Below are positions 1 through 64,000 of a stretch of DNA of 64,000 nt, in pieces. Origin of the DNA: Escherichia phage ECCR664. The notes below the pieces were generated by a model. The model was given only the letters and a program-made list of their open reading frames with translations. It made no database searches and was not told where the DNA came from. The translations under genes were made by a program, and so were the position numbers. Within the stretch, counting starts at the first letter, position 1. Each line of letters begins with the position of its first letter. The stretch lies in sequence record OL631257.1; one strand, given 5' to 3'.

Positions 1-335
1 ACGGGCAGAAGGATTAGCGATACGCCTTGCAATGGCATCACGTTTCTCAATAAGTTCTTCTAATGTTAAATCAGAACGAGCAGTGTTATATTTTTCTTAA
101 CTGGGATAACATTACCTTTAATGTAGCCGATATCGTTATTAAAACGTTCTAAGGATAATTTCTCACCTTCAACAGCGTTATTGAAAGATTCACCTGAGTA
201 AGCGCAGACCTTTTGATCAAGAATGTTTTTAAGGTAATTAAAGTCTAAGTTAAAATCCTTAGAGCGTCTCTTCGCAGAAGCTCTGGTGTGGTCAAGACGA
301 CGATTGATTTTGTTAATTTTATTATTTGATAACAT
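1..335 (-). CDS. hypothetical protein; 5' part at 335, frame appears to continue past window start after a shift near 66
   Basis: ORF 66..335 (89 aa); another frame stays open over 1..65 (DLTLEELIEKRDAIARRIANPSAR). Position matches the T4 srd/dda.1 region; no motif recognised. Confidence 0.3.
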
Positions 336-562
336 AATATTTTCCTCTGTCTTACGGACGTTAGGTCATTTAGCTGATAAGCTTATAATATCATGCCCTC
401 AGATAGTGTACACTCTTTTTCATAAAATGCTTTAATTTTTATGTGTTATAATGGTTCTGAGTTCCATCCGGTTATTCCAATCCAGTCAGTAACCGACAAT
501 AGACAGATTCCAGATTGTATAACGTCCATCTTGAATAATAGAATCTACACGCAGTGTAGTCC

Positions 563-1093
563 CTATAGGGAGCATAAATTCACATTCGTCAGATATAAGT
601 CTAGCATTAGACCGTCTTGTCGCTTCAGGAAAGCTCCATTGAACTCACAAGATGGCGCAGCCAGAATCATATTAAGCATATGTTCACGGAAGTTGAAAGC
701 GAATGGTGCATCTTTGACGCAGAACATATTAAATGTTCCGTAAAAATTATACGAAGCAAAGTTACGTGCTACACCGAACACTGGGCTGAAGCTCATTACT
801 CTATCAAATTTAATAATACTACCAACATCTTTATCATCGAGTGTGGCCATAGTTTTCTTAGAGATTCCACGATACATTGTCTCAGGAACAGAAGACGTCC
901 AATTTCTACGAACGATTGAACTTAACTCCTGTTGAATACAGTCTGGCTTGTTTTCCATACACTGCCACAGTACACTTTGTTCAATGTCGCTGAATTGACT
1001 ATCAATTTCGTACTGCAATACATCTTGATATTCGGGGTTTTGAGCACGGCGAACCATTTCCTCAATTTCACATTCATTATACGGCATAAACAT
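563..1093 (-). CDS. ADP-ribosyltransferase, ModA/ModB family
   Basis: 176 aa; YRG ... SFSPVFGVA motifs in the R-S-E arrangement of T4 ModA/ModB; tandem with a paralog; position downstream of soc/56 as in T4. Confidence 0.6.
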   Translation of the reverse strand: MFMPYNECEIEEMVRRAQNPEYQDVLQYEIDSQFSDIEQSVLWQCMENKPDCIQQELSSIVRRNWTSSVPETMYRGISKKTMATLDDKDVGSIIKFDRVMSFSPVFGVARNFASYNFYGTFNMFCVKDAPFAFNFREHMLNMILAAPSCEFNGAFLKRQDGLMLDLYLTNVNLCSL

Positions 1094-1150
1094 TTAGGTT
1101 TCTCCTGTGGTTGATAAAGGTATAGTATCATCGTCGGTAGAGTTTGTACA

Positions 1151-1732
1151 CTAAAAATTCAACATTTTTAAATGAATGATTTTGTATAATCGAGATAAAG
1201 GGTCATATTCTAAGTCTTCAATTTCCACAATCTCAAATCTAGAGATACCCGAGACCATGTACTCTTGTTCAGATTCAATCATATCTAAGACGTCAACACG
1301 TGTTTCTTCCATAACGTGCTTAGGGGTCTTTCCAGCGAGTACAATGTTAACCATGTTTTGGTAGTAATCAAAAATGAATGGAGCATTCCTGAGACTAAGA
1401 ATAGTGTACGTCTGATATTCCCATCTCCCAGAGAATTGACGAGCTGTACTGAAATCAGTTGTGAACGATGTTACTCGTCCAGGAGACCAATGGCATCCAA
1501 CAGAAAGAAGGGAAAGACGTTCTACTTCTTCTGGAGTTACACCACGGTAGAGTTCTACTGGTACTGTAGAAGTCATATGCTTACGAACAAGATGGTCTAA
1601 TTCATAGTGGAAATCCGGGTCTTCCTTAGAATCGGTGCAAGCCCAGAGAATGTTTTGTTCTTGGCGGGTGAATTTGCTATCAATCAGATTTGTTAGGTAT
1701 TCGCGTTCTTGAAGTTCAGATTGACATGTCAT
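1151..1732 (-). CDS. ADP-ribosyltransferase, ModA/ModB family
   Basis: 193 aa; LYRGV ... SFTTDFSTA ... EQEYMV (R / S-x-S / E-x-E pattern); paralog of 563..1093. Confidence 0.6.
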   Translation of the reverse strand: MTCQSELQEREYLTNLIDSKFTRQEQNILWACTDSKEDPDFHYELDHLVRKHMTSTVPVELYRGVTPEEVERLSLLSVGCHWSPGRVTSFTTDFSTARQFSGRWEYQTYTILSLRNAPFIFDYYQNMVNIVLAGKTPKHVMEETRVDVLDMIESEQEYMVSGISRFEIVEIEDLEYDPLSRLYKIIHLKMLNF

Positions 1733-1947
1733 GATAGACCTCCATTTAAAGATAAGCCTATCATAACACGAGAGGAGGGAATGTAAACTACTTTTTAAGC
1801 TTTCCTACTAAAGGTCCATCAGGACCAGGTTGTTCTAACATGAATAACGATGCTTTAAAAAGCAATGTCAACCCTTTCACCATTCGATACCATATCTCAA
1901 AGTCTTTTCCTTGATTTCTAGTAAGAATTTCTCTTTAAATTTCTCTT

Positions 1948-2136
1948 TCATTTCCAAGGACTCCATGGTGGTGGGTCGTCATAATAAGAGGCAAGGTCTT
2001 TCAGGGCTTCGACAGGTAAACTAAAGCCGTGTCGTTGTATAATACTATCTAGTTCATCAACAAGTTCACTACGATGCACTTTAGGAGCCTCAACTTCAGG
2101 CTCGTCAAACATACTCATAAGGTCCATATTATTCAC
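1948..2136 (-). CDS. hypothetical protein (acidic, 62 aa)
   Basis: ORF only; T4 mrh/srh neighbourhood by position. Confidence 0.3.
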   Translation of the reverse strand: MNNMDLMSMFDEPEVEAPKVHRSELVDELDSIIQRHGFSLPVEALKDLASYYDDPPPWSPWK

Positions 2137-2231
2137 CGAGATAAAAACTAGCCGGTTCAGAAAATGTTTCTAGTGCTACACCTTTTGTCTTAAAAATTTC
2201 CAAATAGCTCGTTGCAAATGGATTAAATCTG

Positions 2232-2591
2232 CTAATGATGTAATAAAGTATTTTTGGCAAAATACTTATGGTCCCGCTTTTCAAACAGGTCTAAACGCTT
2301 TTCAGGATTCACATAAACGGCATTTTCCGTAGATTCGTACCCTAAATCCTTTATGCCTTCTTCAAGACTAAACGGAGAATTTTTAGAACGAGTAATAGCT
2401 CCAACTCGCTCTACACGAATTTTGTAACCTTTAGGAATCTGCAATTTGCAGAATTCTTCTACGATATATTGCGGATTATTTAGACTTTTGTTAATGAGAA
2501 TAGCTATTTCTAGTGGAGTCTTATCTTCTACTGGTATATGTTTAAACGACTTGGCTTCAAGCAAATACATTTTAAATAACATAGCATCCAT
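2232..2591 (-). CDS. hypothetical protein (119 aa)
   Basis: ORF abutting the next gene; no motif recognised. Confidence 0.35.
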   Translation of the reverse strand: MDAMLFKMYLLEAKSFKHIPVEDKTPLEIAILINKSLNNPQYIVEEFCKLQIPKGYKIRVERVGAITRSKNSPFSLEEGIKDLGYESTENAVYVNPEKRLDLFEKRDHKYFAKNTLLHH

Positions 2592-2797
2592 TATAATTTC
2601 CTCAATGGTTCACCCATATAAAGTTTTACAATACGTTCGCCTTCAAGTTCGACGAGCTTTTCTTCATGTTTCTGGAATTCTTTAGCCATATTCTCTTCAA
2701 GAACATCCAGCCAATCTTCTGGACCGACACCATCGTCCCAGCTTTTAAACCATTTAACTATCTTGTTCATTCGCAGCTCCCTGAGCTTGAACCACAA
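2591..2797 (-). CDS. hypothetical protein (68 aa)
   Basis: ORF abutting 2232..2591. Confidence 0.3.
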   Translation of the reverse strand: MWFKLRELRMNKIVKWFKSWDDGVGPEDWLDVLEENMAKEFQKHEEKLVELEGERIVKLYMGEPLRKL

Positions 2798-2799
2798 TC

Positions 2800-3207
2800 A
2801 GAATAACTTGACCCGGAATCACCAGGCCAAGACGATACGTATGAATGATTATAACTTGAAGAGCTTGAAGCATTAACCTGTTTTGTTTTTGGACGAACAA
2901 CTTCTTCCATCATTCCATCACCAATGTATTCCCAACTTTTTCGTGTGTATCAGGAATAGGCATCATACCTTCGCCTGGTTTAACAGCAAATAACTTCTTC
3001 AGTATCGTAAGCATTAATTGTTCCTCGAACAAAACGAACGCCACCGTCATCCCAGCGGATTTCGGCATTAAATTTGACGTCTTCACCATCCATCATGAAT
3101 GAGTGTACGACTACATCATCATAATATCCAAGACCGTATTTCAACGAAACTTCTTGAGCAATCAAAGCACCTAATGTGTTATTAGGTTTAATCCAACGAT
3201 TTAACAT
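2800..3207 (-). CDS. hypothetical protein with Ser-rich C-terminal tail, apparent frameshifts
   Basis: ORF 2980..3207 continues in two other frames over 2800..2979, ending in an SSSSSYNHSYVSSWPGDSGSSYSDCGSSSGSCE tail. Confidence 0.3.
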
Positions 3208-3270
3208 ATTGTTCTCCTCTTGAGTAAGTAAGAATATCTTAACACAGTTTTTAGTGGATGTAAACTATAG

Positions 3271-3298
3271 AAACGAAAAAGGAATCCCGAAGGATTCC
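3271..3298 (-). terminator. rho-independent terminator downstream of soc
   Basis: Hairpin GGAATCC-CGAA-GGATTCC at 3281..3298 (UUCG loop on the minus strand) followed on the minus strand by UUUUUCGUUU. Confidence 0.6.
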
Positions 3299-3307
3299 TT
3301 AAATTAT

Positions 3308-3544
3308 TTAACCACTTACTGGTGTAGGGGTAAACATTGCAGCGTTCTTAGTACGCCAATCTGCTGCGTCAGTCACCACAGTAGTGTAAGCAGCTTTTTC
3401 AGACGGGAAAGTCTGATAATGAGAATCTGCAATCCGATGTTCGTTTGAATAAATCTCAAACGGTACAGAAACTTCCATACCTTTAACTTCTTTGCCTTCA
3501 CCAGCAGGATGCGTAAAGGTTTTGATGTTTACATAACCACCCAT
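3308..3544 (-). CDS. soc: small outer capsid protein Soc
   Basis: 78 aa; GYVNIKTF ... HYQTFPSEKAAY matches T4 Soc as recalled; late promoter just upstream. Confidence 0.8.
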   Translation of the reverse strand: MGGYVNIKTFTHPAGEGKEVKGMEVSVPFEIYSNEHRIADSHYQTFPSEKAAYTTVVTDAADWRTKNAAMFTPTPVSG

Positions 3545-3575
3545 AATTAACTCCTTTGTTGTTTAATTACAGGTG

Positions 3576-3583
3576 TATTTATA
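3576..3583 (-). promoter_or_regulatory. T4-type late promoter (TATAAATA) for soc
   Basis: Plus-strand tatttata = minus TATAAATA, about 30 nt upstream of the soc start. Confidence 0.6.
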
Positions 3584-3589
3584 ACTTAA

Positions 3590-4111
3590 TTAGTAACCAT
3601 TATCCTGACGTTCAAAGTTGTGTTGATTTTTCAAGTAGTAAAGTTTAAAGATTTCTTCTGCTGTAAGACCAAGACCTTGGAACATGTTCAGAACGAAATG
3701 CAGAATATCAATCATTTCAAACTTAATTTCAAGCTGGTCTTCAGGAGACAGTTCATCGATACGACGATTTCGATATTCAGCATGTTGTGCTTTCCATGGC
3801 TTCCATACACTGCTGGCGGCTTTTTCACCATTGCTCATACCACCAAGTGAAGTCAGCAGTTCACGGAATTCATCATCAATATAATCTTTCTGATTACGCA
3901 GCCAATCAACAACATCACCAGCAGTAGCCAATTCATCAGGATGTTTGTTATGTTCAGGCTTGTCATTTGCCAGACGAACCTGTAAAGATTTCTGCATATC
4001 AAGCATTACCTGAAGTGGGTCTTTATCTTCGTGAATCAGAGCATTAAAATAAGCTTCTTCTGCTTTATCAACACCAGAAATAAGTTGTGAACATTCGTTA
4101 AAGTGTGCCAT
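3590..4111 (-). CDS. 56: dCTPase/dUTPase (MazG-like), gene 56
   Basis: MAHFNEC ... DPLQVMLDMQ ... ETAGDVV ... CIDDEFRELLTSLG ... MSPEDQLEIKFE ... EEIFKLYYLKN ... RQD.GY matches T4 gp56 as recalled; start taken at the internal ATG with RBS. Confidence 0.85.
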   Translation of the reverse strand: MAHFNECSQLISGVDKAEEAYFNALIHEDKDPLQVMLDMQKSLQVRLANDKPEHNKHPDELATAGDVVDWLRNQKDYIDDEFRELLTSLGGMSNGEKAASSVWKPWKAQHAEYRNRRIDELSPEDQLEIKFEMIDILHFVLNMFQGLGLTAEEIFKLYYLKNQHNFERQDNGY

Positions 4112-4392
4112 TATTTTTCCTTTCAATTCAGTATAAGAGAGTTAATTCTAACATTAATTTTATAAAGCGTAATAAATAATAGGTAACTAAGGAGATATTA
4201 TGTTTAAACTTACATCGTTAATCAACGCTATTAAAGGCAATAAAAGAAAACTGCTATCGCCGCAATAGTTGTAGGTGGCATTATTTCATGGAACTTCGGG
4301 ATTGCACCATTGTTAGTTGCCCATGGTATTATAGTTCCTTCTGTTCCATTGGATACTGTAGTTGATTTGGCCTTTGCTATTATAGGACTTGT

Positions 4393-5415
4393 TTAAATCT
4401 TCGAATAACGAGATAATCTCATTTTAGCATGCAACCCACTTGAAATATTCTGTTTCATATATTCTAAAATTTCTTGTGGTGTTGCATTTTCTTTCATTAC
4501 CATATCATTCACATCCTTTGATCTCCATGGAGCTCGGTCCCAGAACATAACACGTTCGCCTGCATCAACTAATCGCTTCATGCGAGCTATAGTATCCGGA
4601 TGCCTAGGTTCATTATCCATTACCCATACCCGACGTTCTTTAAATGGTACCACATCTAAATCTATTGAGCCGCCTGTGATAGCGATTGCATTGGGTATGA
4701 ATAAACTATCAATAGGGCCTTCCATTACCCAGACGTCTCCTTCCTTAACACGTTCAACACCATAAATTTTTGTTGCAGACTCAAAAGCTTTAATAGTGAT
4801 ATATTTTTGAGGAGCATCTTTGCGAAGTGCACGTCCTTGGAATGACTCGGCCTTCCCGTCTTTATTAAAAATAGGAATCACTAAACGCGGTTCGGGAATC
4901 TCTTTCTTATACGTACCAGGTTGAATCTTGTTGACCAATTTGGGCCATTCTAATGTGAACCATAATCTATTCCACGATTCTTTAGGAATACACCGAGACT
5001 TAACATATTTCACAATAGGATGCTCTTCAGGCAGCTTGTCCAGACGAGAACAAGACGGCAAAGAATTTATAGTCTTTTTCTCCGGTTCTGGTTTATGTTC
5101 AGGAACCTTTTCAATCTTTGGTTCCATTCTAGCTTTTTCTTTACGAACTTCCATTAGATACTCGCGATAAAGCTCTTCATCATACTCTTTTAAGTATCCG
5201 GAAATTGTATTGTGGTATTGACAGTTATAGCAATGTACATTACCAGGAGTACCGCCATAATACCATCCGCGAGCTTTCATTGCATCTGTCTGAGAGTCGC
5301 CACAAACTGGACAACGAAACGTTAATTTAAATGTGCTTGAATTATTGATTTGTCTAAAACGAGGTAGGTGAGAAAACGCACGATAAGCAAATTCATTATC
5401 TATCCATTCAGCCAT
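4393..5415 (-). CDS. 61: DNA primase, gene 61
   Basis: 340 aa; zinc-ribbon CPVCGDS ... CYNC; N-terminus MAEWIDNEFAYRAF as in T4 gp61; adjacent to 56 and 41. Confidence 0.9.
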   Translation of the reverse strand: MAEWIDNEFAYRAFSHLPRFRQINNSSTFKLTFRCPVCGDSQTDAMKARGWYYGGTPGNVHCYNCQYHNTISGYLKEYDEELYREYLMEVRKEKARMEPKIEKVPEHKPEPEKKTINSLPSCSRLDKLPEEHPIVKYVKSRCIPKESWNRLWFTLEWPKLVNKIQPGTYKKEIPEPRLVIPIFNKDGKAESFQGRALRKDAPQKYITIKAFESATKIYGVERVKEGDVWVMEGPIDSLFIPNAIAITGGSIDLDVVPFKERRVWVMDNEPRHPDTIARMKRLVDAGERVMFWDRAPWRSKDVNDMVMKENATPQEILEYMKQNISSGLHAKMRLSRYSKI

Positions 5416-5454
5416 AGTATTCTCCAGAGGCCTTAAATTAATAAGGCCATCATA

Positions 5455-5949
5455 TCACAACTTATTGATATTTACTTTAATTCGCTTTCTTTTCTTGGAA
5501 GGAATTTGTTCTGGACCTTTATTTACGACTGCACCTGTAGTTGTTCCTGATGCAATAGCTTGAGGGCTGCCACCTGAATCACCAGCAACCATATCCTCAA
5601 ATAAAGGGAGTTCTTTAAATATTTCTTTCTGTTGTTCTTCAGTAATGTTATAGCGTGAAGCTACAGCGCTCCAAGCAGACATCATTGAGGCCATTCCATT
5701 AAGACCCGGAACAGTGCTCATCATTCGCTTCATTGAACGAACTGAAGCATGAAAAGGTGTATAAGCCGCTTTCTCTTCAGGAGTGGAAGGACGTTTAAGA
5801 ACACTTCCACGTTCGTCGATTATTTTGGCTTCGTACGCTTTCCATTCTGTAAAAGGTTTTTGCATTAGTCGAATAAACTTATATGCGTAAACAGAATCTA
5901 TTGCAGTGTTAATAATACCCATAGGTACCTCCTGAGTATATTTAATCAA
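5455..5949 (-). CDS. hypothetical protein (61.1 position)
   Basis: 164 aa ORF; basic C-terminus KKRKRIKV. Confidence 0.35.
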   Translation of the reverse strand: MIKYTQEVPMGIINTAIDSVYAYKFIRLMQKPFTEWKAYEAKIIDERGSVLKRPSTPEEKAAYTPFHASVRSMKRMMSTVPGLNGMASMMSAWSAVASRYNITEEQQKEIFKELPLFEDMVAGDSGGSPQAIASGTTTGAVVNKGPEQIPSKKRKRIKVNINKL

Positions 5950-6139
5950 TCACAAAGATCGCTTTATCACCGTTCGCATCTGTGACTTCATATGTAGTGT
6001 CTTCATAGTGTGGAATATTCCAAATTACACCATCATTAGCTTTTACGCTAATATGGCATTGGTGTTTTGAAACAACTTCATAATCTTCAAAACTTGTAAA
6101 AACACTAATTTTAGAACCAGTGCAAATTGCAGTAGTCAT
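5942..6139 (-). CDS. hypothetical protein (65 aa)
   Basis: ORF only. Confidence 0.25.
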   Translation of the reverse strand: MTTAICTGSKISVFTSFEDYEVVSKHQCHISVKANDGVIWNIPHYEDTTYEVTDANGDKAIFVID

Positions 6140-6247
6140 TTTAACCTCGATTCATAAATGCATTAAATATTTGGTCATCAACAGAAATTTCTAATTCGAC
6201 TTCAATTGCTTCAGCCTTTTCTTCAGGTGGTAATTCGTATCCACACA

Positions 6248-6799
6248 CTACAATTTTTCATCGATATCAAAATATACAGAAGCAATACGATTAATGTTAC
6301 TTTCAGTTAAGTCTAAATCAACATCAACATCTTTTTGACCTACACTTAAAGGATAACTAATACGGGTTATTTTATTATCTTTAACAAAGAGTCCACCAAC
6401 ATACTCTGTACTACGTTTGAAGTTTACACGTTTCCGAATTGAAAGATATGATACATCTTTACCGTGAGCTCGGCTCATAGGACATAATGAATAACTAGAA
6501 TAAGAGATATCAAATCCTACGCCTTCAACATGTGCCAGAGTATCATGAGTAAACCAATTATAGTCGTATGCCAAATCCATTATATTGTAATATGTGAAAG
6601 GCACAGGATTAACATCATATGTTGTACCTTTAAAATCTGCCCAGGCAACGATTTCGTTATCTTTAACAATTACAAAAATTACACCAATATGGTATCCATT
6701 ATTATTTTCATTCGGCGTTATATTATAACATTGTGCATTAGGAAATTTACCATATTTAAACGGCGCGTTTTTGTGCATATAATAAATCATATTATTCAC
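6248..6799 (-). CDS. hypothetical protein (61.2 position)
   Basis: 183 aa ORF overlapping the sp start. Confidence 0.35.
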   Translation of the reverse strand: MNNMIYYMHKNAPFKYGKFPNAQCYNITPNENNNGYHIGVIFVIVKDNEIVAWADFKGTTYDVNPVPFTYYNIMDLAYDYNWFTHDTLAHVEGVGFDISYSSYSLCPMSRAHGKDVSYLSIRKRVNFKRSTEYVGGLFVKDNKITRISYPLSVGQKDVDVDLDLTESNINRIASVYFDIDEKL

Positions 6800-7085
6800 C
6801 TGTGATTTCGGTTACGATATCTTTGTTATCGAAATTAGGGTCACAATACAAAACATAGTTGTACTGCATGATACCGCCAGACTTAAGTTGTTCAACAACT
6901 TTATTAACCATATTAGGACGGTCTCGTTTAGTAATGTTCATGATATCAGCGAAGATTTGATGTTCAACATCTTCTTGATTTGCAGTCATTGACCACTCAC
7001 AGAGGTCTTTATCATAACCTGCCGTAACTGGAGCTGGTGCACACGATACTGCAAGTAAGATTGCTGCCAATGATAACTTTTTCAT
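6792..7085 (-). CDS. sp: spackle periplasmic protein (Sp)
   Basis: 97 aa; signal peptide MKKLSLAAILLAVSCA; GYDKDLCEWSMTA ... DIMNI.KRDRP ... LKSGG.MQYNYVLYCD matches T4 Sp as recalled. Confidence 0.7.
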   Translation of the reverse strand: MKKLSLAAILLAVSCAPAPVTAGYDKDLCEWSMTANQEDVEHQIFADIMNITKRDRPNMVNKVVEQLKSGGIMQYNYVLYCDPNFDNKDIVTEITGE

Positions 7086-7111
7086 TTTAACTCCTTAGTT
7101 GATTTGATAGG

Positions 7112-7144
7112 ACTACTATACTATAGTCCATCTATAATGTAAAC
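7112..7144 (-). promoter_or_regulatory. T4 early-type promoter upstream of sp
   Basis: Minus strand GTTTAC - 18 nt - TATAGT, then AAGGAG and ATG. Confidence 0.5.
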
Positions 7145-7148
7145 AAGT

Positions 7149-7396
7149 TTATTCTTTTTCGCGAATAATAATTACTTGTTGAGGCTGCTGAGCAGATTTC
7201 TTTTCGGCAACGATAGACCAAATTAAAGTTCCAATCCAACCAATCATCGTCCAGTTAAAGAGTAAAGATACAAAGAAGATTGCTGTTGTGCTTTTGTGCC
7301 ACGAATAAGTGCGATTACCCAAGGCAACATGTAAATGATGATTGAACCAATACCTGCGATTAAAACTGCTACTGAACTAGCTACGAATAATTCCAT
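7149..7396 (-). CDS. superinfection-immunity-family membrane protein (Imm-like), apparent frameshift
   Basis: Not in the ORF track. Translates to ...YMLPWVIALIRG / ...LLFNWTMIGWIGTLIWSI, resembling the Imm_superinfect motif (LP..IA..RGH ... GWTGIGWI.AL.WA); frame switch in the middle. Confidence 0.5.
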
Positions 7397-7457
7397 GTTA
7401 ATTTCCTCTTGATTTGTTATGTTTATAATATCTTGTTTTAACTTTGGCGTAAACCAA

Positions 7458-7826
7458 TTAATTAAATTTGTTTAAACGTTCAACACACTGGACGTAGTTA
7501 TTCGCGATTTGTTTCTGGGTAGGCTCTTTACCAGTTGTTTCAACATAGCGAATGAATGCGATTTCAGTAGCCTGTAAGCAATGTTCTTTAACGCGTTGTT
7601 CTTTTGACAATGCTACAGTATCAGAGTCACGATAACGTTGAGCATGGGCATCAGCTTGAATCATTCGATTACCTACAGTAACCGGGTCTTCTACTTCAAC
7701 TTTAGGTTGGTTGTACTGTTTAACATTCGGGTTATAAATCAATTGACCAACATTATTAGGGATAAAGCCGTGAGCACCACATCCAGTTAATCCGAATACC
7801 ATTGCTAGAGCGATTAATTTTTTCAT
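7458..7826 (-). CDS. putative lipoprotein
   Basis: 122 aa; MKKLIALAMVFGLTGCG lipobox. Confidence 0.5.
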   Translation of the reverse strand: MKKLIALAMVFGLTGCGAHGFIPNNVGQLIYNPNVKQYNQPKVEVEDPVTVGNRMIQADAHAQRYRDSDTVALSKEQRVKEHCLQATEIAFIRYVETTGKEPTQKQIANNYVQCVERLNKFN

Positions 7827-7854
7827 TTCAATTTCCTCTGTAGTTGATAAAAAG

Positions 7855-7884
7855 ATAGTAACACAGTATGTGGTGCTTGTAAAC
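7855..7884 (-). promoter_or_regulatory. T4 early-type promoter upstream of the lipoprotein gene
   Basis: Minus strand GTTTAC - 17/18 nt - TACTAT. Confidence 0.45.
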
Positions 7885-7886
7885 AG

Positions 7887-8138
7887 CTATTTTAAACTTT
7901 TGCGAAATTTGCGTTTTTCTTGACGAATCTGACGTTTAGTCGGACGTACAGCAAATTTAACGAAGTCCACTTTGCCGTGAGGAAACTTTTCAGATGCTTC
8001 ACAGTCCATCATTAGTTCCCATCCTTCCAGAATAAGAGCTTTCCATTGTGTAGTTGATGCAAATTCGTATGTTGATGGTTTAAACACAGTTGAGTACATA
8101 TTATCCTCTGAAATCAGCTTCAAAAACTTTCTCGTCAT
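7887..8138 (-). CDS. small protein with basic C-terminal VRPTKRQ tail (family member 1)
   Basis: 83 aa; C-terminus FAVRPTKRQIRQEKRKFRKSLK shared with two small ORFs near 35.9-36.6 kb. Confidence 0.35.
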   Translation of the reverse strand: MTRKFLKLISEDNMYSTVFKPSTYEFASTTQWKALILEGWELMMDCEASEKFPHGKVDFVKFAVRPTKRQIRQEKRKFRKSLK

Positions 8139-8292
8139 TAATAAATGCTTTAACTAATGCATTGTTCACTTCAGCAAGTTGTACCGCAACCCACTCGATT
8201 TCTTCACGATCACCTGATAACATGATATCTTTAGTGAACATCTCGCCGCTTTTAAACCAGCCAATAAAAGTAACTTTAGTTAATTTGCCCAT
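8101..8292 (-). CDS. dmd: Dmd (discriminator of mRNA degradation; antitoxin against RnlA/LsoA)
   Basis: FIGWFK ... MFTKDI ... EVNNALVKAFI.D.KV matches T4 Dmd (60 aa) as recalled; start taken at the internal Met. Confidence 0.8.
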   Translation of the reverse strand: MGKLTKVTFIGWFKSGEMFTKDIMLSGDREEIEWVAVQLAEVNNALVKAFINDEKVFEADFRG

Positions 8293-8605
8293 ATTTCCTC
8301 GCAAAATGCCCATTCAGCGTGATAAACTGTAGCACCTTTAGTATCATTCATTTGAACTACGTCTACCGGAGAAATTACTCGATAGAGACGTGGTTCACCT
8401 CCATAAGAGCGTGCTGCTCGTCCTGCATAAATCTTTGCTAAACCGATATCTTCAGTAAAGAATACACGATTCAAGTTTTTCTTACGTCCAATTTCAGACA
8501 GAACTCCTGTTTCTTCAGGAGGACAAAGCATATTTTCGATGTTAGCTGAACTACTTGAACCATGATAAAAATCTTAAATTCTGCTTTACAATCGATGGTT
8601 TTCAT
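8280..8605 (-). CDS. small Tpt1/KptA-like (ADP-ribosyltransferase-fold) protein, apparent frameshift
   Basis: ATG at 8605 (MKTIDCKAEFK) shifts into ...DFYHGSSSSANIEN ... RVFFTEDIGLAKIYAGRAARSYG ... PRLYRV, resembling the KptA C-terminal block (LYHGT ... HLSADEATARKVGARHG ... PVILTV). Not in T4 between dmd and 41 as I recall. Confidence 0.35.
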
Positions 8606-8631
8606 TTTGTTCTCCAGTAGTTGATAGGTCT

Positions 8632-8660
8632 ATAATAACACAACTACTGGAGAAGTAAAC
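8632..8660 (-). promoter_or_regulatory. T4 early-type promoter
   Basis: Minus strand GTTTAC - 17 nt - TATTAT, then the ATG at 8605. Confidence 0.45.
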
Positions 8661-9068
8661 TTAAAAATGTAATTTAGATATATCTGCGTTGATTTCGTTT
8701 TGGTTTGCGTCGTATGCAATTAAACGAACCGCTTTAGATGGGTCATTCAATGCATAGAAATGATGGAACATTGCTCGAACGATATCGCCATTTACAAGTT
8801 CTACCTGGATAGGAGAACCTTTTTCGAGTTGGAAATGTTCATAAGCTTTGATGGTTCGCAGATAATCAAGTTTTTGATTTCCGGCTCCAACAATTTGTAC
8901 GATACGTTTGCCCATGTTTTCCATACGAGATACAATAGTTTTAGGAGCAAGAATAACGTAGGTTGCCAGCGGAGAAACTACTTCAACAGTTGTGTTTTCG
9001 GTGATTGCAGTAAAATTGCTTGAGACATATTCATAATGTTTTCCTCTTGGTTGGTGTAAGTACATCAT
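8661..9068 (-). CDS. hypothetical protein (135 aa)
   Basis: ORF between dmd and gene 41; beta-rich; vague Sm/Hfq-like look (VELVNGDIVRAMF); start uncertain. Confidence 0.3.
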   Translation of the reverse strand: MMYLHQPRGKHYEYVSSNFTAITENTTVEVVSPLATYVILAPKTIVSRMENMGKRIVQIVGAGNQKLDYLRTIKAYEHFQLEKGSPIQVELVNGDIVRAMFHHFYALNDPSKAVRLIAYDANQNEINADISKLHF

Positions 9069-9087
9069 ATCATGCCTAGAGGAAGAT

Positions 9088-9116
9088 GTAAACCCCGAAA
9101 GGAGACCGAAGTCTCC
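9088..9116. terminator. stem-loop terminator candidate downstream of gene 41 (possibly bidirectional)
   Basis: Hairpin GGAGAC-CGAA-GTCTCC at 9101..9116; T-run on the plus side (TTTTATTAAAATTTT) and UUUCGGGGUUU on the minus side. Confidence 0.4.
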
Positions 9117-9121
9117 TTTTA

Positions 9122-10560
9122 TTAAAATTTTAACTCATTGGCTAAGCTATCTAGGTCAGCACGTGTTGCTTTGGCTTTACCTACGCGTTCCGTACGATTC
9201 ACCTCTGCCTGACGCATCTGAGCACCTGCGTTTTCATTTACTGTGTTAGGTGTGTTCATGCCTTCTTGCTCAATCTCAACCCATTTCTGATTGCCTTTAC
9301 GTACACCCATCAAGAACTTGTTCCACTTATTCTTATCACCATATCGTGATTTGATTTGTTTGATAAGTTGTTGTTCAGCTTGTGCAAGTTCTTCAGTTTC
9401 AATTACAGCCAACATGAAATCTGCCGTTGCTGGTAAACCTGCTGATTCTGCAATATCGCTCATGTTCATGTCTGAAGCATCCCATGCTGCACGTCCTACT
9501 TGAGCTGCAGTCCATAGAACTGTTTCAGATTCTACTGCTAATGCACGAAGTTCTTCTGCGATAGCTTTAACTAATGTGTAACTATTTTCAGTGTAAACTC
9601 TGATACGACAAGACCCACAAATACCTAAGTAATCGACTATAATTACAGACGGCACAAAGTTCTTCTTGAGTTTCAATTCATTAAGCAATGCACGGAATGT
9701 ATTAGCATTAGCTCCGCCAGTAGGATACTGTTTGACTACTAAACGTCCTAATGTGGATTTTGAACGCCATTTTTCCATCTTGGCTTTATATTCAGCATAA
9801 GATACGTTACCATCATCGATATCATCAAGTGATACGTCAAGCATGTTTGCATCTATACGCTTAGCACAAACTTCTTCAGCCATTTCCATGGAAATATAAA
9901 GAACATTATGTCCTGTTTGAAGATAATCTGCAGCAAGTGAACAAAGGCCTAAAGATTTACCAACGTTAACACCTGCCATTAAAACATTCAGTGTACCGGT
10001 TTCAGCACCACCTTTGGTGATTTTATTCAGAATGTTTAATTTGAACGGGACCTTACGTGCTTTATTTAGATAAGAAAGCCAGCGTGCTTCATAGTCTTCC
10101 ATCCAGTCATGACCAACATAACTATCAAACGAAATTGAAAGTGCTTGACGCATAATATCAGGAATAGCTCCTACGTCAGGCATTTTCTTGTTACGTTGTT
10201 CTGGAGGTAGTTCAGCATTAGACTGAATCTCAATGATTTTGGATGTAGCATTATACATCGCTTTTGCTGGACATATTTCTCAGTTTCTTTAACCAACCAT
10301 TCGTGGTCTTCAGGAGTGTCAGCCAATTTTTCAATTAGGTCTGAAGTTCCTTTATATTCGGCTTCAGTTAAAGAACTGTTATCTAAAGCCACCTTTAATG
10401 CATTGATAGATGGCATTGCATTATATTCGTTAACGTGGCTCTTTATAATTTTAAAGACATTTTTGCCGGTCCACGCTCAAAATACTCAGAATCCATATAA
10501 GGCCAGACCTTAGAAAAATAAGCCTGGTCGTATACGAGATGAGACAAAATAATTTCTACC
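9122..10560 (-). CDS. 41: replicative DNA helicase (DnaB-like), gene 41; two apparent frameshifts
   Basis: Fragments 9122..10258 (378 aa), 10171..10416 and 10417..10560 together match T4 gp41 almost residue-for-residue as recalled (e.g. PDVGAIPDIMRQALSISFDSYVGHDW, Walker A GVNVGKS). Confidence 0.9.
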
Positions 10561-10903
10561 ACGATAACTCCTTAAAAGAATTTAAATTTTTCTTGGTTCG
10601 TTCATTAAAAGCTTGTTGTACCTGCATTGTAACACATTTTTCAACATGTGGTGCAAGTTCTGCTTTTCTGTCCTGGTCAAGAACTGCAAAGTCCATTACG
10701 ATTTTACCATCAACCCAGTCTAGTTTTGTAATATAGACTATATGATGGGAACCGTCTTCAAGTGTAATCAGAATCTCTTGAATGACATTTTCCATTGCTG
10801 AACGGATAATTTTAAGAGATTCATTAAACACTCGTTCTTTGCGAATGTCTTCCCTTCCGAAGAAGGGGATTCATCAACGATTTCTAGATTTAAATCATCG
10901 AGA
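10556..10903 (-). CDS. 40: gene 40-like protein (head vertex assembly chaperone position)
   Basis: ORF 10556..10831 (91 aa) plus upstream extension to the uvsX stop; assigned by position between 41 and uvsX. Confidence 0.4.
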
Positions 10904-12074
10904 TTATTCATCGAAATCTTCCATTTCGTCAAGGTCGTTTTCAATATCTGCTGCAGACGGAGCATCAGAAGCTTTAACCGGAACTTTAGTTGTTGCTTTG
11001 CAATTAATAAGGTCGTTAACAGCGTCATCAACTTCTTTAATAGAAGAGATAGCACCTAGTTTATATTTAGTTTCAATTGCATCTCGGAAAGGTTTGTGTT
11101 TAAACAACGGCCCCCAGAATTCTACGCAATCAGTAGCTTTAGCACGCCATGATTTCTCTTCACGAATCATTTCACCTGTTTCTTCGTCAAGGAATTCACG
11201 AGCATACCAACCAGCTTTAGGTTTAACCACAAAACCAATTTCAGTTGCCATTTCTAACAAGCCACTGAATGGGTCAATACCGCCATCAAAATTAACCGTG
11301 ATTGGGAAAGTAGATTTCTCTTTAACTGTACGAGATTTTTCTGCTTTCAACGTGAAGTCATAACCGGTCAATTCTGTACCTTCTTTAACCTGACGTTTAG
11401 AGATAAAAATACTGTGTTAGCAGAATAAAGAATACCTGTACCACCGCCCATAATCTCTTTAGGATATAGTCCGCCGATTTCCATTGCTGTATGGTTGATT
11501 GCAACACATGGAATATCTTTAATAGTCAGATACGGGGTTACAATACGGAAAAGAGATTTAAGTGCCTTAGCACGAGACATATCACCTACGACTTTCTCGT
11601 TCAATGCATCTTCGGTTTCTTTCTTAGATGCAGTGTTACCGATTGAATCGATAAAGATAATAACTTTATCACCGCGTTCAATCGCGTCAAGCTGATTAGT
11701 CATATCAACTTTAAGTTGTTCGACGGACTGAATTGGTGTATGAACTACACGGTCTAAATCAACACCCATTGAACGGAAGTAAGATTCTGAAGCACCGAAT
11801 TCTGAGTCATAGAACAAACAGATTGCATCTTTATATTTCTTCATATACGCTGCAACCATAGTTAGTCCAAACAATGTTTTAAAATGTTTAGAAGGTGCAG
11901 CAAAATAGTCAAGCCTGATTGCAATCCTGCATTCAGAGCACCACCTAGTGCAATATTCAACATCGGAATACGAGTAGGGACTTCATCACGATTATTAAAC
12001 AGCTTAGACTTAGTCAAGTCTGCAGTCATTTTAGAAGTAGAAGCTTTAATCAGACGAGATTTTAAATCAGACAT
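10904..12074 (-). CDS. uvsX: UvsX recombinase (RecA-like); two apparent frameshifts
   Basis: Three fragments (10904..11371, 11368..11874, 11862..12074) together give about 390 aa; C-terminal block FTLKAEKSRTVKEKS.FPITVNFDGGIDPFSGLLEMATEIGFVVKPK matches T4 UvsX as recalled. Confidence 0.9.
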
Positions 12075-12173
12075 TGTATTTTTCCATAGGCATCATTATA
12101 TTTTACTCATGTTTAAAAGATAAGATGATTATATACTAAGAGTTATACAGCATTTAAAACTTTAAACAGGCTC

Positions 12174-12722
12174 TTAACGAGCCCATTTGATAATTTCTGT
12201 AATCAAATTATTACGTTCGCTTGCATTAAATCCTATAACTTTGTTAGCACCATCATGATTAAGTAATTGATACGTTTGGATTTTGTTATGAATTGCAAAC
12301 TCTTCAAAATGTGAAATGACTGTATTAAAACCGAATGAAGACAAAGTAATAAGATCGTCTTCAAAACTTTCAGTCATTTCGTTACGTGTTAAAATAATTG
12401 TGAACACATCATGGTTTTGGCAAAGACGAATATAATCCTGTTCATAAACGTCAAGAACCGAGTCCGCATCTTGTCGAATACGTCCATAAACCCAGTTACT
12501 AATATATCCACGGTCTAACAGATAAATCTTAGTAGGGTCTAAATAATTCAACATCGTTTCGAAACAGCCAACTTCATTTCGAGACTTAACATCGAAACGT
12601 CCATCAACTGTTCGTTTAGGGAAATCAATCTTTACATATCTTTCACTAATTTCCATTATGTCATTAATGAAAGTTGTTTTACCAGCATTATCCGGTCCGT
12701 CTACTAAAATAATTTTAGCCAT
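12174..12722 (-). CDS. P-loop kinase, thymidylate/dNMP-kinase-like
   Basis: 182 aa; Walker A GPDNAGKTT; LLDRGYISNWVYG resembles the TMPK DRY..S..AYQ lid motif. Sits where T4 has beta-gt. Confidence 0.55.
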   Translation of the reverse strand: MAKIILVDGPDNAGKTTFINDIMEISERYVKIDFPKRTVDGRFDVKSRNEVGCFETMLNYLDPTKIYLLDRGYISNWVYGRIRQDADSVLDVYEQDYIRLCQNHDVFTIILTRNEMTESFEDDLITLSSFGFNTVISHFEEFAIHNKIQTYQLLNHDGANKVIGFNASERNNLITEIIKWAR

Positions 12723-12723
12723 T

Positions 12724-13623
12724 TTATTCCTCGATTACGACATCTTCGTATTTAGGTATATTATACGGTGAAGAAATTAAAGCATTAAAGTAGATGAACT
12801 CACCAAGACCTGGATGGAATACTTCTTCAGGATTTTCGAAATATTGAATCTTCGGACGTCCTTTAAGAATTTGATAGTACTCAGTTTTAGTTGGATTAAA
12901 AATTCGAATCAGCGCTTCTTCGGGATACTTATTTCTGTCGAAACTATTATTTGGATCAGTTATATAAAGCGGTTGACCTAATTGAATTGCGCATTCAACC
13001 ACTTGTTCAAAACGATAGCATGGGTCACTAATTCGAAATGGATGAAAAATACCATCTAGATGAATAGGAGCCAAATCACCTACAAGACGCTGCATGACGG
13101 AAGGACGTATAACTTTCTGCGTTACGATAATCTTATTACCATCTGCACCTGCGTTAACCAGCACTTCTTTTTGACGTTCATTCAACACAGTAGTTTGAAG
13201 TGAACGATTAACCGACAACATATCGGTTTTTAAGAATTCGTCAATATAAAAACGTGGTTTATTAGGGTCTGCAGTGATATTGAAATTGAATTCCACATCA
13301 AAAGCGCCGTCATATCCGGTGATATCTGTGATTAGAAAATCACAATCATAATAAGCAATTAATGAATCAACCACAAATTCATTTTCAGACCAGAAATATT
13401 TACGAGTGTTATACGCGTTATCTTTATACCATAATGGAACAAACTTAAATTCTGGGAAAAGACGTTCACATTCTTTAATATCGGATGCATTACGTGGATA
13501 TGTAATCACATCACCTGGATTAGCACGGTGCAAATGAAGTTGGAAGTTGCCATCCTTAAGGATAGCATACTGTCCAGTTTCATAAGACCGCATACTCAAG
13601 ATTGGTACGCGGAAAATAGCCAT
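12724..13623 (-). CDS. hypothetical protein; positional candidate for the hmC-DNA glycosyltransferase
   Basis: 299 aa; no similarity to T4 beta-gt as recalled; immediately downstream of gene 42 and coupled to the P-loop kinase (1-nt gap). Confidence 0.3.
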   Translation of the reverse strand: MAIFRVPILSMRSYETGQYAILKDGNFQLHLHRANPGDVITYPRNASDIKECERLFPEFKFVPLWYKDNAYNTRKYFWSENEFVVDSLIAYYDCDFLITDITGYDGAFDVEFNFNITADPNKPRFYIDEFLKTDMLSVNRSLQTTVLNERQKEVLVNAGADGNKIIVTQKVIRPSVMQRLVGDLAPIHLDGIFHPFRISDPCYRFEQVVECAIQLGQPLYITDPNNSFDRNKYPEEALIRIFNPTKTEYYQILKGRPKIQYFENPEEVFHPGLGEFIYFNALISSPYNIPKYEDVVIEE

Positions 13624-14339
13624 TAGTCAAGGAATCCTTTAACATAATCAAAATCACGTTCAAACACATGGGCACTTACCATGGTATGAGTATAATCACC
13701 AACTTCTACACCACATTCGTTAGCGATATAATGAAGTAATTTTCCTTGGAGATAAAAATCCAACTGCATAACAACAGCACAGTTCTGAGAACGCATATGA
13801 CAGTGGGTATAAAGCTTACCATCACGAATATAATAAGTCACTGAGTCAGTACATGGATATTCAAGTGTTTCGTCCGAATCAAGCAAAGCCTGATCAGAAC
13901 TTTCTAGAATTTGGAACACAACTCTTCGAGAGTTAGGTTTCTCTTTAAGTTCTTTTAGAAGAGCTGGTAATTGGGCCACAATGCGAGGACCGTAGAAAGT
14001 GTTGAAGTTCGCCGGCAAAACATCTGATTTTGGTTTAGAAATAAATTTAGCGACATTAGGATATGCCTTAAACGCTTCTTCTGCGTTGGTACCACCAGAA
14101 ATCATAAACTTCCAGAAGTCTTCGGCATATTCATAAGAGATGCGGTTAATACGTGGGTCGGTCATTTTGAATGATGATGGAGTGTCAACAACTACTGTCA
14201 TGGACCCGATTTCATTACAACGTCCAATACGAGAATCAGTTACGAATTCGGGGTTTTCTAAAATTTCACGATTGACTGCTTTAAATGCGGCTTGAAAATC
14301 TGCGGCTTTGATATATTTCATTGTGTTATGTTTTCCCAT
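13623..14339 (-). CDS. 42: dCMP hydroxymethylase (thymidylate-synthase fold), gene 42 homolog
   Basis: 238 aa; TS-family core YPCTDSVTYYIRDGKLYTHCHMRSQNCAVVMQLDFYLQ with catalytic Cys in PC and Asp at the position that is Asn in thymidylate synthase and Asp in T4 gp42 (cytosine specificity). Diverged from T4 gp42. Confidence 0.75.
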   Translation of the reverse strand: MGKHNTMKYIKAADFQAAFKAVNREILENPEFVTDSRIGRCNEIGSMTVVVDTPSSFKMTDPRINRISYEYAEDFWKFMISGGTNAEEAFKAYPNVAKFISKPKSDVLPANFNTFYGPRIVAQLPALLKELKEKPNSRRVVFQILESSDQALLDSDETLEYPCTDSVTYYIRDGKLYTHCHMRSQNCAVVMQLDFYLQGKLLHYIANECGVEVGDYTHTMVSAHVFERDFDYVKGFLD

Positions 14340-14380
14340 GTTTACCTCAATACAATTTATTATATACTCAATTCGTAAAG

Positions 14381-14633
14381 CTTATTTGAATTTCTTGGCA
14401 ATGTTGATATAACGTAAAGCTTCAGAATCTATACTTCCAAGAACACTATGAAGGAATGCATCAGTGTAGTATTCCAATTGAACAGGTTCTTTAATCACTT
14501 TAGCCGCTTTGGTTTCAAACAGGCCCATAAGGGCCTTTTAAGAATTTGTTCGTTAGTGTTCAGTTTTATAGTCAAAATCTCTTCATTAAGTTTATAATTA
14601 AAAGTTTTTCTAGAAATCATTCCGGGTACCTCA
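14381..14633 (-). CDS. small hypothetical protein, apparent frameshift
   Basis: Not in ORF track; MISRKTFNYKLNEEILTIKLNTNEQILK then frame switch at a GGCCCTTATGGGCC palindrome. Confidence 0.25.
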
Positions 14634-14651
14634 AAGCGTCATCAGAGTTAG

Positions 14652-15774
14652 TTATATCAATAATAGATATAGAGTTTTCTGATAACCCATTTTTAGATAA
14701 CTGACGTTTATAATATCTTTCACAATATGTACACGTCGTCCCGCAGATTTCATTAGCACAATCGAAATCTGGATGTCTGAACCACCTTTTTCTAAAAAGC
14801 CATCTAACAAAGAGGTTTCAATATTTACTGTATGTGAAAACTCAGTCTCATTTTCAAGAGTGAAAATAGTCTCTAAAGGCTTCCACAGTTCTAACAAATT
14901 ACCTTCAAACTTTTCAGAAGCGTATGCTTCAAGAACTTTCAAAATGTAGTCGGTGCTACCTGTACGTCCTGAAACTTTGAATTGAGTGATACCAATATCA
15001 TTATAAAGTTTCAAATCTTGAGGACGAACAAAACGAGTTCTCAACCAGTTAAATGGGTCTGTATCACGAGCTTTAATACAGTGCTGCATAGGATATCCGT
15101 TTAAGGATTTAGCATCATCAGCTGTAACATCAGTACTATGGAAAATATAGCAAGAGTCACGATAGCTACAATGTGTTGTATACCCTTTACCAGCATTAGA
15201 ACAGAACTCATTTACAAGAACTTCAAATATTATATTGTTCTTATTGCAAAACTCTGCTGCACGCTTCAGGAAAGAAACTGAACGGTTCTTATGAATTCCG
15301 CAGCAGACTTTTTTGATGTTATATTGGTCGTGCAAGTATTTGATTTGAGTTACAGCATCAACATGTAGAATTGTTGAAACTTCAATCTCAATGTCTTTAT
15401 TGACTTCACGAACAATTTCCATAACAACAGGGTTAGCGATAGTAATACGCCATACGCCTATTGACCAAAGATACTGAACATAATCCTGAATAGCTTTCTT
15501 CTTCCACTCAACTAGTTCTCTTTTGAACCAGGATTTATCGTGTTGAGTGTATAGTTAAAGCAAATACCTAATTCGTTACAACGTTTAACGTAGTCTTCTA
15601 ACATCTTTTGTCAACGTCAGGAAGCCTAAAATCAGGTCTGGCTGCTACAAAAGCCATTTCTCTTGTAGAACCATATACTTCGTTTATCAAGCTATTAGGA
15701 TAGGTTTTATTGAGCTCTACGATTTTATCAAGAAGAGCTAAATCAAAATTCGTTCCGATTTTAAAAGTATTCAT
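14652..15774 (-). CDS. peptidase-U32-family protein (RlhA/TrhP/UbiU-like TIM-barrel fold), apparent frameshift
   Basis: ORF 14652..15422 plus N-terminal extension from ATG at 15774. Blocks align to U32 proteins by eye: ELGICFNYTLNTI (YVALNTL), ANPVVMEIVREVNKDIEIEVSTI (DLGLLRLIRE..ELHAST), EVLVNEFCSNAGKGYTTHCSYRDSC (Cys-rich FVHGALC..SGRC region). Confidence 0.5.
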
Positions 15775-15828
15775 TTTTGCATCTCGCGTTAATTGATGCG
15801 ATGGTTTTTGCAGGTCTTACTTAAATTA

Positions 15829-16230
15829 TTATAGATTCGGTTTATACGATTTAAATGTTTCGAATTCGCCTTTATTCATAAGAGCTTTGAATTCGTCAGG
15901 ACGCATAGCTTTGTCGTCGATAATCCAATCATATACTGGTTTATGTGTTAGCAAATTATGGTACTTCAAACCAATGTTTTCCAAGTTCTGAATCAGACTT
16001 GGGAGAATGTCAATTGCTATACGACCAGGACCTACCGACTTCATACCACGAGCCGTGTAAAGCGTTATGGTATGCCCTGCATCATACAGGGCATTAATGG
16101 CGGACACCATTTCGACGTCTGGTTTGAAGTTCACGTAATCACGATTGTTATTCCACTCTGTTATACAATCATCGACATCAAAACAAAGATTAAGCATGTT
16201 TTCTACACGGTGCATTAGATTCGTTCCCAT
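15829..16230 (-). CDS. HAD-superfamily phosphatase (KdsC/GmhB-like small sugar-phosphate phosphatase)
   Basis: 133 aa; HAD motif I CFDVDDCITEW (DxDx[T/V]); TARG motif; true start may be the internal Met at about 16197. Confidence 0.6.
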   Translation of the reverse strand: MGTNLMHRVENMLNLCFDVDDCITEWNNNRDYVNFKPDVEMVSAINALYDAGHTITLYTARGMKSVGPGRIAIDILPSLIQNLENIGLKYHNLLTHKPVYDWIIDDKAMRPDEFKALMNKGEFETFKSYKPNL

Positions 16231-16285
16231 TGATGAGTGATATCGCCACCGATTGGACGATAGGAAACACCAGTTTCTTTATCAG

Positions 16286-17104
16286 TTAGTACCCATTTAC
16301 CAGGATTTTTGTAATCAGAGTAGCCGTTACAGGTTCTGCTACGTCATAACTAATAGAGCCGTCCTGAAGTACACGGCCCATGTTACGTAATTGCTTAGTC
16401 AGAAGTTCCATGCCTTTATAATATGCGGCTACCGCTTTAAGTGGATTATTCTTGAAATAACCACCTAATGCAATCCAGATAATTGCTACTGCCAAATGAT
16501 GATACTCGTTAAACGAACTCATCTTTCCATATTTGTAAACTAGTGGATTGATGTTAATAGTCACATTACAAGTTGTTTCATCAATAATAAACTGGCCCCA
16601 GGTCGGATTAGCGTTGAATTCATCATAACCTGAAACAGCATAAAGCACTTTAGCTTCATCATACAATTTTGGCCCGTAAATCTTGGTTTCACCAAAATAT
16701 CCACGAGGGTCGATAAACTTGACTTCGCCGTTATCAGTAATCATGGTATTACTGAAGTTCGGGTCACCGTGAATAACAGAGTACTGTCCCTGAGAACGGT
16801 TATGATAACGAATAAGGTGTTCTAAAGCTTGTTTCAACATTGGCTTCAGACGTCCAATCTTAGTGTAGTTCACACGTGTGATTTTACCAAATGAATCAAT
16901 CAATGGTTGAATGCTTTCACAACGATCAATAACTTTCGTATAGAATTCTTTAGTGAAATCACGACGAACAGTTTCAGGACTTACAAAATAAGCGTCTGTG
17001 CTGAATTTCAGTGCATCTAAAATTGCATCAACAATTTGTGGACGAGCAAGACTTGATTTGGATTTAATATATTCAAATGCTGGCTTACCTTTAATACGTT
17101 CCAT
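16286..17104 (-). CDS. APH/choline-kinase-fold sugar kinase (anomeric sugar-1-kinase-like)
   Basis: 272 aa; catalytic-loop HGDPNFSNTMI and metal-binding FIDPRGYFGE, as in APH-fold kinases (AmgK/NahK/KdkA type). Confidence 0.65.
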   Translation of the reverse strand: MERIKGKPAFEYIKSKSSLARPQIVDAILDALKFSTDAYFVSPETVRRDFTKEFYTKVIDRCESIQPLIDSFGKITRVNYTKIGRLKPMLKQALEHLIRYHNRSQGQYSVIHGDPNFSNTMITDNGEVKFIDPRGYFGETKIYGPKLYDEAKVLYAVSGYDEFNANPTWGQFIIDETTCNVTININPLVYKYGKMSSFNEYHHLAVAIIWIALGGYFKNNPLKAVAAYYKGMELLTKQLRNMGRVLQDGSISYDVAEPVTATLITKILVNGY

Positions 17105-17130
17105 AATAAAGTGGCCGCCAGGATGATAAC

Positions 17131-17900
17131 TTACAATCCGTGGAACTGAATCTGATTTAACTTTCTTATACCAATTGACTTCATCTTTTGAAGTGCAACG
17201 CCCTGTTCTGTTAAAGCAATCTTTGTTACCGTTTCTTCGCCAATTTCAACTGCATTAAAACTACGATTAAGTTCACGAACTTCATGAGCTTTTTCAAGTT
17301 TAGGCATATCACCAAGGTCGATGATATTCATAAGCTCTGATTTATTGAATGCGCCGCTGTAAAGGAATTCTACAAAATCACGTCCTTTGCAGTATTCGTG
17401 AATTTCCTCATCAGTAGAACCCATGTAGAATTCCCAGTCTTTGAACTGATAAATTCCTACAACATTACCGCCTGTTGAACCTACGTTAGTGATATTTTCA
17501 CCATCGAAATTATATCGACATTCATCACCTTTAACATAGATTGCGTTAACATTCCAAGACCATGAACCAAAATCAGGAATAATATCACACCAGTTAACAA
17601 CTACGTTATGGCCGTCTAAATCTTTATGTAATTTAGCAAGAGCATAAGCAGAACCATACGCTTCATCAACTGTACGAATAGTCACATTGAACCCTTCTTG
17701 CTCACAATAAGCTCGAACGGTTTCAGCAAATTTTGAATGAACTACTACAATAATTTCATCTGCGCCAAGGTCAGAATAAATTGTGTACAAATTGCTCAGA
17801 ATAGTGTCTTGTTTATAGTTCACAAGAACTTTTGGAATATGGTGAGTAATTGGATATAAACGAGTTGCCAATCCAGCACCAAGAATAACAGCTTTTTCAT
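17131..17900 (-). CDS. sugar-1-phosphate nucleotidyltransferase (NDP-sugar pyrophosphorylase), apparent frameshift near the start
   Basis: ORF 17131..17871 plus ATG at 17900; restoring one base in an A-run gives MKKAVILGAGLATRLYPIT..PKVLV, the G-x-G-T-R-L signature. Confidence 0.7.
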
Positions 17901-17941
17901 GTTGAAGTCCTCATTGGTAAGTAGGTGTATTGTACACTATT

Positions 17942-18085
17942 CTAGTTAAAGCATTCATACTTTGCCTGTAGACCAATCATAATCCATCCAATTACAAGTG
18001 TTGGAATCATTACTGGAGCCGTTAAGCTCCAGTAGATAGTCATGACAAGCATCAATAGTAAAAGTCCTATTGTTATTGCTTTCAT
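17942..18085 (-). CDS. small membrane protein (47 aa)
   Basis: Not in ORF track; MKAITIGLLLLMLVMTIYWSL ... VIGWIMIGL; start overlaps the upstream stop (ATGA). Confidence 0.3.
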   Translation of the reverse strand: MKAITIGLLLLMLVMTIYWSLTAPVMIPTLVIGWIMIGLQAKYECFN

Positions 18086-18716
18086 TGTTCGCCTCGTAAC
18101 ATGGCACCTAGTGCACCGCCAGGGTGGAACTTAAGGAAGTCATTAGAGGTAAATCCACGTTCAGACGAAAGGTTGATAGCGAACGTATCGATAAGCGCTA
18201 ACAACAATGTAGTGGACATTGTCGGAGCTAAAGAGTTCTCGTCGACTTCCACCGCGATACCGGTACAGAACGTATAATCAAAAGAGCTTCGTATTCTTGC
18301 GGAATGTCAGGGTTACAATGTAACAGAATCTGTTTAACCTGAGGACGAATCATACGAAGATGTTTAGCAACACCTATCATTTCTTCAGTCTTACCAGAAC
18401 GACTAATATGAATCAACACATCATTAGGCGCAATGAATCCTGCATCACCGTGAGAATAATGCCCGGTGTTCAAGTACATACTCGGGATACCGAGTGAAGC
18501 AAATGTCTCAGAAGCTTTAGTTGCGATATTAGCGTTCTTACCAACACCTGTAATAATTACACGACTTTCATAATTACTCAGTCCAGGGCGTCGAAGAGTT
18601 TCTAGAATAGCATTATAACGAGCAGGGTTTTGACTAATTACTTTAGCCATGGTGGCAAGAGATGAAGCTTGTTTTACGATTGCGTCAATAGCGATAGTGA
18701 TTGGTGTAGTTTTCAT
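18082..18716 (-). CDS. D-arabinose-5-phosphate isomerase-like SIS-domain protein (KdsD/KpsF-type, no CBS domains), apparent frameshift
   Basis: ORF 18228..18716 carries the SIS core ITGVGKNANIATKASETFASLGIP ... HGDAGFIAPNDVLIHISRSGKTEEM; the shifted C-terminal extension ends DFLKFHPGGALGAML (KdsD-like FHPGGxLG). Confidence 0.7.
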
Positions 18717-18756
18717 ATTTCTCTCATTTAATTAGTTGGCCGTCCTTGGCATTATA

Positions 18757-21466
18757 TCAAAAATCGAACATATCGAACAGAGATGCTTTCTTCTCGTAAT
18801 CGAGTTTCGCTGCTGATGTGAATCCTTCAAGTGGTTTAATAAATGTCTTCTCAAGGAGAACCGTGTAGTCCATCCAATGAAGTACGTCGTCTTTAATTAA
18901 ATCTGTGATTTCAGTACCAGAAGGCCATGCGATACATTTATCACCGAATGGGTTTCCTTCACGTAAAGGCAGAACATATACTTTTTCACCTTCTACAACT
19001 TGTGGTGCATCAATATTACCTTTAATAGCCCGGTTATACGTCAGAATTCCACGAATATGGAACGGGCATTTGGGACCAGGGAATCCACCAACGTCATATT
19101 TAGCAATGTTATTCGCAGAAGATACCGACGCAATGCTAATATAATTCAATTGACGGAATTCTTTTTCAAACTCTTTAAAATATTCTTGTAATGATTCTTC
19201 ACCTTCTTGAAGCATACGACGAATACATTCTTTAAGAGCTTTCTGTACCGCTTTAGGAGTTGAAGATTTCTGTGTTTCGAGACCCATGATTTTGAGTTTA
19301 GGCTCAGCGTAACGAGTACCTTCCATATCCCACACGTTTAATGCATAACGTTTCTTACCAGTCCAGAATCCGCCAATACCTTTAGAACCGAGCGGAGGAC
19401 CAGCGATAGCTTCTCGGTCCATGAACATCAAATGTTGCTTATTATTCATGTATTCGCACATTTCACGGAAACCTCTATCAATAGCTGGTTCCATACGTTC
19501 ACGTGCAAACTTATCTAAGAAGTCTACCCAATGGTTGGTATCACGGAATTTAGATTCACCAACCTTATCAATAATTTTATCAGCAGATACGTAAATAGAG
19601 TCTGTATCACCATAAAGAACGAAAGCTTCACCTTCTGTACCACAAACTTCATTCAGATATTCATTAACTTTACGTTCAATCCACTGTAAAGCCATTTGAC
19701 CAAATGTTGTGATTGCAGTAGCATTACGCAAATCGTAATAACGGAACCAAACGTTGCCAAGTGCACCATAAAGTGAGTTGATAAGCAATTTACGGTTAAT
19801 TTGTGCAGTCATACCTGCAACTTCAGTACGTTGAGCTCTAAACAACATTTCATTAAGAGATTTAGCAGACAACTTTTTAATCTTTTCTTTAATCTCATCA
19901 GTGAAGTCGAAACGATAATCAACATCTAATGGTTCGTCAACAGAAAGATTAGGATTATGCAATGCCTCTTTAATTATTTCACCATTACGTTGAGCTGCAA
20001 GCATGTAACCTTTATGTTCTTTACGTTGATTAAAGACCTTAGTGATTTCAGTTGGAACTACACCGTCACGGTCTTTATAATACATCATGCCGTTAGGAGA
20101 GCAACTGTACACATCAGAAGGACGTTCAGCAACAGCGTTAATATAATCATGCAGTGGAGCTACTTTAAACGTTCCTGCTATTGTTTCTGGGCTAATATTC
20201 ACTTGGCGAATAATACTTGGATACAGAGATGTAAGGTCGAAACTCATTACATATTTGTATCGATTTGGAATAGGTTCCTTAACAAAAGCGCCAGGATAAG
20301 GTTGAACCGGGTGAGAACGACCTTGTGGAATCACCTTGTTTTGTTCTTTAAGGCTATTAAAAATAATAGCATCCCATGTTTTAATTGGGCTAAACACAGA
20401 TTGAATCTGTATCTTAGCATAATAACCCATGTCCAAACTCAAGTTGATGAACTGACGCTTAGCATCAATTTGCAATACACGATACACGTCGATAATGTTA
20501 TAAGAAATATATCGTTGGTGATTGCTTTCACGAAGCTTAGAAATAGGACCGTCATATTTCAGTTTACCGACATTCAATTCAAATTCTGAAATGTAATCCA
20601 GAGAATACGACGGTTGATTGGTAAAGAGAATTTTTGTAAAGGTCAATGTAATCAAGAACAGAGATACCGAACAATGTAATGATTTCACGAGAACCATACA
20701 TGTTTTCGATAACTTTAACACGAGTTTTACGATGTGGTGATAAACGTTTCGCAGTAGATTCGCCAAAAATATTTTTGATTCGGTTATACACATATGGAAT
20801 ATCAAATGACTCAACGTTCCATCCAGTCAAAATGACAGGAGTTTTCTGTTGCCAGAAGTTGAGATATTCCATCAACAATTCTTTTTCGTTATCGAACGGC
20901 ATATAAATGATTTTATCAATAATTTCGGATGGAACTTCATCACCACCTTGTTCTTGAAGCTTAGCTGCAATTTCGATAGACCATTCTTCTACATTACCAT
21001 ATGGAGAATTCAATAGATCAAATACGTAGAACCTGTCGTCAATTGAGTCATAATGGGTGATAGCATCAATCGGATGTTTTGCTTGTGACGGCTCAGGAAA
21101 CCCATCCGGAGATGTTACTTCGATGTCGAAGTTAGCCACACGAATTTTTGTATGGACGTATTTGATTTCATAGTTATAAGTGTCAGACAAATACGCTAAT
21201 TTGAAATCGTCCATGCCAAGTGCTTCAAGTCCGATATCTTCCATGCGTTTAATCCATTGGGAGGCATCACGCATATTAGCGAACAACTTACGAGTACATG
21301 GCTTACCGTAGATATCGAAATATTTCGTAGCCTGACTTTCCGGACAATGAGCAAACAGTGATGGTTTATATTCTACTTCACGAGTACGTTCACGGCCATT
21401 AGAATCGATGTAACGTTCAAAAATTGAATCACCAATCTGTTCAACCGTTAAGTAAAATTCTTTCAT
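18757..21466 (-). CDS. 43: DNA polymerase, gene 43 (family B); one apparent frameshift
   Basis: N-terminal 295-aa ORF (MKEFYLTVEQIGD...) and C-terminal ORF (YGDTDS, ...KKRYALNVWDMEG...) match T4 gp43 as recalled. Junction is a one-base loss in the T5 run at 20630..20634; restoring it gives ...LDYIDLYKKILFTNQPSYSL... Confidence 0.95.
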
Positions 21467-21525
21467 TTAATTTCCTTTAGACGAGTTATTGTCTTTTGTT
21501 TGTTGATGAACTTATTATACTCCAA

Positions 21526-21543
21526 ATGGGACCGAAGTCCCAT
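21526..21543 (-). promoter_or_regulatory. intergenic stem-loop between regA and gene 43
   Basis: Hairpin ATGGGAC-CGAA-GTCCCAT 5 nt after the regA stop, followed on the minus strand by UUUGGAG-TATAAT; function not resolved (terminator/attenuator or RNA-binding site). Confidence 0.4.
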
Positions 21544-21547
21544 TGCT

Positions 21548-21925
21548 TTAATTACCAATTGTATATTTTGCTTTCAAAGTCCAGTCATCTTTCTGTTTAA
21601 AAGAGATAACACGGAAGTTATTAGTCAAGCCAAACAGATCTTCACGAGCAGAGTCTTCAATAACAATTAATCCCCAGTCTTCAAGCAACTGAGCGATCGA
21701 ATCACGTCGCTGATAGTCTTCACCATCGATATCAACTTGTCGTCCGTCCATACGCAGCATTTCTTTAAAGTGGACGATGTAGTATTTACCTTGCTTTTGG
21801 AGGATATGACAGGACTGATAAAGAACTTTATCCTTGTTATTAGCGATGCCCATACGGGTCAAAGTCTCTTTGACTTTCAGAAAATCTTCAGGGTTCTTCA
21901 ATTTAATTTCAATCATTTTTACCAT
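21548..21925 (-). CDS. regA: translational repressor RegA
   Basis: PEDFLKVKETLTRMGIANNKDKVLYQSCHILQK ... HFKEMLRMDGRQV ... LTNNFRVISFKQK matches T4 RegA as recalled; true start probably the second ATG (MIEIKL). Confidence 0.9.
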   Translation of the reverse strand: MVKMIEIKLKNPEDFLKVKETLTRMGIANNKDKVLYQSCHILQKQGKYYIVHFKEMLRMDGRQVDIDGEDYQRRDSIAQLLEDWGLIVIEDSAREDLFGLTNNFRVISFKQKDDWTLKAKYTIGN

Positions 21926-21939
21926 TCCAATGCTAATTT

Positions 21940-22480
21940 TTAAATTGTTTTTGTTCTTTTACGTTTTTAGTAACTTCTTTGAGAAACTCATCAGTGACCA
22001 TGGCCTTCAGTTCTTTAAGGACTATTGGCAACTTGTTATTTTTTCAAGGAGCCGCTTATACTCGGTAGCATCATTCATGTTGATTGTGTAATGTTTCATC
22101 AACAGTTTGATAACTAGTAACTCTGAAGTGTCTTCGACTAGTTTAGCCCATTTAGAGAATCGACGACCACGCGGAATTGCCGCCATCATATAGTTGAAGT
22201 GCGCTTCATCACTTAATTCAGAACCGACTAAGTTCATCATGTAAACGGCTGGCATACATTCTGGGAACTGGGATAGTGAGTTCTCAACCATAAATTTTGA
22301 GTAGTCGACCTGAGCAATTGACATAGATTTCTTTTCATTAATAGCATTAATGATTTTAAAGAATTCATTCTCAGGTTTTTCTTTAAACATATCAGCACAT
22401 TTTTGAATCGCATCAGCGTCATTAGACTTCCATGCAATTTGGTGCTCGTTAAGCTGGACGTCATCATCGAATAAGTTCAT
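21940..22480 (-). CDS. 62: clamp-loader small subunit, gene 62; apparent frameshift near the 3' end
   Basis: ORF 22022..22480 (152 aa) plus shifted C-terminal tail; adjacent to gene 44 with a 1-nt gap. Confidence 0.75.
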
Positions 22481-22481
22481 A

Positions 22482-23444
22482 TTATTTCCAAGTCAGTTCG
22501 CAGGTCAGTTGAAGAAGCATATACATAACATGTAATTCAATATTACTTGCTAGTCCATGAAACTTATTATTTTCGCCTGCAATTTCGTAAAGCGAAATAA
22601 TACTTTTACCAGGTGCAACTTGGTCATAACATTCTGAAACTAATTTATCGATGAACCACGAATAATCTGCAGCATATTTTGGAGCTAATGCACGAAGCTG
22701 TTTGATATCTTTGTTCTTCATTGCTTCGATAACATCAGAGACTGTTCCACGGTCATTAGTTACGATAGACAGAATACCTGCATCAAGAACACCTTTAGAC
22801 GAGTACTGGTCTAATTGGCCAATTGTACGACGAAAGTCTGGGAAGTTCTTTTTAACCAGAGCTGCAACAACTTTCATATCAGCGATTTCGATATTTTCGT
22901 TCTTACAGATTTCAACCATACGATGAATCATTTTCTTCATCATCGAGATTTTATCTTCTTCAGTCGGACGACCGAATTCGATAACTCGACAACGGCTACG
23001 TAATGGTTCAATAATTCCGTCAATGTTGTTAGCAGTGATAATAATAGAGCAGTTACTAGAGAATTCTTCCATAAACGTACGAAGGTGACGTTGTGATTCG
23101 GCGAGGCCACTACGGTCAAATTCATCAATAACAATAACTTTAGGCTTGCCTTCCATTGAGACTGAACGAGCGAATGCAGTTAACGGACCACGCACAAAAT
23201 CAATCTTACAATCAGAACCGTTGACGAACATCATTTCGGCATTGATATCATTACATAATGCTTTTGCTACGGTTGTTTTACCTGTACCAGGAGAAGGAGA
23301 GTGCAAAATAATATGAGGAAGTTTTCCTTTAGATACTAAAGACTTGAATGTTTCGTGGTCATACGCAGGCAGAATACATTCGTCAATGGAAGAAGGACGA
23401 TATTTTTGTTCTAGAATGTGTTCTTTGGAATTGATAGTAATCAT
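22482..23444 (-). CDS. 44: clamp-loader ATPase, gene 44
   Basis: 320 aa; [27 protein letters not shown] ... [15 protein letters not shown] (Walker A) matches T4 gp44 as recalled. Confidence 0.9.
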
Positions 23445-23519
23445 GTAATTTTCCTCATTATCATTAAACTGGAGGATTTCTCCTCCATAATCGTACTACA
23501 TTAAACGTAAAGCTTTGAC

Positions 23520-24206
23520 TTAGAAGTCGTGAGTAGAATCGGCTTCCATTGCAATAACATAACTTACTTGAGAGCTTTCAAACTTGGCTGCAACTTTATC
23601 ACCAGCTCCCCACAACATTACTTTATAGTTACCTGGCTGGATTTTCATATTAGCCATATTGATTACAAAGTTAAAGTTATTAGAACCATCATAATCGGTA
23701 AGAGTCAAAGAATACTTAGGACGAGTCAAGCCAGAATCTTCAACTTTATTGTAACCATTGATAACAATTTTACCATCTTTATTTGTAATAGCAATTGTAT
23801 CAATCTGGAGACCACGTGAAACTCGAAGCAATTGTTGAAGGTCTTCAGCTTTAATTTCAGTAATCACAGAAGCCACTGGGAATTGAATTGGCTTATTAGG
23901 AAAAACAATGGTGCTCTTGTCGGCGGCAGGCCAATAAACCGTGGAACGTGTATCTGCAATTTTAATATTGCCATCAGTGTGCATTGAAATTTCAGCATCA
24001 TCAGACACTAGACTCAAAATGCTTAAGAAGCTATTCAAATCATAAAGTGCTACGTCAAAATCAATTTCATCAGAGATATTTGCTTCCGCATAAGTGGTGC
24101 CATTAACTGCACGAGTCATAATAAATTTACCTTGACTCAGCAGAATACCGGAGTTAATAGAGGCAAAGTTTTTCAGAATAGCGATAGTATCTTTAGACAG
24201 TTTCAT
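23520..24206 (-). CDS. 45: sliding clamp, gene 45
   Basis: MKLSKDT ... FIMTRAVNGTTYAEANISD ... LQQLLRVSRGLQIDTIAIT ... ADSTHDF matches T4 gp45 as recalled; start at the internal Met. Confidence 0.9.
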   Translation of the reverse strand: MKLSKDTIAILKNFASINSGILLSQGKFIMTRAVNGTTYAEANISDEIDFDVALYDLNSFLSILSLVSDDAEISMHTDGNIKIADTRSTVYWPAADKSTIVFPNKPIQFPVASVITEIKAEDLQQLLRVSRGLQIDTIAITNKDGKIVINGYNKVEDSGLTRPKYSLTLTDYDGSNNFNFVINMANMKIQPGNYKVMLWGAGDKVAAKFESSQVSYVIAMEADSTHDF

Positions 24207-24248
24207 TTTATTTCCTTTCAAGACAATTCAAAGTTTATAACAAATTTA

Positions 24249-24656
24249 TTATGCAGCAACCATCTGCTTTTTAATAGCTTCAGGCAGTGATTCAATATAT
24301 TCTGGAATTTTAGAAGCAACAATTTCGCCAGCTGCAATTAATTGTTCGTCGGCATCAACACAGTATAAATCTTCCAGACGCTCAGAACCATCTTTATCAA
24401 GAACGATTTTTCCACCTGCTTCAATAGAATCTTTATAGTGCTTACGCATCAGATGAATCCACATATCAGATACATCGTTATCAATAAAACCATAAATCAT
24501 AAAACGAGTTTCTTGTGGCAAAGATTGAAGCTTTTAGCACTTGCGTCATCACAATGCAGGACCCATGCTTTACGAACACGATTATGGTTATGCGGGTTAG
24601 CGTCAGTACGGATAGAAGTAACTTTCAGATCAGCAGCAGTGAAACCTTTAGCAGTA
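24249..24656 (-). CDS. rpbA: RNA polymerase-binding protein RpbA; apparent frameshift
   Basis: N-terminal frame MFTTAKGFTAADLKVTSIRTD ... RVRKAWVLHCDD joins ORF 24249..24521 after a shift near 24525. Confidence 0.65.
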
Positions 24657-24664
24657 GTAAACAT

Positions 24665-24850
24665 ATTATTTCTCTCTTATTCGTAGAAGTCAGTAACTGT
24701 CCATGCGGAATTGCGATTAGACATTATTTTATTATACTCATCTTTAAAAGCAGATTTGAGCATTTGTTCAGTAACAATATGTTCTTCACCTGAAAACGTA
24801 TTGGTCAAAACATATTTTTAATTTCAGGGACAACAAGAAGATGTTGTCCG
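24665..24850 (-). CDS. small protein (T4 45.2 position), apparent frameshift
   Basis: Not in ORF track; MENNMEYSTGQHLLVVPEIKNMF ... SGEEHIVTEQMLKSAFKDEYNKIMSNRNSAWTVTDFYE. Confidence 0.35.
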
Positions 24851-24918
24851 GTTGAATACTCCATGTTGTTCTCCATTTAATTTGATGTGGTCATTATAAC
24901 CACATCGTGTTAAAGCGT

Positions 24919-26603
24919 TTATGAAACAGTCATCACAGTAAATCGTCCAACTTTACTCATCTGAAGATGTTGTCCATAACGTTGAGGGTCATGGTCTCGA
25001 TGAGAGATAATAAACACATTAGTATTTTGTAAACTTCCAAGAATGGTATCTATAGCCTTAACAGCCTCAGAATCGACAGCCCCATCAAAACCTCATCAAG
25101 AATCAACGTGTTGATTTTAACACCAGAAACTTTTTCAGCAATATCTCGCCATGTAAACAACAATGCGATATCGATACGTGCCTTTTCACCTTGACTAAAT
25201 GAAGCATAACTAAAATCTTCACGACCACGTGATTTTATAGATTCATTGAATTCTTCGTCAATAGAAAACACATAATCAGCTTCCATGATTTTAAGGTAAT
25301 GGTTAATCTGCTTGTTGAACAGAGGCACATATTTTTAATGATAGCACCTTTAATACCAGAATCTTTTAACATATCTGTTATAATACCACGATGGTATTTT
25401 TCAAGAACGATATCCGATTTTGTTTTAATGATTTTATCAAGTTCTTTTGAAGCAAAGCTATCTCATCGGCATGGTCGATAAATTCCGCCGAGGCTTGTTC
25501 TATTGCAGCTTTAACTTTCTTAGCTTTATCAATAGTGGCAATCATTGCTTGTTTCTTGGTACGAATATCAGATGCAAGGTCCTGTTTAGTCTTAACATTA
25601 GCTCTATATTCGTCCACTAGGACACTCAGATTATCTCTGTGACAGGTAAGTTGCTCGAATGAGTGATTACATTCATGAAGCTTATCGGTAATCTTAGAGA
25701 CAATAGGATCACCCTGGTGCAACTGTGATGCACAAGTAGGACATGTGCCACCGTCATGATACATCTTAATAACTTTGTTATATGAGTCAATTTTAGATTT
25801 AATCAAGAATGCTTCTTGACCGATCTTGTTGAATGCCTCAGTAGGGTCTTCGTCAAGAACGATATTAAGTAGACGCTCGTTAGCTTCTTCAATTTCTGCT
25901 TTTAATGAACGAGCTTCTTTGGCTAGGTCGTCATACATATTCTGTAGACGCGCTACATTATCGCCAGATAATTTCTTTTGACGTTCGATATTCTCGTTAT
26001 AAATCTTAATTTGTTGGATAATACCATCTTTCTTGGCATCGAGAACTTGTCCCTGGGAATTAAGTTCTCGAACTTGAGACTTATTGATTTTATCCATTTC
26101 AGCGAGTGTTCCAACTTCTAATAAGTCTTCAACAAGCTTTCTGCGAGCAGGGGTGCTAAGAGCCATGAAAGGGGTATACCCTGCCGTCCCAAGCACAACG
26201 ATCTGTTTAAAAGACGCGTATGACATTCCGATGCTACGTTCAAATTCTTCTTGGAAGTCACGACTGCTGGCAGATTCATCAAGACGAACACCGTCAACGG
26301 AGATTTCGAAAATATTGGGCTTTTGGCCACGTTTAATGAAGTATTTTTATCATCGAATTCCATCCAAAGCTCAACTAAGAGCTCTTTCTTGTTCGTGCTA
26401 TTAATGATTTGTCCTTTCTTAACATCACGAAATGGTTTACCGAAAAGTCCGAAAGTAATGGCTTCTAACATCGTAGATTTACCACCGCCATTTTTACCAG
26501 TGATTAATGTCTTTTGGACTTTATCTAATTGGATATCGATAGGATTCCCACCTACCGACATGATATTTTGATAACGAACACGATTTAATTTAAATGATTT
26601 CAT
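24919..26603 (-). CDS. 46: recombination endonuclease subunit (Rad50/SbcC-like), gene 46; at least three apparent frameshifts
   Basis: Fragments 26118..26603 (Walker A GKNGGGKST), 25378..26226, 25050..25328 and 24919..25090 concatenate to about 561 aa matching T4 gp46 as recalled. Confidence 0.85.
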
Positions 26604-26848
26604 ATGTATTCTCTTCGAATGAAGTCCTCTACATATTTTAACATGTCATCTCTATCAGCAAAATACTCATCTAGTTCTGCATACATAACAACACCCGGTG
26701 CGTACTCACAGGTAACATACATTGTTCCAAAGAAACGAGGAGTTGATTCCTCGTAATTCTCAGTCCATTCAACGATACCAATATAACCGTCACCAATACT
26801 AAATTCATGACGATGGATTTCATAATCAGTCTTCGTCATTATACGCAT
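26600..26848 (-). CDS. hypothetical protein (46.1 position)
   Basis: 82 aa ORF overlapping the gene 46 start. Confidence 0.35.
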   Translation of the reverse strand: MRIMTKTDYEIHRHEFSIGDGYIGIVEWTENYEESTPRFFGTMYVTCEYAPGVVMYAELDEYFADRDDMLKYVEDFIRREYI

Positions 26849-27083
26849 CCTCGATACATGCTTCAGTCATTTTAAGAATAGAGCCAGGAGTATCGTTGTC
26901 CATTATATTAAAGCTAAATTCAATAGCCCAGTCGGTACAGACATGAACAGCTTTAACTTCGTTGCCTTCAACGCGTAATGGCTCAATCCAATACTTGATA
27001 GTGTTCTCGAATCCATCATCATCTTTAACATCTATTTCAACTTCAAGACCGAGCCCAGCATTGTTAAATTCATCTAAAGTCAT
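26826..27083 (-). CDS. hypothetical acidic protein (46.2 position)
   Basis: 85 aa ORF. Confidence 0.35.
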   Translation of the reverse strand: MTLDEFNNAGLGLEVEIDVKDDDGFENTIKYWIEPLRVEGNEVKAVHVCTDWAIEFSFNIMDNDTPGSILKMTEACIEDAYNDED

Positions 27084-28099
27084 TGTGTTGCCTCAATATA
27101 AAGTTCGTTGGAATATTTGACCAGCGCTTCTCTGTCTTCGTCTGAGATATCTGGAATCGCGTCAATATATTCTTTAATGATATCTTGAAGTGATTTAATC
27201 TCGATTTCCTGGTCGTCATCAGATTCAACACTGTTATCAACTTTAGAAACCATACGAAGAGAGTGAACTACTTTTTCAAGTTCAGATTCAAACTTAGTCA
27301 ACTCTGAATCAATTTCTGATACTATAACACGTACGGCTAGATTAGTATAATCAGAATAATTGATTTTGCCTTTAAATGGATAAGTGATTCGTCGATGCCA
27401 TGTTGTTTCATTAGGAATAAATTCCATACGTTCAACATCAGTGTCAAATACCCAGAATCCGCGAGGGTCGTTCTCATCGCCTGCAGTAAGGGTCCACGGT
27501 GTCCCAATATATTTGACGTTAGCAGCTTCAGAGATTGTGTGGAAGTGGCCGGACCAGACTTGTTTATAGGTCTTTAAGAAATCAGGTTCAAGCCCGTGAG
27601 ACTTCATTCCTTTATAGAAATAGAAGCCATTTAATTCCCAGTGCCCAACACAATACGATGCAGAAGAAGTCTTGATATGCTCTAAGATTTCACCTGTATT
27701 TTCTTCACACATCCATGGAACGATATCAATCAGACATCCGTCAAAATCTACAGTAGTTGGATGTTCGTAAATAGTAAAGTTTTCAAATTGAGTTAACAAT
27801 TCAGAAACAGTGTTAGGTGTTATTGTATTCTTAAACGCCATGTCATGGTTTCCTATCGTGACATGAACGTGAATGCCTGCTTTAGAAATCATATCAACGA
27901 TTTCACGATTGAATTCCATCGTACGATGTGTAATTGCTTTACGGACGTCAAACCAATCACCGTATTGAATCCAAGTTTTAATCCCGTGTTTCTTAGAGTA
28001 TTCAATTGCTTGACGAATACCATCACGTTGAATATCTTGAACCCATGGGTCGTCTTGTTTGACTCCGATATGGAAGTCTCCTAAGTGCAAAATTTTCAT
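27080..28099 (-). CDS. 47: recombination endonuclease subunit (Mre11/SbcD-like phosphoesterase), gene 47
   Basis: 339 aa; calcineurin-like motifs LHLGDFH, GDWFD, GNHD, GHWE. Confidence 0.9.
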   Translation of the reverse strand: MKILHLGDFHIGVKQDDPWVQDIQRDGIRQAIEYSKKHGIKTWIQYGDWFDVRKAITHRTMEFNREIVDMISKAGIHVHVTIGNHDMAFKNTITPNTVSELLTQFENFTIYEHPTTVDFDGCLIDIVPWMCEENTGEILEHIKTSSASYCVGHWELNGFYFYKGMKSHGLEPDFLKTYKQVWSGHFHTISEAANVKYIGTPWTLTAGDENDPRGFWVFDTDVERMEFIPNETTWHRRITYPFKGKINYSDYTNLAVRVIVSEIDSELTKFESELEKVVHSLRMVSKVDNSVESDDDQEIEIKSLQDIIKEYIDAIPDISDEDREALVKYSNELYIEATQ

Positions 28100-28140
28100 A
28101 TTATTTCCTCATTAGTTAATTCATTCTATCATCCGTTTAT

Positions 28141-28168
28141 AAAGCAAAAAGGAACTCCGAAGAGTTCC
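28141..28168 (-). terminator. rho-independent terminator upstream of gene 47
   Basis: Hairpin GGAACTC-CGAA-GAGTTCC at 28151..28168 followed on the minus strand by UUUUUGCUUU. Confidence 0.6.
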
Positions 28169-28175
28169 TATCCAC

Positions 28176-28349
28176 ATAGTACACCGTACAGAGGCTCATT
28201 TGAACTTTTAAATCGAATGGGCTTGTACGTAATAGTTCCTTCGGCTTTAGCTTTATCATAAGACTCTTTAAAACGTCTCATTCTTTCTGCTTTGCCTTTA
28301 CGGATTTTATCGAAATTTTCAGAAGTCGGGATGTTCGTCATGCATAAGC
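28176..28349 (-). CDS. small hypothetical protein (57 aa)
   Basis: Not in ORF track; MTNIPTSENFDKIRKGKAERMRRFKESYDKAKAEGTITYKPIRFKSSNEPLYGVLCG. Confidence 0.25.
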
Positions 28350-28380
28350 ACCTCTCAGAAAATGCCTAAATCGATTTCTC

Positions 28381-28602
28381 TCATCGTTTCCACCATTTCT
28401 TAACTTGAAATGAATCAACCCACACGAGTTGTTTTGGGTCTGCCTTTACAATAGGCGGACAAATTTCTGTAATAGAACCGTCGTGATATTCCTTTTCAGA
28501 AATTTTAACACAAAGAGGACCTCCCAATTTAAGGGTGAACCCTGCGTTCAGATTCAGACGTTTAAACTTTGTTTGAACTAGCGCCATTAATAATGTCCTC
28601 AA
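28381..28602 (-). CDS. hypothetical protein (73 aa)
   Basis: ORF in the 47-55 gap, where T4 carries alpha-gt. Confidence 0.3.
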   Translation of the reverse strand: MRTLLMALVQTKFKRLNLNAGFTLKLGGPLCVKISEKEYHDGSITEICPPIVKADPKQLVWVDSFQVKKWWKR

Positions 28603-28884
28603 TAGCCTGACGAGTAGTAACCCACTGGATTTTAATTAACTTGTCATTATATGGTTGTCGTAGAATATCCCGAGATTTCTTAATAGCATATTCGTAAGCT
28701 TCGAAGTTGTTTTGAATTGCTGCTTCTTGAGCATGAGCATAAAGTCGATTTAGTTCGAAACGATTCTTTTAAGAATCTTTTCAGATTTTTACGTGCTTCA
28801 GCTTCATTTTTCTTTTGTATTTCTTGTAGCATTTTAGCTACTGCATCTTCTGCTTCTTTATTTTCAATAATCTCGGTAGTCATA

Positions 28885-29639
28885 TTATCTCATTAAATTA
28901 AAATAAAAACGTCCGTCCTCTTCAATACAGAACTCGTACTCAACTGGAGTCCCATTTATTGAAAATGACACGTCATGTGGGTTCAAAGGGTCGATGTCAA
29001 AATTAATTTTAAATTCTCGACCCAACAGTTTTACCAAATAAGGGATTGCTTCGTCAAAAGGTTCTTCTAAGTAGTTAGAGATGTCAATTGTCATCCTCAT
29101 ATAAAAATCCAAACTAGGTGAATCGCTAACAACTTCCTTCTTTTCAGCCCCAGGAGCTTTATAAGCGGATTCTTCATAATGCGTCATTTTATCGTAGATG
29201 TCTTGAATAAACGTTTCATCTACCAACGCTACCATATCATCGTCATGACTGTCGTAGACGTTATGAACGAAGTAACTATATTTCTTTGCAACTTCCTTAC
29301 GTTCTTTTTGATACGTTGGACAAAAGCATTAAAACAAGCTCGAGTTATGTATGCATGTGGGTTATTGTACTTAGTTTCGTCGAAATTATGAAGTCCCTTA
29401 ATAGAGGCTTCAATCCCATCTGCAATCATCTCCTGCTTCCAAGACTGGGTATATCCTGAAAAGTTGAAACGTTTGGACAGGCCTTCGGCGATAAGCATAA
29501 TTGCTAAACCGATGGTATCATTCTGACGAATAATTTTGTTTGGGTCTTTATTATTTAAGAGCTCCTTTTTCCACTCGATTATAGCAGCGAGAAGCTCTTT
29601 ATTATTCACATAGTTATTTTTAGGTTTTTGTTCAGTCAT
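28885..29639 (-). CDS. 55: late-transcription sigma factor, gene 55; apparent frameshift and possible read-through into a downstream small ORF
   Basis: N-terminal ORF ([11 protein letters not shown] ... DPNK ... [54 protein letters not shown] ... AFVQRIKK) and C-terminal ORF ([23 protein letters not shown]...) match T4 gp55 as recalled; the last roughly 70 aa may belong to a separate gene. Confidence 0.8.
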
Positions 29640-29975
29640 AAGTACCTCTTAGCTCAATTCATAGGTCTATTATATCATAATATTTAGAGACCTATCTTAA
29701 AGCACGAGATACTATCGGAGCAAACAATACGCCTGGAATACTTTTTCCATTAAACGTTTGAACTCATGGATATCGATATAAAGCTCAGTAAGACCGGCAT
29801 TATAAAGAAAATCTAAAAGTTCTCATGTGTTTCGTTATAGTCGCCTTCGTTTAATTGAGATACATGAGTTTCCCAAAACCGACACCTTTAACGAATGGAA
29901 AATACGTAACTTTCATAAAGTTGTCGACGTAAAATTCGCCCAGCTTTTCTTCAGTTATACTGATTCGAGTTAATT

Positions 29976-30203
29976 TCATTCTAGTTCCTTTGCCGCTTCA
30001 AGAGCAGCATCCAGCGAATCAAATTGGTCAACGAAATCAATATTCAACGCATCGTCATCCGTAGCATATAACCACCATTGTTTGAATTCGTATTCTAGAA
30101 TAAATCCAAGCCCTTCAATCTGAGAAAGACCTAGACTATTTGTACCAACTTCGTAACCAGCTAGACGCAGGTCATTAATCAAAGCTTCTGTTAATACGCT
30201 CAT
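29976..30203 (-). CDS. hypothetical acidic protein (75 aa)
   Basis: ORF only. Confidence 0.3.
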   Translation of the reverse strand: MSVLTEALINDLRLAGYEVGTNSLGLSQIEGLGFILEYEFKQWWLYATDDDALNIDFVDQFDSLDAALEAAKELE

Positions 30204-30222
30204 TTTACCGCCTTAACAATTT

Positions 30223-30531
30223 TCAGGTCAACGAATTTTTCTTACGTTGATTTTTCATACGACGGATAGTCTTTTCAGAGATTTCATGTTTCTGATAAGC
30301 TTTAGATTCAACACCAAATGCAGCAACGTCAAATTCAGAAAGAATATATTGTACTAGAATTTCACGAATAGAATTACGTCCAATTTTCTGGTCGTGTTTT
30401 TGCATGATTTCATAAAGATGGAATTCCCAGGCGTCAAGAACTTGAGGAGTAACAATATTGCCAGATTCCAGAAGAGCAACAACTTTATCGAAAGCGAAAG
30501 AATTAACTACGTTTTTGATTTTAGTAGACAT
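30223..30531 (-). CDS. hypothetical protein
   Basis: ORF 30223..30579; likely start at the internal ATG 30531 (MSTKIKNVV) downstream of a promoter. Confidence 0.35.
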   Translation of the reverse strand: MSTKIKNVVNSFAFDKVVALLESGNIVTPQVLDAWEFHLYEIMQKHDQKIGRNSIREILVQYILSEFDVAAFGVESKAYQKHEISEKTIRRMKNQRKKNSLT

Positions 30532-30568
30532 ATTATTTTCCTCGGTTATTTTATTATCCAACGAGAGA

Positions 30569-30597
30569 ATTATACTCATCTCTCAAGAGTTTGTATA
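30569..30597 (-). promoter_or_regulatory. early-type promoter
   Basis: Minus strand -10 TATAAT inside a conserved block TTATCCAACGAGAG..TATACTC that recurs at 60400..60453. Confidence 0.4.
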
Positions 30598-31182
30598 TTA
30601 TTTTTAAGCATGAAAAGTAAGTAATTTGTATCACGTGGAGTAATATCAACACCCATATCAAAGATGCCTTTATAGATTGGGTATTTGTTTTCGGTTGTAT
30701 CGAAGCTGAAACTATTTCCATCACAACTAACAGTAATAGCATCTGTTAAAATGTCATACTCAATCCTAACGGTTGAATCGCCAATTTTAACGTCGAGGTG
30801 TTTTTGAATTTGATAAAATCTAATTCTTGGGCCATGATATTTTCCTCATTTTAAGACGATAGGAAGATAATAACATGTCTTCCTATCGTTGTACATTATT
30901 AACCGAACTTTTAGCGCCTTTCCAGCCTTCGTACATAGCTGCACAAGTCAGTAGTACAGCGTGCTGGCATTCTTTGTATTTGTAAATCCAGAACCAGCGT
31001 AAAAGTCTTCGTCCTCAACGCCGTTGAGTTTCATGTTGGCAAAGAATTTGGCACGTTCTTCACGAAGTTGCCATGACACAATATTTTCAGGATTCATTTT
31101 GTGTTCCACGCCCCATTTTCATCGATGAACTTAATCCAGTCATTTACGGACCATTTAGTTGTATCGCCCTTTGGATTAACAT

Positions 31183-31554
31183 TTAAAGTATATAATCCCT
31201 GCTTAAAAGCATTCGTTTAATATTCATAATTTCCTCAACTGTAACGATAACATTCGTTAGCTTTACGTTTGGCTTCAGTATGAGAAGTATTATAATCATA
31301 CTCTTCTTTACTGTAAACATCTTTTTCAACTTACGAACTTCTTTGCGGAGTTGTCGATTCATTTCGTTCTTGACTTCAGAATCAACACCTTTCATACGTT
31401 TCCATTTATCTGAGCGGAAGATGTTTTCAACCATGTCTTTGTGGCTAACACCATCAGGAGCTTTACGCTTACCAAAATAGTCGTAATCGCGAACTTTCAA
31501 ATCTTTACGACGATATGTTTTACCCATAAGTACCTCAGAGGTTGATTGATACAA
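31183..31554 (-). CDS. hypothetical basic protein
   Basis: 123 aa ORF; KR-rich. Confidence 0.3.
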   Translation of the reverse strand: MYQSTSEVLMGKTYRRKDLKVRDYDYFGKRKAPDGVSHKDMVENIFRSDKWKRMKGVDSEVKNEMNRQLRKEVRKLKKMFTVKKSMIIILLILKPNVKLTNVIVTVEEIMNIKRMLLSRDYIL

Positions 31555-31783
31555 TGCGTTTGATAAAATTCACTTCACTTACTGAAAGGTCTTTAAGACC
31601 GATTGATTCTAAACGCTGAGTAAGCGTCAACATCGGGATATAGTCCCAATGAGTTTTATTTGCTTGATAAGTACGAACGCCATTAGCAATTTCAACATGC
31701 AAATCTGAAATGGTAACGAATACCAGACGCTCATCATTAACTTTAAGGGTTAGAACAACTTTCTTTGAATCTAAACTAATCAT
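31535..31783 (-). CDS. hypothetical protein (82 aa)
   Basis: ORF only. Confidence 0.3.
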   Translation of the reverse strand: MISLDSKKVVLTLKVNDERLVFVTISDLHVEIANGVRTYQANKTHWDYIPMLTLTQRLESIGLKDLSVSEVNFIKRIVSINL

Positions 31784-32055
31784 AGTTTAATTTCCTTCGC
31801 GATTGAACAGAAGATACCACGGTCACAAAGCATTTCACCAATTTCTGGATATTTGATTGAACGATACCAAACATCTAGGCTTGAAACTCTGGTTATCCGT
31901 ACTGCATTACCGTTGACAGAATAGTACTGGTCGATATTAATTTCTTTATCTTCAATTGTCATTTTATTTTCCTCTATAGCAGTTTGTTTAATCTTAACAC
32001 ATCTATCGAGGATGTAAACTGTTTTATGAAAATATTTTTGATTTGAGAGGGGCAC
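31780..32055 (-). CDS. hypothetical protein (91 aa)
   Basis: ORF only. Confidence 0.3.
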   Translation of the reverse strand: MPLSNQKYFHKTVYILDRCVKIKQTAIEENKMTIEDKEINIDQYYSVNGNAVRITRVSSLDVWYRSIKYPEIGEMLCDRGIFCSIAKEIKL

Positions 32056-32127
32056 AAGGAGATAGTGAAGTGAAGATTCTAATGGATTATATTAGAAATA
32101 GGATAAAGAAGACCAGGCGGCACCTGG

Positions 32128-32440
32128 TCAATCTTCTATGATATCAGAGTCGTATCCTAATGAAATCAAGGACTTTTTAAACTCTGCAATATTCTTTTGT
32201 TTCTTATCATTTAAAAATATGACAGGATAACGAATATTAAGTGAAGTGAATCCTGCACGTTTAGCAAGAGATACGATTAAAGGACGGTCATATTCAATCT
32301 TACCATTATTAGTGAGGACTTTATAAAATGTATAAGGAGCATTGAGCTCCTTTAAAAGTTTTGTAACAGTATAACATCCTGGACAACGTCCAACTTCTTC
32401 AGGGATGCCATAGATTTCAATCTTGTTCTTTAAGTTCGAG
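32128..32440 (-). CDS. nrdH: glutaredoxin-like protein (NrdH-type)
   Basis: KIEIYGIPEEVGRCPGCYTVTKLL: thioredoxin-fold C-P-G-C motif; upstream of nrdG/nrdD; start not resolved (GTG or shift from the 32417..32752 frame). Confidence 0.5.
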
Positions 32441-32752
32441 TTTTGTTCCACGAGAAATAATTCCTTGGTAAGCCCAATAAGGAGGATTAACAGAATCCTC
32501 ACCAGAGTTTTCTTCAGGAAAATAAACCTGGATAACAAATCCAGATGCATCAAATGTAAAATAAACTGTAGGCAGTTCACCTAACAATTCGGCACGAGCA
32601 TTAATTTCTTCAAGATCTCGTTCACGTCCAGCCCAAAAACTAGGATTTAGACTACATTCATAGAAATAATAGTCATTACCGAACATATCAAAACCCTTCC
32701 AACTCTCTACCACGTACCGCTCAAAACTAATCATAATTAAGCCTTTTATCAA
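32417..32752 (-). CDS. hypothetical protein (111 aa)
   Basis: ORF overlapping the nrdH-like frame; may be fused by an indel. Confidence 0.3.
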   Translation of the reverse strand: MIKGLIMISFERYVVESWKGFDMFGNDYYFYECSLNPSFWAGRERDLEEINARAELLGELPTVYFTFDASGFVIQVYFPEENSGEDSVNPPYWAYQGIISRGTKLELKEQD

Positions 32753-32958
32753 GAACAGAATTCAGTTTGTTAGTAATTTTATCCAGACGCTCATTGAACT
32801 CACTAGAAGATAAGCCCTTTTCTGGAGAAATTAAACTAATCACGAAAAATACACCAGTAAAAGGAATAAGAAAAATAGCTCCAACTGCCATAAACAAAAG
32901 AACGTTACAGTTGTAAGAAAATCAGCTAAACCTTTACGAAATTTATACATATTTACCC

Positions 32959-33530
32959 TTAATTAATTAACCAAGCATTGATAAGCAAACCATATTGCGA
33001 ATAAAATTCTGGACCAAAACGAAAAATCATATCATTTATAGTATCCATAATGTAGTTCAATTTAATCATGTTTCCACACCCCATCGGTATTTGACCAAAG
33101 TCGCTGATTATCTGATCCTCGCCACAGCTTTTTGGTCGGAAGATTTTCTCATACTTCCCATCAATAATAACATCAACATATTTAAGCATTTCTAGTTGTT
33201 TAATATCTTCAAACTTGTATCCTGTCCACAACCAAATGCTTTTATTGGGATAAAGATTTTTGCTGTTTGAACAATGCAATGAATAACATCTCGGTTGTCA
33301 GGATAGAGAGGGTCTCCTCCGGTTATAGTCAATCCTTCTATATAATCATTATTCAAGCATTCAATTAATTGTTCTAGTGTTTCACCGGTGAATGGAATAC
33401 CATTTCTAGCGTTCCATGTTGATTTATTATAACACCCTTCGCATTTATGCAAACAACCTGTAACGAAAAGAACGACCCTGCAACCAGGGCCATTCACAAA
33501 ATCGCAAGGATAAAATCTATCATAATTCAT
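32959..33530 (-). CDS. nrdG: anaerobic ribonucleotide reductase activase NrdG (radical SAM); apparent frameshift
   Basis: MNYDR.YPCDFVNGPGCRVVLFVTGCLHKCEGCYN.STWNARNG ... TGGDPLYP matches T4 NrdG as recalled; second fragment carries WLWTGYKFEDIKQLEMLKYVDVIIDGKYEK. Confidence 0.85.
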
Positions 33531-35343
33531 TGGTGTTTAACCCTATGCATGATTTCTTTATTTTTACCGAGATTAAATCCGCGTTCGTTCGGATTTCCAA
33601 GATAACCGCATGTTCTTCTTATAGTGTTCATCTTTTTAGGATCAGTTTCTCCACAAACTGAACAAACAAATCCGTTTTCAGTAGGAGTCATTTCATGAGT
33701 ACTTCCGCATGTAAAACATTTATCCACTGGCATATTAACACCAAAATAATCTAAATGTTGTGCAGCATAATCCCAGACAGCCTCAAGACCCTTTAAGTTA
33801 TTTTTCATATCAGGAAGTTCAACATAAGAAATGTGACCACCTGTCGCAATGAAATGATATGGCGCTTCACGAGAAATCTTTTCAAACGGAGTAATATTTT
33901 CTTCTACTGAAACGTGGAAACTATTAGTGTACCAGCCTTTATCGGTAACATCTTTTACGCTTCCATATTTTTCTGTATCAAGTTTACAGAAGCGATAACA
34001 AAGGTTTTCAGCAGGAGTAGAATATAAACTAAAAGCAAATCCAGTTCTTTCAGTCCACTGTTTAAGATGAGCATTCATTTTAGTTAAAATTTCTTGCCCA
34101 ATATCACGACCAACAAGAATATTCAATTCATGAATACCAATGTATCCTAAAGACACTGAACTTCTACCGTTTTTAAATAACTCAATTATATCGTCGTCAG
34201 GTTTAAGACGAACCCCGAATGCACCTTCTTGGTAAAGAATAGGAGCAACAGTCGCTTTAACTCCTTTTAAGGAACTAATTCTACACATCAAAGCTTCAAA
34301 ACATAAATCCATTCGTTCATTGAACAATTCGATAAATTTCTGTTCATTGAATTGTGTTCCAATATAAGAATCTAATGCGATACGAGGAAGATTCAGTGTT
34401 ACAACACCGAGATTATTACGTCCATCAAGAATTTCATTACCGGTTGAATCTTTCCATACGCTCAAGAAACTACGACAACCCATTGGAGAAACAGGAATAG
34501 ATGAGCCAGTGATAGCTTTATTGTTCTTAGCTGAAATAATATCAGGATACATTCTTTTGCTTGCACACTCTAGAGCGAGTTGCTTAATATCATAGTTCGG
34601 ATCATCTTTATAAAGATTAACACCTTCTTCAACAAACATAACAAGTTTAGGAAAAATAGGAGTTATCCCATCACGTCCAAGACCTTTAATGCGGTTTTTA
34701 AGAATTGCCTTCTGAATCATTCGTTCAGTCCAATCAGTTCCTGTTCCAAATGTTATAGTAACAAAAGGAGTTTGTCCGTTTGAACTAAAAAGAGTATTTA
34801 CTTCATATTCATAAGCTTGGAATGCATCGTATACGTCTTTTTCTGTTTTAGATTGAGCATAATTCAACGCATCAGCGATTTGCCATTTTCTGCATCTTCA
34901 ACATGTTTAGCGTATGTACGTTTAACATAAGGAGAAAGAACTTTATCGACATTTGCAAATGTAGTTCCGCCATACTGATGTGAAGCAACTTGTGCAGTAA
35001 TTTGTGCCATAATTGCAGTAGCAACACCAATCGATTTAGGCGTTTCGATTTGAGCATTGCCTAATTTAAATCCATTCTCAAGCATCCCCTTTAAATCGAC
35101 TAAACAGCAATTAGTAAACGGAAGAGCAGGAGAATAATCAATATCATGCATGTGGATAATTCCACTTTCATGCGCATTCATAATAAAAGACGGGACCATA
35201 TTTTTGGCAATGTGCTTAGACACAATACCAGCCATAAGGTCCCGTTGAGTTGGAAAAACACGAGAATCTTTATTAGCATTCTCGTTCAAAAGATCTTTAT
35301 TAGTTTTATAAATTAATCCTTCAATTTCTTTTTCAATTTTCAT
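33527..35343 (-). CDS. nrdD: anaerobic ribonucleoside-triphosphate reductase NrdD; one apparent frameshift, no intron
   Basis: Fragments 34864..35343 and 33527..34867 total about 605 aa; C-terminal Cys cluster and glycyl-radical region RRTCGYLG; frame junction near 34865. Confidence 0.9.
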
Positions 35344-35344
35344 T

Positions 35345-35812
35345 TTAAACTCTTTCTAAGCTGCTTTTGAATGAAGCTATTAATTGTGTTTTAGTATCAG
35401 ATTCATTATATTCAAATCCTCTTTGAAGCATCTCAGTCATCATTTCCTCTTTACCTAGTCTTGAGAACTCTTTAGTTTTGTCTGGAACAAAATTAGGATG
35501 GATATTATTATCAGAATAATCTTGTTTCAAATAAGCAAGAAGAGCTTCAAGCCATTCGAGGTAATCAACGTTTTGACCTTTAAGACCAGAACGGTTGAAC
35601 TTATGCTTCATTTGACCTTCTGCTGCATTGCACAGGTTACATAGTAAACCACGAACCTTACCAGCTTTTGGCCCGTTTAATTCATGGTCGTGGTCAAGAT
35701 GGTTACCTTGAACATCAGGGTCTAATTCACGGTGGCAAATAGGACACTTACCGTTCTGTGCATCATAAAATTTTTGTTTTTCTTCTTTATATTTTGCGCC
35801 TGATAATAACAT
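35345..35812 (-). CDS. 49: endonuclease VII (Holliday-junction resolvase), gene 49
   Basis: 155 aa; KEEKQKFYDAQNGKC.IC.REL.PDVQ.NHLDHDHELNGPKAGKVRGLLCNLCNAAEGQMKHKFNRSGLKGQ.VDYLEWLE matches T4 gp49 as recalled. Confidence 0.9.
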   Translation of the reverse strand: MLLSGAKYKEEKQKFYDAQNGKCPICHRELDPDVQGNHLDHDHELNGPKAGKVRGLLCNLCNAAEGQMKHKFNRSGLKGQNVDYLEWLEALLAYLKQDYSDNNIHPNFVPDKTKEFSRLGKEEMMTEMLQRGFEYNESDTKTQLIASFKSSLERV

Positions 35813-35841
35813 GATAAACCCTTACCTTAAATAGATAAGGG

Positions 35842-35849
35842 TATTTATA
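35842..35849 (-). promoter_or_regulatory. T4-type late promoter (TATAAATA) upstream of gene 49
   Basis: Plus tatttata at 35842..35849. Confidence 0.55.
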
Positions 35850-35851
35850 AT

Positions 35852-36030
35852 TTAGTAAACGTTATAAAAGTCACGATGAAAACGTTTATATTGACGAATC
35901 ATTTTCTTAGTAGGACGTGTTACTGAAATAATTGAAGTCCTCATATTTGGATTGTTTGGGGCCCCAATCATAATAAATTTCCAGGATTTTTGCCCATTTT
36001 TCTTTCACCATAAAATAATTCAGTTTTCAT
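35852..36030 (-). CDS. small protein with basic VRPTK tail (family member 2), apparent frameshift
   Basis: Not in ORF track; MKTELFYGERKMGKNPGN ... ISVTRPTKKMIRQYKRFHRDFYNVY. Confidence 0.3.
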
Positions 36031-36039
36031 AATAAACCT

Positions 36040-36453
36040 TTAACTTAAACGTCTTTCTAAATATTCAATGTATTCCGCTGCGGCTTGCATCAGATTACCT
36101 TCATAACCGTCATTATTTTCTTGGGCGGCTAATTTAGCTAAAGCATAAGAAATACGTTCACCTTCGAATTTGCCAAGTTCACTGTCACAAACTACTTGGT
36201 CAATTTCTTCGAGTTCATCTATTGAATGGGATTCCCAGAAGCACCAAAGACAAGTATCACGGTCATAGATGCAAAGTTTCTCACCTGTGTTCAACATCAC
36301 TTCGATAATGCCATGGTCGCCATAACCATCTTCGGTAGTAGTACCAATTACCTTGATGATTGTTCCTTTCTTTAATTCAGGAAACTTGACTTGTAGTTCT
36401 TCATCTTCTTTAACAATCTTGAACCATTTACCGCGAGTTTCAGAAATATTCAT
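36040..36453 (-). CDS. hypothetical protein
   Basis: ORF 36040..36570; likely start MNISETRGKWFKIVKED at 36453; Cys-containing, acidic C-terminus. Confidence 0.35.
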   Translation of the reverse strand: MNISETRGKWFKIVKEDEELQVKFPELKKGTIIKVIGTTTEDGYGDHGIIEVMLNTGEKLCIYDRDTCLWCFWESHSIDELEEIDQVVCDSELGKFEGERISYALAKLAAQENNDGYEGNLMQAAAEYIEYLERRLS

Positions 36454-36454
36454 A

Positions 36455-36592
36455 TCAATATTCTCTATAAAAGTTACGATGAGAACGTTTAGCTTTGCGA
36501 AGCTGACGTTTAGTAGGACGAACTGTAAATGGTTGCCCAGAGAAAAATTCGGATCGGTTTTAATAAGCAAATACCAATCGTGCTTGCCATTT
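36455..36592 (-). CDS. small protein with basic VRPTK tail (family member 3), apparent frameshift
   Basis: Not in ORF track; MASTIGICLLKPIRI ... FSGQPFTVRPTKRQLRKAKRSHRNFYREY. Confidence 0.3.
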
Positions 36593-36751
36593 TTAATAAA
36601 CGGTACAATAATTTAACTTGCATAATAATCTCTTCCCATCTCCATATCAATTAATTCATTTATTGAAGGTTCATCATAACATGTTTCTTCGTCGTTGTAA
36701 ACTGTTTCGACGTCTGGCTCGACAGTCTCCCATCGAGCAGAATACCACGGT

Positions 36752-37108
36752 TTAACCCCGGAGTTTATTGAGCTCTTCATAATCAATCCAGGATTCTAGC
36801 CCTGACGGCAGGTCACATTCAATGTTCCACAGAAGCTCTTCAATGGCTTGCAGGCGATTATATTCTTCAACGGTAATGGTAACCATTGGTGCAACCGGTT
36901 CTGCCTTTTTAACCATCATATCGTTCATCAGGACGTAAAGGTCATCACGAACGACAGTGTCGTTCCAACCCCATGATTTGGCTTCGTAAGCTAATGATGA
37001 AGGGAGCACATTTAAAACTTCAATAATAGTTGGAGCATCAGGACCAAGTTCATTGGCACAAACTTCGTATACATCTTGGAAATCTTTAAGATTTAATGAA
37101 TATGTCAT
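36752..37108 (-). CDS. hypothetical acidic protein (118 aa)
   Basis: ORF only. Confidence 0.3.
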   Translation of the reverse strand: MTYSLNLKDFQDVYEVCANELGPDAPTIIEVLNVLPSSLAYEAKSWGWNDTVVRDDLYVLMNDMMVKKAEPVAPMVTITVEEYNRLQAIEELLWNIECDLPSGLESWIDYEELNKLRG

Positions 37109-37367
37109 TTAAAATATTCTCGTAGTTGGTCAAAGCCACCGATCGAAGTTCCATCAGGAGCAAACACTTGAGGCATAGTCAATCCGACTTGTGATTCACG
37201 TCCAAGCTTAACAAGAAGCTCAGCAATTTTCTCATCATCGAACACACCTTTTCTGGCATAACATTAATGAATTCAAATGGCTGTTTCTTAACAGTCAGCA
37301 GTCGTTTCGCATTGTCGCAATAAATGCATTTATGAATAGTAGAGTCGTACCCGTACACTTTAAACAT
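37107..37367 (-). CDS. nrdC: thioredoxin/glutaredoxin NrdC; apparent frameshift
   Basis: MFKVYGYDS.IHKC.YCDNAKRLLTVKKQPFEFIN.MPEK matches T4 NrdC as recalled; frame is lost after about 45 aa. Confidence 0.75.
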
Positions 37368-37773
37368 TATTTTTCCTTTCATCGATTAAATATGCAACGC
37401 CAAATACAATACATGTAATAAAACCTGTGATACAGATAGAAACCAACAACACTGTACCAAAGAACCAAATCAAGTTATCTTTAGTAGTTTGTTTGATATC
37501 CATCTCACGAATTTCTATAGCTATCGTATCACCTTTATTCAGAAGCGTATAAAACGACGGTGATACATGCCTGTCAAAAACTCGACCTTGTTCATCTTTA
37601 TAGACTGCAATAAATTCTAATTTAGAATATTTTCCTGTAGATTGACCTGAAATTAATTCCACTACCTCCACAGGAATTACTTTAGTTTCCATGTAAGTAT
37701 TCTGGCTGTTCCAAATGAACGGAATAATGGCAAAAACTAAAGCTGCGATAAAACAACGAAGGCTATATCTCAT
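37360..37773 (-). CDS. membrane protein (137 aa)
   Basis: N-terminal and C-terminal hydrophobic segments. Confidence 0.35.
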   Translation of the reverse strand: MRYSLRCFIAALVFAIIPFIWNSQNTYMETKVIPVEVVELISGQSTGKYSKLEFIAVYKDEQGRVFDRHVSPSFYTLLNKGDTIAIEIREMDIKQTTKDNLIWFFGTVLLVSICITGFITCIVFGVAYLIDERKNNV

Positions 37774-38078
37774 TATAATGTTCTCTCAAATTTGTGGAAG
37801 CATTTACGGCATTTCAATTTCAAGTTATCAGTGGTCCAGTTAACCAGTTGGACTTGGATAGTTCCACATTCTGGACATGGATGTTTTGCTGCCGATTTGG
37901 CAGCATTTTCACGTCGTTCAACCATTTTCATTATTTCGTTCCATGCCGGAGGAACGAACTCTTCTTCACCGTGGATTTTATCTCGCTGAACAAATTCAAT
38001 CTTTGAACTATCGTCAATAAACTTAACCAAGCCATGATTAGTGCTCATATCAATATCCTCTAGAAGACGTAGTTTCAT
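37773..38078 (-). CDS. zinc-ribbon protein (101 aa)
   Basis: CPECG ... CRKC pair of Cys-x2-Cys. Confidence 0.35.
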   Translation of the reverse strand: MKLRLLEDIDMSTNHGLVKFIDDSSKIEFVQRDKIHGEEEFVPPAWNEIMKMVERRENAAKSAAKHPCPECGTIQVQLVNWTTDNLKLKCRKCFHKFERTL

Positions 38079-39027
38079 TATAACACCTCAATGGCATTTC
38101 GTAAACCATCCGCTTTCGCATTCAGAACTTTTAACGATTTAGTTTGTTCTGCAATCTGGGCTTCGACTTCTTTCAGACGAGATTTGAGGTACTCACGTTC
38201 TTCTCTTAAATTATCAACTTTTTCTACTTTAGGTTCTTTAATAGGCTTAAGTTTATACATATTAGGGTTCTTCAGTTTAATTTGAATTCGAGAACTGAAT
38301 AACATTGAACCGTTATCTTCAGTTTCGCTGAACATTTCAACAACATCCATAGTCTGTAACATCATACGAAGTTTATAAGACAGCGAACGAACGGTTTTGT
38401 TGTGCTTATTAATTTCTTCAGCTTTCATGGTACCGAGATTACGTGAGTAGTAATAAGGAACCTGGATATCAATTGATAATGATGCGTTACCATTACCGGT
38501 TGGTTTGAATACTGCAGTAACCCAATCTTTAACATGAACTTTATTTGTACGACCATCACCGCCAGTGAATAATTTACGAGAATGTTTAAAAAGCATATTC
38601 ACTTGGTTATTGAATTCACAAGCAAATTTATCAGCAAATTTAGTTTCAGGAATTGTAGATAACCAATCAGCTAAATGAGTCTTTTAACATCGTTAATAAT
38701 AGTAAATTCAACCAAATCGGTTTTAGATGTCACAGATTTAATAAAGCTCGGTTTCATAAAGTTTTTAATGTTATCGCGAGCTACAGTAGAAGATAATAAA
38801 CGAGAACGTTTGAACCATTGAAGCAGCGTCCCTAATGAATGAGAATATGCATTTTGAGTATCTTTACAGATATGATTTTCTTGGCCGGTATATGTACCAA
38901 AATCGCGAAGAATACCACTTACTACATCTCGGTGTGGAACATCAAATCCTAATGAACCAGAAGCACGTTGGGCATGAACATTAGCGATAAGACCTGCAAA
39001 ATAATCAATGTAATGTGAACGTGTCAT
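38078..39027 (-). CDS. hypothetical protein with C-terminal coiled coil; apparent frameshift
   Basis: ORFs 38671..39027 and 38078..38602 join through a shift near 38610; heptad-rich C-terminus. Confidence 0.3.
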
Positions 39028-39055
39028 AATATTTTCCTCTCGTTAAGATAGATTC

Positions 39056-39085
39056 ATTATACTCTAACCATCCTTGGTTGTAAAC
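39056..39085 (-). promoter_or_regulatory. early-type promoter
   Basis: Minus strand GTTTAC - spacer containing CCAAGGATGG - TATAAT. Confidence 0.45.
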
Positions 39086-39089
39086 TGAT

Positions 39090-40047
39090 TTATGATTTTA
39101 ATGCATTCATTGCGTTAAAAAGTTTAGAGTACTGCAACTGGAGATTGGTAACTACTTGTTGAGCATCACGAAGCTTAGCTTGTGCTTTGTCAAGTTCAAC
39201 AGACAGTTGGTCCATAGTGGCCTTGATTTGATTGTAATGGTAATCTTCGGCCGGAAGAAGGTCATTAGAAACATTTAGTTTTACTGCAGACAGTTTGCAC
39301 ACATTTGGCAAACCTTTAAACATTGATTTACCCGAAGTAGAATAAGCACTTAAGACTTCGGCCTGTTCAATTGGGGTCCCAGTAAGCGATGCTTCAAACA
39401 ATGCATTTTCCTTTTAAGATTTTGATAGTATTCAGAGTCTTTGTGCCACCATGGCGCAGGAACCTTTTACCAATAGATACACGAGCCTGGATAGCGATAT
39501 GGCCCTTATTCTTAATAGGGTTGATAATATTAAGCTCACGAGAATAAATCGCTTTAATCTGGTGGATATTATCACCTAAAACTTCCAACGCTTGGTGGAA
39601 TACACGAGCAACGTTATCATTCTTAGGTTTATACGTAAGAGTGAACTCATTCTCACTGATAACCATGATTTCTAACTTATCGTAAGTATATTTCAAATGT
39701 TTCATGTTAATTGCTTGAGGACGAATACGAGAAGCAATGGCCATCAGATTGTTAAGGTTATTTCGGAACTGTTTAGCGAAATATTGTCCTTCACCGCCGA
39801 TACAAAAATTACGAAGTTTCTGTTTGGCTAATAAACGGCTGAACTCACCATTTTTAATGAACTCTTTAACGGGTGTGTTAGTAACGCATTCAAATTGAGT
39901 AAACTTACGAGAAGTAATCCCATAATATGAACAGATTTCCTCAATCTCTTCAGGAGTCTTTACAGGCATACGGATAGGATTAGGTCCTGGAGTATATGCG
40001 TTCGAGGTAAATTCTTTGATAAGTTCTCTACGTGTAATAAAAGCCAT
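39090..40047 (-). CDS. hypothetical protein with C-terminal coiled coil; apparent frameshift
   Basis: ORFs 39394..40047 and 39090..39401 in tandem with an 8-nt overlap. Confidence 0.3.
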
Positions 40048-40073
40048 TTTATATTCCTCATGTTGAAAAATTT

Positions 40074-40103
40074 ATTATACTCCAACCATCCTTGGTTGTA
40101 CAT
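40074..40103 (-). promoter_or_regulatory. early-type promoter
   Basis: Minus strand ATGTAC - 18 nt containing CCAAGGATGG - TATAAT. Confidence 0.45.
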
Positions 40104-41098
40104 CATTCCTTAAGAAGTTTTACTACTTGAATAAGATTAGCTCGTTCTGTTTTATTTTTACCATTTAAGCCTGCTAATCGTGAGATTTCATCGTCAGTCT
40201 GTTGAATAGTTACATTAAGTTCGTTAATCAAAGCTTCAAAGTATTTGATTTGCTCAGCATGTTTTGATTCAAATTTCTGAACCGGAATAACGTCTTGGTT
40301 TAGTTCGTCAATAAGGTCTTTAAGAGCATCTTCTTGGTTGATATCGTATTCAACTTCTTTTATTTCTTCAACTAGCTCGTCTTTATATCTAACGTCTTTT
40401 AGTCCTGGTGCTGGTCCTGAAATCTCTTCTTTAAGAGTACAAACATACCCAATACGGTATCCAGTGTCGTCTCGCTTGATATCAACTTCGTCGATAAATC
40501 CACAATGTTTGAGACCAGAGCCGATTAGGTCAAAATATCCTTGACGACGTCCTTCAAACGTTACACGAACTACTAAGACAGTTTTGCCTGCAATCTTTTG
40601 AAGCTCACATTTATAAAAGTCAGTTGAACCTGAATAACGTGGATGAGTTTTAAAGTTCATCTGTCGATCTAGGCCCATTTGTAAACGTGCTGTTACGGCC
40701 ATAAAACGTGTTTGGTTCTCGTTAAGATGAGCAACAATCCATTTCAAAGGCATTTTACACTGTTCACGACCGAACAAATCAGTACGTCCTAGATTACGCA
40801 GGATGTTGTTAGAGTTAATCATCGACAGAACGTTAAGTTTATTCAGCGCGCTGAAGATTCCATCAGCCATTGATTTTCCGTAGCCTTTACACGCTTTAAT
40901 AAGCGCTCGCGGTAGATTAGTATAGATTTCAGACGGCATATGAAAATCAAATTTACTAACCAGTAATTGATGAACTTGGATAGCAATTCGTTCATAATTA
41001 AGCGCTCTGCGATCATTATGGTCTTTAAACCACACTTTAATCTGTGAAGCACATAAACCGTTAATTTCATGTTTTATCGCATCAGATGTAATGCTCAT
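40103..41098 (-). CDS. hypothetical protein (331 aa) with acidic coiled-coil C-terminus
   Basis: ORF; no catalytic motif recognised. Confidence 0.35.
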   Translation of the reverse strand: MSITSDAIKHEINGLCASQIKVWFKDHNDRRALNYERIAIQVHQLLVSKFDFHMPSEIYTNLPRALIKACKGYGKSMADGIFSALNKLNVLSMINSNNILRNLGRTDLFGREQCKMPLKWIVAHLNENQTRFMAVTARLQMGLDRQMNFKTHPRYSGSTDFYKCELQKIAGKTVLVVRVTFEGRRQGYFDLIGSGLKHCGFIDEVDIKRDDTGYRIGYVCTLKEEISGPAPGLKDVRYKDELVEEIKEVEYDINQEDALKDLIDELNQDVIPVQKFESKHAEQIKYFEALINELNVTIQQTDDEISRLAGLNGKNKTERANLIQVVKLLKE

Positions 41099-41160
41099 AA
41101 CTATTTCCTCAGATTGAATTGGAACTCAAAACCATTATAACCCGTCCTTGGGTAAAGCGT

Positions 41161-41373
41161 TTATGCGTGAACCGTCTTTAAACGTTCTTCAAATTTCCGA
41201 AGAGTACTAATACGTTCTGCTTTCTGTTTTGTATAGTTTGCAATACGTTCTGAAGTGAGAGCGTATCGTTCGTTTACTGTTTCTTTCATGAAGTCAGGGA
41301 TTTCACGAGAAGCTTTAATTTCATCAAACTTATCGAGTACTGCCTGGTCTTCAGCGATTAAATTTTCGTACAT
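41161..41373 (-). CDS. hypothetical coiled-coil protein (70 aa)
   Basis: ORF only. Confidence 0.3.
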   Translation of the reverse strand: MYENLIAEDQAVLDKFDEIKASREIPDFMKETVNERYALTSERIANYTKQKAERISTLRKFEERLKTVHA

Positions 41374-41434
41374 CTCGATATCTTTCTTAATGAAGTCGAT
41401 ATCTTCCTGTGTTACTTTGGATAAACGAGATGCT

Positions 41435-41686
41435 TTATCCTTTTGTACTGCTCGTTAGTTTCACGAGACCAGAATAATGTACGTTTTTGTTAGTGTTTTT
41501 GTAGACTTCCACAATTCCAACTGAATCGATGATAACAATCCAATTCCAGCGAGATTTGAAAATCTGACCTCCATCCACGGTAATCTCATTACCATAAGCA
41601 ACGTCATTAAAGAACTTGCTTTGTGCTTCAGATTTAAATTTACCGTCGTTATAATTTACCAGGTTGAAAATATCTTTAGCGTTCAT
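41435..41686 (-). CDS. hypothetical protein (83 aa)
   Basis: ORF downstream of an early-type promoter. Confidence 0.35.
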   Translation of the reverse strand: MNAKDIFNLVNYNDGKFKSEAQSKFFNDVAYGNEITVDGGQIFKSRWNWIVIIDSVGIVEVYKNTNKNVHYSGLVKLTSSTKG

Positions 41687-41712
41687 GTTTTACCTCCAGT
41701 AGTTGATAGGTC

Positions 41713-41742
41713 TATAATAACATAATCATAGACCTTGTAAAC
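41713..41742 (-). promoter_or_regulatory. T4 early-type promoter
   Basis: Minus strand GTTTAC - 17 nt - TATTAT with the palindrome AGGTCTAT/ATAGACCT. Confidence 0.5.
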
Positions 41743-41744
41743 AA

Positions 41745-42056
41745 CTAAAAGAAACTTTTTCGGTATTTTTCCACTGAACCAAACCGACTTCGGGATTTTT
41801 GTAATTTTTCAGATTTAAGTTTCTCTTCCTGTTCTTTCTTATATACACCCTTGTCGTACTGGAGCATCTCTATGGCATTCTTTTGCAAACGATCTAAGGT
41901 AATTAAGGCTTTAGTTTTTCCTTTCAAGGAAGAGTCCTGGCGAACCTCCTCGCTATATTGCATTGTAGAACTAACCATACGATGAGCATAGAGTTCGACT
42001 GCTGCTTTGATTTTTGCATAAAATCCATAACATATCCTCTTTGATTTGTACATCAT
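41745..42056 (-). CDS. hypothetical basic protein (103 aa)
   Basis: ORF only. Confidence 0.3.
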   Translation of the reverse strand: MMYKSKRICYGFYAKIKAAVELYAHRMVSSTMQYSEEVRQDSSLKGKTKALITLDRLQKNAIEMLQYDKGVYKKEQEEKLKSEKLQKSRSRFGSVEKYRKSFF

Positions 42057-42166
42057 TATTTTTAAATATTTCTATGCCCTCAGTAGGTTCCTGGTGTCCT
42101 TCTTTGAGGTAAGCCATATGATTATTCATCTTTATGGCTTTTGTTACCTCAGAACTTCCTATAAGC

Positions 42167-43145
42167 TTATTTCAGTAAAGTTACTTCGGAGATTTCCTCC
42201 CAACCATCTTTATCAGTTGAAATAAAATCTGCTACATAAAGAGCCGTACGTAATGATACATTGCGAAGACGAGATACGTTAGCCTTCATCCAGGACAATG
42301 CTTTGTACGTTTCAGCATCAGTCAGACCACGTTTCTGCATCATGTCAGTAGATAATATTACATCTTCAACTCGAACCATAATCTCTTCATTAGAGTGTAC
42401 TCCAAGGTCGAGATACACTGAACGAGATACTAAAGCTTGAAGGTGTGGAGCAAGTTTCGAACCACGTTCTAACTCTTTATCGATATCAACGTTTGTAATG
42501 AAAACGATAGTACCTTCAAACTCAAATTCTTTATCAATACCCTTATCATCAAGATAAGATGACGCAGTGCTCCAACAAACTTTGCGTTTATCTCCGGTAT
42601 CTAATGCTGCTTTAAGAAGGTTCAAGATATCCATATCAGAGAATACATCAACATCGTCGATTAAGAGAACGCTGTCTGCATCACGGTTGAGCCAAAGTTG
42701 TTCGTAAAGGCCAATACCAGAGATTTTACCATTAATGCTTTTGTATTTGATGAAGCCATTATCATTAGCACTATTAAGTGCTTTATCCAGAGAATACGTC
42801 TTACCAATACCGGCTGCACCTGAAATAATGAGTGAACGAATTTTGCCATCGATAATGCCATTCGTCATCATGTTCATTACTTTAAAGCGTTTGTTGATGC
42901 GAGTTTTCATATCTTCAGTGCTTTCAACAACTGCAACTGGTGATGTCTCAACTCCTTCCATTACGATGTCTGATTTGAAGACCCATACTCCACGTTCAGA
43001 ACCATCAATCATAACGAAAATTTTACCATCACCTAAGTGGGAACATTCAGGATTAAGCTTTGCTGGGAACCAGGTCTTTGTGGCGACATAAGAACCAGAG
43101 ATTTCGTTATTACGATAGATACCTTTTGATTTGAACGTTGAACAT
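42167..43145 (-). CDS. AAA+/P-loop ATPase; apparent frameshift near the N-terminus
   Basis: ORF 42167..43012 with Walker A GAAGIGKTY and Walker B VLLIDDVD; N-terminal extension from ATG 43145 in another frame. Confidence 0.55.
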
Positions 43146-43180
43146 TTTATTCTCCAATTTACTCATTTCGTTTCGATAGG

Positions 43181-43212
43181 TCTATAATAACATATCCTAA
43201 AAGCATGTACAC
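43181..43212 (-). promoter_or_regulatory. promoter with MotA-box-like element (possible middle promoter)
   Basis: Minus strand GTGTAC-ATGCTTTTA ... TATTAT; ATGCTTTTA resembles the T4 MotA box placed about 12 nt before the -10. Confidence 0.4.
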
Positions 43213-43230
43213 TACTTTTTAAAAATATTT

Positions 43231-43257
43231 TAACCCCTAAAGGGACCCGAAGGTCCC
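43231..43257 (-). terminator. rho-independent terminator
   Basis: Hairpin GGGACC-CGAA-GGTCCC at 43242..43257 followed on the minus strand by UUUAGGGGUU; near-identical element at 61647..61671. Confidence 0.55.
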
Positions 43258-43262
43258 CACAT

Positions 43263-43544
43263 TTACTTATCGCACTTAGCAACATAATTAGGCATATCAC
43301 AGAATACGGAGCGAGTAACTACTCGACCCTTTGACCATGCTTCAGTTGCTTGTCCGGCAGTGCTATTAATATAGCTTGATTTGATATTCTCAATACCCTG
43401 AGAATGTGATGCATTTACCGAACCGTTGGAAGGCCCAGAAGACTGGTTACCACCAGCTCCTGCACTACCGCTGGCTGCACCCGTGGTAGCACCAACAGAG
43501 AACGCCATCATTACTGCGAATAAACCAATTACTAATTTTTTCAT
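43263..43544 (-). CDS. secreted Gly/Ser-rich small protein
   Basis: 93 aa; signal peptide MKKLVIGLFAVMMAFSVGA; low-complexity GAASGSAGAGGNQSSGPSNGS; late promoter upstream. Confidence 0.4.
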   Translation of the reverse strand: MKKLVIGLFAVMMAFSVGATTGAASGSAGAGGNQSSGPSNGSVNASHSQGIENIKSSYINSTAGQATEAWSKGRVVTRSVFCDMPNYVAKCDK

Positions 43545-43572
43545 ATTTACCTCAAGTGAATGGTTATTTATC

Positions 43573-43580
43573 TATTTATA
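43573..43580 (-). promoter_or_regulatory. T4-type late promoter (TATAAATA)
   Basis: Plus tatttata about 29 nt upstream of the ATG at 43544. Confidence 0.5.
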
Positions 43581-43639
43581 GTAAGAATTATGATTTTCGA
43601 GATAGACTTGCTCAAGGAAATCATCCCAGAAACTCATAT

Positions 43640-44560
43640 CTACTTTTGTTGCATACCGTTCTTAGCGGCTTGTTCTGATGCTTGTTCAACTTGGTCAACG
43701 ATATCTTCTAGGAATTCTTGTACAGTTTTAAACGTATGTTTACCAAGCTTAACATCAAGAATAAATGGAGCATCCTGAAGCGGGTAAACCAGGTCACCGG
43801 TTTTGTAAATTTCCAATAATTGAAGTCCACCACGACATGCATGACTCAATGCTTTCCAGTCAATACCTTCGTTGGCTTCCGCCTTACGAGCACGTTCACC
43901 ATAGTTCTCTTCCAGTTTAACCAGGATGGCATTGAACTCTTTATTGGTTAACGTGTCTTGGAATTTACGGTCTAATAGATTATAGAATGTTTGCTTACCT
44001 GTTTTCTCGTTTTCGGTTTCAACCCATGAAGCAAATTCACCTACAGGCAGAACATTCTTCATATGTGATAAACGAATTACCGCACCATTATCAAAGTATT
44101 GTCCCCATTCATTAGAACGTTTAAGGGCTTGACGAAGAACAGCCAGTCGAGAACCCTTGACACCATATTTAGAAGCTTGCTTACGGACATACCCTAAATA
44201 AGATTTCATGTTAGTGGTATAGAAACGAGACCTGTTATCTTGAATATACTTCCATACATCAGGCAAATCAGATTTAACTACTAGACTTGGTGGGGTGTGA
44301 AGCATATCTAATGCGACGGTTTCACCATCTGCAGCTAGTTTAAAGAAATATTTGAGACTATACAACTCGTGGTCCACGTCGTCTTTTGTGTTCTTAGAAG
44401 CAGTGTTGTTAGTGTTCTTGCTCATGTGTTCTTTAACGTTACCGGTCAAGATATCACGAGCATGAGGGACATAAATTTCTTTAAAATCGACGTCAGATTC
44501 AGGAGTAGACGTTCCATAAAGGTGGCTACCAAAGTAGCCTTTCATAATTGTTTTCATCAT
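43640..44560 (-). CDS. Pol-beta-superfamily nucleotidyltransferase (ANT/MNT-like N-terminal domain plus helical C-terminal domain)
   Basis: 306 aa; KGYFGSHLYGTSTPESDVDFKEIYVP fits the G-S-x(9-13)-D-x-D signature; start overlaps the stop of the upstream membrane protein (ATGA). Confidence 0.55.
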   Translation of the reverse strand: MMKTIMKGYFGSHLYGTSTPESDVDFKEIYVPHARDILTGNVKEHMSKNTNNTASKNTKDDVDHELYSLKYFFKLAADGETVALDMLHTPPSLVVKSDLPDVWKYIQDNRSRFYTTNMKSYLGYVRKQASKYGVKGSRLAVLRQALKRSNEWGQYFDNGAVIRLSHMKNVLPVGEFASWVETENEKTGKQTFYNLLDRKFQDTLTNKEFNAILVKLEENYGERARKAEANEGIDWKALSHACRGGLQLLEIYKTGDLVYPLQDAPFILDVKLGKHTFKTVQEFLEDIVDQVEQASEQAAKNGMQQK

Positions 44561-45030
44561 TTAGCCTTATATTCAAGAGTAGGACAGACTTTTTCTTTAC
44601 GAGCTTTAAGGTATTCACCTATTAATGATTTCTTACGTTCAATAGGCTCAAGTCCATTTTTAATTCGTTCTTGGTTTTGTGCAATGAGCTCAATTTCTTT
44701 ATAATATTTTCTGTCGTTATATTTGTCTAATAACCAAGATGGACCAATTACCGCCCCGACAGCAATAAGAACCATTACTGATATTGTTAAAATGCCTATA
44801 CCAATTGAAGCAGGAACTAATGTCCATAAACTACTAAAGACAAAGAATTTAGTTAAAATTTCTTGGCCAATGATTGCGGCACCTGCTAAAGTTGCAAATC
44901 CAACAATTGAAACAGCCAATACCGGAATAAACGTTTTCCAAAAATAAGCACATAATGTTTTCGGACGATTCCACGTACTATTGAACGTGGCATAAATTTT
45001 AAAGTGCCAAGAGTTTTCATTGATAATCAT
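44557..45030 (-). CDS. membrane protein, translationally coupled to the nucleotidyltransferase
   Basis: 157 aa; three predicted TM segments (FIPVLAVSIVGFATLAGAAIIG, FVFSSLWTLVPASIGIGILTISVMVLIAVGAVIG). Confidence 0.45.
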   Translation of the reverse strand: MIINENSWHFKIYATFNSTWNRPKTLCAYFWKTFIPVLAVSIVGFATLAGAAIIGQEILTKFFVFSSLWTLVPASIGIGILTISVMVLIAVGAVIGPSWLLDKYNDRKYYKEIELIAQNQERIKNGLEPIERKKSLIGEYLKARKEKVCPTLEYKAK

Positions 45031-45182
45031 AATAATTCCTTATTTCAAAGTCGGGATAATAGAATCGAGATAAGCTTTAAGAGCAACTGCTTCATCTTTG
45101 TCTAATGTAATGATATGTTGACGAAGGTCATCAATTTGGCGAATAACTACAACATCACCGTCTTCATAAGAAGGATTAACGC

Positions 45183-45581
45183 TCAGGACTGTTGTATAGT
45201 CAGGGTTGTCCTGATTTGTAATAAAAGCATTACGACATTTAGCCCATTGAAGTTTGGCCTTTTGGCTGTTTCAGATTCCATGAATTCTTTCACTTTAGCG
45301 ACGAATGTTTTCCAATTATTAATAGAAAAACATTCGTCTTCTGTTTCGATATTAACCCCACTATAAAGTCCGTGATAAAAACGAACTTGAAGGTCTTCAT
45401 CAATGTTAATTACAGATGCATGGCCTGGTGGATTGAGTTTCAAAATCTTGTCCAGTTCCATAGGAAGAATAGTAACAGCATCATCTTCTTGCGTCAGAAC
45501 GTAAGCATAACCGCGTTTTTCAATACATAAATCACCGAACAACTCTGTTGTTTCAATTACAGTTTTCATATTATTCACCAA
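45183..45581 (-). CDS. hypothetical protein (132 aa)
   Basis: ORF only. Confidence 0.3.
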   Translation of the reverse strand: MVNNMKTVIETTELFGDLCIEKRGYAYVLTQEDDAVTILPMELDKILKLNPPGHASVINIDEDLQVRFYHGLYSGVNIETEDECFSINNWKTFVAKVKEFMESETAKRPNFNGLNVVMLLLQIRTTLTIQQS

Positions 45582-45589
45582 TTAAAGTT

Positions 45590-45857
45590 TCAACAAAATT
45601 CACCAAAGCATTCTGGCAAGCGTCAACCTGATTTTCATAAAAGTCTACGTTATCATTTACCGCATGATAAGCTACATCATTCAAATCTGAATCGGCTTCA
45701 CGTAAGTCATGGATAAGGTCCATCAATTTATTAGCTTGTTCACGGGTCATTTTACCATACTCGTTTCAATAAGATTCACTATGCCGTTTACCATGTTATA
45801 AGTAAACATCGGATAATTGTATTGTACTACAACATAAGCGATAAGCAAAAGTTTCAT
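45590..45857 (-). CDS. small hypothetical protein, apparent frameshift
   Basis: Not in ORF track; MKLLLIAYVVVQYNYPMF ... MTREQANKLMDLIHDLREADSDLNDVAYHAVNDNVDFYENQVDACQNALVNFVETLIGE. Confidence 0.3.
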
Positions 45858-45885
45858 TTTGTTCTCCGTTCGTTTTGATAGGACT

Positions 45886-45915
45886 ACTATAACATAGTCC
45901 TATCAAGTTGTAAAC
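45886..45915 (-). promoter_or_regulatory. T4 early-type promoter
   Basis: Minus strand GTTTAC - 17 nt - TTATAGT with palindrome GATAGGACT/AGTCCTATC. Confidence 0.5.
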
Positions 45916-46151
45916 TACCGATTGTGTTTTAAATGTTGATAAAGTTCTTCAACTTGTTTAGGGTCCAAAACAATTAAGTCATTTTCTTGACGAAGATAAA
46001 TCCATCCCTTATCCCCAGGGCCATTTTTACAAAACATCACCGTCGTCATATCGTCATCTTCAGCGCTTTCAGGTAAAAGTTCAAGTACACCGTCTTCAGA
46101 TTTTCCAGTATAATCGTAAAGCATAATATCCTCACATAATCTCGTTAACAT
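45915..46151 (-). CDS. hypothetical acidic protein (78 aa)
   Basis: ORF only. Confidence 0.3.
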   Translation of the reverse strand: MLTRLCEDIMLYDYTGKSEDGVLELLPESAEDDDMTTVMFCKNGPGDKGWIYLRQENDLIVLDPKQVEELYQHLKHNR

Positions 46152-46311
46152 ACATTTGCAATTCGGTGTGCGTATCAGCCATCTTTTTCATAGCTCTGTT
46201 AATGTCGATGTCTCCATCTTCGCAACCATGAGCATTTTCCCAATCAGATACCGCATTAGCGTACTCTTCAATCAAAAACATTAACTTAGAAATTTTTTCT
46301 TTACGTGTCAT
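46132..46311 (-). CDS. hypothetical protein (about 59 aa)
   Basis: ORF 46132..46389; likely start MTRKEKISKL at 46311 below the promoter. Confidence 0.3.
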   Translation of the reverse strand: MTRKEKISKLMFLIEEYANAVSDWENAHGCEDGDIDINRAMKKMADTHTELQMYVNEIM

Positions 46312-46337
46312 AATGTTCTCCTCTAGTAAGTAAAGAC

Positions 46338-46367
46338 TACTATAACACAACCTGAGGAAAAGTAAAC
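46338..46367 (-). promoter_or_regulatory. T4 early-type promoter
   Basis: Minus strand GTTTAC - 17 nt - TTATAGT, immediately after the rI terminator. Confidence 0.5.
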
Positions 46368-46378
46368 TGCTAAATGCC

Positions 46379-46404
46379 AAAAGCCCCAACCTTTCGGAAG
46401 GGGC
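46379..46404 (-). terminator. rho-independent terminator downstream of rI
   Basis: Hairpin GCCCC..CCTTTCGGAAGG..GGGGC at 46383..46404 followed on the minus strand by UUUU; identical element at 62340..62367. Confidence 0.6.
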
Positions 46405-46411
46405 TATTAAA

Positions 46412-46713
46412 TTAGATAGATGTAGGCTCTAATTTTATTTTCATGAACTCAGCAAATTGTCTGGCGGTTTTTATGCCTTGTTCATGACATTCAAATGCAT
46501 CATCACAGGGACTATTTTTGTAATGCTTTGCCATATACTTATAGAATTTTTCAGAATTCTCGACATTTTGAATTTCAAACAAAGTATATACGTTTTTAAT
46601 CCCTGATTCCATAAAGTTATCAAAATATGGGTCGATATGTGCAGTACCAACGATAGGAGTTGTTGCTGCAAAAACCCCAGCATCGCTATGACAGCTATCG
46701 CTCTTAAGGCCAT
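46412..46713 (-). CDS. rI: lysis-inhibition regulator RI (membrane-anchored periplasmic); apparent frameshift
   Basis: N-terminal frame MALRAIAVIAMLG and C-terminal frame ...KFYKYMAKHYKNSPCDDAFECHEQG...EFMKIKLE match T4 RI as recalled. Confidence 0.7.
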
Positions 46714-46725
46714 ATAGGCCTCCTG

Positions 46726-46938
46726 TTAATTTTGGCCAGTATTTATTTTTCGCCTTTGGACGGCCTTAACATCTGTGAGGTATTTTTCCAGCTTGCGCTT
46801 GCGTGTATAATCAGCTTTAGAACCAGTTTGACGGATATCCTCATTTAAATGAGAAATAGAATGTCCTAATTCTCTTCGGATTTCATCCAATTGGGTTACA
46901 GTAAGATTACGAAGTTGTCTTTCGTTTAATTGCTGCAT
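46726..46938 (-). CDS. hypothetical protein (rI.1 position)
   Basis: 70 aa ORF with a late-promoter motif upstream. Confidence 0.35.
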
Positions 46939-46962
46939 ATATACCTCTTGGTTAGATATTAG

Positions 46963-46970
46963 TATTTATA
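46963..46970 (-). promoter_or_regulatory. T4-type late promoter (TATAAATA)
   Basis: Plus tatttata about 25 nt upstream of the ATG at 46938; overlaps the tk stop. Confidence 0.5.
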
Positions 46971-47545
46971 ACAACCCTGTCAAATCATTCCAATGCTTCC
47001 GGCATAATGACACGTATCTATCAGTATCACCAATTTCAATTTGACTGCCATCTGTAATTGGAAGTCCGTCTTCCGTGACTCTAGCTACCATTGTGGCCTT
47101 TTACCACAATGACAGACACCTTTAAGTTCAACAAGCTTATCGGCAATAGCCATTAATGCTTGAGAACCTTCAAATAGATTACCTTTAAAATCTGTTCGTA
47201 GTCCATATGCCATTACTGGCACATTGTATACGTCAACAATACGACTAAGTTGATACACCTTTTCAGTAGTTAAGAACTGAGCTTCGTCAACAAATACACA
47301 ATGAATATCCTTTGTGCTGCAGCCCATTTATAGAATTCAAAGATGTCCATGTCTTTTGTAATTATATTGGCATCCTGACGAATACCAATACGAGAGACTA
47401 TTTCACCTTTTGAATCACGAGTATCAATAGCCGGTTTAAGAACTAATACACCCATGCCACGTTCTTTATAGTTATGTGCGGCAGTAAGTAATGAAGCAGA
47501 CTTACCAGCATTCATAGCGGCATATGTAAAAATTAAACTAGCCAT
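46966..47545 (-). CDS. tk: thymidine kinase; two apparent frameshifts
   Basis: Walker [13 protein letters not shown]; [13 protein letters not shown]; CHCGK ... Zn ribbon. One junction verified as a one-base loss in an A-run (caaaggat versus expected caaaaggat). Confidence 0.85.
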
Positions 47546-47554
47546 AAGAGTCCC

Positions 47555-47737
47555 TTATAGTGAATTCACGTAGTCAATGAGTTCTTGTTCTTTCCTGTCA
47601 AATGATTCCATCAATGCGTGATATTCTTCGTCCGTCAAAGGAGCATATTCATCGTACGCATTGGTGGCTGCTTGTTCATCCAATAGGTCATGGATAAGTT
47701 CGAACAGTTTAGCTTTCTCTTCTTTAGTCAATTTCAT
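47555..47737 (-). CDS. hypothetical acidic protein (60 aa)
   Basis: ORF only. Confidence 0.3.
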   Translation of the reverse strand: MKLTKEEKAKLFELIHDLLDEQAATNAYDEYAPLTDEEYHALMESFDRKEQELIDYVNSL

Positions 47738-47946
47738 TTAGGTTCACCTTCTTTAACGAAATCTGGGTAAGGGTAAAATCCTGAGTAAAACCCTTCACCT
47801 TTATGATTACTACAACCTTTGTTCGAACAGTAACACCAATAATCAAAATCACAAGCCATTTCGTCATTGCATAAAGCAAAAACTACAGGCCATTCGCATT
47901 TTTCGCATTTAGCGCCTGTAAGAATTTTTGTTTGGCTCATAACCAT
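47734..47946 (-). CDS. Cys-rich small protein (putative Zn-binding)
   Basis: 70 aa; CEKCEW ... CNDEMACDFDYWCYCSNKGC. Confidence 0.35.
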   Translation of the reverse strand: MVMSQTKILTGAKCEKCEWPVVFALCNDEMACDFDYWCYCSNKGCSNHKGEGFYSGFYPYPDFVKEGEPK

Positions 47947-48164
47947 GTCACCTTTAAGCAGTATTCTTCTACATGCTGTTTACGACCTTTCTTATCAATA
48001 AAGGTATATTCAACGAATGTTCCAATGTAGTCTTTATCTACATCATGTGGACTATTAATTGGACATTTAGTACGACAAATGCGTTCCCATTGACGAATAA
48101 TTACTGCCTTATTCTTTGGGTCGTATGGATGTGGATAATGTATATTCATAATAATGGTTCCCAA
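47937..48164 (-). CDS. hypothetical protein (75 aa)
   Basis: ORF only. Confidence 0.3.
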   Translation of the reverse strand: MGTIIMNIHYPHPYDPKNKAVIIRQWERICRTKCPINSPHDVDKDYIGTFVEYTFIDKKGRKQHVEEYCLKVTWL

Positions 48165-48643
48165 TCAACAATCACAATTTCTAGTTTAGTGGAATACGTA
48201 TCTAAAATCTCTTCGATGATATCCCAGTTTCCGCCACCGATACCAGCACCAATTCTTGGCATATAAATTAAAGGCTTTGTTATCTTATTCTTTCCGAATT
48301 TATTTAATTCTATTATACAATTCATTAAAGCAGAGTACTCAAAATTAGGTCCAGGCTCAAACTGTGTATAAAGATTAAAGCAATAAGCTTTATGGGTCTT
48401 AAAATATTTTTCATAAACCGAATAAGTCCCGAGTTTAGATTCGTCTCCGAATTCGGTTTGAAGTTTATCGGCTTCCAGAATTTTTGGATAAGCCTTTGCT
48501 AATTGACCTGCTACACCAGCGCCCATTGTATGAAAACAATTGCACCCATGAGCAATATTATTACCTTTAGAAAACAGGGCGACAATATCGCCCTTGATAT
48601 AGTTTTTAATCACTTGCTGCAAGTCCTCTAGTATAAGAGTCAA
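48146..48643 (-). CDS. macro-domain protein (ADP-ribose binding/hydrolase fold)
   Basis: 165 aa; IAHGCNCFHTMGAGVAGQLAKAYP and IGAGIGGGNWD resemble macrodomain Gly-rich loops; T4 tk.4 position. Confidence 0.5.
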   Translation of the reverse strand: MTLILEDLQQVIKNYIKGDIVALFSKGNNIAHGCNCFHTMGAGVAGQLAKAYPKILEADKLQTEFGDESKLGTYSVYEKYFKTHKAYCFNLYTQFEPGPNFEYSALMNCIIELNKFGKNKITKPLIYMPRIGAGIGGGNWDIIEEILDTYSTKLEIVIVDWEPLL

Positions 48644-48953
48644 CTAGACGGTCCACCATAGAATTGCATGCTGCCTTATCTTTAGGTTCCGCCACCGAGC
48701 ATTCTAATATTTGCCATTTTTTATAGTATCTTTTAATTAAGGTAGACGCCTTGAACCTACTAGACGCCCCATCTTTTTCTCCGTCTTTATACGCATATAA
48801 CAATTTTTGTGAAAAATCTACTTTACACTCTTGACTTTTACCACAATAATCAGACGCCGTTCTGTTTGTATACTCCGTTACATCAGTATATGTAGTATTA
48901 GCAAGAGCGTTAAATGAAACCAAGCCAACTATTAAAGCTAACATTTTGGTCAT
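48606..48953 (-). CDS. secreted protein (Vs position)
   Basis: 115 aa; signal peptide MTKMLALIVGLVSFNALA; same length as T4 Vs; residue similarity not confirmed. Confidence 0.4.
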   Translation of the reverse strand: MTKMLALIVGLVSFNALANTTYTDVTEYTNRTASDYCGKSQECKVDFSQKLLYAYKDGEKDGASSRFKASTLIKRYYKKWQILECSVAEPKDKAACNSMVDRLVDSYTRGLAASD

Positions 48954-49492
48954 TCTTTTATTTCCAGTAGTTTATTTGATTTAAGGTAATTAGCCTTTTC
49001 TAGGACTTCAGAAGCATATTTACTTCCAGCACTTGTCTTCCATCCCGCATTATATGAGGATATAGCTTTTCTTATATCCCCGTTATGTATATTTAACCAA
49101 TAAGAAAATTCGATATAAGCCCATCTGGCTGAATTAGACCGCTTAGATAGCATTTTCTTAATTTGGGCATCAGTCATATTATAACCAAGCTGGTTAATTC
49201 TTGCCCTCATTGTTGGTAGATAGTTTTGGAACATTCCATACGCATGGTGACCTTTCTTATCTTTAAGATTAATACCTGCGGATGATTCTTGCCATAGTAT
49301 TGCGGCCATTATGTATCCAAGTCCTTTCTTATGCATATTTTCATGCGTTTTAAATTTTCCGTCCTTAGAAAACTGTTCCCCAAACTGATAAGCATAATTC
49401 AAGTTATCGAGTTGGACATTACTAAAAGTATGCTCGGAGCTATGTGCTGATAACGAAAGAGCAAATAGACCAGCGAGTAGTGCTTTTCTCAT
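48950..49492 (-). CDS. periplasmic lytic-transglycosylase-like (SLT-domain) protein
   Basis: 180 aa; signal peptide; AAILWQESS ... AYGMFQ resembles the SLT catalytic E-S and GLMQ motifs; T4 vs.1 position. Confidence 0.5.
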   Translation of the reverse strand: MRKALLAGLFALSLSAHSSEHTFSNVQLDNLNYAYQFGEQFSKDGKFKTHENMHKKGLGYIMAAILWQESSAGINLKDKKGHHAYGMFQNYLPTMRARINQLGYNMTDAQIKKMLSKRSNSARWAYIEFSYWLNIHNGDIRKAISSYNAGWKTSAGSKYASEVLEKANYLKSNKLLEIKE

Positions 49493-49500
49493 GTTTACCT

Positions 49501-49957
49501 CTAGATTTTAATCACTGCTTTAGAAGCTTTTCCTGGTAGTCGTTTACTGTTAATAATAGCCATTCTGCATTGAAGAGTCTTCATTTTGAATGCTGGATTT
49601 TCGCGACAGACTGTAAGTCCTAACCAAAGATTTCCGTCAGTTATTTCTAAACGGCCTGGGCGATATTCGACACCTTCGACAAAATCTTCATCAACATCTG
49701 GACGTGCCGGCATTGATAAAAATTCTGCAACTTCTTTAACATGATTTTTACTTTATGAAATAATTCAAAACGTAATTCTCATCTATTTCTCTCTGGATGG
49801 CACGATCTAAGAGATGTTGAGAATACTTGATATGAAAGCCTGGTAGTCCAAGAGACTTTGCAGCATCTTTTATACCGGCATTTATTTTGCGGAACTCCGT
49901 TTCAAAGATTCGACGGAGTTTATTACGGCGGATAAAAACGTCAGAATTGATAGTCAT
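49501..49957 (-). CDS. regB: endoribonuclease RegB; apparent frameshift
   Basis: N fragment MTIN..VFIRRNKLRR.FE.EFR.IN ... KYSQHLLDRAIQREIDE and C fragment RPD.DEDF.GVEYRPGRLEITDGNLWLG.TVC ... CRMAIINS.RLPGKASKAVIK match T4 RegB as recalled. Confidence 0.8.
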
Positions 49958-49986
49958 TTTTGATTTCTCCTCTAGTTGACAGGTCT

Positions 49987-50015
49987 ATAGTAACACATCT
50001 AGAGGAGAAGTAAAC
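49987..50015 (-). promoter_or_regulatory. T4 early-type promoter upstream of regB
   Basis: Minus strand GTTTAC - 17 nt - TACTAT. Confidence 0.5.
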
Positions 50016-50019
50016 TACT

Positions 50020-50235
50020 TTATTGATAAAATGGAGTTAAAGCCCAAGATTCTTTAGATACCATATTGGCGAAATGCCTCATCTCTTCGATTTGGCGACG
50101 ACGCTGGTCAGCATAGTCTTCTTCACCTTCTTCCTTACAATCTTCAAGGTCTTCTTCAAGATACTTTAAGTATTCACTACAAATTTTGTTGACCTTTTCT
50201 TGAAAGTCCAATAACCCGGTAATAGTAGAAGCCAT
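50020..50235 (-). CDS. hypothetical acidic protein (71 aa)
   Basis: ORF only. Confidence 0.3.
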   Translation of the reverse strand: MASTITGLLDFQEKVNKICSEYLKYLEEDLEDCKEEGEEDYADQRRRQIEEMRHFANMVSKESWALTPFYQ

Positions 50236-50669
50236 TAGTATTTTTCCTCAGGTCGAAATACTGCACGACATGCCCACATACTGGCTTCTTTTAGATGTTG
50301 CTTAGCATACTTAAGAGCCTGCACTGCATCCATATCTTCTTTGGTTTGTTGCTCTGATTCATTTTCTTTCAAGATATATGCTTCTTCAATCAGAGCATCA
50401 AACATCAATCCAAGACGGACTTCGGCGTCTTTAATAGCGTTCACTTTACTGATTTTATCATCGGTATGCGGCTTGTAGCCTTTGATGTCTTCAATCGACA
50501 TAAGGAATTTCCTCATCGGTGGCAAGGTCATATTCGACCAATTGGATAGGCTCATTAATACCATATCCACGTACAGTGATATCGGTTGACGGATATTTTC
50601 CAGTAATATCACCCGTTCTAAATGCTTCAATGAATGATTGCTCGCCTGAGCAACTAAACCAGGCGGCAA
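50235..50669 (-). CDS. hypothetical protein (144 aa)
   Basis: ORF; start uncertain. Confidence 0.3.
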   Translation of the reverse strand: MPPGLVAQASNHSLKHLERVILLENIRQPISLYVDMVLMSLSNWSNMTLPPMRKFLMSIEDIKGYKPHTDDKISKVNAIKDAEVRLGLMFDALIEEAYILKENESEQQTKEDMDAVQALKYAKQHLKEASMWACRAVFRPEEKY

Positions 50670-50715
50670 AACATTTTAAAACATCTTCAGACCCTTCTAT
50701 AATCAATTTAGCCAT
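50491..50715 (-). CDS. hypothetical protein (74 aa)
   Basis: ORF overlapping 50235..50669 in another frame; one of the two may be spurious or they are joined by an indel. Confidence 0.25.
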   Translation of the reverse strand: MAKLIIEGSEDVLKCFAAWFSCSGEQSFIEAFRTGDITGKYPSTDITVRGYGINEPIQLVEYDLATDEEIPYVD

Positions 50716-51077
50716 TATAAACTCTCAGTAAAGGTACGAGCGATAACGTCGCGCTGCTGTTCCGGAGTCAGAGAGTTAAAGCGAACTGCATAACCGGATA
50801 CACGAATGGTCAGCTGTGGATATTTTTCCGGATGCTTAACTGCATCTTCCAGAGTTTCACGACGCAGAACGTTAACGTTCAGGTGCTGACCACCTTCAAT
50901 TTTAACTTTAGGTTGATGTTCAATTTCAATTTCACGAGCATTCAAACCGTAGAAAATTTCTGGGTCTACAATAGCGTCTTCTTTAAAAGTCTTAGAGACA
51001 ATAATCCGGGCTTGAGTACCGTCTTCAAAATAAATAGTGCCTTTATGTTCACCTTCAAGAATTTGATATGCTTTCAT
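50715..51077 (-). CDS. grcA: autonomous glycyl-radical cofactor (GrcA/YfiD-like)
   Basis: 120 aa; C-terminal [59 protein letters not shown] contains the RVSGY glycyl-radical motif and matches E. coli GrcA as recalled; N-terminal half diverged. Confidence 0.8.
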
Positions 51078-51100
51078 ATAACCTCAATTAGAAAATAAAT

Positions 51101-51925
51101 TTATCCAAGATTTTCTTTAATCAAAAATGGGTCGGAATTAAACGCCATTAAACTTTGAGTGATTAATCCCTTAAATGGCCCATCAATAAATTCCATTTTG
51201 AAATGCGGAATACTAGTCATCAACCGTGCATTAGGAGCAGTACAAAGAACCTGCTGACCTGCGAACGGACCTTTAGTCAAACGATATCGTTTAGGTTTAA
51301 AATGGTAGATCTCGTAATTTTCTACAAGAGCCCTTTTATTGCATACTGGACTGTTATAACAATACTCAAAAACTTCAATAGTGGTCATCATTGCATTCCA
51401 ATCACAAAAATTGAGGACGAGCAGTACCGCCTATGCAATATTTGCTTTTGCAGCAGTGCTGTACTGATTTAATATGGACATTGTAAATCTTATCCATATC
51501 AGGAGCTTTAATAGGCTCGTCAATTATGTATAGAATACGAGAAAGCGTTAATCCACGGAATTTAGAACCTTCATTGCCAATAAAACTACGGACAGAATCA
51601 GTAAATAAACGGAATCGAATATCATCGCTAGAATAACGAGAAAATTCTTTTTAATGTTGCCAGCAGAAATTTTAGCATAAGCTGAAGTATTAGAAAGAAC
51701 AATAACTGTTCCATCGTCGTGCAGCCAATTAGCAGCAAAATTAGTTACTGCAGTGGATTTACCTGATTGTCTGCCACCGTCTAAACGAAGTGTACAGTAC
51801 TGCTTGAGTATGTCTTCAAATGGTGGGACATAACCATTCTTACAAATTTCTTCTACTCTAGCATCAGAATGGTGTGTAAAAGCATTCATCAGGGATAGAT
51901 AAGGTCCAGTTAAAAATGTTTTCAT
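51101..51925 (-). CDS. P-loop NTPase-like protein; apparent frameshift(s)
   Basis: ORF 51548..51973 (MKTFLTGPY ... LDGGRQSGKSTAVTNFA) plus ORF 51101..51391; junction not resolved. Confidence 0.35.
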
Positions 51926-52165
51926 TTTGTTCTCTCTAAGTTTGGGCCATTCCATGGCACATGAATTGTCCATTTCTGTATTTACCCATTACCGCACTTG
52001 GGCTCGACCTTATTACAGGTTGGCGGGAATCCCTCATAGAATCATGAGGTCCAGCTTGTTCCCATGTTATTTGAATGTAAATATTTTTGCCTTAATACTT
52101 ATACCAGTGTGGCTTCATTAAAATTTTTTCATCGAGTCATTTTACCTCTCCAAGTAATTATGATT

Positions 52166-52195
52166 ATACTATCACAATTCTAGGAGAAAGTAAAC
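52166..52195 (-). promoter_or_regulatory. T4 early-type promoter with unusually long leader
   Basis: Minus strand GTTTAC - about 18 nt - TAGTAT(AAT); the next ATG with a good fit is at 51925, leaving a structured leader of about 230 nt. Confidence 0.4.
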
Positions 52196-52197
52196 TG

Positions 52198-52500
52198 TTA
52201 TTTACCTTTAATTACTTTAGCTGCTTCGATAGCCGCTTGCTGAAGGTCATCCATAGACATACCGAATTTAGAAGCAAAGTTATCAATTTTCTTTTCAACA
52301 GCATTCAAAGGCTTGGCCTGTTTACCTTCATTAGCGCCAGGAAGAGCGAGAATACGCTCTTTGTCAATATAAAGGCTTACAAGTTTCTTACGGTCTTTAT
52401 CGGACAAATCGTGAAATGAATGGGCCTTTTTATTTATAGCGGCTTCTAATTTACCTGCACTCACTCGCGCTTCAGTAATAAATTCTTGATATGTTTTCAT
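52198..52500 (-). CDS. internal protein (capsid-targeted; IPII/IPIII-like)
   Basis: 100 aa; N-terminal capsid targeting sequence MKTYQEFITEAR, as in T4 internal proteins (MKTYQEFIAEA). Confidence 0.55.
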   Translation of the reverse strand: MKTYQEFITEARVSAGKLEAAINKKAHSFHDLSDKDRKKLVSLYIDKERILALPGANEGKQAKPLNAVEKKIDNFASKFGMSMDDLQQAAIEAAKVIKGK

Positions 52501-52587
52501 TTTTGTTTCCTTGTTTGTTTTGATAGAGTAATTATACCATATTAATACTTAAGCGTAAACTGTTTAAGCTTTACCATCGCAACCTTT

Positions 52588-53004
52588 TTCCTTAGTAAAT
52601 TGATTTACCATAGTATTTGTACCAAGTAGGACGTTGAGCAATTTTTTCATCTAAACGAGCTTGACTTATCGCAATGGACGCTTCGGTCGGGACATAATTA
52701 TTACGAAATTCGGCAGGGATGTCGGAAATATCTTGGACAGTCGTGTCCTTGATTTTGAAACCACGTTTCAAGCATTCAGCGATTAGCTCGATTTGACGTA
52801 AACGTAAAAATTCGAGTTTGTCGTAAAGAATGTTACATGACCTGTGCCTAAGATAAATGTCGGGGAGATTTTAAAATCCTTTACACGTTTACCGTTTTGA
52901 ACATGTTTACGGACTGCACCAAATATGCGTGGTAATTCACGATACTCAGCCATAAGATGTTGGTCGGTCAGTTCAGAAACAAGTGTTAAATTGATACGAG
53001 TCAT
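52588..53004 (-). CDS. denV: endonuclease V (pyrimidine-dimer DNA glycosylase) DenV; apparent frameshift
   Basis: [55 protein letters not shown] matches T4 DenV as recalled; frame lost after about 70 aa. Confidence 0.85.
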
Positions 53005-53031
53005 AATTTCCTCCAAGTAGTTGATGAATGT

Positions 53032-53061
53032 ATAGTATCAAAACCCTTGGAGGAAGTAAAC
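53032..53061 (-). promoter_or_regulatory. T4 early-type promoter upstream of denV
   Basis: Minus strand GTTTAC - 18 nt - TACTAT. Confidence 0.5.
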
Positions 53062-53062
53062 A

Positions 53063-53344
53063 CTATTTTTCTGAAGCGCCTGAAATATATTTTTCAAGAC
53101 GTTGTTTCATCAGCGAGCCGTTCTTAGCGATTTCTTCCGGTTTATCACACATACGCAACAAGGCTTCAAGCTTAACGATATCACTGGTGCGCTCAAATTT
53201 GCGAGTATCTATCTTACTAGCAAGTTCAGAAATACGTGCTAATAGACTTTCAGCTTCAACCAAAGCTGCACCTAGCTTAGTTGCAAATGTGTCAGTAGCT
53301 TCGTTAAGAATAGATTCTGATAAAAATTCACTATATGTTTTCAT
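53063..53344 (-). CDS. internal protein (capsid-targeted)
   Basis: ORF 53063..53359; internal start [10 protein letters not shown] resembles the T4 IP capsid targeting sequence. Confidence 0.5.
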
Positions 53345-53829
53345 ATATACGCTTTCCAAGTTCCTGTTTTAAATGTTGAGATTACGCGTTTCGCGCGATT
53401 AGGTGTCTGACGATACCATTTAGATTGGGCTAGATTTACTGCCGCTTCATCCCAACGTTTCTGTTGAAGCATACGAAGAGAATTAGTAAAACCGGCGACG
53501 CCTGCTACTCCCATTTGGAAGACCATATTGACCAATGCACATCGACGAACCGCGTCTAAAGAATCATACACCGGTTTAAGTTTAGCATTACCCAAGATTC
53601 CGCGAACGGCTTTATCAACATCTTCATTAAATAGCTTTTCAGCCTCATCAAGGGTAATTGTACCGTTACATTTACGGCCGACCATTCTGTCAAGTTCAGC
53701 TTTAGCTACGGCTAAAGACGGGTTCTTTGTTACCAAATGGCCTATGCCAATAGTCCAAAAGCCTTCGGTGTCTTTGTATAAAGACAGTCTAAGACCTTCG
53801 TCATTACGAAGCATTTCAAATATATTCAT
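53341..53829 (-). CDS. e: endolysin (T4 lysozyme), gene e
   Basis: [37 protein letters not shown] ... RCALINMVFQMG ... [21 protein letters not shown] matches T4 lysozyme as recalled. Confidence 0.9.
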
Positions 53830-53832
53830 AAT

Positions 53833-53854
53833 ACCTCCCACGTTTATAGGAGGT
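53833..53854 (-). promoter_or_regulatory. RBS-sequestering hairpin at the lysozyme start
   Basis: ACCTCC (53833..53838) pairs with GGAGGT (53849..53854); on the minus strand the GGAGGT Shine-Dalgarno lies 3 nt before the ATG and forms the 3' arm; loop contains TATAAACG (late-promoter-like). Confidence 0.5.
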
Positions 53855-53863
53855 ATTTATTAC

Positions 53864-54322
53864 TTATAGGAGGGTAGTGAGCACCTTATATAATGATTTG
53901 CCCATTACATATTCCCATTGAGAAGGTTTAATTAAAGCGAATGCATCAAATTCAGGAATCTGACGTCCGTCTGGGAATGTATGATAGGAATTACAAACAC
54001 TGTTTCTGAATTGCTCGTGCTCTACAGGGATGGTATATAGGAACAGATGAATATTCTTATTGTCTGAGTAATGATGTTCACCTAGGTCTTTCAGGAAGGC
54101 AGGGTCATATTGTGTAAACCCAGTTTCTTCTTCGCATTCACGAATAGCGGCTTCAATAGGAGATTCGCCAGGTTCGACACGGCCTTTAGGAATATCCCAC
54201 CGATGAGCTAAAGAACCTTTAGGACGAGAACCAGTTACACGTCCCATGAATAATTCTTTATCTTTTGTCATGAAGATAATACCGGCTGATAGTTCTTTCA
54301 CTTTATTTTTCTTACTCATCAT
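53864..54322 (-). CDS. nudE: Nudix hydrolase NudE
   Basis: 152 aa; Nudix box GRVEPGESPIEAAIRECEEETG (G-x5-E-x7-REUxEExGU). Confidence 0.75.
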   Translation of the reverse strand: MMSKKNKVKELSAGIIFMTKDKELFMGRVTGSRPKGSLAHRWDIPKGRVEPGESPIEAAIRECEEETGFTQYDPAFLKDLGEHHYSDNKNIHLFLYTIPVEHEQFRNSVCNSYHTFPDGRQIPEFDAFALIKPSQWEYVMGKSLYKVLTTLL

Positions 54323-54343
54323 CTCGGTCCCATGATTTGGCCA

Positions 54344-54562
54344 TTAATTCGGACATAAATTCTTCAATACGCGTTTCTTTAGATGGACTTTCACTATTAG
54401 AGACCGCGAGTTTGTAATCTGCAATAGGACGGAACAAATCAAGGTCCATATTAAGATCGTCTTTGATTTTTCTTCTGACACATCTTTATCATATGTGTAC
54501 AGATAACTATCACACGATTCTGATTTAATGTAAATTGCTATACTCATCTCAAATTCCTGCAT
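54344..54562 (-). CDS. hypothetical protein (72 aa)
   Basis: ORF only. Confidence 0.3.
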   Translation of the reverse strand: MQEFEMSIAIYIKSESCDSYLYTYDKDVSEEKSKTILIWTLICSVLLQITNSRSLIVKVHLKKRVLKNLCPN

Positions 54563-55035
54563 TCAGTTATAAAACGTTCAACTTCATTATTCTTGGCCTT
54601 TATCTTGTCTTTACGTTCCTGTAAACTACTTTTAACAAGATTAATAATGATGGCGGCGGTACCGCCGCCAATGATGCCACCAACAACACTTATGATACTA
54701 GATGCTAATAAGATAGCAATAATATCAACAAAACCGAAAGAACTAACCTTAGTACTAAAAAACCATACCGACGGTACAAATATAATCCATCCTGTTATCC
54801 ATTGGCACTTATTGAAAAACTTTTCAAGCTCAGCTTGAGTTGTTCGTATTACTTCATCGATAGGTTGATATCCATTAATGTATCTGTTCACGATAATACC
54901 TGCTGGCTGGTCGATTTTAAATTCTTGACAAATACGTTTCACTAAGTAGGATGGACATCCTGTCCAATCCACTGAATAGTACGAAATACCTTCATTGTCA
55001 TCGTCAATATTAGACCAATATGTTTTGTTAATCAT
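54544..55035 (-). CDS. membrane protein (163 aa)
   Basis: Two C-terminal hydrophobic segments with a Gly-rich IGGGTAAII stretch. Confidence 0.35.
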   Translation of the reverse strand: MINKTYWSNIDDDNEGISYYSVDWTGCPSYLVKRICQEFKIDQPAGIIVNRYINGYQPIDEVIRTTQAELEKFFNKCQWITGWIIFVPSVWFFSTKVSSFGFVDIIAILLASSIISVVGGIIGGGTAAIIINLVKSSLQERKDKIKAKNNEVERFITECRNLR

Positions 55036-55720
55036 TACCAGCCTTCCATAGGGAATTCCAGATAAACTTGGGCATTGACACGAATTTCATTGGTAATCTT
55101 TTTAACTCGGTCTGTATTACGAGATACACGTCCGAACCAACGCCATCCATTACTAATTGCACGAGAACCAGTGTGCCATGTTTGCCAATCGAACTGAAGA
55201 AGAGTACGGTCTGGAGCTTCCCATTTCTCTAGTTCACCTTTTTCAATTTTTCGAGGACTTCTTTGTGCCATTGGCGATAGATAAGTTCGCCATCAGGAAT
55301 CTGGCTGAACTCTGCAGTTCCTGTTGCAAAATGAGTAGGACACACATCAGCGTTAACAAGGCCAAGAATATGTTCAGACAAATAGCGAGGATTGTCATAG
55401 TCGGGTTGTCCTGCAGTAATAAAGTGTTGACCAACCGGAATATCCGGGCGTGGTACATCGTCATGGTGATAACCTGGGATAGCAGGGTACCAACCAGGCA
55501 TCAGCATGTGGACTCGTGAATCAAATACAACCTGGTCGGTGTTCCAATCATCTGGCAAGTTCATAATGAAGCTGCGAGTAATAGGACCGCCGTTATTATA
55601 AGCAAATTCTAAACTACAGTTGAAGAACATAGGCTCGTTCTTGATTTTATCATTAGAAATACCGCCGGCAAAACCACCTACTGCACGAGCTTGACTATTA
55701 AACACTTTAGAACTATTCAT
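55035..55720 (-). CDS. hypothetical protein; apparent frameshift
   Basis: ORFs 55229..55720 and 55035..55271 overlap in different frames; probably one gene of about 228 aa. Confidence 0.3.
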
Positions 55721-55754
55721 ATTATTTTCCTCGACATTCTTTAATGAAATTTTC

Positions 55755-56026
55755 TAGATTGGTAGATTCAATAGCTTTTTACGAGCTTCTGAGTGTTCTT
55801 CTTCTGACAATTTACGTTTATAATTGACCCAGACATTATGGTCGAAACCAGTCGTGGCATATAATAACAATGCTCCAACGAATAGCAAAAACGGCGATAA
55901 GAATACAAAACCAGGAACACCATCCATATCGTAAGCCTTTTGTAATACTGCAACAGAAAGAGTTACGTAAAAGGTGATGCAAGTATTGTTAAAAGACCAA
56001 TTCGGTTGGTTTCTGTTAATTTCATA
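55755..56026 (-). CDS. small membrane protein; apparent frameshift
   Basis: ATG at 56026 (MKLTETNRIGLLTILAS) downstream of a promoter; joins ORF 55768..55953. Confidence 0.3.
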
Positions 56027-56050
56027 ATATTCTCCTCATGTTTTAATAGG

Positions 56051-56083
56051 ACTACTATAATATAGCCCTATCAGTTTGTACAC
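56051..56083 (-). promoter_or_regulatory. early-type promoter
   Basis: Minus strand GTGTAC - spacer - TTATAGT with palindrome ATAGGGCT/AGTCCTAT. Confidence 0.45.
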
Positions 56084-56284
56084 TTATTTTGACATTTCTT
56101 CGATGTCACGACGATACCCATCACGAACTTCACGAAGAGCTTCAAGGCCACACATAGGCTCGATACCAGTAATGTGAACTTGATTAATCTGATACTCTAC
56201 ATCTTCTAACTGAGCGAAAACATAACGACGTTCTGCTGCACAACCAGGTTTAGCTTTACCGAAACGTTTATTCAAAGTAGTCAT
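56084..56284 (-). CDS. hypothetical protein (about 66 aa)
   Basis: ORF 56084..56302; likely start MTTLNKRF at 56284. Confidence 0.3.
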   Translation of the reverse strand: MTTLNKRFGKAKPGCAAERRYVFAQLEDVEYQINQVHITGIEPMCGLEALREVRDGYRRDIEEMSK

Positions 56285-56322
56285 TTTTATATCTCCATTC
56301 ACTCATTTGTTTTGATAGGTCT

Positions 56323-56352
56323 ATAGTATCAACAACTACAGACCTTGTAAAC
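56323..56352 (-). promoter_or_regulatory. T4 early-type promoter
   Basis: Minus strand GTTTAC - 18 nt - TACTAT. Confidence 0.5.
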
Positions 56353-56364
56353 AGTTTTGTGAAA

Positions 56365-56901
56365 TTATTTGAAAGGTTTTACCATATGGAAATTTTGTTT
56401 GAAACGTTTTACGTAATCGTCATGTCCTAAGCTTTGGTACATACTTACTACTTTGCTGTAGTTTTCCCAGGCGTATTCACGGAACCAACCGGAGGTGATG
56501 CTTGTGCAGACTTTTTCTAATGCCATCATGAAACTGGCTTCAGGGTTAATTTCAAAGTTATTAGGAATCTGAGAACGTTCTAATGCTAGTACACATGATT
56601 CTTCGTATACACCGGCCAATTTGACCATTTCTGGTAATGATTCGAACTTCTCGCGTGAGGTCATGACTTCAGAACCATCTTTCATGTAAAACGTATAAGC
56701 AGGGCGGTCTGTTAGTGCAATGGCTTCGTGAATAGTATCATGGTCATATGTATAGATGTCATCTTTAAAGAATGCGCTTTTAGAAGTGTCAAGAACCGGG
56801 TGAGCATAGTTCAAGGTTTCTTTCTGGCGTTTCAGCATAATTTCAGTAAGTTCATCGTTCAGTGTAACACCTTTACCACGAAGATACTGAATATGGTTCA
56901 T
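56365..56901 (-). CDS. hypothetical protein, possibly the C-terminal domain of the upstream nucleotidyltransferase
   Basis: 178 aa ORF starting 5 nt after the stop of 56907..57320 in another frame. Confidence 0.35.
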   Translation of the reverse strand: MNHIQYLRGKGVTLNDELTEIMLKRQKETLNYAHPVLDTSKSAFFKDDIYTYDHDTIHEAIALTDRPAYTFYMKDGSEVMTSREKFESLPEMVKLAGVYEESCVLALERSQIPNNFEINPEASFMMALEKVCTSITSGWFREYAWENYSKVVSMYQSLGHDDYVKRFKQNFHMVKPFK

Positions 56902-56906
56902 AGTCT

Positions 56907-57320
56907 TTAAAAGAATGGATTATTTTTCTTGAAACGATGGGACATCTTAATTGCAAGACACATCTCAGGAGTTGCCCAGTAAAACCCGTTCAAACGGTCT
57001 TTAGTCAAATTTTTCTTGGCATATTTTAAAAGGTCATAAGAAGACGTGAAATCTTCAGGAGTGAGTTCACCGACTAATTCACGGACATTAGTGATTGCCG
57101 GAACAATATATGCTTCAAAATGAGTTTCGCGTCCATTATGGAAGCATTTGAAAACTTGGACATCAGGGTTATCTTGGTGGACATATACACCCATCATTTG
57201 ATTTTTGAATGCATTCCAAGAACCTTGGTCTGCAATAAAGTCCCAGTCACTATTTTTGATAGCGTTAGAATCAATAAGTCCGTGATAGTGAAGTGCACGA
57301 GAACCAATAACTAACATCAT
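56907..57320 (-). CDS. Pol-beta-superfamily nucleotidyltransferase-fold protein
   Basis: 137 aa; VIGSRALHYHGLIDSNAIKNSDWDFIAD fits G-S-x(n)-D-x-D. Confidence 0.45.
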   Translation of the reverse strand: MMLVIGSRALHYHGLIDSNAIKNSDWDFIADQGSWNAFKNQMMGVYVHQDNPDVQVFKCFHNGRETHFEAYIVPAITNVRELVGELTPEDFTSSYDLLKYAKKNLTKDRLNGFYWATPEMCLAIKMSHRFKKNNPFF

Positions 57321-57344
57321 AATATTTTCCTCGGATTAATTAAC

Positions 57345-57595
57345 TTAAATTTCGCGACATGCGATATTATATTCATCCCAGAGGTCGTCATGTGAAGCCT
57401 CTACCAATGGAACGATTGTACCGTTTATGTCTTCATTATAAGGACAAATTGTACAGTGCGCATCTTCGAATCGGATGCCTTTGTGTTCAGATTTTTATAA
57501 CGCATATCGAATATCTTTGCAAACTTTTCACGAGTAATGGTTTTAGCAACCACTTTAGTTCCGATACTTTCGTAATAAATCATTGTGGACTCCAT
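57345..57595 (-). CDS. small hypothetical protein; apparent frameshift
   Basis: ATG at 57595 (MESTMIYYESIGTKVVAK) downstream of a promoter. Confidence 0.3.
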
Positions 57596-57611
57596 TTAAT
57601 TTGATAGGACT

Positions 57612-57641
57612 ACTATAACATAGCCCTATCTTGTTGTAAAC
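57612..57641 (-). promoter_or_regulatory. T4 early-type promoter
   Basis: Minus strand GTTTAC - 17 nt - TTATAGT with palindrome ATAGGGCT/AGTCCTAT. Confidence 0.5.
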
Positions 57642-57645
57642 TGTT

Positions 57646-57843
57646 TTAGCAAGAATAACTAGATGATACCCAGCCTTGAACAGTAATACTATTATTTGAT
57701 ACCGAGATTGCGTTCTGGAGATTCAGACCTGCGTTATCTTCAATCCATAATGTAACTTCTTCGCGTTCTTCTGTTGCAATTTGGAACAGGTTTTCCAGGG
57801 CAGCTACTGCCGTACGTACAGCACAATCTAATTCACGAGACAT
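57646..57843 (-). CDS. small acidic protein with GWVSSSxxC tail (paralog 3 of 3)
   Basis: 65 aa; C-terminus QGWVSSSYSC; N-terminus MSRE... Confidence 0.4.
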   Translation of the reverse strand: MSRELDCAVRTAVAALENLFQIATEEREEVTLWIEDNAGLNLQNAISVSNNSITVQGWVSSSYSC

Positions 57844-57852
57844 ATGATTTCC

Positions 57853-58124
57853 TTAGCAAGTGTGAGAAGATGCAACCCAACCACCAGTTTCGAGGCTCAG
57901 GTTATAGTCGTATTGGTAAACGTCGGCCCATTCAGCATAGCCGTTTTTGTACAACGTTCAAGATCGGCTTTAAGATGTCCTGGCGAATGATAGGTTCCAC
58001 CCATACCATAAGCTGGATACAAGTCGAATGTTGTGTTTTGTTTATCAGCAATTTCTTTGGCAGCCTCAATAGCTGCATAGATTTTTGCTACGGCTTCAGC
58101 CAGTTCGGTTTGTTCTTTAGACAT
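57853..58124 (-). CDS. small acidic protein with GWVSSSxxC-like tail (paralog 2 of 3); apparent frameshift
   Basis: ORF 57897..58124 (MSKEQTELAEAVAKIYAAIEAAKEIADKQ...); shifted C-terminus ends GGWVASSHTC. Confidence 0.4.
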
Positions 58125-58133
58125 AATGATTCC

Positions 58134-58439
58134 TTAGCACAACGCAGAAGACGAAACCCAAGCACCTTCAGTAATAACGTAACCATTACCTTCACGCTTA
58201 ACATCGCCACCATTATTTTCAATTTCATTTTTCATCCATTGGGATACGATTTCACCCTTAGGATAATAAGTACGACCGCTACCATAATCACCTACAGAAA
58301 ATGATACGGCATATTGGTCTGCGATCTTTGTTGCTTCTTCTTCGATACGTTCAGCTTGATTCAGAAGTTTATAAATTGCATCTGAAGCGGATTTGGCATC
58401 ATTAAACTCTGGTACTTTAATTTCAATAATCTTACTCAT
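58134..58439 (-). CDS. small acidic protein with GWVSSSxxC tail (paralog 1 of 3)
   Basis: 101 aa; C-terminus GAWVSSSALC; N-terminus MSKIIEI... Confidence 0.4.
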   Translation of the reverse strand: MSKIIEIKVPEFNDAKSASDAIYKLLNQAERIEEEATKIADQYAVSFSVGDYGSGRTYYPKGEIVSQWMKNEIENNGGDVKREGNGYVITEGAWVSSSALC

Positions 58440-58795
58440 TTTCTACATTCCTTAATAAAGTTTTCTATTGTTTCATTTTCACGTCTAGCTAGGAGTTCAT
58501 TATAACTAATCATTTGAGAAGCGTAAACCTTTTTATTTTTCTTGTTATGGTTTATAAAATCGTAGTAAAAATAGACTACAGTACAAAAGGATGCGATGGA
58601 TGCAAAGGCTTGGGTGTACCGTAAGTCCTGCCATTGGTCTGTGAATCCACCGGTGTTCCCTATAAATCCTAACACAACCCCGTCAATAAGAAATCCAACT
58701 AATCCAAAGGCAAATCCCATGCCAATACTCATAATAAAAATTAGAATGTTCTCACCAAGAGACGGCCATACGGTTAAGAGTTGAGGCTTTTGCAT
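58436..58795 (-). CDS. membrane protein (119 aa)
   Basis: Two TM segments; Gly-rich GFLIDGVVLGFIGNTGG. Confidence 0.4.
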   Translation of the reverse strand: MQKPQLLTVWPSLGENILIFIMSIGMGFAFGLVGFLIDGVVLGFIGNTGGFTDQWQDLRYTQAFASIASFCTVVYFYYDFINHNKKNKKVYASQMISYNELLARRENETIENFIKECRK

Positions 58796-59199
58796 CTTAT
58801 TTCCTTAACGAATTCCATAGCTTCTTCATATTCATACTTTTTAACAGCTTCGTCATACTGAGCTTGGGCTTTTGCGCACTGAACTTTCCACTCACGAACT
58901 CGAGCTCTGTGATGACGTCCTTGGTACCAATATCCCACCCAGTTAATAGGCATTAATAAAAACGGTACAATAAGTGGTGCGACGAACATTAATGAAAATG
59001 CTGCATCAGACGATATAACTTCACTAGAATCTAAAACAGCTCCTATAATCATAAAGATTAAAAATGCTAAAGCCAAAATAGGGCCAAATAGTACTTCGTT
59101 TGGGATTAATTTACGTTTGTATTCGTATGCCCAGGGCTTACTCGGCATGTATAGGGTTGGCTTTGACATATTCTCTACATTCCATAATAAATTGCTCAA
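58774..59199 (-). CDS. membrane protein (141 aa)
   Basis: Two TM segments then basic/coiled C-terminus. Confidence 0.4.
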   Translation of the reverse strand: MSNLLWNVENMSKPTLYMPSKPWAYEYKRKLIPNEVLFGPILALAFLIFMIIGAVLDSSEVISSDAAFSLMFVAPLIVPFLLMPINWVGYWYQGRHHRARVREWKVQCAKAQAQYDEAVKKYEYEEAMEFVKEIRCKSLNS

Positions 59200-59322
59200 G
59201 GATTAAATTGTTAGTGAAATTAGGACTAACAACCATAGTTTCATAAAGCGCATCAATAGCACTTAAAGCATCAACTCTTTTAAGCAAAGGCTTGCCTTCA
59301 TACATAGTTTCAGAATCGACGA

Positions 59323-59760
59323 TTAACGTAAAGTAATATTTTTATTATCGACTAGAACTTCTGTGTCAATATAAAACATATTAGACCTCAGAAGCTTATC
59401 TCTAAAACCGTAATAATCTTCTGAACGTTCACTGATATATTCCCATTCAGTGTTTAAACAACAAACAGACCACGTAGGAGCAACGAAATCAGTGAATCTA
59501 ATATCATGGTCTGCAACTAGTTTAGCAATAGCTCCGATATCATGAATCATAATACCTGGGGCTAATAAAGATTTTCTGCTATGGCTAGCCGTTTTCTCGG
59601 TGGTCTCATAAGAAGACGACCAGTACCATTTACGTCCAGTTGCAACATATCGTAATGAATCAACTAAAGACGTAGGTGGATTTACCTTATCTCGGAACTC
59701 TTCGAACATTGAGTCAATATCATTATTTTGGTTTCGCATGTTAACTCCTTTATTATCCAA
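59323..59760 (-). CDS. hypothetical protein (145 aa)
   Basis: ORF directly after a terminator. Confidence 0.3.
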   Translation of the reverse strand: MDNKGVNMRNQNNDIDSMFEEFRDKVNPPTSLVDSLRYVATGRKWYWSSSYETTEKTASHSRKSLLAPGIMIHDIGAIAKLVADHDIRFTDFVAPTWSVCCLNTEWEYISERSEDYYGFRDKLLRSNMFYIDTEVLVDNKNITLR

Positions 59761-59780
59761 AAGGAGGACCGGAGTCCTCC
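59759..59780 (-). terminator. rho-independent terminator
   Basis: Hairpin GGAGGAC-CGGA-GTCCTCC at 59763..59780 followed on the minus strand by UUUU. Confidence 0.55.
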
Positions 59781-59788
59781 GTATTATT

Positions 59789-60382
59789 TTATTTCAAAGA
59801 GTTAATATATTCTTGTACATCGGCAGAAGTGGTTTCGACACCGGCTGGAGTACCATTGAACGTTTCAACACGAGTCAGAGTGTCTTCGATATCAACCTTA
59901 GTCAGTGCAGCAATTTCAATCACATCATCAGCCGTAGAGATACCAAGGGCATTGGCTGCTCGAGTTTCACGAATGTATTCGAGTTTGATTGCCAGATTCT
60001 GACGAGCATCATCAAGTTCAACCACCTTACGAGCAATTTCAATTCGCATAGCGGCATACCCGTCAGCTTTTGTATTAAGTTGTTCGGCAGTTCGACGATA
60101 CAAAAGACCAAGCTTAGCATGCATGGTAACATCTTGTCCTTCAGCCAGGAGCTTACGAATTTCACGTTCCTTAGAAGCGGCTTGCTTATTCTTTTCAATA
60201 ACAAGTTCGCGAATACGTTTTTCTTCATTAATAGATTTAACAGAAGCCGTTTTTAGTTCTTTGATTTGGGTAATCAACTTATCTGCAGCTGCGTTATACT
60301 GTTCTTCGACAGTCAGATTTTTAGCCATAGCAGTACCCAGTTTAGTGCGGATGAATTCAACAAGTTTCTTCAGTGTGTTCAT
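59789..60382 (-). CDS. PspA/IM30-like coiled-coil protein
   Basis: ORF 59789..60397, start at ATG 60382; about 197 aa of heptad-rich sequence with the periodicity of PspA/Vipp1 proteins; by-eye only. Confidence 0.4.
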
Positions 60383-60423
60383 ATTATTACCTTTCAATTG
60401 GTGGTTTATTATCCAACGAGAGT

Positions 60424-60453
60424 ATTATACTCTGCTCTAAAGAGTTTGTACAC
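60424..60453 (-). promoter_or_regulatory. early-type promoter
   Basis: Minus strand GTGTAC - spacer - TATAAT inside the conserved block also seen at 30551..30597. Confidence 0.45.
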
Positions 60454-60701
60454 TTATTTGTACGAATTAATAATCTCTTCCATTTTATCCAGAACATGGA
60501 TATCGATTATACGAGGAAGTGCCGAAAGATTAGAACCGTCGAAAGATTTAAGGTCTTCCAAAATAATATTTTCAATGGCCTTTAAAGCTTCCGCAGATTC
60601 TGACGCAGAATTAAATTCAGGAATTTCTCCAAAAGACGTAAGAATGAACCAAAGTATTCTGCGGCGATTTCTTTAGCTTGTTCGATATCAGACTTAAACA
60701 T
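60454..60701 (-). CDS. small hypothetical protein; apparent frameshift
   Basis: Not in ORF track as one piece; ATG at 60701 with RBS GAGGAAA (MFKSDIEQAKEIAAEYF...). Confidence 0.3.
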
Positions 60702-60728
60702 TTTGTTTTCCTCATTTGTTGGTGGAGT

Positions 60729-60759
60729 AATCATATCACCATCCTTGGCGTTTGTACAT
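60729..60759 (-). promoter_or_regulatory. early-type promoter
   Basis: Minus strand ATGTAC - spacer containing CCAAGGATGG - TATGAT. Confidence 0.4.
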
Positions 60760-60985
60760 TATTTTTAATCAAGTTGACATAAAATTCTGCATCTTCAGGG
60801 TGCATGCCTTCACAGTATTCTTCAACCATGAACTTCTTAACAGCTTCATAAGGACCACTCAGATTAAGCTCAGTTGTCCAGAACTTGGAATCTTGGACCG
60901 AATCGATACGAACGTCAGGGTGACGGTTGCGAATAACTTCTTCGGTGTATTCATAATCAACGACATCAATACTAACTGTAGCCAT
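60731..60985 (-). CDS. hypothetical acidic protein (84 aa)
   Basis: ORF only. Confidence 0.3.
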   Translation of the reverse strand: MATVSIDVVDYEYTEEVIRNRHPDVRIDSVQDSKFWTTELNLSGPYEAVKKFMVEEYCEGMHPEDAEFYVNLIKNNVQTPRMVI

Positions 60986-61032
60986 TTTGTTTTCCTCTTG
61001 ATTTGATGTGATTACTATAACATAAACTTACT

Positions 61033-61196
61033 TAGATGTAAATTATTTCAACGTCACCTTTAGCGGCTTTATAACCTTCAGCCCAAGATACAACAGAGTT
61101 TTTATCTGAGGATTCAAATTCAGGCATTGGACTTTCACCAATATTCACACAGTATGTTTCTTCATTTTCATCGAACCAAATAATTAAAGTAGTCAT
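61033..61196 (-). CDS. small hypothetical protein (about 54 aa)
   Basis: Not in ORF track; MTTLIIWFDENEETYCVNIGESPMPEFESSDKNSVVSWAEGYKAAKGDVE... Confidence 0.3.
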
Positions 61197-61215
61197 TTTG
61201 TTTACTCCTTTGTAG

Positions 61216-61245
61216 TTGATAAGTCTATAGTATCACCATCCTTGG
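61216..61245 (-). promoter_or_regulatory. early-type promoter
   Basis: Minus strand ATGTAC - spacer containing CCAAGGATGG - TACTAT. Confidence 0.45.
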
Positions 61246-61277
61246 TGCTTGTACATCATTATTTTAATTTTTCCAAC

Positions 61278-61567
61278 TTAACAACTTGTAGTATCCTTCA
61301 TTCGTACGTGGTTTATCCCAAAAATACTAATATATGATTCGCTGTCAATAGAAGTCGCCGGGTTTTTCTCTACCGTAAGACCTTCACTTTCCAGCCATTC
61401 AATAGTATTTGCGCATAAATCAGAAGAACACCTCATCGGGAACCGGCAAGATTTTTCACCTTTAGCTGCAGTGTTATACATCTTTTCTAAAATACGCTTT
61501 TGCACGTTTTTAAAAATAGTTTCAGCAGATTCTTCAGATTTTTATTCAGTTCAGTGTAAAGACTCAT
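61278..61567 (-). CDS. hypothetical protein; apparent frameshift
   Basis: ATG at 61567 (MSLYTELNK...) joins ORF 61278..61505. Confidence 0.3.
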
Positions 61568-61594
61568 ACTATTCTCCTCATGTTTTAATAGGAC

Positions 61595-61624
61595 TATAGT
61601 AACACATCCAGGGAAGAAGTAAAC
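61595..61624 (-). promoter_or_regulatory. T4 early-type promoter
   Basis: Minus strand GTTTAC - 18 nt - TACTAT. Confidence 0.5.
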
Positions 61625-61646
61625 AACTTTTTCAGTAAGTTATAGA

Positions 61647-61671
61647 CCCCTAAAGGGGCCCGAAGGTCCCC
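61647..61671 (-). terminator. rho-independent terminator
   Basis: Hairpin GGGGCC-CGAA-GGTCCC(C) followed on the minus strand by UUUAGGGG; sister element at 43231..43257. Confidence 0.55.
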
Positions 61672-61679
61672 ATTCTTTA

Positions 61680-62295
61680 CTTACGAGTTTTTGCATACTG
61701 AGCAGCGTCAGCAGCCAAACGACCTGCCTGACGAAGTTTTTCTTTAATCGCATCGTGAAGTGGTTGAGTATACTTCAAACCTTCGATAGTCAAATAAAGA
61801 CGATAAAGGTCTGGGGTATCAAGGTTGTTGATATGTTGGCCATTACGAAGACTGTTGAATTCACGAACGAGTGAAGATGTATCGGATTCAATATCACGAA
61901 CAAGCGAAGATAGTTGTTTATATTTTTTTCCAGGCTAGAAGTATCAAACTTAAGAGCAGGAGCTTTAGGAGTTGCTTTTACTTCCGGCTTAGGCTCAGGT
62001 TTTGCTTTAGGGGCCGCAGGTTTAGGAACGGTAGGAGCAGGTTTTACTTTAGGCGAACCCGATTTAGCAGAAACACCACCACTAACAATATCTTTGAATG
62101 CTTTAGAAGCTCTGTAATATTCTTTTGGGTGGAAGTGTCGATACCGTACATGGCTTGAACGTTTTTGAAAAACTCTGTACTAGTTTTTGTACCAGAAATA
62201 GCATCGTAAGCAGCTTGCCATTTCTCTTTTGTCATACGTACACCGGCTTCGGTGATTACTTCCGTTTCGGCTAAAAATTCATTAAAAGTATACAT
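61680..62295 (-). CDS. internal-protein-like capsid-targeted protein with Pro/Ala/Lys-rich linker; apparent frameshift
   Basis: ORF 62044..62295 starts MYTFNEFLAETEV (capsid-targeting-sequence-like); continues in another frame through PKVKPAPTVPKPAAPKAKPEPKPEVKATPKAP to a structured C-terminus; late promoter upstream. Confidence 0.45.
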
Positions 62296-62330
62296 TGATG
62301 GTCCTTAGAAAGTGGGTTTATTGTTTACTA

Positions 62331-62338
62331 TATTTATA
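62331..62338 (-). promoter_or_regulatory. T4-type late promoter (TATAAATA)
   Basis: Plus tatttata about 36 nt upstream of the ATG at 62295, abutting the terminator U-run. Confidence 0.55.
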
Positions 62339-62339
62339 C

Positions 62340-62367
62340 AAAAAGCCCCAACCTTTCGGAAGGGGCT
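62340..62367 (-). terminator. rho-independent terminator closing the tRNA/small-RNA transcription unit
   Basis: Same hairpin as at 46383..46404 followed on the minus strand by UUUUU. Confidence 0.6.
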
Positions 62368-62369
62368 AT

Positions 62370-62665
62370 ATACCTTGTCGGGGTTTCCACCTACTAAGGC
62401 AAGTGTTTGTACGAAACGCCGGGATTCGAACCCGGTTATTAAGCAGTTGACGCTACTCAATATTTTTAAAGGCCATATCTCGACCATATCCGAACGTTCC
62501 GTCAAAAACGCTACTCGGCTTACGGCAAAGATATTTCCTCGAATCGATAATTCTGTGCGCCGTTTCTGCTGTGATGTAAGGGGATATTAACGAATCATAA
62601 AGATTTATTAAGACCAGTCCTTACTCAGGGAACATCAGTCCGACGACTTGCCGGTAGCGACCCGG
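62370..62665 (-). ncRNA. candidate stable small RNA(s) with tRNA-like 3' T-arm (T4 rnaC/rnaD position)
   Basis: About 290 nt with no credible ORF, between a tRNA-adjacent ORF and the terminator; 3' part contains CCGGGTTCGAATCCCGG (T-stem/loop) but no complete cloverleaf could be drawn. Confidence 0.35.
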
Positions 62666-62669
62666 CTTC

Positions 62670-63014
62670 TTATTTTGACATATCATCAATTTGTTCTCTA
62701 CGTCTACGCCATAGATTAATTACTTCATCAACACATTCGGCGTTTGATATATGACGGCAATAATATAATGATTCGCGTTTCTGGAACCGATGTTGCAATG
62801 GGATTTCGTTTAAAAGGTCTTTACGGTCAAAGTATTCAAAACTAGTTAACCCAGAACGGTTTTTAAGGAACTTCCAATGACCAAATTCATTTTGAACATA
62901 GACGTAATCGGCATGCTGATACAGCGAATTAATTAACCTATCGGAAATAACTGTTTCACGTTCGTTAAAATAAAACGTTAAATCATGAACTACCAGATAA
63001 ACATTGCCTTTCAT
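62670..63014 (-). CDS. hypothetical protein inside the tRNA region
   Basis: ORF 62670..63062 uses a TTG that overlaps tRNA-Arg; likely start ATG 63014 with RBS GAGGAAA (MKGNVYLVVHD...); no GIY-YIG or HNH motif. Confidence 0.35.
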   Translation of the reverse strand: MKGNVYLVVHDLTFYFNERETVISDRLINSLYQHADYVYVQNEFGHWKFLKNRSGLTSFEYFDRKDLLNEIPLQHRFQKRESLYYCRHISNAECVDEVINLWRRRREQIDDMSK

Positions 63015-63032
63015 ATTTTCCTCACTTAAAGT

Positions 63033-63109
<77 letters not shown>

Positions 63110-63115
63110 AATATA

Positions 63116-63189
63116 TGACCCAGACCAGATTCGAACTGGTAACCTTTCCCTTATGAGGGGACTGCTGCTAACCATTGAGCTACAGGGCC
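63116..63189 (-). tRNA. tRNA with CAT anticodon (Ile2/Met-type); irregular D-arm
   Basis: GGCCCTGTAGCTCAATGGTTAGCAGCAGTCCCCTCATAAGGGAAAGGTTACCAGTTCGAATCTGGTCTGGGTCA: T-arm ACCAG-TTCGAAT-CTGGT and anticodon loop CTCATAA are clear; D-stem 3' strand reads GCAG instead of GAGC and the acceptor has one mismatch, so possibly a sequence error or a degenerate gene. Confidence 0.55.
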
Positions 63190-63423
63190 TAAATAACTTT
63201 CTATTATGAAAGGCACTTTAGAGCACCTTTGGTAATAGAGGATATGAATTAATAATAACACATAATTCTTAAAGCAAATCAACCATTTTAACGGTCGGCA
63301 AAACGATTTCTTCTTCAATATAAGCAAATTCGACACGTTCAACTACACGCAAGAAATCGTAATCGTAGTATTCAGAAGCGTAGCCAAGAATATCAATAAG
63401 ACCTTGAGATATCTCATCGCCTT

Positions 63424-63783
63424 TCACAAAGAACAGGTCGAATACACGTGATTCATCTTCTTCAGATTTATTACCGAGGTCGACTTCGATACCAAAGACC
63501 TTTTAATGAATTCCGGATAAAGCTGGTCTGAGAACAGTCCTTCAACCAAGTATTCATAGATTAAAAGCGAGCAATCACTGAATGGTGTATTACCACAATA
63601 ACGTTCGGCTTTGGTGCTAGAATGACGGCTCTTAAATTTCTTCAAGAGATATTTAAACTGTTGGAGCTCATGCTCTTCCACTTCAAACAATGTTTTGGTT
63701 TTATAGTTGTCACCATCATTTTCATAGGTAGTGACATCAATTACGTAACCCTTAGGAATTGTACTGCCTAAACAAATATTCAT
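63424..63783 (-). CDS. hypothetical protein (119 aa)
   Basis: ORF only; not examined in detail. Confidence 0.25.
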   Translation of the reverse strand: MNICLGSTIPKGYVIDVTTYENDGDNYKTKTLFEVEEHELQQFKYLLKKFKSRHSSTKAERYCGNTPFSDCSLLIYEYLVEGLFSDQLYPEFIKRSLVSKSTSVINLKKMNHVYSTCSL

Positions 63784-63787
63784 TTAC

Positions 63788-63988
63788 TCACCGTACCATA
63801 TTAATGTAATTATATTCAATGCAACGTAATTTCAAAGGATTCTTGAAAATATCATATTCAAGAGGACCTTTTTCTGTTTCAATAAAGAAATCAAAGTTCA
63901 CACTATTAAATTTGCGGTCTTCCCAAAGTAATTTAACCTGTGAAGATGAACGGTCGATGTAAACCTTTTCAACTTCAAAGTGGGTCAA
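63788..63988 (-). CDS. hypothetical protein (66 aa)
   Basis: ORF only. Confidence 0.25.
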   Translation of the reverse strand: MTHFEVEKVYIDRSSSQVKLLWEDRKFNSVNFDFFIETEKGPLEYDIFKNPLKLRCIEYNYINMVR

Positions 63989-64000
63989 AATACCATAGTA

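Follow-up and report, generated by a model that had tools for sequence, protein, structure and literature searches.

We assign the nucleotidyltransferase (NTase) gene studied here, on the basis of its sequence, to the T4 nrdC.11 orthologs and to the RlaP family (Pfam PF10127). The membrane protein gene directly upstream of it is a neighbor by vertical synteny in enterobacterial and Acinetobacter T4-like phages and not an obligate partner of the NTase. Both genes lie in a 64-kb stretch of DNA (here, the window) whose source phage is a Mosigvirus, i.e., an RB69/JS09-like T4-type phage. The reading that we cautiously prefer is that the two are adjacent accessory genes of the variable nrdC-tk region, in which the NTase would serve RNA repair or counter-defense and the membrane gene would be a nonobligate neighbor. 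The NTase is already known as an annotated, conserved T4-family gene belonging to a biochemically characterized family; the sole new element of our analysis is a weak recurrent link of the membrane protein family with RNA-repair genes.

The features referred to below are as follows, in window coordinates.

43232..43247, minus strand: hairpin resembling a terminator, behind the 93-aa gene that follows nrdC.11 (scan; a terminator is annotated at the equivalent SA79RD position)

43572..43643, minus strand: rest of nrdC.11 in the shifted frame, 23 codons (VDMSFWDDFLEQVYLENHNSYYK) and a stop codon (shifted-frame translation compared with MZ234025, JS09, SA79RD, and T4)

43640..44560, minus strand: nrdC.11 ortholog as read, encoding a putative RlaP-family NTase of 306 aa with a premature stop (open reading frame, PF10127, and phrog_388)

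43644..43647, minus strand: run of four A's where all relatives have five, a one-base deletion that cuts the reading frame short (comparison with relatives)

44372..44530, minus strand: catalytic core of the Pol-beta fold, codons 11 to 63, with G11-S12, D23-V-D25, and D63 (invariant alignment columns; strands 24-31 and 62-68 in the model)

44557..44560, minus strand: ATGA stop/start overlap (read directly from the sequence)

44557..45030, minus strand: phage membrane protein of 157 aa with two predicted transmembrane (TM) segments, RB69ORF104c type, PHROG 944 (open reading frame; phrog_944, E = 3.5e-52)

45886..45914, minus strand: nearest upstream match to a sigma-70/T4-early-like promoter, TTTACA-17-TATAGT with TG (consensus scan only)

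Identity and length of the nucleotidyltransferase

The window NTase matches the Pfam RlaP model over residues 7 to 140 (E = 2.8e-12; score, 47.3 bits; cutoff, 23) and also matches phrog_388 (E = 6.8e-115). It is 77% identical to T4 NrdC.11 (NP_049709), and its gene is located between mobD.1 and nrdC.10, the same as in T4. PF10127 is precomputed for every listed database homolog but one. In a 57-sequence family alignment, with members down to 30 to 37% identity, residues G11, S12, D23, D25, and D63 are invariant, and all five are present in the window NTase, which thereby carries the hG[GS] motif and the three conserved acidic Pol-beta active-site residues of RlaP. The initial annotation had recognized a Pol-beta-superfamily NTase with an intact GS...D.D signature (G11-S12, D23-x-D25, with D63), and this stands. 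It had also allowed that the enzyme might be a conserved T4 ortholog with an unrelated function, which is largely what we found: the orthology holds, by identity and by position, and an RNA-repair function would be carried over from RlaP relatives. Compared with T4 NrdC.11 and the Tevenvirinae orthologs, the window copy has the catalytic residues and the genomic position in common but reads as 306 aa.

The region around the gene pair shows 95 to 99% identity with many Mosigvirus genomes, in whose annotations the upstream gene is a membrane or hypothetical protein (RB69ORF104c) and the downstream gene is nrdC.11 or a nucleotidyltransferase. In many GenBank records, nrdC.11 is mislabeled “thioredoxin.”

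The AlphaFold model of the 329-aa NrdC.11 (pLDDT 87.3) begins with an NTase domain, continues into a helical domain, and closes with a terminal helix, an order of elements that matches the secondary structure reported for PfRlaP, in whose crystal structure the last helix folds back onto the NTase domain. PDB sequence searches with the NTase alone and with the 57-sequence profile gave no meaningful match, and no entry for a PfRlaP structure was met among PDB sequences or folds. The fold is generic, a Pol-beta NTase with a helical domain behind it, and it is the sequence that assigns the protein to its family.

By comparison with its relatives, the 306-aa length, which the initial annotation had taken as read, is a sequencing artifact and not a natural truncation; the real length of NrdC.11 would be 329 aa. 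The closest relative, MZ234025, has one A more than the window in the run at 43644..43647 (AAAAA versus AAAA). Loss of this base leads to a premature stop and thus to a 306-aa reading frame without the conserved 23-residue C-terminal helix. The missing residues (VDMSFWDDFLEQVYLENHNSYYK) are conserved in T4 and are still encoded in the shifted frame of the window. All 120 of the best database matches are 324 to 329 aa long (328 or 329 in all but one), and the 329-aa protein P0067 is 100% identical to the window NTase over 306 aa. In the model of the 329-aa protein, helix 309-328 is the final element, and this is the segment lost from the window reading frame. Annotations of nrdC.11 in relatives begin at either of two start codons, giving 328 or 329 aa; the second in-frame ATG lies at 44555..44557, and an AAGG Shine-Dalgarno-like motif is found a few bases upstream of the start.

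The deletion in nrdC.11 has many counterparts. Between 41.4 and 47.3 kb, we counted 13 single-base homopolymer deletions specific to the window, with three independent relatives agreeing against it, and comparison with JS09 alone indicated further homopolymer deletions outside this interval. Such deletions split the thymidine kinase gene, and one of them breaks DNA polymerase gene 43, leaving its exonuclease and polymerase domains in two overlapping frames. Gene 43 is essential, and a phage with a broken copy would not be viable; the homopolymer deletions of the window are therefore errors of sequencing or assembly.

The membrane protein family and its linkage to nrdC.11

The membrane protein has no match in Pfam, NCBIfam, or PADLOC. 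It has a conserved cytoplasmic N-terminal motif (MIIxxNSWH...LCxYFW) and a C-terminal motif (KARKxKxCP). Its AlphaFold model (pLDDT 89.5) contains two long membrane helices (residues 26-62 and 68-94) and, after them, two helices on the cytoplasmic side (98-124 and 136-148); a short strand at the N terminus is able to pair only with the strand at the C terminus. Since pairing of the two strands places both ends of the protein on the same side of the membrane, the chain is predicted to have two TM segments. The initial annotation had described a three-TM protein; the AlphaFold helices, together with hydropathy, argue for two. A profile search of the PDB with the family returned generic membrane helices only, and the protein is unlike any solved structure, including HalA.

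PHROG 944 is a large, almost phage-only, uncharacterized family. An exhaustive profile search collected 2,498 representatives at 50% identity, nearly all of them full-length (130 to 180 aa). Cys27, Cys149, and Pro150 are invariant, and Ser7, Trp8, His9, Leu26, and Tyr29 are nearly so; the three invariant residues are common to the window protein and to the other PHROG 944 members RB69ORF104c, ICP1 ORF169, and PAK_P1 gp153c. Among 185,579 bacterial and archaeal species, each represented by one genome, only four matches were found, all of them in metagenome-assembled genomes and none with RNA-repair genes beside it. Thus, the family is essentially phage restricted.

Linkage of the two genes was assessed from both sides. 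Of 80 viral loci collected with the NTase, 35 encode an NTase of at least 57% identity and 45 one of at most 46% identity. In the closer set, all loci but one (34 of 35) carry the membrane gene upstream of the NTase at a distance of up to 3 kb; the two are immediate neighbors in only 13 of them, and 0.4 to 2.5 kb of other genes separates them in 21. In the distant set, it is present in a single locus of the 45. For the reciprocal sample, a 10-sequence alignment subset was used as query, the 41-sequence alignment being too diverse. An NTase was found within 4 kb of the membrane gene in 11 of 47 viral loci; all 11 are T-even-like, and the nine that were checked share MobD.1 upstream. A handmade degenerate DNA pattern added further membrane-gene loci.

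Each gene also occurs without the other. In T4, the mobD homing endonuclease gene takes the place of the membrane gene immediately upstream of nrdC.11, and no homolog of the membrane gene is present in the 19-kb T4 locus; likewise, the name RB69ORF104c marks an open reading frame without a T4 match by the naming convention of that study (PMC1524935). In Acinetobacter phage PhaR5 the two are separated by an additional gene, and unrelated genes stand upstream of the NTase in Aeromonas phage AS-zj, Vibrio phage PC-Liy1, Erythrobacter phage XM05, and a Klebsiella Pseudotevenvirus. Conversely, the membrane gene is found in PAK_P1-like and ICP1 phages, which lack a window-type NTase. Host distributions differ as well: 93 Pseudomonas phage records are found among the membrane protein matches versus at most 31 among the NTase matches (Pseudomonas is missing from the NTase top ten, whose last entry has 31), and Klebsiella phage records number 295 with the NTase versus 140 with the membrane protein.

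We also considered nrdC.10, which encodes an AAA ATPase, as the true conserved partner of the NTase and rejected it; its synteny is limited to the same clade.

The ATGA overlap described in the initial annotation is present, joining the 157-aa reading frame (44557..45030) to the 306-aa one (43640..44560), both on the minus strand. It is unremarkable in this genome, in which overlaps are routine: by a crude call of open reading frames, 10 of 117 same-strand neighbor pairs in the window overlap by 4 nucleotides and 29 of 117 overlap to some extent. Nor is the stop/start overlap a conserved feature of a module, as only 13 of the 34 related loci with both genes have them side by side. No promoter-like site was found directly before the membrane gene in the consensus scan. 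Because the nearest such site lies upstream of mobD.1, the pair is probably on a longer transcript with mobD.1; the membrane gene and nrdC.11 are probably cotranscribed. The transcription unit probably ends at the hairpin at 43232..43247.

We conclude that the adjacency of the pair reflects gene order passed down within a variable region and is not the mark of a mobile or obligate two-gene system. The initial annotation had likened it to the two-gene NTase modules of toxin-antitoxin and cyclic-nucleotide signaling systems, a comparison that the gene orders do not support, given that the genes are adjacent in a minority of related loci and that each is widespread alone; the function described for RlaP is of neither kind.

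RNA repair and alternative readings

Two Pseudomonas members of the RlaP family, PfRlaP and PaRlaP, have been characterized in a preprint of December 2025 (PMC12776372). They add one or two nucleoside monophosphates to the 3'-OH of RNA, with a preference for damaged RNA, and RlaP is needed for restored aminoacylation of tRNA that is missing nucleotides. The same study proposes RlaP as an antidote to “smart” ribotoxins, such as RloC, which cut and then excise a nucleotide, and it names T4 NrdC.11 as a family member in sequence cluster 5, different from cluster 1a of the assayed enzymes (PMC12776372). NrdC.11 has the three acidic catalytic residues and, in its predicted model, the order of domains in common with the assayed enzymes but falls in a different sequence cluster. 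The PF10127 match is confined to residues 7 to 140, and the C-terminal half of NrdC.11, including a beta-meander at residues 177-201, is clade specific; thus, its substrate may differ from that of the assayed RlaP. Orthologs of nrdC.11 with the NTase domain were noted across T4 and the five T4-like genomes compared by Nolan et al. (2006; PMC1524935), and a T4 deletion spanning nrdC.11 to mobD.3 is viable (PMC9825161).

By analogy with the assayed enzymes, NrdC.11 would add one or two nucleotides, template free, to the 3'-OH of broken RNA. It may serve the T4-type tRNA repair pathway of polynucleotide kinase/phosphatase and RNA ligase 1, in which it would replace nucleotides excised by host RloC-type anticodon nucleases. 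In doing so, it would act as a counter-defense enzyme. That the substrate is RNA, that the enzyme works in repair, and that the two window proteins function independently are inferences, and the RNA function is taken from the characterized bacterial RlaP members. The initial annotation had suggested that the pair could be an exclusion or anti-defense system; an anti-defense role of the NTase remains plausible, through RNA repair as already published for the family, and it is the two-gene system that is not supported, since the pair is not a conserved unit.

The neighborhoods of distant members of the NrdC.11 clade support an RNA-repair setting for the clade. Among the 45 distant phage loci with an NrdC.11-type NTase, a PF09511 RNA ligase gene is found just upstream of the NTase in seven (L129/131/132 and L120/121/122/126; immediately next to it in three of these and at a distance of about 0.5 kb in the other four), and a PF09414 ligase gene is downstream in two (L110 and L114). 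In another locus (L093), a metallophosphoesterase gene is closely followed by a P-loop kinase gene, and the NTase comes directly after the kinase. The RNA-ligase/RNA-repair neighborhood from which the RlaP family takes its name is thus seen in loci such as L129, L120, L110, L114, and L093 and not in the window: no RNA ligase or kinase gene is located within 4 kb of the NTase in the window or in its T-even-like relatives.

The alternative that fares best retains a functional unit, even if a separable one, in which the membrane protein would work together with phage RNA-repair enzymes, perhaps as a membrane tether, sensor, or regulator. Genes of the membrane family immediately precede those of three different RNA-repair enzymes, each in its own lineage, RlaP being the one in T-even-like phages. 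In PAK_P1, a Pseudomonas phage that is not T4-like, the membrane gene lies directly upstream of genes for an Rnl1-type RNA ligase and a small AAA_33 P-loop kinase, with a Metallophos gene just upstream, and in T4-like phages of Aeromonas the gene that immediately follows it encodes a PF09414/PHA02142 ligase. Ligase genes occur within 4 kb of it in four more loci (L039, L043, L045, and L191), and in L093 it stands about 2.6 kb upstream of the run of Metallophos, kinase, and NTase genes. RNA ligase matches were found in 13 of 95 membrane-gene loci versus none of 32 chance-match control loci, as raw counts that ignore relatedness. Such repeated association with RNA-repair genes, seen in phages that are not related, would be compatible with a real functional link. 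However, most sampled membrane-gene loci (about 38 of 48 in a second sample) have no RNA-repair gene nearby, the positive loci reduce to a few lineages, and other neighbors include ThyX, NAMPT/Prs, DHFR, nucleases, and proteins of unknown function. Moreover, T4 retains nrdC.11 without the membrane gene, and genes are inserted between the two in 21 of 35 related loci. We consider such a partnership unlikely, if still the most credible of the alternatives.

A more far-reaching form of this idea is that PHROG 944 is an unrecognized membrane-anchored component working with phage RNA-repair cassettes (RlaP, RNA ligases, and kinase/phosphoesterase), for example by localizing or gating tRNA repair, with the window pair as one instance. 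This we hold to be rather improbable. In general terms, a functional tie of the membrane family to RNA repair is possible, at low probability.

A Hailong-like or toxin-antitoxin-like pair, in which a membrane effector is restrained by the product of the adjacent NTase and causes exclusion or abortive infection, is very improbable. Hailong is a two-gene operon of the transmembrane protein HalA and the NTase HalB, and HalA is toxic without HalB (reviewed in PMC13434031). The window pair has the same arrangement of a membrane protein and an NTase, and HalB-like NTases, together with ANT/KNTase-like ones, are the nearest solved folds of the window NTase in fold searches, in which HalB stood as the top structural match. 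Yet the window proteins show no sequence similarity to any PDB chain, those of HalA and HalB included, and the NTase belongs by sequence to PF10127. The distributions also speak against it: HalA alone is toxic, whereas the membrane gene stands alone in PAK_P1-like phages, ICP1, and many other phages, as does the NTase in T4 and many others. Unlike Hailong, a bacterial defense operon, the window genes are phage encoded and are not coinherited, and the pair thus lacks a HalA-like membrane effector that is inherited together with the NTase.

Fold comparison also bears on the suggestion that the NTase is an ANT-type small-molecule enzyme or an antitoxin of the MNT type, with a partner toxin as the target of adenylylation. 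The best Foldseek matches in the PDB are kanamycin nucleotidyltransferase/ANT(4') (E = 8.8e-4), and LinB, AAD(9), and one MNT chain stand lower among the matches listed. These matches are weak, with TM-scores of only 0.28 to 0.33. Kanamycin nucleotidyltransferase/ANT(4') and the MNT antitoxins share with NrdC.11 a minimal Pol-beta NTase fold and, after it, a helical domain, but the matched ANT chains are about 250 aa long and the one listed MNT chain 147 aa, versus 329 aa for NrdC.11. The window NTase scores 13 bits against the NCBIfam MntA model, for which the cutoff is 60, neither flanking gene has a HEPN match, and Pfam yields no NTase family besides PF10127. We judge this suggestion marginally less probable than the Hailong-like one. 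The initial annotation had looked to HHpred or Foldseek to separate ANT, CD-NTase, and MNT assignments; the fold searches placed ANT/KNTase-like and HalB-like folds nearest and returned no cGAS/CD-NTase among the structural matches listed. No sequence test that we applied assigns the window NTase to the MNT antitoxins, CD-NTases, or aminoglycoside NTases.

A CBASS-like system of a CD-NTase-type signaling enzyme with a membrane effector has nothing more in its favor than that an NTase gene lies beside one for a membrane protein and is effectively refuted, as neither protein has a PADLOC match and the membrane protein has no recognizable nucleotide-sensing domain.

For the preferred reading, in which NrdC.11 acts in RNA repair beside a nonobligate membrane gene, the RNA-repair idea has already been published for the RlaP family, and the window adds no new evidence to it. 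If it is true, the rebuilding by NrdC.11 of nucleotides removed by RloC would complete the classic tRNA-repair counter-defense of T4, and such a role would explain the retention of nrdC.11 across T4-like phages. The membrane family, being large, uncharacterized, and sometimes linked to RNA-repair genes, is a reasonable target for experiment.

Single-base deletions and broken reading frames

Single-base deletions peculiar to the window were found across 37248..49766, in nearly all cases in runs of T, A or C. Examples lie at 41440, 41483, 41755, 41765, 41795, 42010, 43233, 43643, 45259, 46378, 46669, 47098 and 47310. For 13 deletions between 41.4 and 47.3 kb, three related genomes concur against the window, while support for the outer ones, beyond this interval, comes from the comparison with the related phage JS09 alone. 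These window-specific deletions are a signature of homopolymer under-calling, and many of the window's ORFs are therefore falsely split or shortened, as in the following cases.

20579..21466, minus strand: exonuclease domain of DNA polymerase gene 43, ORF in one frame
18757..20814, minus strand: polymerase domain of gene 43, ORF in another frame
47085..47545, minus strand: thymidine kinase, two ORFs split by the deletions at 47098 and 47310
45183..45581, minus strand: mobD.1, shortened by the deletion at 45259
42167..43012, minus strand: nrdC.10, 281 aa in the window reading versus about 326 expected

Gene 43 is essential, and yet it is divided between two overlapping ORFs whose frames differ (18757..21466, minus strand), which shows that the frameshifts in the window are errors and not biology.

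The neighborhood of nrdC.11

Between nrdC.11, the RlaP-family nucleotidyltransferase gene, and nrdC.10 lies a small gene of PHROG 2243, and a T4 late-promoter motif overlaps the true end of nrdC.11.

43263..43544, minus strand: gene for a 93-aa protein
43573..43580: T4 late-promoter motif, TATAAATA

The 93-aa protein is rich in Gly, Ser and Ala, has a signal-peptide-like N terminus and gives a weak YbgS-like match. Relative to JS09, its gene shows in-frame length differences of 3 and 6 nt at 43463..43477; in phage T2, the slot is occupied by a different gene, annotated as an ADP-ribosylase. Elsewhere, a stretch within 45915..46151 (minus strand; about 45933..46052) does not align with JS09 or a second related phage, SA79RD, and resembles a small gene replacement within the variable region around mobD.

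Among Mosigvirus and Tequatrovirus genomes in GenBank, nrdC.11 orthologues very frequently carry the label “thioredoxin.” Since thioredoxin is the true NrdC, this label is probably an error propagated from the gene name. T4 mobD.4 similarly carries the label [quoted passage not shown]

The membrane-family gene in other phages

In phage T2 (NC_054931.1, locus positions 2462..2957), the membrane-family gene (PHROG 944) was matched as two pieces in different frames, meaning that either the gene is frameshifted or this record contains a sequencing error; an intact nrdC.11 follows immediately downstream. A T4-like contig resembling Yersinia phage TG1 has a shortened copy (4001..4369), with the match limited to residues 1 to 93, and has nrdC.10, with nrdC.11 absent between the two.

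In Pseudomonas phage PAK_P1 (NC_015294.2, 77692-83090), the gene lies in an apparent RNA-repair cassette consisting of an HD hydrolase, a metallophosphoesterase, the membrane-family gene, an Rnl1-type ligase and an AAA_33 kinase. A ribose-phosphate pyrophosphokinase gene follows this cassette, and two related contigs (L043 and L045) encode NAMPT in addition; thus, RNA-repair and NAD-salvage genes are clustered.

Follow-up and report, generated by a model that had tools for sequence, protein, structure and literature searches.

Probable gene conversion by host grcA in the glycyl-radical core of the T-even phage gene vs.6 (Y06I)

The window, that is, the whole 64,000-nt stretch of Escherichia phage ECCR664 that was analysed (OL631257.1), belongs to a T-even phage of the genus Mosigvirus. 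A GrcA-like gene is found on its minus strand at 50715..51077, where an ORF of 120 codons, running from ATG to TAA, is the ortholog of T4 vs.6/Y06I. The gene shared 98.9% nucleotide identity with an annotated gene of Mosigvirus SSE1, a Shigella phage. Its product was identical to that of T4 vs.6 (NP_049730, which RefSeq calls 'autonomous glycyl radical cofactor GrcA') at 112 of 120 residues (93%), the two proteins being of equal length, and a match to PHROG 1209, the group that includes T4 vs.6, extended over residues 1-120 (E = 5.9e-63). Gene order was the same in the window, T4 and SSE1 (denV - vs.8 - vs.7 - vs.6 - vs.5 - vs.4 - vs.3 - regB - vs.1 - vs - tk). The gene immediately upstream was a vs.7 homolog (51101..51391, minus strand; PHROG 2049), syntenic with T4 and SSE1; the gene downstream was a 74-aa vs.5 homolog (50491..50715, minus strand; PHROG 1986), whose start overlaps the GrcA stop codon and which also follows vs.6 in SSE1 and T4. 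The neighbours of vs.6 in Klebsiella phage pKp20 were those seen in the window, T4 and SSE1. Matches to the gene were obtained by megablast in 788 phage records, of which 777 had a coverage of at least 80%, while tblastn identified 1,588 phage records encoding a homolog, including T5-like, jumbo and Aeromonas phages. This is the long-known vs.6/Y06I, annotated in hundreds of T-even genomes and with a role known since 2001; the initial annotation had singled out the gene as noteworthy in itself, yet the window says nothing new on the identity of the protein.

Two further features of this part of the window should be recorded. The vs.4 homolog (50235-50669, minus strand), the true start of which is probably near 50501, contained the Acb2/Tad1 hairpin domain PF24729 (E = 3e-17), characteristic of a known family of anti-CBASS sponges. 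The 4.1-kb alignment block around the GrcA-like gene (within 46001-56000) required 17 gap openings against SSE1. Many indels of a single base are apparently present in the assembly, and short or split ORFs, such as that at 51548-51973, need to be treated with caution.

Several features place the protein in the GrcA/YfiD family (TIGR04365, IPR011140): it is encoded by a stand-alone ORF of 120 codons with separate genes on either side, it has a C-terminal Gly_radical domain with an RVSGY motif, and this domain resembles that of pyruvate formate-lyase (PFL). The Pfam domain Gly_radical (PF01228) was matched at residues 59-101 with 67.3 bits against a cut-off of 22.2 (E = 2e-18). The best family overall was NCBIfam TIGR04365 (spare_glycyl, the GrcA equivalog), which stood 50 bits ahead of the next; the score of 159.1 bits did not reach the curated cut-off of 170 (for comparison, 233.9 bits for E. 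coli GrcA), and this shortfall arises because the N-terminal half has diverged. Among solved structures, the best matches were the NMR structure of E. coli YfiD/GrcA (6owr) followed by PFL 696-759; 49 of 64 residues (77%) were identical to PflB 696-759, and the predicted fold superposed on the radical domain of PflB with an rmsd of 2.2 A over 52 columns (Foldseek). The predicted site of the glycyl radical is Gly95, within R92-V-S-G95-Y96 (codon at 50793..50795, minus strand), equivalent to YfiD Gly102 and PflB Gly734 in the alignments to 6owr and PFL 696-759.

Codons 1-60 (50898..51077, minus strand) form a phage-specific N-terminal half with a base composition typical of phage (G+C 0.333, GC3 0.20). 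Divergence of this part from the host protein had been pointed out in the initial annotation and was borne out, although the two are not unrelated: pairwise BLASTP aligned 40 residues with E. coli GrcA residues 28-67 at 35% identity (E = 3e-6), which is a weak but real similarity. The N-terminal half is therefore a distant homolog of its bacterial counterpart, and Q5, R24, K29, D34, R48 and E49 were conserved in phage and bacterial members in an alignment of 30 sequences. Among T-even phages, dN was 0.04-0.07 and dS 0.40-0.62 for this half; the resulting dN/dS of about 0.1 indicates that it is under purifying selection in phages. AlphaFold2 predicted four beta strands in residues 1-50 (50928-51077) with pLDDT of 84-89, and a structural search with the N-terminal half returned no significant match, only weak KOW-like similarities (E of 0.14 or greater).

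The biochemistry of the family is established for two members. According to the account in PMC8683613 of the work of Knappe and coworkers (Wagner et al. 2001, BBRC 285:456), PFL activase introduces the glycyl radical into both YfiD and T4 Y06I, and both proteins restore the activity of PFL that has been cleaved by oxygen; these remain the sole validated spare parts to date (PMC8683613). In YfiD, residues 1-60 are disordered in solution and are needed for binding of cleaved PFL and for efficient activation, while residues 61-127 make up a structured domain, which goes into the active site of PFL (PMC8683613). By analogy with Y06I and YfiD, the window protein would also be a PFL spare part. Host PflA would install the radical on Gly95, and the C-terminal domain would insert into host PFL in place of the oxygen-cleaved C-terminus of PflB; the N-terminal half presumably mediates recognition of cleaved PFL, as in YfiD. 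The supply of acetyl-CoA and formate (and ATP) would then continue after the phage has shut off host gene expression.

A different substrate was proposed in the initial annotation, namely the phage's own anaerobic ribonucleotide reductase, NrdD, encoded 15 kb away. The location was correct: nrdD and nrdG occupy 32959-35343 on the minus strand, with nrdD at 33527-35343, or 15.4-17.5 kb from the GrcA-like gene. Direct repair of oxygen-cleaved NrdD has in its favour that NrdD belongs to the glycyl-radical enzymes and has its gene in this window, and that authors in the field have speculated about spare parts for other glycyl-radical enzymes (PMC8683613). Yet the protein showed no detectable similarity to the NrdD of the window (E = 4.2; the NrdD motif is RRTCGYLG), while its identity reached 77% with PflB 696-759 and 100% with the structured domain of YfiD, and direct rescue was accordingly regarded as highly improbable. 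A plausible link is indirect, with formate from PFL feeding anaerobic dNTP synthesis by the phage, because formate, the product of PFL, serves as the reductant for class III reductases of the E. coli/T4 subtype (PMC4493059).

Both reductase genes are interrupted in this record. ORFs of 159 and 446 aa (34864-35343 and 33527-34867) make up nrdD, and nrdG is divided between 33192-33530 and 32959-33279. Comparison with SSE1, in which both genes are intact, located the breaks at single-A deletions in runs of A; these frameshifts are most likely homopolymer sequencing errors and not real pseudogenes. Adjoining nrdD on the minus strand were endonuclease VII (gene 49; 35345-35812) and the PinA protease inhibitor (36040-36570), which is the standard T-even layout.

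The C-terminal part of the gene was closely related to the chromosomal grcA of E. coli. A codon comparison anchored at the C-terminus (against grcA at 447-830 of L001) showed that residues 61-120, which include RVSGYAVRF, were identical to E. coli GrcA at 60 of 60 positions, so the near-identity that the initial annotation had described for the last 60 or so residues was correct. Identity extended to the nucleotide level, for which a check of synonymous sites had been proposed: over codons 61-117 (50727..50897, minus strand), which encode the glycyl-radical domain, the window matched E. coli alleles at 167-169 of 171 positions, and each of the 2-4 differences was synonymous. The figure was 168/171 for strain 1190, 167/171 for K-12 and 169/171 for the best of 5,426 complete E. 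coli genomes, all of which fell between 95 and 99% identity. Sister phages in Mosigvirus (L004) and Tequatrovirus (L006) were identical to strain 1190 throughout (171/171), and the T4 tract scored 169-170/171 against E. coli, with 169/171 against K-12. The possibility that the tract represents the allele of a laboratory host was rejected, K-12 not being the closest strain to either the window or T4. Some of the variants segregate in the host: CAG at codon 64, which the window shares with SSE1 and ZN18, is the allele of E. coli O157:H7, and 7 of the 5,426 E. coli genomes carried one of the two other variants of the window. Tequatroviruses labelled as Yersinia or Salmonella phages retained the E. 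coli-type tract.

When the 64-kb window was compared by megablast with the 5,426 E. coli genomes, a single stretch matched, at 50722-50899. The base composition of the core (G+C 0.491, GC3 0.40) was close to that of the E. coli core (0.497), compared with 0.333 for the N-terminal half and 0.371 for the window as a whole. In E. coli, grcA was present in all 5,426 genomes at a conserved ung-grcA-eamB locus.

The 5' boundary of the tract was abrupt. In 30-nt windows, identity to the host rose from 10-17/30 to 29-30/30 at codon 61, and the junction lay at this codon in both E. coli and Klebsiella phages (AAA ATT | GAA GG. in phage, CGC GT. | GAA GG. in host). At codon 61, near the start of the structured domain of YfiD, the alignment between phage and host breaks down. 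At the other end, codons 118-120 (GAG AGT TTA) and the TAA stop (50715..50726, minus strand) were phage-specific, with four synonymous differences from the host GAA AGC CTG, in addition to those within codons 61-117. The stop codon overlaps the ATG of vs.5 (TAATG) and comes after GAGAG, whose counterpart in pKp20, GAGG, is annotated as the ribosome-binding site for the gene that follows. The phage-specific 3' end would be retained because the host version would destroy both the ribosome-binding site and the overlapping start of vs.5. The position of the 3' endpoint was variable, with the host GAA at codon 118 in T4 and GAG in most others, and the phage-specific end comprised the last 3-8 codons, depending on lineage.

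Klebsiella T-even phages (Jiaodavirus, e.g., pKp20) possessed the orthologous gene in the same context. Their N-terminal half (MKAYQILEG...) was identical to that of the window at 135 of 180 nucleotides, while the core encoded the residues LLDAVEH, had a G+C content of 0.57 (pKp20) and matched E. coli at only 149-150 of 171 positions. To obtain the K. pneumoniae grcA allele, proteins were searched, contigs looked up and metagenomes scanned with a degenerate pattern. The scan with the Klebsiella-type pattern produced 25 stretches, from 24 of which the gene was recovered; 21 of the recovered stretches were bacterial contigs with one allele, encoding exactly the GRCA_KLEP7 protein of K. pneumoniae. 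A metagenomic phage contig of 165.7 kb (L173) was identical to this allele across codons 61-112 (156/156 nt), beyond which it had a phage-specific 3' end, and these Klebsiella phages matched K. pneumoniae at 164-167/171 over the core. By comparison, E. coli phages with the E. coli-type tract scored 167-171/171 against E. coli and 149-151 against K. pneumoniae, the two host cores differing at 20 of 171 sites. That the gene carries the E. coli tract in phages of E. coli and the K. pneumoniae tract in phages of Klebsiella thus requires at least two independent replacements from host to phage.

There was also variation within the Klebsiella phages. The N-terminal halves of L173 and pKp20 were identical (180/180), and their cores differed at three sites; all three pKp20 variants were found in other Klebsiella host alleles (those of the K. 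variicola type in L165, L166 and L189, and that in L105). Together with the matches to host polymorphisms and the varying 3' endpoints, these sites are suggestive of more than two events, but not conclusively so because third-position changes (transitions) can recur.

Other phage lineages were not close to a host allele in the core. RB16, RB43-like, CC31-like and KP15-like T-even lineages, which infect the same hosts, matched at 131-144/171, and T5-like phages at 122-130/171; since lineages on the same hosts reach only 131-144/171, conversion would be episodic, and neither universal nor fast. The KP15-like Klebsiella phages (L019 and L020) had the residues LLDAVEH and RB16 (L014) had EDAVKH, with DNA about 80-84% identical to any sampled host; the cores of RB16 and the KP15-like phages may have come from hosts at an earlier date and diverged afterwards. 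Seven metagenomic phage contigs (L021-L026 and L033; 32-154 kb, most of about 130-150 kb) carried a GrcA in which the N-terminal half (SIWLIE..ARCLVAK) was much nearer to bacterial GrcA. Their cores were nearest to Haemophilus grcA, though at only 82-86% (up to 147/171), and L040 and L042 were similar; the seven contigs may represent separate captures of the whole gene in phages of Pasteurellaceae. Two sets of candidates for a third case of host tracking were rejected: L031, which looked Yersinia-like (156/171), was a bacterial grcA within a provirus call, and L072-L081 were the C-termini of PflB.

The interpretation favoured here, to which a probability of roughly 0.8 was assigned, is that the gene is the vs.6/Y06I ortholog, encoding by analogy a PFL spare part, and that its core has been overwritten through gene conversion by host grcA. 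On this view, codons 1-60 are an old, AT-rich segment inherited in the phage lineage, while codons 61-117 have been overwritten by homologous recombination with the grcA of the current host. Overwriting would have occurred independently in the T-even lineages that infect E. coli and Klebsiella, and probably more than once in each. Judged from the sequences, host to phage is the sole direction consistent with the data, because the tract is found in every E. coli genome, its composition follows that of each host and the phage flanks are phage-like. Two host-to-phage events are the firm minimum for recombination inferred in this way; the minimum is no higher because Tequatrovirus and Mosigvirus may share one tract that was spread by recombination between phages. 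A stronger proposal, held with somewhat more belief than doubt, is that conversion still recurs and keeps the radical half matched to the host, at a self-reinforcing hotspot that would have no parallel elsewhere in these genomes.

Among the alternatives, the one closest to this interpretation accepts replacement by the host, but restricts it to two occasions, one from Escherichia and one from Klebsiella, followed by spread between phages and no ongoing conversion. It would draw on the free recombination of T-even phages during co-infection, on the small differences (0-5 nt) between Tequatrovirus and Mosigvirus cores, and on the persistence of the E. coli-type tract in Tequatroviruses labelled as Yersinia and Salmonella phages. 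It is at odds with the case of L173 and pKp20, where identical N-terminal halves are joined to cores whose three distinguishing sites match different Klebsiella alleles, with the coincidence of phage variants and E. coli polymorphisms, and with the different 3' endpoints (GAA in T4 and GAG in others at codon 118). A history of only two replacements was considered unlikely, while still deserving some weight.

Less can be said for a single, ancient capture of grcA by the T-even ancestor, after which selection on codon usage or on mRNA features froze the core at its synonymous sites while the N-terminal half drifted. The codons of grcA are typical of highly expressed genes, and a 5' junction at codon 61 in E. 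coli and Klebsiella phages alike would follow naturally from one event. Frozen sites, however, give no account of a K. pneumoniae-type tract with 156/156 identity existing beside an E. coli-type tract, when the hosts themselves differ at 20 of 171 positions; nor do they account for the RB16, CC31-like and KP15-like phages, which occupy the same hosts and have diverged to 131-144/171. An ancient capture was therefore thought very unlikely.

The initial annotation had offered recent recombination with a host gene or strong constraint on the radical domain as explanations of the mosaic pattern. The former was upheld by the identity at synonymous sites, while constraint proved insufficient by itself. 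Constraint at the protein level is real, inasmuch as the C-terminal 60 residues are near-invariant in Enterobacterales and in many phages (44 invariant columns among the 30 aligned sequences). Nonetheless, bacteria with the same 60 residues were only 142-158/171 identical to E. coli in nucleotide sequence (Citrobacter amalonaticus 158, Serratia 150 and Mangrovibacter 144, with 60/60 residues identical); hence, sequences encoding the same residues differ at 13-29 of 171 positions, as against 2-4 for the window. RB16 (HM134276), itself an E. coli phage, has core residues identical to E. coli and yet matches at only 144/171 nt, so that codon adaptation to E. coli is likewise excluded as the cause. 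When Mosigvirus was compared with Tequatrovirus, divergence at synonymous sites was 0.40-0.62 in the N-terminal half (11-14 changes at about 34 sites), as against 0-0.12 in the core (0-5 changes at about 43 sites), and this contrast was significant across pairs (Fisher's exact test, p = 0.003 to 5e-6). The core is thus 5-10 times less divergent at synonymous sites than the other half of the same gene; since the match with the host extends to such sites, constraint on the radical domain alone, without recent exchange, cannot explain it and was judged extremely unlikely.

Finally, transfer from phage to host, contamination by host reads or a chimeric assembly can be dismissed, for nothing specific speaks for contamination or chimerism beyond the homopolymer-deletion errors that the window assembly does hold, while every one of the 5,426 E. 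coli genomes has the tract at ung-grcA-eamB, its G+C and codon usage are of host type, and the gene recurs across 788 independent phage records; in all the T-even genes of E. coli and Klebsiella phages that were examined, the tract keeps the reading frame and is joined to phage-specific ends.

The new element is the nucleotide-level tracking of the host by the vs.6 core, given that the gene and its biochemical role were already known; it is of moderate interest for phage evolution. A literature search found no earlier account of nucleotide-level identity or of host-phage recombination at vs.6, although an earlier mention is possible. Virulent T-even phages degrade the DNA of their host, and exchange with the chromosome is not usually expected of them. 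Nevertheless, in phages of two host genera, one domain-coding stretch of about 170 nt can hardly be told apart from the grcA allele of the genus that the phage now infects. Should conversion still be taking place, the locus would offer a simple assay for rates of host-to-phage recombination that could be measured in the laboratory, a marker that may reveal which hosts the phage isolates used in therapy have recently had, and a clean example of an auxiliary metabolic gene that is kept compatible with PflA and PflB.

Among known systems, T4 Y06I is the nearest to the window gene, sharing its length, its position between vs.7 and vs.5 and its E. coli-type tract. Seven of the eight substitutions between the two proteins fall in codons 10-57, i.e., in the N-terminal half, and the eighth is R73H in the T4 core; synonymous divergence in the N-terminal half was approximately 0.46, as expected for a comparison of Mosigvirus with Tequatrovirus, and there is no difference in kind. 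E. coli YfiD (P68066; 6OWR) has the same layout of N-terminal half and radical domain, and its residues 68-127 correspond exactly to residues 61-120 of the window protein; the phage N-terminal half, however, is seven residues shorter, 35% identical and predicted to form a small beta sheet, whereas that of YfiD is disordered. The radical domain of PflB (1H16, 2PFL) is the piece that the spare part replaces, but it belongs to an 85-kDa enzyme, while the phage protein is a stand-alone product of 14 kDa.

Where evolutionary dynamics are concerned, the comparison is with the photosynthesis genes of cyanophages, such as psbA, in which intragenic recombination between host and phage has created mosaic genes with host-tracking tracts. 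In both systems, the phage copy of a host metabolic gene trades segments with host alleles, or would do so in the case of vs.6; the latter differs in that a single domain-coding tract of about 170 nt is affected, within a very small gene of virulent, enterobacterial T-even phages, and with a sharp 5' junction at the domain boundary.

Follow-up and report, generated by a model that had tools for sequence, protein, structure and literature searches.

The gene for endonuclease V (denV) in Escherichia phage ECCR664 lies between two open reading frames that begin like the internal head proteins of phage T4, and a third gene of similar appearance is found further along the same DNA. This arrangement raises the question of whether the three genes encode proteins that are packaged in the capsid and injected into the host and, if so, what these proteins might do there. 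In T4, the capsid targeting sequence (CTS), which comprises the first ~10 residues of an internal protein, attaches the protein to the scaffolding core during prohead building. The prohead protease gp21 cuts after the Glu residue of an (L/I)-x-E motif and releases the mature protein inside the head, where it is embedded in the packaged DNA and from which it is ejected with the DNA into the next host. An initial annotation of the ECCR664 DNA had assigned all three genes to this class and had described them as candidate injected anti-defence proteins. The stretch analysed here, hereafter the window, consists of 64,000 nucleotides of record OL631257.1. Sequence comparison places the source phage in Mosigvirus, as an RB69/JS09/HX01-like T-even coliphage. 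The region from 51500 to 54400 shares 98.8% identity with phage vB_EcoM-ZQ3 and 96-98% with HX01, JS09 and others, and the region from 61000 to 63200 shares 95-97% identity with the LF82 phages, JS09 and HX01.

Two CTS patterns, one strict (M[KY]T[YF]x[EQ]F[ILV]x[ED]) and one loose (MxxYFxxF[ILV]xE), were run over all 64 kb in six frames. Exactly three matches were obtained, and in each case the matching Met is the first of its ORF. In shuffled windows, the strict pattern had 0 matches and the loose pattern 0.095, and the three matches are thus not explained by chance. Two of them belong to the ORFs that the initial annotation had placed on either side of denV. Both are present on the minus strand at exactly those positions (52198-52500 and 53063-53344; here IP-B and IP-A, respectively), and each opens with a strict-pattern match that contains the residues important for targeting and processing. 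In the consensus sequence MKTYQEFIAE, targeting depends on positions 4 and 7 and processing on positions 8 and 10, as summarised from mutational work (PMC9026906). All three proteins have an aromatic residue at position 4, Phe at position 7, Ile or Leu at position 8 and Glu at position 10. In addition, judging by sequence only, each has a gp21 motif, (L/I)-x-E followed by a small residue, near its N-terminus. With a slash marking the cut, the predicted sites are ITE/A at residue 10 in IP-B, LSE/S at residue 10 and LNE/A at residue 15 in IP-A, and LAE/T at residue 10 and ITE/A at residue 16 in the third protein. The predicted mature forms are all basic, with pI values of 8.1-9.8. When the whole T4 genome was scanned with the same patterns, matches were found in ipII, ipIII and gene 61.1. 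The product of this last gene is an uncharacterised protein of 54 aa that starts with MKTFKEFIKE and is encoded in the early region. Since gp61.1 carries the pattern, the pattern alone is no proof of packaging.

The assignment of IP-B is the most direct. This 100-aa protein (52198-52500, minus strand) starts with MKTYQEFITE, the CTS being encoded at 52471-52500, and by homology it is an orthologue of T4 IPII, with 93% identity across all 100 aa. Its residues 1-100 match the 100-position profile of phrog_7857, "internal virion protein", with an E value of 4.5e-55. Cleavage at the predicted ITE/A site would leave 90 aa with a mass of 9.8 kDa and a pI of 9.7. A protein of the Klebsiella Jiaodavirus ValerieMcCarty04, WKM80648.1, equals IP-B at 99 of 100 residues, the one difference being Q5K. 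In an LC-MS/MS analysis of CsCl-purified ValerieMcCarty04 virions, WKM80648.1 accounted for 26 peptide-spectrum matches (PMC13119998, supplementary table), and the adjoining CTS protein, WKM80649.1, for 66 peptide matches (PMC13119998). The detection of WKM80648.1 may be regarded as the nearest thing to direct evidence for IP-B as a virion protein. Directly upstream of ipII, a consensus match to a sigma-70 early-type promoter (52529-52559, minus strand) combines TTTACG, a 17-nt spacer, TATAAT and an extended TG, with a score of 10/12 in the consensus scan. This promoter-like site is the only one within ~60 nt upstream of IP-B, and the promoter scan detected no perfect late promoter directly upstream of either IP-A or IP-B. 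IP-B resembles T4 IPII in its 100-aa length, CTS, cleavage site and location in the region beside denV and e. The two differ in gene order, which is e - IP-A - denV - ipII here and e - ipIII - ipII - denV - vs.8 at the equivalent place in T4.

The other flanking gene, IP-A (53063-53344, minus strand), encodes 93 aa and is assigned by homology to the ip5 family of internal proteins. It matches phrog_3499, "internal head protein", with an E value of 1.2e-46 over profile positions 1-85 of 85. In 132 phage records the protein is conserved with at least 99% identity; many of these records bear the label "internal head protein", and in many phages so annotated the identity is 100%. The identity to "ip5" of phages T2, PP01 and AR1 is 48-51% (tblastn), over ~84 residues; these proteins also share the CTS and a similar small size with IP-A. 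Unlike the listed ip5 genes, which lie elsewhere, IP-A is located beside e. Of the two candidate cleavage sites, LSE (residue 10) and LNE (residue 15), the second is kept in IP-A variants that lack Glu10, namely P0033 (MKTYNEFLTVTTLNE/A) and RB69 p127 (MKTYMNFYQNLSLNE/A). The mature N-terminus is therefore probably Ala16, which would give a mature protein of ~78 aa, 8.6 kDa and pI 8.1. The AF2 model of IP-A is an all-helical, three-helix structure (pLDDT 73). IP-A lacks a promoter of its own. At 53341-53344 (minus strand), the sequence ATGA combines its start codon with the stop codon of the late gene e, and this overlap suggests translational coupling and co-transcription with e. For ip5, a literature search turned up no experiments that address its function or its copy number in virions.

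Together, these results uphold the proposal that the genes on either side of denV are internal-protein genes with a CTS, one being an IPII orthologue and the other a member of ip5/phrog_3499. The transcription order in this region is nudE (53864-54322), the lysozyme gene e (53341-53829), IP-A, denV (~52592-53004), IP-B and vs.8, with nudE, e and denV also on the minus strand. The limits of denV were taken from alignment with the denV genes of HX01 and NHEP29 and from the HX01 RefSeq annotation; the gene's reading frame is interrupted in the window, where a T-run near 52824-52827 is one base short. From e to vs.8, the phages compared do not all carry the same CTS genes. T4 has ipIII and ipII; the window and HX01 have IP-A, denV and ipII; NHEP29 has IP-A, denV, a gene for an 84-aa MYQEFITE protein and ipII; RB69 has an IP-A-like gene, denV and three other CTS genes, and no ipII; and ValerieMcCarty04 has a gene for a 159-aa CTS protein and ipII. 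The ipII cassette itself (52154-52504) shares 97.7% nucleotide identity with that of a Klebsiella phage, in contrast to 67-79% for the flanking genes, which argues that the cassette moved between genera recently. The 40 nt that encode the CTS cross-match among ipII, ipIII and ipI. The interval from e to vs.8 is thus best read as a cassette site: the set of CTS genes changes from one T-even phage to another, with the conserved CTS-coding DNA and the intergenic sequences as the probable joints for recombination.

Reviews (including PMC9026906, citing Repoila et al. 1994) describe the T-even internal proteins as highly diverse except for the conserved CTS. The term hypervariable, which the initial annotation had adopted, does not suit the two proteins beside denV: IPII is 93-99% identical across Tequatrovirus, Mosigvirus and Jiaodavirus, and the near-invariance of IP-A among its 132 records was described above. 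As judged from these alignments, what differs from phage to phage is the choice of cassettes at the locus and not the sequence of the individual cassette.

The third gene (61677-62295, minus strand) is a member of the phrog_2280 family (E value of 1.1e-57 for its protein). It starts with MYTFNEFLAE at 62295, the N-terminal region reading MYTFNEFLAETEVITE/AG, and its stop codon is at 61677-61679. The initial annotation had given this gene the span 61680..62295. The start holds, whereas no open frame covers the span in the given sequence, where just 83 codons (62044-62295) are open. Relative to both HX01 and ZQ3, the gene is short of one base after 62129 and one base in the A-run after 61929; in addition, 6 nt are missing in frame after 62006 relative to HX01. 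With both 1-nt deletions restored, the protein would have 206 aa, and the intact proteins of HX01 and ZQ3 have 208 and 206 aa, respectively. If these frameshifts were real, both the third gene and denV would be true pseudogenes in ECCR664, and the two 1-nt deletions in the former and the one in the latter do distinguish this phage from every relative examined. However, alignment with HX01, ZQ3 and NHEP29 reveals ~20 single-base deletions in the window between 50.2 and 64 kb, mostly in homopolymer runs, and these affect conserved genes and non-coding elements alike. Furthermore, the genes are intact in the closest relatives (ZQ3, HX01 and the LF82 phages). Because so many like deletions are spread over 14 kb of coding and non-coding DNA, the frameshifts in the third gene and denV are most likely sequencing artefacts caused by homopolymer under-calling in the assembly, and a loss of these genes from the phage itself is highly improbable. 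Programmed frameshifting in the third gene was rejected on the same grounds, as comparable 1-nt deletions, mostly in homopolymer runs, are found throughout the window.

The late promoter claimed for the third gene was confirmed. An exact match to the T4-type late promoter, TATAAATA, is present at 62338-62331 on the minus strand and ends 35 nt before the ATG, and only five copies of this sequence are found elsewhere on the minus strand of the whole window. The promoter is kept 35-43 nt ahead of the start codon in HX01, ZQ3, PG7, fHe-Yen9-01 and ValerieMcCarty04 and thereby occurs in members of four genera, Mosigvirus, Karamvirus, Tegunavirus and Jiaodavirus. Phage Marfa has CATAAATA at this place, and RB69 has only a match with one mismatch. 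Just upstream of the promoter, a terminator-like hairpin with a T-run (AGCCCCTTCCGAAAGGTTGGGGCTTTTT; 62340-62367, minus strand) ends the rnaC unit. This hairpin is conserved in T4, where neither the promoter nor the gene follows it. Downstream of the third gene, a G+C-rich hairpin (61655-61670, minus strand; the scan reported its stem on the plus strand) forms a weak terminator-like element, and a comparable hairpin follows the gene in homologous loci. Past this hairpin, an early promoter-like sequence, GTTTAC...TACTAT, precedes the next gene. With a terminator, TATAAATA, the gene and a second hairpin in succession, the third gene may constitute a self-contained late unit. The feature upstream of the gene that ARAGORN reports as "tRNA-Stop (tta)" was considered as a suppressor tRNA and rejected, as it is part of the rnaC homologue.

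In the phage collection, 130-138 records match phrog_2280, the family of the third gene, and the protein is named "hypothetical" in every record listed or inspected among the 138 matching phage records. When 1.8 billion representative proteins were searched with a profile, 14 clusters were recovered with E ≤ 0.001, 12 of which are clear phrog_2280 members. All members traced to a source come from T4-like phages, and none of the hits was an informative relative. The genera represented are Mosigvirus, Dhakavirus, Winklervirus, Karamvirus, Tegunavirus, Jiaodavirus and Marfavirus. The gene directly follows the tRNA/rnaC cluster at each of the seven loci inspected, and where e.8 is annotated (RB69 and PG7) it lies just before e.8. 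T4 lacks the gene; there, unrelated sequence of ~200 nt separates the rnaC hairpin from the early promoter of e.8. No paper that names the RB69 ORFs at either the e-vs.8 locus or the third-gene locus was found.

In an AF2 model of the third protein (pLDDT 71), a helical N-domain (residues ~19-74) is predicted to be separated by a disordered Pro/Lys/Ala-rich linker (75-112) from a helical C-domain (113 to the end). Among members of the family, either domain can differ. P0024, P0026 and VMC04_131 have a different C-domain, P0027, P0029 and fHe-Yen9-01 gp154 have a different N-domain, and the N-terminal motif persists in both groups. The motif, M-x(1,2)-[YF]-x-[EDQ]-[FI]-[ILV]-x-[EG], is kept in 17 of 18 phrog_2280 members, and a site of the form [LIV]xE/[AGS] is present within 18 residues, likewise in 17 of the 18. 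Dhakavirus members start with MKTYNEFLNES and the RB69 member with MKTYAEFLTEA. An N-terminal peptide that stays in place when either of the domains following it is exchanged behaves as a portable signal. The third protein may therefore be pictured as a CTS-like peptide followed by exchangeable helical domains that the linker would join.

On the basis of these features, the third gene may be a member of the internal head protein class and is a plausible candidate for it. Leaving aside any role after injection, we estimate at roughly 0.65 the probability that all three genes encode T-even capsid-targeting cargo, the third protein being loaded into the prohead and cleaved at ITE/A. The individual steps for this protein are graded lower: loading into proheads via the N-terminus has about even odds, and retention followed by injection has odds somewhat lower than that. 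After cleavage at ITE/A, the predicted product has 190 residues, a mass of 21.1 kDa and a pI of 9.8, and T4 IPIII* has 183 residues, a mass of 20.4 kDa and a pI of 9.65.

The virion check of a phrog_2280 member covered one phage, ValerieMcCarty04, whose Jiaodavirus member of the family, VMC04_131, has no peptide row in the virion LC-MS/MS table. VMC04_131 contains many good tryptic peptides, and the table covers its genomic neighbours, for which even spurious matches are given. The third protein could accordingly be a late protein that is not kept in the mature virion, either because it is cytoplasmic or because it enters the core and then leaves, with a role in head assembly. The absence of VMC04_131 from a proteome in which two other internal proteins were detected (26 and 66 matches) fits such a protein, as do the well-conserved C-domain and the example of T4 gp61.1, in which the motif occurs on a protein without a known capsid role. 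There is also a precedent in T4, as core proteins such as gp68 can be in proheads yet absent from heads (PMC9026906, table). In contrast, such a role would not readily account for an N-terminal peptide, with a cleavage site close by, that is kept across domain swaps and at identities of 26-35%, and with just three (L/I)xE sites the third protein would escape the scaffold-like degradation to small peptides. VMC04_131 shares the N-domain and linker of the window protein and differs from it in having another C-domain and an N-terminus that is one residue shorter. Because of these two differences, its absence weakens the case for packaging and does not decide it, and a third protein missing from the mature virion is a serious possibility to which we give clearly less than even odds. 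For Mosigvirus, Dhakavirus, Karamvirus and Tegunavirus, the literature search turned up no readable virion proteome.

Comparison of the third protein with the known internal proteins of T4 gives a mixed picture. It resembles IPIII in having a nearly equal predicted mature mass and charge and a CTS-type N-terminus, and ECCR664 is without ipIII. It differs from IPIII in showing no detectable similarity past residue 25, in its location after rnaC instead of after e, and in its two-domain helical layout with a Pro/Lys/Ala linker. Alignment with IPIII by BLASTP is confined to residues 1-25, and a weak hhalign match (probability 27%) is likewise limited to these residues. With T4 IPI, the third protein shares Phe at position 4 (MKTF in IPI) and a cleavage site further downstream (ITE/A at residue 19 in IPI), whereas the mature part of IPI is unlike any of the three proteins. 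In a nine-sequence database, no homology to mature IPI was detected for any of the three, the alignments being restricted to the CTS region with E values of at least 0.02. By synteny with HX01 and RB69, the ipI-locus genes of ECCR664 would lie beyond the end of the window.

With respect to function, the initial annotation had presented the T4 internal proteins in general as anti-restriction factors, which is an overstatement, as such activity has been demonstrated for IPI alone. An anti-restriction target, the type IV nuclease GmrSD, has been defined only for this protein. For the three ECCR664 proteins, an injected anti-defence role would be the standard working hypothesis for the class, one to which their sequences lend no specific support. 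Pfam and NCBIfam searches returned only sub-threshold noise for all three, and searches against the sequences of solved structures gave no significant match for any of them. In Foldseek searches, the model of the third protein had no match in the PDB and in BFVD matched its own family only, and the model of IP-A had no informative structural neighbour in the PDB. None of these fold and sequence comparisons hints at what any of the three proteins does.

After injection, proteins of this kind could neutralise an immediate host defence or bind and charge-neutralise the packaged DNA, and they could also aid head assembly. The second and third of these options would make the internal proteins discussed here mainly basic DNA-associated or assembly-assisting components of the head and not specific inhibitors of host nucleases. 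Consistent with this, in T4 the internal proteins bind to DNA when salt is low, and head assembly is slowed in IPIII mutants (PMC9026906). The strong conservation of IPII across three genera and the basic character of all the predicted mature forms point in the same direction, as would the Pro/Lys/Ala-rich linker of the third protein if, as we infer, such segments bind DNA. Against such a purely structural role, IPI inhibits GmrSD, and IPIII is needed for T4 growth on ECOR17, where it acts in the cytoplasm. Moreover, the turnover of cassettes and their transfer between genera fit accessory, host-dependent functions. On this evidence, a mainly DNA-binding or assembly role is rather unlikely. 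The C-domain of the third protein shares 65-76% identity across four lineages, a degree of conservation that looks more like that of a conserved function than that of an arms-race effector.

A broader proposal for the third gene can be put forward only tentatively, and we regard it as doubtful in full: phrog_2280 would comprise unrecognised modular internal head proteins in the sampled T4-like genera except Tequatrovirus, in which the CTS and linker deliver exchangeable effectors that replace IPIII and have anti-defence or host-takeover activities dependent on the domain carried. The preferred reading, that the three genes encode capsid-targeting cargo, is more restricted. Within it, IP-A and IP-B are ordinary, already-annotated members of their class and offer nothing new. 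The interpretation of the three genes is mostly textbook knowledge, and the third gene alone represents a modest new candidate. For this gene, the analysis provides a testable annotation for a family that is "hypothetical" in the records listed or inspected. The retention of the N-terminal peptide during domain exchange would give independent comparative support for the CTS as a portable address tag. Finally, among phage proteins, the internal proteins arrive first in the host cytoplasm. For this reason, and because the target is known for IPI only, a catalogue of CTS-bearing cargo would be a useful shortlist of early anti-defence candidates.

The ipII cassette of the window (52154-52504), which holds the orthologue of T4 IPII, shares 97.7% DNA identity with its counterpart in Klebsiella phage ValerieMcCarty04 (L011:1635-1985), whereas the genes beside it share only 67-79% identity between the two phages. 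As the two phages belong to different genera (Mosigvirus, infecting E. coli, and Jiaodavirus, infecting Klebsiella), this contrast with the neighboring genes points to a recent transfer of the cassette from genus to genus. Within codons 21-24 of ipII, another perfect TATAAATA, the late promoter sequence, is found on the minus strand (52431-52438); this match could be an internal late promoter serving downstream genes or could have arisen by mere chance.

Among the T4 ORFs, the capsid targeting sequence (CTS) pattern matches only ipII, ipIII and gene 61.1 (NC_000866, start 19130, minus strand). The 54-residue gp61.1 has an N-terminus of MKTFKEFIKE; either its packaging has been overlooked or the motif gives a false positive here.

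Relative to phages HX01, ZQ3 and NHEP29, approximately 20 single-base deletions are present within positions 50200-64000 of the window, most at homopolymer runs (for example, at 51114, 51410, 51651, 52824, 54470, 55246, 55775, 60766, 61543, 61929, 62129, 62344 and 63500). These deletions break the ORFs of denV, vs.8, the third CTS-like gene (a phrog_2280 member) and several more, a pattern suggesting that the assembly systematically under-calls homopolymers. At the equivalent locus, RB69 carries a divergent member of the third-gene family (L008:13429-13991) that starts with MKTYAEFLTE. RefSeq splits this gene into two overlapping ORFs, RB69ORF149c and ORF148c, which implies a frameshift or sequencing error, as in the window. 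In Yersinia phage fHe-Yen9-01, the family member gp154 is immediately followed by gp153 (L009:1380-1916), the N-terminus of which, MLEYSEFLKE, is CTS-like; this locus can therefore carry two CTS-like genes in tandem.

The minus strand encodes homologues of two stable RNAs of T4, rnaC (62410-62547, 97.8% identity) and rnaD (62555-62673, 85% identity). The ARAGORN 'tRNA-Stop (tta)' call at 62409-62502 is part of the rnaC homologue, and Rfam returned no matches at the gathering score.

Between denV and vs.8, NHEP29 has an additional CTS gene (L002:2069-2323), the 84-residue product of which starts with MYQEFITE, and RB69 has three (L008:3450-4444, p123-p125). The window lacks these additional genes of its close relatives, and CTS cassettes have thus been both gained and lost inside one genus.

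Follow-up and report, generated by a model that had tools for sequence, protein, structure and literature searches.

At positions 56365..57320 of the window, which is the whole stretch of 64,000 nucleotides of Escherichia phage ECCR664 analyzed here (record OL631257.1), two open reading frames lie end to end, and the question is whether they are two genes or one gene in pieces. An earlier note, made from the letters alone, had described an ORF with a G-S-x(n)-D-x-D motif at 56907..57320 (ORF1), followed in another frame, 5 nt past its stop, by an ORF at 56365..56901 (ORF2). It proposed that ORF2 might be the helical C-terminal domain of the same nucleotidyltransferase (NTase), cut off by an indel, or else a partner protein. 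The description of the two frames is accurate. Both are on the minus strand, ORF2 begins 5 nt past the TAA of ORF1 in the -1 frame, and the ORF1 N-terminus reads MMLVIGSRAL...NSDWDFIA, which is the G-S...D-x-D pattern. We conclude with high confidence that ORF1 and ORF2 belong to one gene, which is the Mosigvirus orthologue of RB69ORF134c, intact in the real phage and mis-assembled in this record. The features of the locus are as follows.

56365..57320, minus strand: whole gene, orthologue of RB69ORF134c / JS09_047, 956 nt (957 nt in relatives)
56907..57320, minus strand: ORF1, 137 aa, residues 1-137 of the full protein, then a premature TAA from the frameshift
56365..56901, minus strand: ORF2, 178 aa, residues 141-318 of the full protein
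57329..57332, minus strand: Shine-Dalgarno GAGG, 8 nt upstream of the gene's ATG, read from the sequence
57018..57317, minus strand: DUF7277 region, Pol-beta-type NTase lobe with G6-S7, D25-x-D27, and E69
56407..56963, minus strand: DUF7275 region, conserved helical lobe, residues 120-305 of the restored protein, interrupted by the frameshift
56909..56912, minus strand: lesion, a run of four Ts (AAAA on the plus strand) that is a run of five in all relatives, from the alignment
57612..57640, minus strand: promoter-like site TTTACA-17-TATAGT with TG, a consensus match only, upstream of the RB69ORF135c orthologue and the ORF1/ORF2 gene

One protein of a catalogued family

ORF1 matches Pfam DUF7277 (PF23942) over residues 2-101 with 99 bits (gathering cut-off, 27; E = 2.5e-28), and ORF2 matches DUF7275 (PF23940) with 230.8 bits (cut-off, 27; E = 1.6e-68). 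The ORF2 match covers positions 22-188 of the 188 in the profile, so the N-terminus of the domain is truncated. Both ORFs match a single family of 318 positions, phrog_2141, at 1-133 and 137-316, respectively. Many Mosigvirus genomes share the region at 95-97% identity, and in JN02, TU01, LF82-41, JS09, and RB69 the interval is a single 957-nt coding sequence for 318 aa, RB69ORF134c. In the intact protein (cluster representative P0001), DUF7275 occupies residues 120-305, so the break at 137/138 sits 18 residues inside the domain, and it parts the invariant K125, S127, and H128 at the end of ORF1 from H194, D195, H198, E240, E241, E248, and R249. Of the two options in the earlier note, ORF2 as the rest of the same protein is the right one, but the split does not fall at the boundary of a C-terminal domain.

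Of 2303 homologues we looked at the best 120, and nearly every one has both domains, at a length of ~300-320 aa. Among the best 150 of the 1549 clusters formed at 50% identity, almost every one is ~280-350 aa long and matches the profile in one stretch. Remote homologues in Gordonia, Arthrobacter, Vibrio, and Acinetobacter phages also carry both parts in one chain. The ECCR664 gene has DUF7277-DUF7275 in two frames as written and in a single 318-aa chain, within the family's range of ~255-350 aa, after one T is restored. The only alternative architecture seen among the homologues examined is P0053 (308 aa), in which a DUF1190 (PF06693) segment stands in place of the NTase lobe before a complete DUF7275.

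The gene is not new, being a conserved hypothetical of the catalogued DUF7277+DUF7275 family, phrog_2141. RB69ORF134c (AAP76036.1), JS09_047, and the other Mosigvirus orthologues lie at the same position with 96-99% protein identity once the base is restored, and the sole difference of the ECCR664 copy from them is the missing T of the five-T run. Members of the family, in ~1,500 clusters at 50% identity, occur widely in large lytic phages, among them T4-like, rV5-like, Otagovirus, jumbo, and actinobacterial ones. Our literature search for DUF7275, DUF7277, phrog_2141, RB69ORF134c, and the protein accessions found no paper.

The gene has its place in the early region, which is variable, with the tRNA cluster on one side and the lysozyme gene e on the other; as in relatives, its immediate neighbors are the orthologues of RB69ORF133c and RB69ORF135c. 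Conserved neighbors or operon partners were found neither in the ESCO5, phiPsa347, and Kimel loci nor across lineages. In actinophages, tRNA genes surround two of the homologues, Smoothie gp16 and Atuin gp147, and the tRNAs of the window are ~5 kb from the ORF1/ORF2 gene. We dropped a link to tRNA genes, since a tRNA lies within 10 kb at 5 of 52 diverse IMG/VR loci (a raw count with no matched background) and enrichment is not evident. ARAGORN calls a 94-nt "tRNA-Stop (anticodon tta)" at 62409..62502 (minus strand), which scores below gathering with the Rfam tRNA model. Its near-identical JS09 counterpart, one T longer, gets no ARAGORN call. The segment contains a perfect T-arm-like GGGTTCGAATCCCGG and is probably a tRNA-like remnant beside the real tRNA-Arg and tRNA-Met genes (63033..63189).

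One missing T among many homopolymer contractions

Alignment with JN02, TU01, and LF82-41 shows that one T of a five-T run is missing in the window (CCATTCTTTTTAAAG has become CCATTCTTTTAAAG). The relatives read CCA TTC TTT TTA AAG ACT ATG (P-F-F-L-K-T-M) at this junction, where the window reads CCATTCTTTTAAAG. With the T put back, an uninterrupted 318-aa ORF results, identical to P0001 at 313 of 318 residues. With no further degenerative changes, the restored protein shows 98% identity to its relatives. When the 86-nt junction was searched against the phage collection, all 147 matching Mosigvirus records did so below 100% identity, with 86 query bases against 87 record bases in the best matches listed, and none of the 147 shares the one-base deletion. 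The exact 137-aa and 178-aa products have no record in the gene-position index. In IMG/VR the four-T junction has no exact match and the five-T junction has one, a weak control given the few Mosigvirus contigs there.

The same kind of lesion recurs throughout the window. We translated the annotated genes of JS09, searched them against the window, and compared the two sequences at the DNA level, where there are 138 gap events, 121 of them of a single base. Of these 121, the window is the shorter sequence in 111, and 91 fall in homopolymers of 5-6 bases, including the event at 56909 (run length, 5). Six-base homopolymers number 9 in the window versus 58 in the corresponding stretch of JS09. RB69 covers part of the window, with 81 of the deletions, and 69 of these are also seen against RB69, so those 69 are specific to the window. 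The control comparison of RB69 with JS09 over 44.8 kb has only 2 single-base gaps in runs of 5-6 and no such directional bias.

Many genes are broken by frameshifts. In the right half of the window about one-third of the genes are spread over two or three frames, among them tk (three frames; 46969-47545), regB (49504-49957), denV, nrdC (37108-37367), nrdC.3, nrdC.5, nrdC.8, nrdC.11, and e.5. Frameshifted genes of the left half include those for DNA polymerase gp43 (two frames; ~20633-20769), helicase gp41 (three; ~10264-10467), gp46 (five; 24922-26603), and UvsX (three; 10907-12074), as well as late sigma factor gp55, clamp-loader gp62, NrdD, and NrdG. A viable T4-type phage could not bear all these breaks in essential genes, and we therefore read the deletions as artefact. 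That assemblies split phage genes by erroneous homopolymer frameshifts is documented, in one case with a DNA polymerase cut into three annotations (PMC10438801). The deletion in the five-T run is thus almost certainly a sequencing or assembly artefact, and from the comparison with relatives we would predict five Ts in the phage. Of the suggestion that an indel had cut off a helical C-terminal domain, the one-base event and the common origin of the two parts stand, but the indel belongs to the under-calling of homopolymers across the window and not to biology.

The immediate neighbors are broken too. The orthologues of RB69ORF135c (57348..57583, minus strand) and RB69ORF133c (55725..56025, minus strand) likewise extend over two or three frames, and the causes include a one-base deletion in a run of six Ts at ~57492 and a 2-nt insertion at ~56041. 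The window as a whole should carry a quality flag, and findings of split genes, pseudogenes, or frameshifts in it should be presumed artefactual pending a check of the reads.

Other explanations of the split

The deletion could be real in the isolate, which would leave either a recent pseudogene or two fragments made by termination-reinitiation across TAA, 5 nt, and ATG. The gene is accessory, its surroundings being a variable region of small hypothetical early genes, so that its loss would be tolerable; the ORF1 stop and the ORF2 ATG are near enough for coupling, and ORF2 alone is predicted to fold confidently. We nevertheless regard a real mutation as improbable. The lesion looks exactly like ~90 others specific to the window, in which a run of 5-6 bases has contracted, often within an essential gene; none of the 147 relatives has it, and the reading frame on either side shows no further decay. 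No Shine-Dalgarno sequence and nothing like the GAGG of ORF1 precedes the ORF2 ATG, and the break splits the invariant residues of a single domain.

The partner-protein alternative of the earlier note, that is, two independent genes for an NTase and a separate helical protein in a toxin/antitoxin-like or two-subunit system, did not hold up, and the chance we leave it is negligible. It takes the two ORFs of the sequence as written at face value, and the MenT-type NTases, which are closest in fold, do work with partner proteins (PMC7450476). Every homologue examined, however, has both domains in a single chain. ORF2 moreover starts 21 positions into the DUF7275 profile, the missing part, including K125, S127, and H128, is encoded by the end of ORF1, and the apparent start of ORF2 is an internal Met141 that is nearly invariant across the family. 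No more credible is programmed recoding, in which a -1 ribosomal frameshift or transcriptional slippage would join the two frames where they overlap at the T run beside the stop codon. The site, CCA TTC TTT TAA, is without an X XXY YYZ slippery heptamer, a tRNA-Phe slipped one base back from UUU would meet CUU, and polymerase slippage would need a run much longer than four. All 147 relatives, besides, encode the protein in one frame, so there is no signal to conserve. A single gene with one T lost in assembly remains the reading that we carry forward, and what follows concerns the restored protein.

A two-lobe protein of nucleotidyltransferase fold and its relation to known enzymes

AlphaFold2, given an alignment of 47 sequences, models P0001 confidently (pLDDT, 91.5; pTM, 0.85) as an alpha/beta lobe at the N-terminus and, after it, a long helical lobe. 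G6, S7, D25, D27, and E69 are at least 90% conserved among 47 long homologues, which bears out the motif reported for ORF1, and E69 is located in the strand formed by residues 64-73. The pattern hG[GS]...[DE]h[DE]h is present as V-I-G6-S7...D25-W-D27-F, and G6, S7, D25, and D27 are invariant in the distant homologue set too. Together the five residues constitute motifs I and II of the Pol-beta superfamily in the description given of the DUF1814 toxins (PMC7450476). The P0001 fold has three-dimensional similarity to solved NTases, the closest being MenT toxins and antibiotic adenylyltransferases. We conclude that the protein has an NTase fold with an intact catalytic signature in a single-chain, two-lobe architecture.

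At the sequence level there was no match to any characterized NTase family. The Pfam scan returned only DUF7277 and DUF7275 (to E = 1 for the ORFs and to E = 0.1 for P0001), NCBIfam gave only a subthreshold HisJ match (17.9 bits against a cut-off of 90.2), PADLOC gave no match, and profile searches of the PDB gave nothing significant (best E, 0.14).

The C-terminal lobe is conserved beyond the N-terminal one, and K125, S127, H128, H194, D195, H198, E240, E241, E248, and R249 are invariant even with actinophage and Vibrio-phage members included. This lobe has no significant structural neighbor. H128, H194-D195, and H198 gave the idea of an HD-domain phosphohydrolase, and we rejected it, as the lobe matches neither the HD fold nor the HD profile. 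Short homologues of 255-263 aa keep GS...DxD and the whole DUF7275 lobe and do not have the beta-segment that carries E69. They are Gordonia phage Smoothie gp16 (L010, 3809-4597), Vibrio phage K470 (L011, 3818-4600), and Arthrobacter phage Atuin gp147 (L012, 3851-4615). Such members hint that the two lobes jointly form one active site, and given them, there may be more to the active site than the classical three carboxylates. A joint active site would be a further reason why the ORF1 and ORF2 fragments would not work independently.

In the mechanism that we propose, an early-type transcription unit would give rise to a single 318-aa two-lobe protein. G6-S7 would bind the triphosphate, D25, D27, and E69 would be the carboxylates in two-metal catalysis, and the helical lobe would contribute acceptor binding and part of the active site. 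Fold and motifs lead us to favor, without great confidence, a metal-dependent transfer of a nucleoside monophosphate from a nucleoside triphosphate to a hydroxyl acceptor held by the helical lobe. Judged from the closest structures, an RNA 3' end or a small molecule would be the most plausible acceptor, and naming the RNA or tRNA 3' end in particular, by analogy with MenT, is a guess that is rather unlikely to be right. We would likewise put forward only as a doubtful speculation that DUF7277-DUF7275 proteins are an uncharacterized phage NTase class with a joint active site, to which a minimal lobe with GS/DxD and a new helical lobe rich in H, D, and E would both contribute. Such an enzyme might serve takeover or counter-defense, with RNA or tRNA 3' ends or a host nucleotide signal as its target. 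The window adds nothing to what is known of the family; the family itself is a reasonable biochemical target.

Among the closest structures are MenT1, MenT3, and MenT4 of M. tuberculosis (DUF1814, AbiEii-type; 8an4, 6j7n, and 6y56), at 8-11% sequence identity. The MenT toxins are tRNA 3'-end NTases and host toxins, whereas the ECCR664 protein is encoded by a phage in its early region and has a C-terminal lobe unmatched by them. Motifs III and IV of MenT3 are K189 and D211 in its C-terminal part (PMC7450476). At the level of sequence, the phage family has an invariant K125 after the core and invariant acidic residues D195, E240, E241, and E248 as possible counterparts. We tried and rejected membership in DUF1814/AbiEii/MenT. 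The profile was not matched in the Pfam scans, PADLOC did not match, and the Phapecoctavirus, Otagovirus, Lazarusvirus, and actinophage loci have no adjacent conserved antitoxin-like gene. Judging from these profile and locus comparisons, we would not class the protein with DUF1814/MenT.

The small-molecule adenylyltransferases ANT(2'')-Ia (4xje) and LnuA (4wh5) do not have the large conserved DUF7275 lobe, and nothing points to a role in antibiotic resistance in a lytic phage. Closer to home is the T4 NrdC.11 family (Pfam RlaP, PF10127), likewise a Pol-beta-superfamily NTase of the T4-like early region. Its orthologue at 43575..44557 (minus strand) is the first NTase of the window. The JS09 protein matches RlaP, "RNA repair pathway DNA polymerase beta family," with E = 7.7e-13, and the window copy is frameshifted near its C-terminus at ~43646. 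The earlier note had called the ORF1/ORF2 gene a second, unrelated NTase; the two genes have no detectable sequence similarity, belong to different Pfam families, and have different C-terminal parts.

Follow-up and report, generated by a model that had tools for sequence, protein, structure and literature searches.

Comparative evidence establishes that three small acidic genes of an RB69-like phage belong to a phage-only module of two gene families, in which tandem arrays of small proteins with a common C-terminal tail accompany one predicted nucleotidyltransferase (NTase)-like enzyme. The window analysed was a stretch of 64,000 nucleotides from Escherichia phage ECCR664 (OL631257.1), a T-even phage of the RB69 type (Mosigvirus). 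Across bases 57300-58800 it shares 97-98% identity with PhAPEC2, JS09, RB69 and over 130 further genomes. The triplet lies on the minus strand, within a block (RB69ORF132c-139c) that is found in Mosigviruses between e.2 and e.3; in T4 the block is absent at the e.2/e.3 junction. The following features were assigned:

56365-57320, minus strand: partner gene, homolog of RB69ORF134c (318 aa in relatives), interrupted here near 56912 by the loss of 1 nt from a homopolymer.
57345-57583, minus strand: homolog of RB69ORF135c, 79 aa in relatives, phrog_3723; frameshifted near 57496; without the tail motif.
57603-57640, minus strand: a 28-nt hairpin in the gap behind copy A, together with an overlapping promoter-like TTTACA-17-TATAGT.
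57646-57843, minus strand: copy A, 65 aa, RB69ORF136c, tail GWVSSSYSC-stop; minimal member with N-terminal helix, short strands and tail, lacking the YGxGxTYYP hairpin.
57853-58124, minus strand: copy B, 90 aa after repair, RB69ORF137c, tail GWVASSHTC-stop.
58134-58439, minus strand: copy C, 101 aa, RB69ORF138c plus 139c (split in the RB69 record); full-length family member with N-terminal helix, FSVGDYGSGRTYYP hairpin and tail AWVSSSALC-stop (preceded by ...EG).
58499-58527, minus strand: promoter-like site TTTACG-17-TATAAT (10/12 matches), inside e.3 and about 60 nt upstream of copy C.

The original prediction of three consecutive genes of 65, about 90 and 101 aa, less than 10 nt apart, was confirmed. 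Both spacers are 9 nt long (TGC-TAA-GGAATCATT-ATG and TGC-TAA-GGAAATCAT-ATG) and share the form TGC-TAA-GGAA(A)TCAT(T)-ATG-TCT, with the stop codon overlapping the Shine-Dalgarno sequence of the next gene. The proteins are acidic as expected, with pI values of 4.1, 4.8 and 4.7. A common MS(K/R)E start had also been claimed; the N-termini read MSRE, MSKE and MSKI, so this holds for two of the three copies and not for the MSKI copy. The predicted Cys-ending tail was found in all three, in each case with the form W-x-(S/P/A)-S-S-x-x-C and Cys at the end of the protein. Start, Shine-Dalgarno sequence, N-terminal helix, tail and stop are present separately in each copy. The many homopolymer indels of the window, one of them inside copy B, would be compatible with a single gene broken by indels and with a chance likeness of the tails. 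This reading was ruled out by over 130 related genomes in which all three are intact and separate ORFs, and by family HMM E values of 1e-15 to 1e-27, and its probability is negligible; the fragmentation of one gene, named beforehand as an outcome that would count against the triplet, was thus not found.

As deposited, copy B consists of a 75-aa ORF and a 33-aa tail ORF in another frame. Compared with RB69 and SA79RD, one base is missing from an A6 run (plus strand T5 at 57944-57948, T6 in the relatives). With this base restored, copy B has 90 aa and ends in GGWVASSHTC, the same length and tail as annotated in relatives; the shared tail, whose disappearance upon repair had been considered beforehand, is therefore kept. 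In the same 9-kb stretch, A/T runs are one nucleotide shorter than in relatives at 10 or more other places, and two of these losses break neighbouring genes (the RB69ORF134c homolog at about 56912 and the ORF135c homolog at about 57496). Because of these losses, the frameshift in copy B is most likely a sequencing artefact caused by homopolymer under-calling and not biology. A programmed frameshift was ruled out by the in-frame A6 run of the relatives and by the other losses (at least 10) that break unrelated genes. The RB69 record has a +1 insertion, which splits copy C into ORF138c/139c; with copy C broken in this reference, at least copy C is dispensable in the laboratory.

For the expression context, the flanks of the array were compared with annotated relatives. 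The SA79RD counterpart of the promoter-like site at 58499-58527 is annotated as a T4-type middle promoter. Behind copy A, the 28-nt hairpin (57603-57630, GATAGGGCTA...TAGTCCTATC) is followed by ORF135c and then by the partner. SA79RD annotates the counterpart of 57603-57640 as a terminator; no U-run follows the stem. These signals fit an early or middle expression of the locus and a role other than in virion structure.

On sequence comparison, copy B is a significant paralog of copy C (BLASTP E 4e-6). The phrog_899 HMM is matched by both at its C-terminal positions 134-221 of 221 (E 3.5e-19 for B and 1.8e-22 for C), and their parts follow the same order: the N-terminal helix, which ends in ...IAD, is followed by the hairpin (F)xFxx-YG-x-G-x-TY-x-P, then by an acidic segment that varies, and finally by the tail. 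Copy A matches phrog_4882 over positions 1-65 of 65 (E 1.6e-36). When its profile was aligned with a B/C-type profile by hhalign, the last 14 residues alone were aligned (probability 78%, E 1.8e-5). The AF2 model of copy A (pLDDT 81.9) contains a long N-terminal helix, short strands and the tail in the same order, but without the central hairpin. The codons of the tail serines differ among the three copies (TCA/TCT/AGT; TCT/TCT; TCG/TCT/TCT), with AGT beside TCN codons; the tail was therefore kept by selection on the protein and not by recent gene conversion. The idea of a local triplication is only partly correct: the tandem arrays are old and family-wide and not an event in this phage, and copy A is so divergent from B and C that only the tail aligns.

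An exhaustive profile search of 1.84 billion representative proteins yielded 61 relatives of the small proteins, almost all of 75-120 aa and with the same layout. Tail statistics were calculated from 109 distinct members that had been picked by HMM and not by their tails. The terminal Cys is present in 101 of them, and Trp is located at exactly position -7 in 95 (6 more have W at -5). Among the 95 tails with W at -7, position -4 is always Ser (95/95), position -3 is Ser in 92, and S, P or A occupies position -5. Over the 109 members, pI has a median of 4.45. No other part of the small protein comes close to the tail in conservation, and paralogs lacking the central hairpin (copy A and several in loci L013, L015, L021 and L026) still keep the tail. 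The position of Cys as the very last residue suggests that the free C-terminus, or its carboxylate, is part of the recognised element. Extra internal W-x-x-S-G-C-S copies were found in the acidic linker of some members (P0031, P0035, P0052, P0054, P0057 and L057).

Copy C was modelled by AF2 with 56 homologs (pLDDT 94.7). The model comprises a helix (15-43), two strands (47-49, 56-59), a helix (67-75), three strands (79-83, 86-91, 93-96) and a terminal helix (97-100). The tail is partly packed, contributing strand 93-96 and helix 97-100, and is not a free peptide in the model. No solved structural relative of this fold was found. A pattern scan across 185,579 genomes of bacteria and archaea detected no relative of the small family, which is phage-restricted and occurs in tandem arrays of 1-5 copies. 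PADLOC, Pfam and NCBIfam models gave only sub-threshold, chance-level matches to the small proteins. Two Pfam matches of copy C (Peptidase_S78_2, E 0.0036; E217_Gp32, E 0.0092) were rejected as noise, since they are below the cut-offs and absent in copies A and B. Two records label e.4 as 'sulfurtransferase', which hinted that the terminal Cys might act as a sulfur carrier; neither Pfam nor PHROGs supported this, and the idea was likewise dropped.

For the neighbourhood survey, 32 IMG/VR loci were fetched with the small protein alone as bait (contigs up to 389 kb, identities 30-52%), and neighbouring ORFs were clustered. All 32 loci contained a same-strand partner gene of about 300 aa, which lies downstream in 31 of them. 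No third gene family was recurrently linked to array and partner, the next commonest neighbour cluster being found in 7 of 33 loci. Reverse sampling was performed from the partner. One to four tail genes were located immediately upstream of it in Otagovirus phiPsa267, Acinetobacter phage KARL-1 (Lazarusvirus), Phapecoctavirus BI-EHEC, eight metagenome look-ups and four MAG contigs, whereas in Xanthomonas phage X1 and Stenotrophomonas phage BUCT608 the array lies immediately downstream. The small genes were absent only beside the very distant DSS3_VP1 homolog and in Streptomyces, Gordonia and KVP40 phages, whose protein is DUF7275-only. Among the 52 loci with a full-size partner, 49 carry same-strand small genes recognised by the HMM, as one (17 loci), two (21), three (9), four (1) or five copies (1). 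The last small gene and the partner overlap or are separated by 60 nt or less in 18 of 46 loci. In the Mosigvirus lineage the gap amounts to 537 nt and contains an unrelated gene and the hairpin/promoter; this gene, the RB69ORF135c homolog, is lineage-specific and probably not part of the module.

Around the array-partner pair the gene neighbourhoods are otherwise scrambled, and the hosts include Escherichia, Acinetobacter, Pseudomonas, Xanthomonas and uncultured marine and soil bacteria. The partner occurs in 733 phage records and at least 2,893 metagenomic protein clusters, none of them functionally annotated. Within the 185,579 genomes of bacteria and archaea it was found in only 5 MAG contigs, which look like phage contigs. 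The suggestion that the small proteins share a C-terminal recognition or modification signal fits these data, with the tail as the most conserved part and the family tied by its neighbourhood to one enzyme-like gene. The idea that they may be a diversifying anti-defence family gained no support from PADLOC, Pfam or NCBIfam matches or from the literature.

The partner RB69ORF134c matches Pfam DUF7277 in its N-terminal part (265 bits) and DUF7275 in its C-terminal part (96.7 bits; gathering cut-off 27) and belongs to phrog_2141. Both domains were matched by all 27 homologs of the partner alignment (about 40% identity). In these 27 sequences G6-S7 and D25-x-D27 of the N-domain are invariant and E69 is nearly so. 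The motifs sit in predicted strands with an alternating hydrophobic pattern, spaced as in Pol-beta NTases, and the partner follows the Pol-beta signature of hG[GS], 10-20 residues, [DE]h[DE]h and a later h[DE]h. In the DUF7275 domain K125, S127, H128, R129, R165, H194, D195, H198, E240, E241, E248, R249, K270, S277, G278 and R281 are invariant. Several depositors' records name the partner 'nucleotidyltransferase', and from the motif and these labels we infer that it is an NTase. A PDB profile search returned no chain at E values up to 10 with the whole partner and nothing relevant with the N-domain alone. Among Pfam and NCBIfam profiles no known NTase family was assigned; one member had a weak NTP_transf_5 match (E 0.11), and PF10127 (RlaP) matched none of the 27 sequences even at E 10. 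DUF7275 was also considered as an HD phosphohydrolase due to its H...HD...H/E motifs, but hhalign detected no similarity to E. coli Cca or to either of two HD proteins from phages. In four loci the partner is accompanied by RNA-repair genes. In L053 an Rnl1 gene overlaps the partner stop and is followed by a metallophosphatase and an AAA_33 kinase; an RNA ligase lies beside the partner in L049, Thg1 and RNase T in L050, and Rnl2 and a phosphoesterase beside the DSS3_VP1 homolog. An RNA substrate fits these neighbours better than a protein substrate.

The preferred reading, tentatively held and given somewhat less than an even chance, is that the tail W-x-(S/P/A)-S-S-x-x-Cys-COOH is a common handle for the RB69ORF134c-type enzyme, which would bind and probably nucleotidylylate the small proteins. 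Array and enzyme would be made together in early or middle infection. Trp and the free carboxylate of the terminal Cys would anchor the tail in the enzyme cleft, and a nucleotidyl group would be transferred onto one of the two invariant serines. Hydroxyl groups receive NMP from Pol-beta NTases, which makes these serines the obvious acceptor candidates. As the bodies of the paralogs differ, one enzyme would serve several differently shaped clients. We infer the activity of the partner, the binding of the tail, Ser as acceptor and the role of the modified proteins from the combined patterns of conservation and linkage. Several findings speak against this reading: the partial packing of the tail in the AF2 model, the 537 nt with unrelated gene and hairpin/promoter between array and partner in the Mosigvirus lineage, the distant DSS3_VP1 homolog without small genes, the RNA-repair neighbours at several partner loci, the profile searches of PDB, Pfam and NCBIfam, which tie the partner to no known NTase family, and the broken copy C of the RB69 reference. 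A wider version, a protein-tagging system of large virulent phages in which the NTase nucleotidylates the tail (at Ser or the terminal Cys) of 1-5 carriers or effectors of new fold and thereby switches or arms them in host takeover, is considered unlikely.

Three further explanations were weighed. That the partner acts on RNA, in 3'-end repair or tailing of the RlaP- or CCA-adding-like kind, and that the small proteins are unmodified regulators plugging its cleft with the tail, is the main rival, though rather unlikely. As such they could be pseudo-substrate inhibitors, nucleic-acid mimics or interchangeable specificity subunits. RNA-repair genes adjoin the partner in L053, L049, L050 and DSS3_VP1, the small proteins are acidic (median pI 4.45), and the DSS3_VP1 homolog and the DUF7275-only proteins manage without small genes. 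RlaP, a known enzyme of phages and bacteria whose two domains are arranged alike, extends damaged RNA by 1-2 nucleotides (bioRxiv 10.64898/2025.12.29.696909; PMC7824862). However, such neighbours occur in a minority of loci with no third family consistently linked, PF10127 is not matched by any of the 27 partners even at E 10, and if the tail did no more than plug the site, neither the 1-5 divergent paralogs nor the invariant serines would be clearly accounted for. It is improbable that the small proteins are independent host-takeover or anti-defence factors whose tail binds a conserved host target (a protease, a chaperone or a C-terminus-binding pocket), with the NTase adjacent through shared regulation only. 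Their genes do lie in an early/middle hyperplastic region that is absent from T4 between e.2 and e.3, and like many phage counter-defence proteins they are small, acidic and tandem with divergent bodies. But the tail is invariant over hosts from Escherichia to marine and soil bacteria, the one constant partner is phage-encoded in otherwise scrambled neighbourhoods, and no PADLOC or anti-defence model was matched.

Very improbable is a RiPP-like system with the folded body as leader and the tail as matured core, in which an aminovinyl-cysteine would be formed or the serines would be phosphorylated or nucleotidylated before release of a small bioactive peptide. The arrays resemble tandem precursor genes beside a single enzyme-like gene, the S-x-x-C-COOH spacing is present in 92 of 95 tails, and some members contain the extra internal W-x-x-S-G-C-S copies. 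In epidermin the corresponding residues are Ser19...Cys22, and there are lasso-peptide clusters that encode C-terminal Ser kinases or enzymes with an NTase fold. On the other hand, the proteins are confidently folded domains with a partly packed tail, and RiPP arrays conserve the recognition sequence and vary the core, whereas here the supposed core is the invariant part. Neither a dehydratase, a flavin decarboxylase, a protease nor an exporter is consistently linked, and such a product would have no obvious use to lytic phages.

The module was compared with known systems that share parts of its organisation. In GlnD-PII and GlnE-glutamine synthetase, proteins are nucleotidylylated by Pol-beta-type NTases. 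Similarly, an NTase that is Pol-beta-type by motif and carries a second conserved domain is here paired with a small folded client of about 100 aa, and a hydroxyl is the likely acceptor; the small proteins do not show the ferredoxin-like fold of PII. In the type VII toxin-antitoxin system HepT-MntA, a minimal NTase AMPylates its partner. Likewise, a G-S...D-x-D NTase gene lies beside, and translationally coupled with, the small partner that it would modify. Unlike in HepT-MntA, the small partner is not a HEPN protein (copy C is without any His, A and B are without R-x4-6-H), the NTase has an extra conserved domain of 200 aa, the partner paralogs are multiple, and the module is absent from bacterial chromosomes. 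RlaP (PF10127; T4 NrdC.11) is an RNA-ligase-associated Pol-beta NTase (bioRxiv 10.64898/2025.12.29.696909; PMC7824862). The partner resembles it in having an N-terminal NTase domain and a C-terminal helical domain in about 300 aa, in being common in large phages, and in its occasional position beside RNA ligase/Pnk genes; it differs in lacking a PF10127 match, and RlaP is not described with tail-bearing small proteins. The prochlorosins are tandem RiPP precursor arrays served by one enzyme, ProcM. Divergent tandem small genes beside one enzyme gene, and a short C-terminal motif with Ser at -3 and terminal Cys, are common to RiPP arrays and the present loci, but the bodies are folded (pLDDT 94.7 for copy C, 81.9 for copy A) and the invariant part is the tail, not the leader. 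The S-x-x-C-COOH spacing of aminovinyl-cysteine precursors is present, whereas the linked dehydratase and HFCD flavoprotein decarboxylase were not found.

Because the module was found to belong to neither GlnD-PII, MntA-HepT nor RiPP arrays, it was rated as lying outside the known kinds of system, with a putative function. Databases already list the ORFs as hypothetical proteins in PHROG and DUF families; phrog_899, phrog_4882 and DUF7277/DUF7275 are the same families as the copies and the partner, and none of these entries has an assigned function. The searchable literature yielded no account of the tail motif, the fold, the arrays or how the two families are linked. The absence of the block from the e.2/e.3 junction of T4 may explain why the module escaped study.

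If the proposed reading holds, this would be a widespread, phage-only two-component module whose small fold is without a solved structural relative and whose tail is among the most invariant C-terminal motifs met in phage proteins. For annotation, a small acidic ORF ending in W-x-S-S-x-x-C beside a DUF7277-DUF7275 gene could be treated as one module, a rule that would place many of the 'hypothetical' genes of T-even-like, rV5-like, Otagovirus and jumbo phages. The eight-residue tail and a candidate enzyme with an obvious catalytic D-x-D offer an experimental handle. The module may reveal a new post-translational modification, or a new regulation of an RNA- or nucleotide-directed enzyme in infection.

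Relative to RB69 and SA79RD, A/T homopolymers between positions 53000 and 62000 of the window showed systematic losses of one base, for example at ~55780, ~55972, ~56912, ~57496, 57944-57948, ~59338, ~60630, ~60761, ~61261 and ~61538. The open reading frames of the RB69ORF134c homolog (the NTase-like partner gene), the ORF135c homolog and copy B of the three tandem tail-bearing genes were broken by such losses. The assembly looks error-prone at homopolymers, and other apparent frameshifts in the window are therefore to be distrusted. In the RB69 record (NC_004928, 4841-5147; window ~58235), copy C was split into RB69ORF138c and ORF139c by a +1 insertion. This insertion is either a sequencing error of the record, which dates from 2003, or a sign that the laboratory strain can do without copy C.

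One element was located downstream of copy A:

Window 57603-57640, minus strand: 28-nt hairpin overlapping the promoter-like sequence TTTACA-17-TATAGT.

The hairpin was annotated as a rho-independent terminator in a related record; no U-run was present 3' of its stem. The overlapping sequence was a good promoter-like match. The element may act as an attenuator or as a processing site, or it may serve as an early promoter from which the ORF135c homolog and the partner gene are transcribed.

The e.4 homolog (window 58774-59199; 2981-3376 in the compared locus L003) was named 'sulfurtransferase' in two GenBank records. This label appears unfounded, as the protein had no Pfam match, belonged to a PHROGs family of unknown function and resembled a membrane protein. 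At the e.2/e.3 junction of T4 (NC_000866, 8653-9001), e.3 directly abutted e.2, and the entire RB69ORF132c-139c block, including the module, was missing there.

Within the acidic linker of some family members, extra copies of a tail-like motif (W/D-x-S-S-G-C-S) were present (profile-search members P0031, P0035, P0052, P0054 and P0057; L034 1450-1695; L014 6619-6870; L057 3702-3989), which gives the motif the appearance of a repeatable unit. With a strict regular expression, internal copies were detected in 2 of 81 locus-derived members and are thus uncommon.

DUF7275 was also encoded without the N-terminal DUF7277, in Streptomyces, Gordonia and Vibrio (KVP40) phages (L041 2851-3597, L042 2809-3600 and L043 2656-3417). 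No tail-bearing genes were found near these three genes, so the C-terminal domain has an independent existence. 'Bacterial' genomes carrying the partner gene were exclusively MAG contigs of 20-167 kb (L057-L060), binned as Candidatus Saccharibacteria, Bacteriovoracales and 'bacterium'. Small tail-bearing genes were present on these contigs as well. The contigs probably represent phage DNA that was wrongly assigned to MAGs during binning.

In four unrelated phages, RNA-repair genes adjoined the partner gene:

L053 4414-6874: Rnl1 with metallophosphatase and AAA_33 kinase.
L049 1140-1787: RNA ligase.
L050 1238-2077 and 4405-5040: Thg1 and RNase T.
L040 265-1810: Rnl2 with phosphoesterase.

These neighbours hint at an RNA-directed role of the partner protein.
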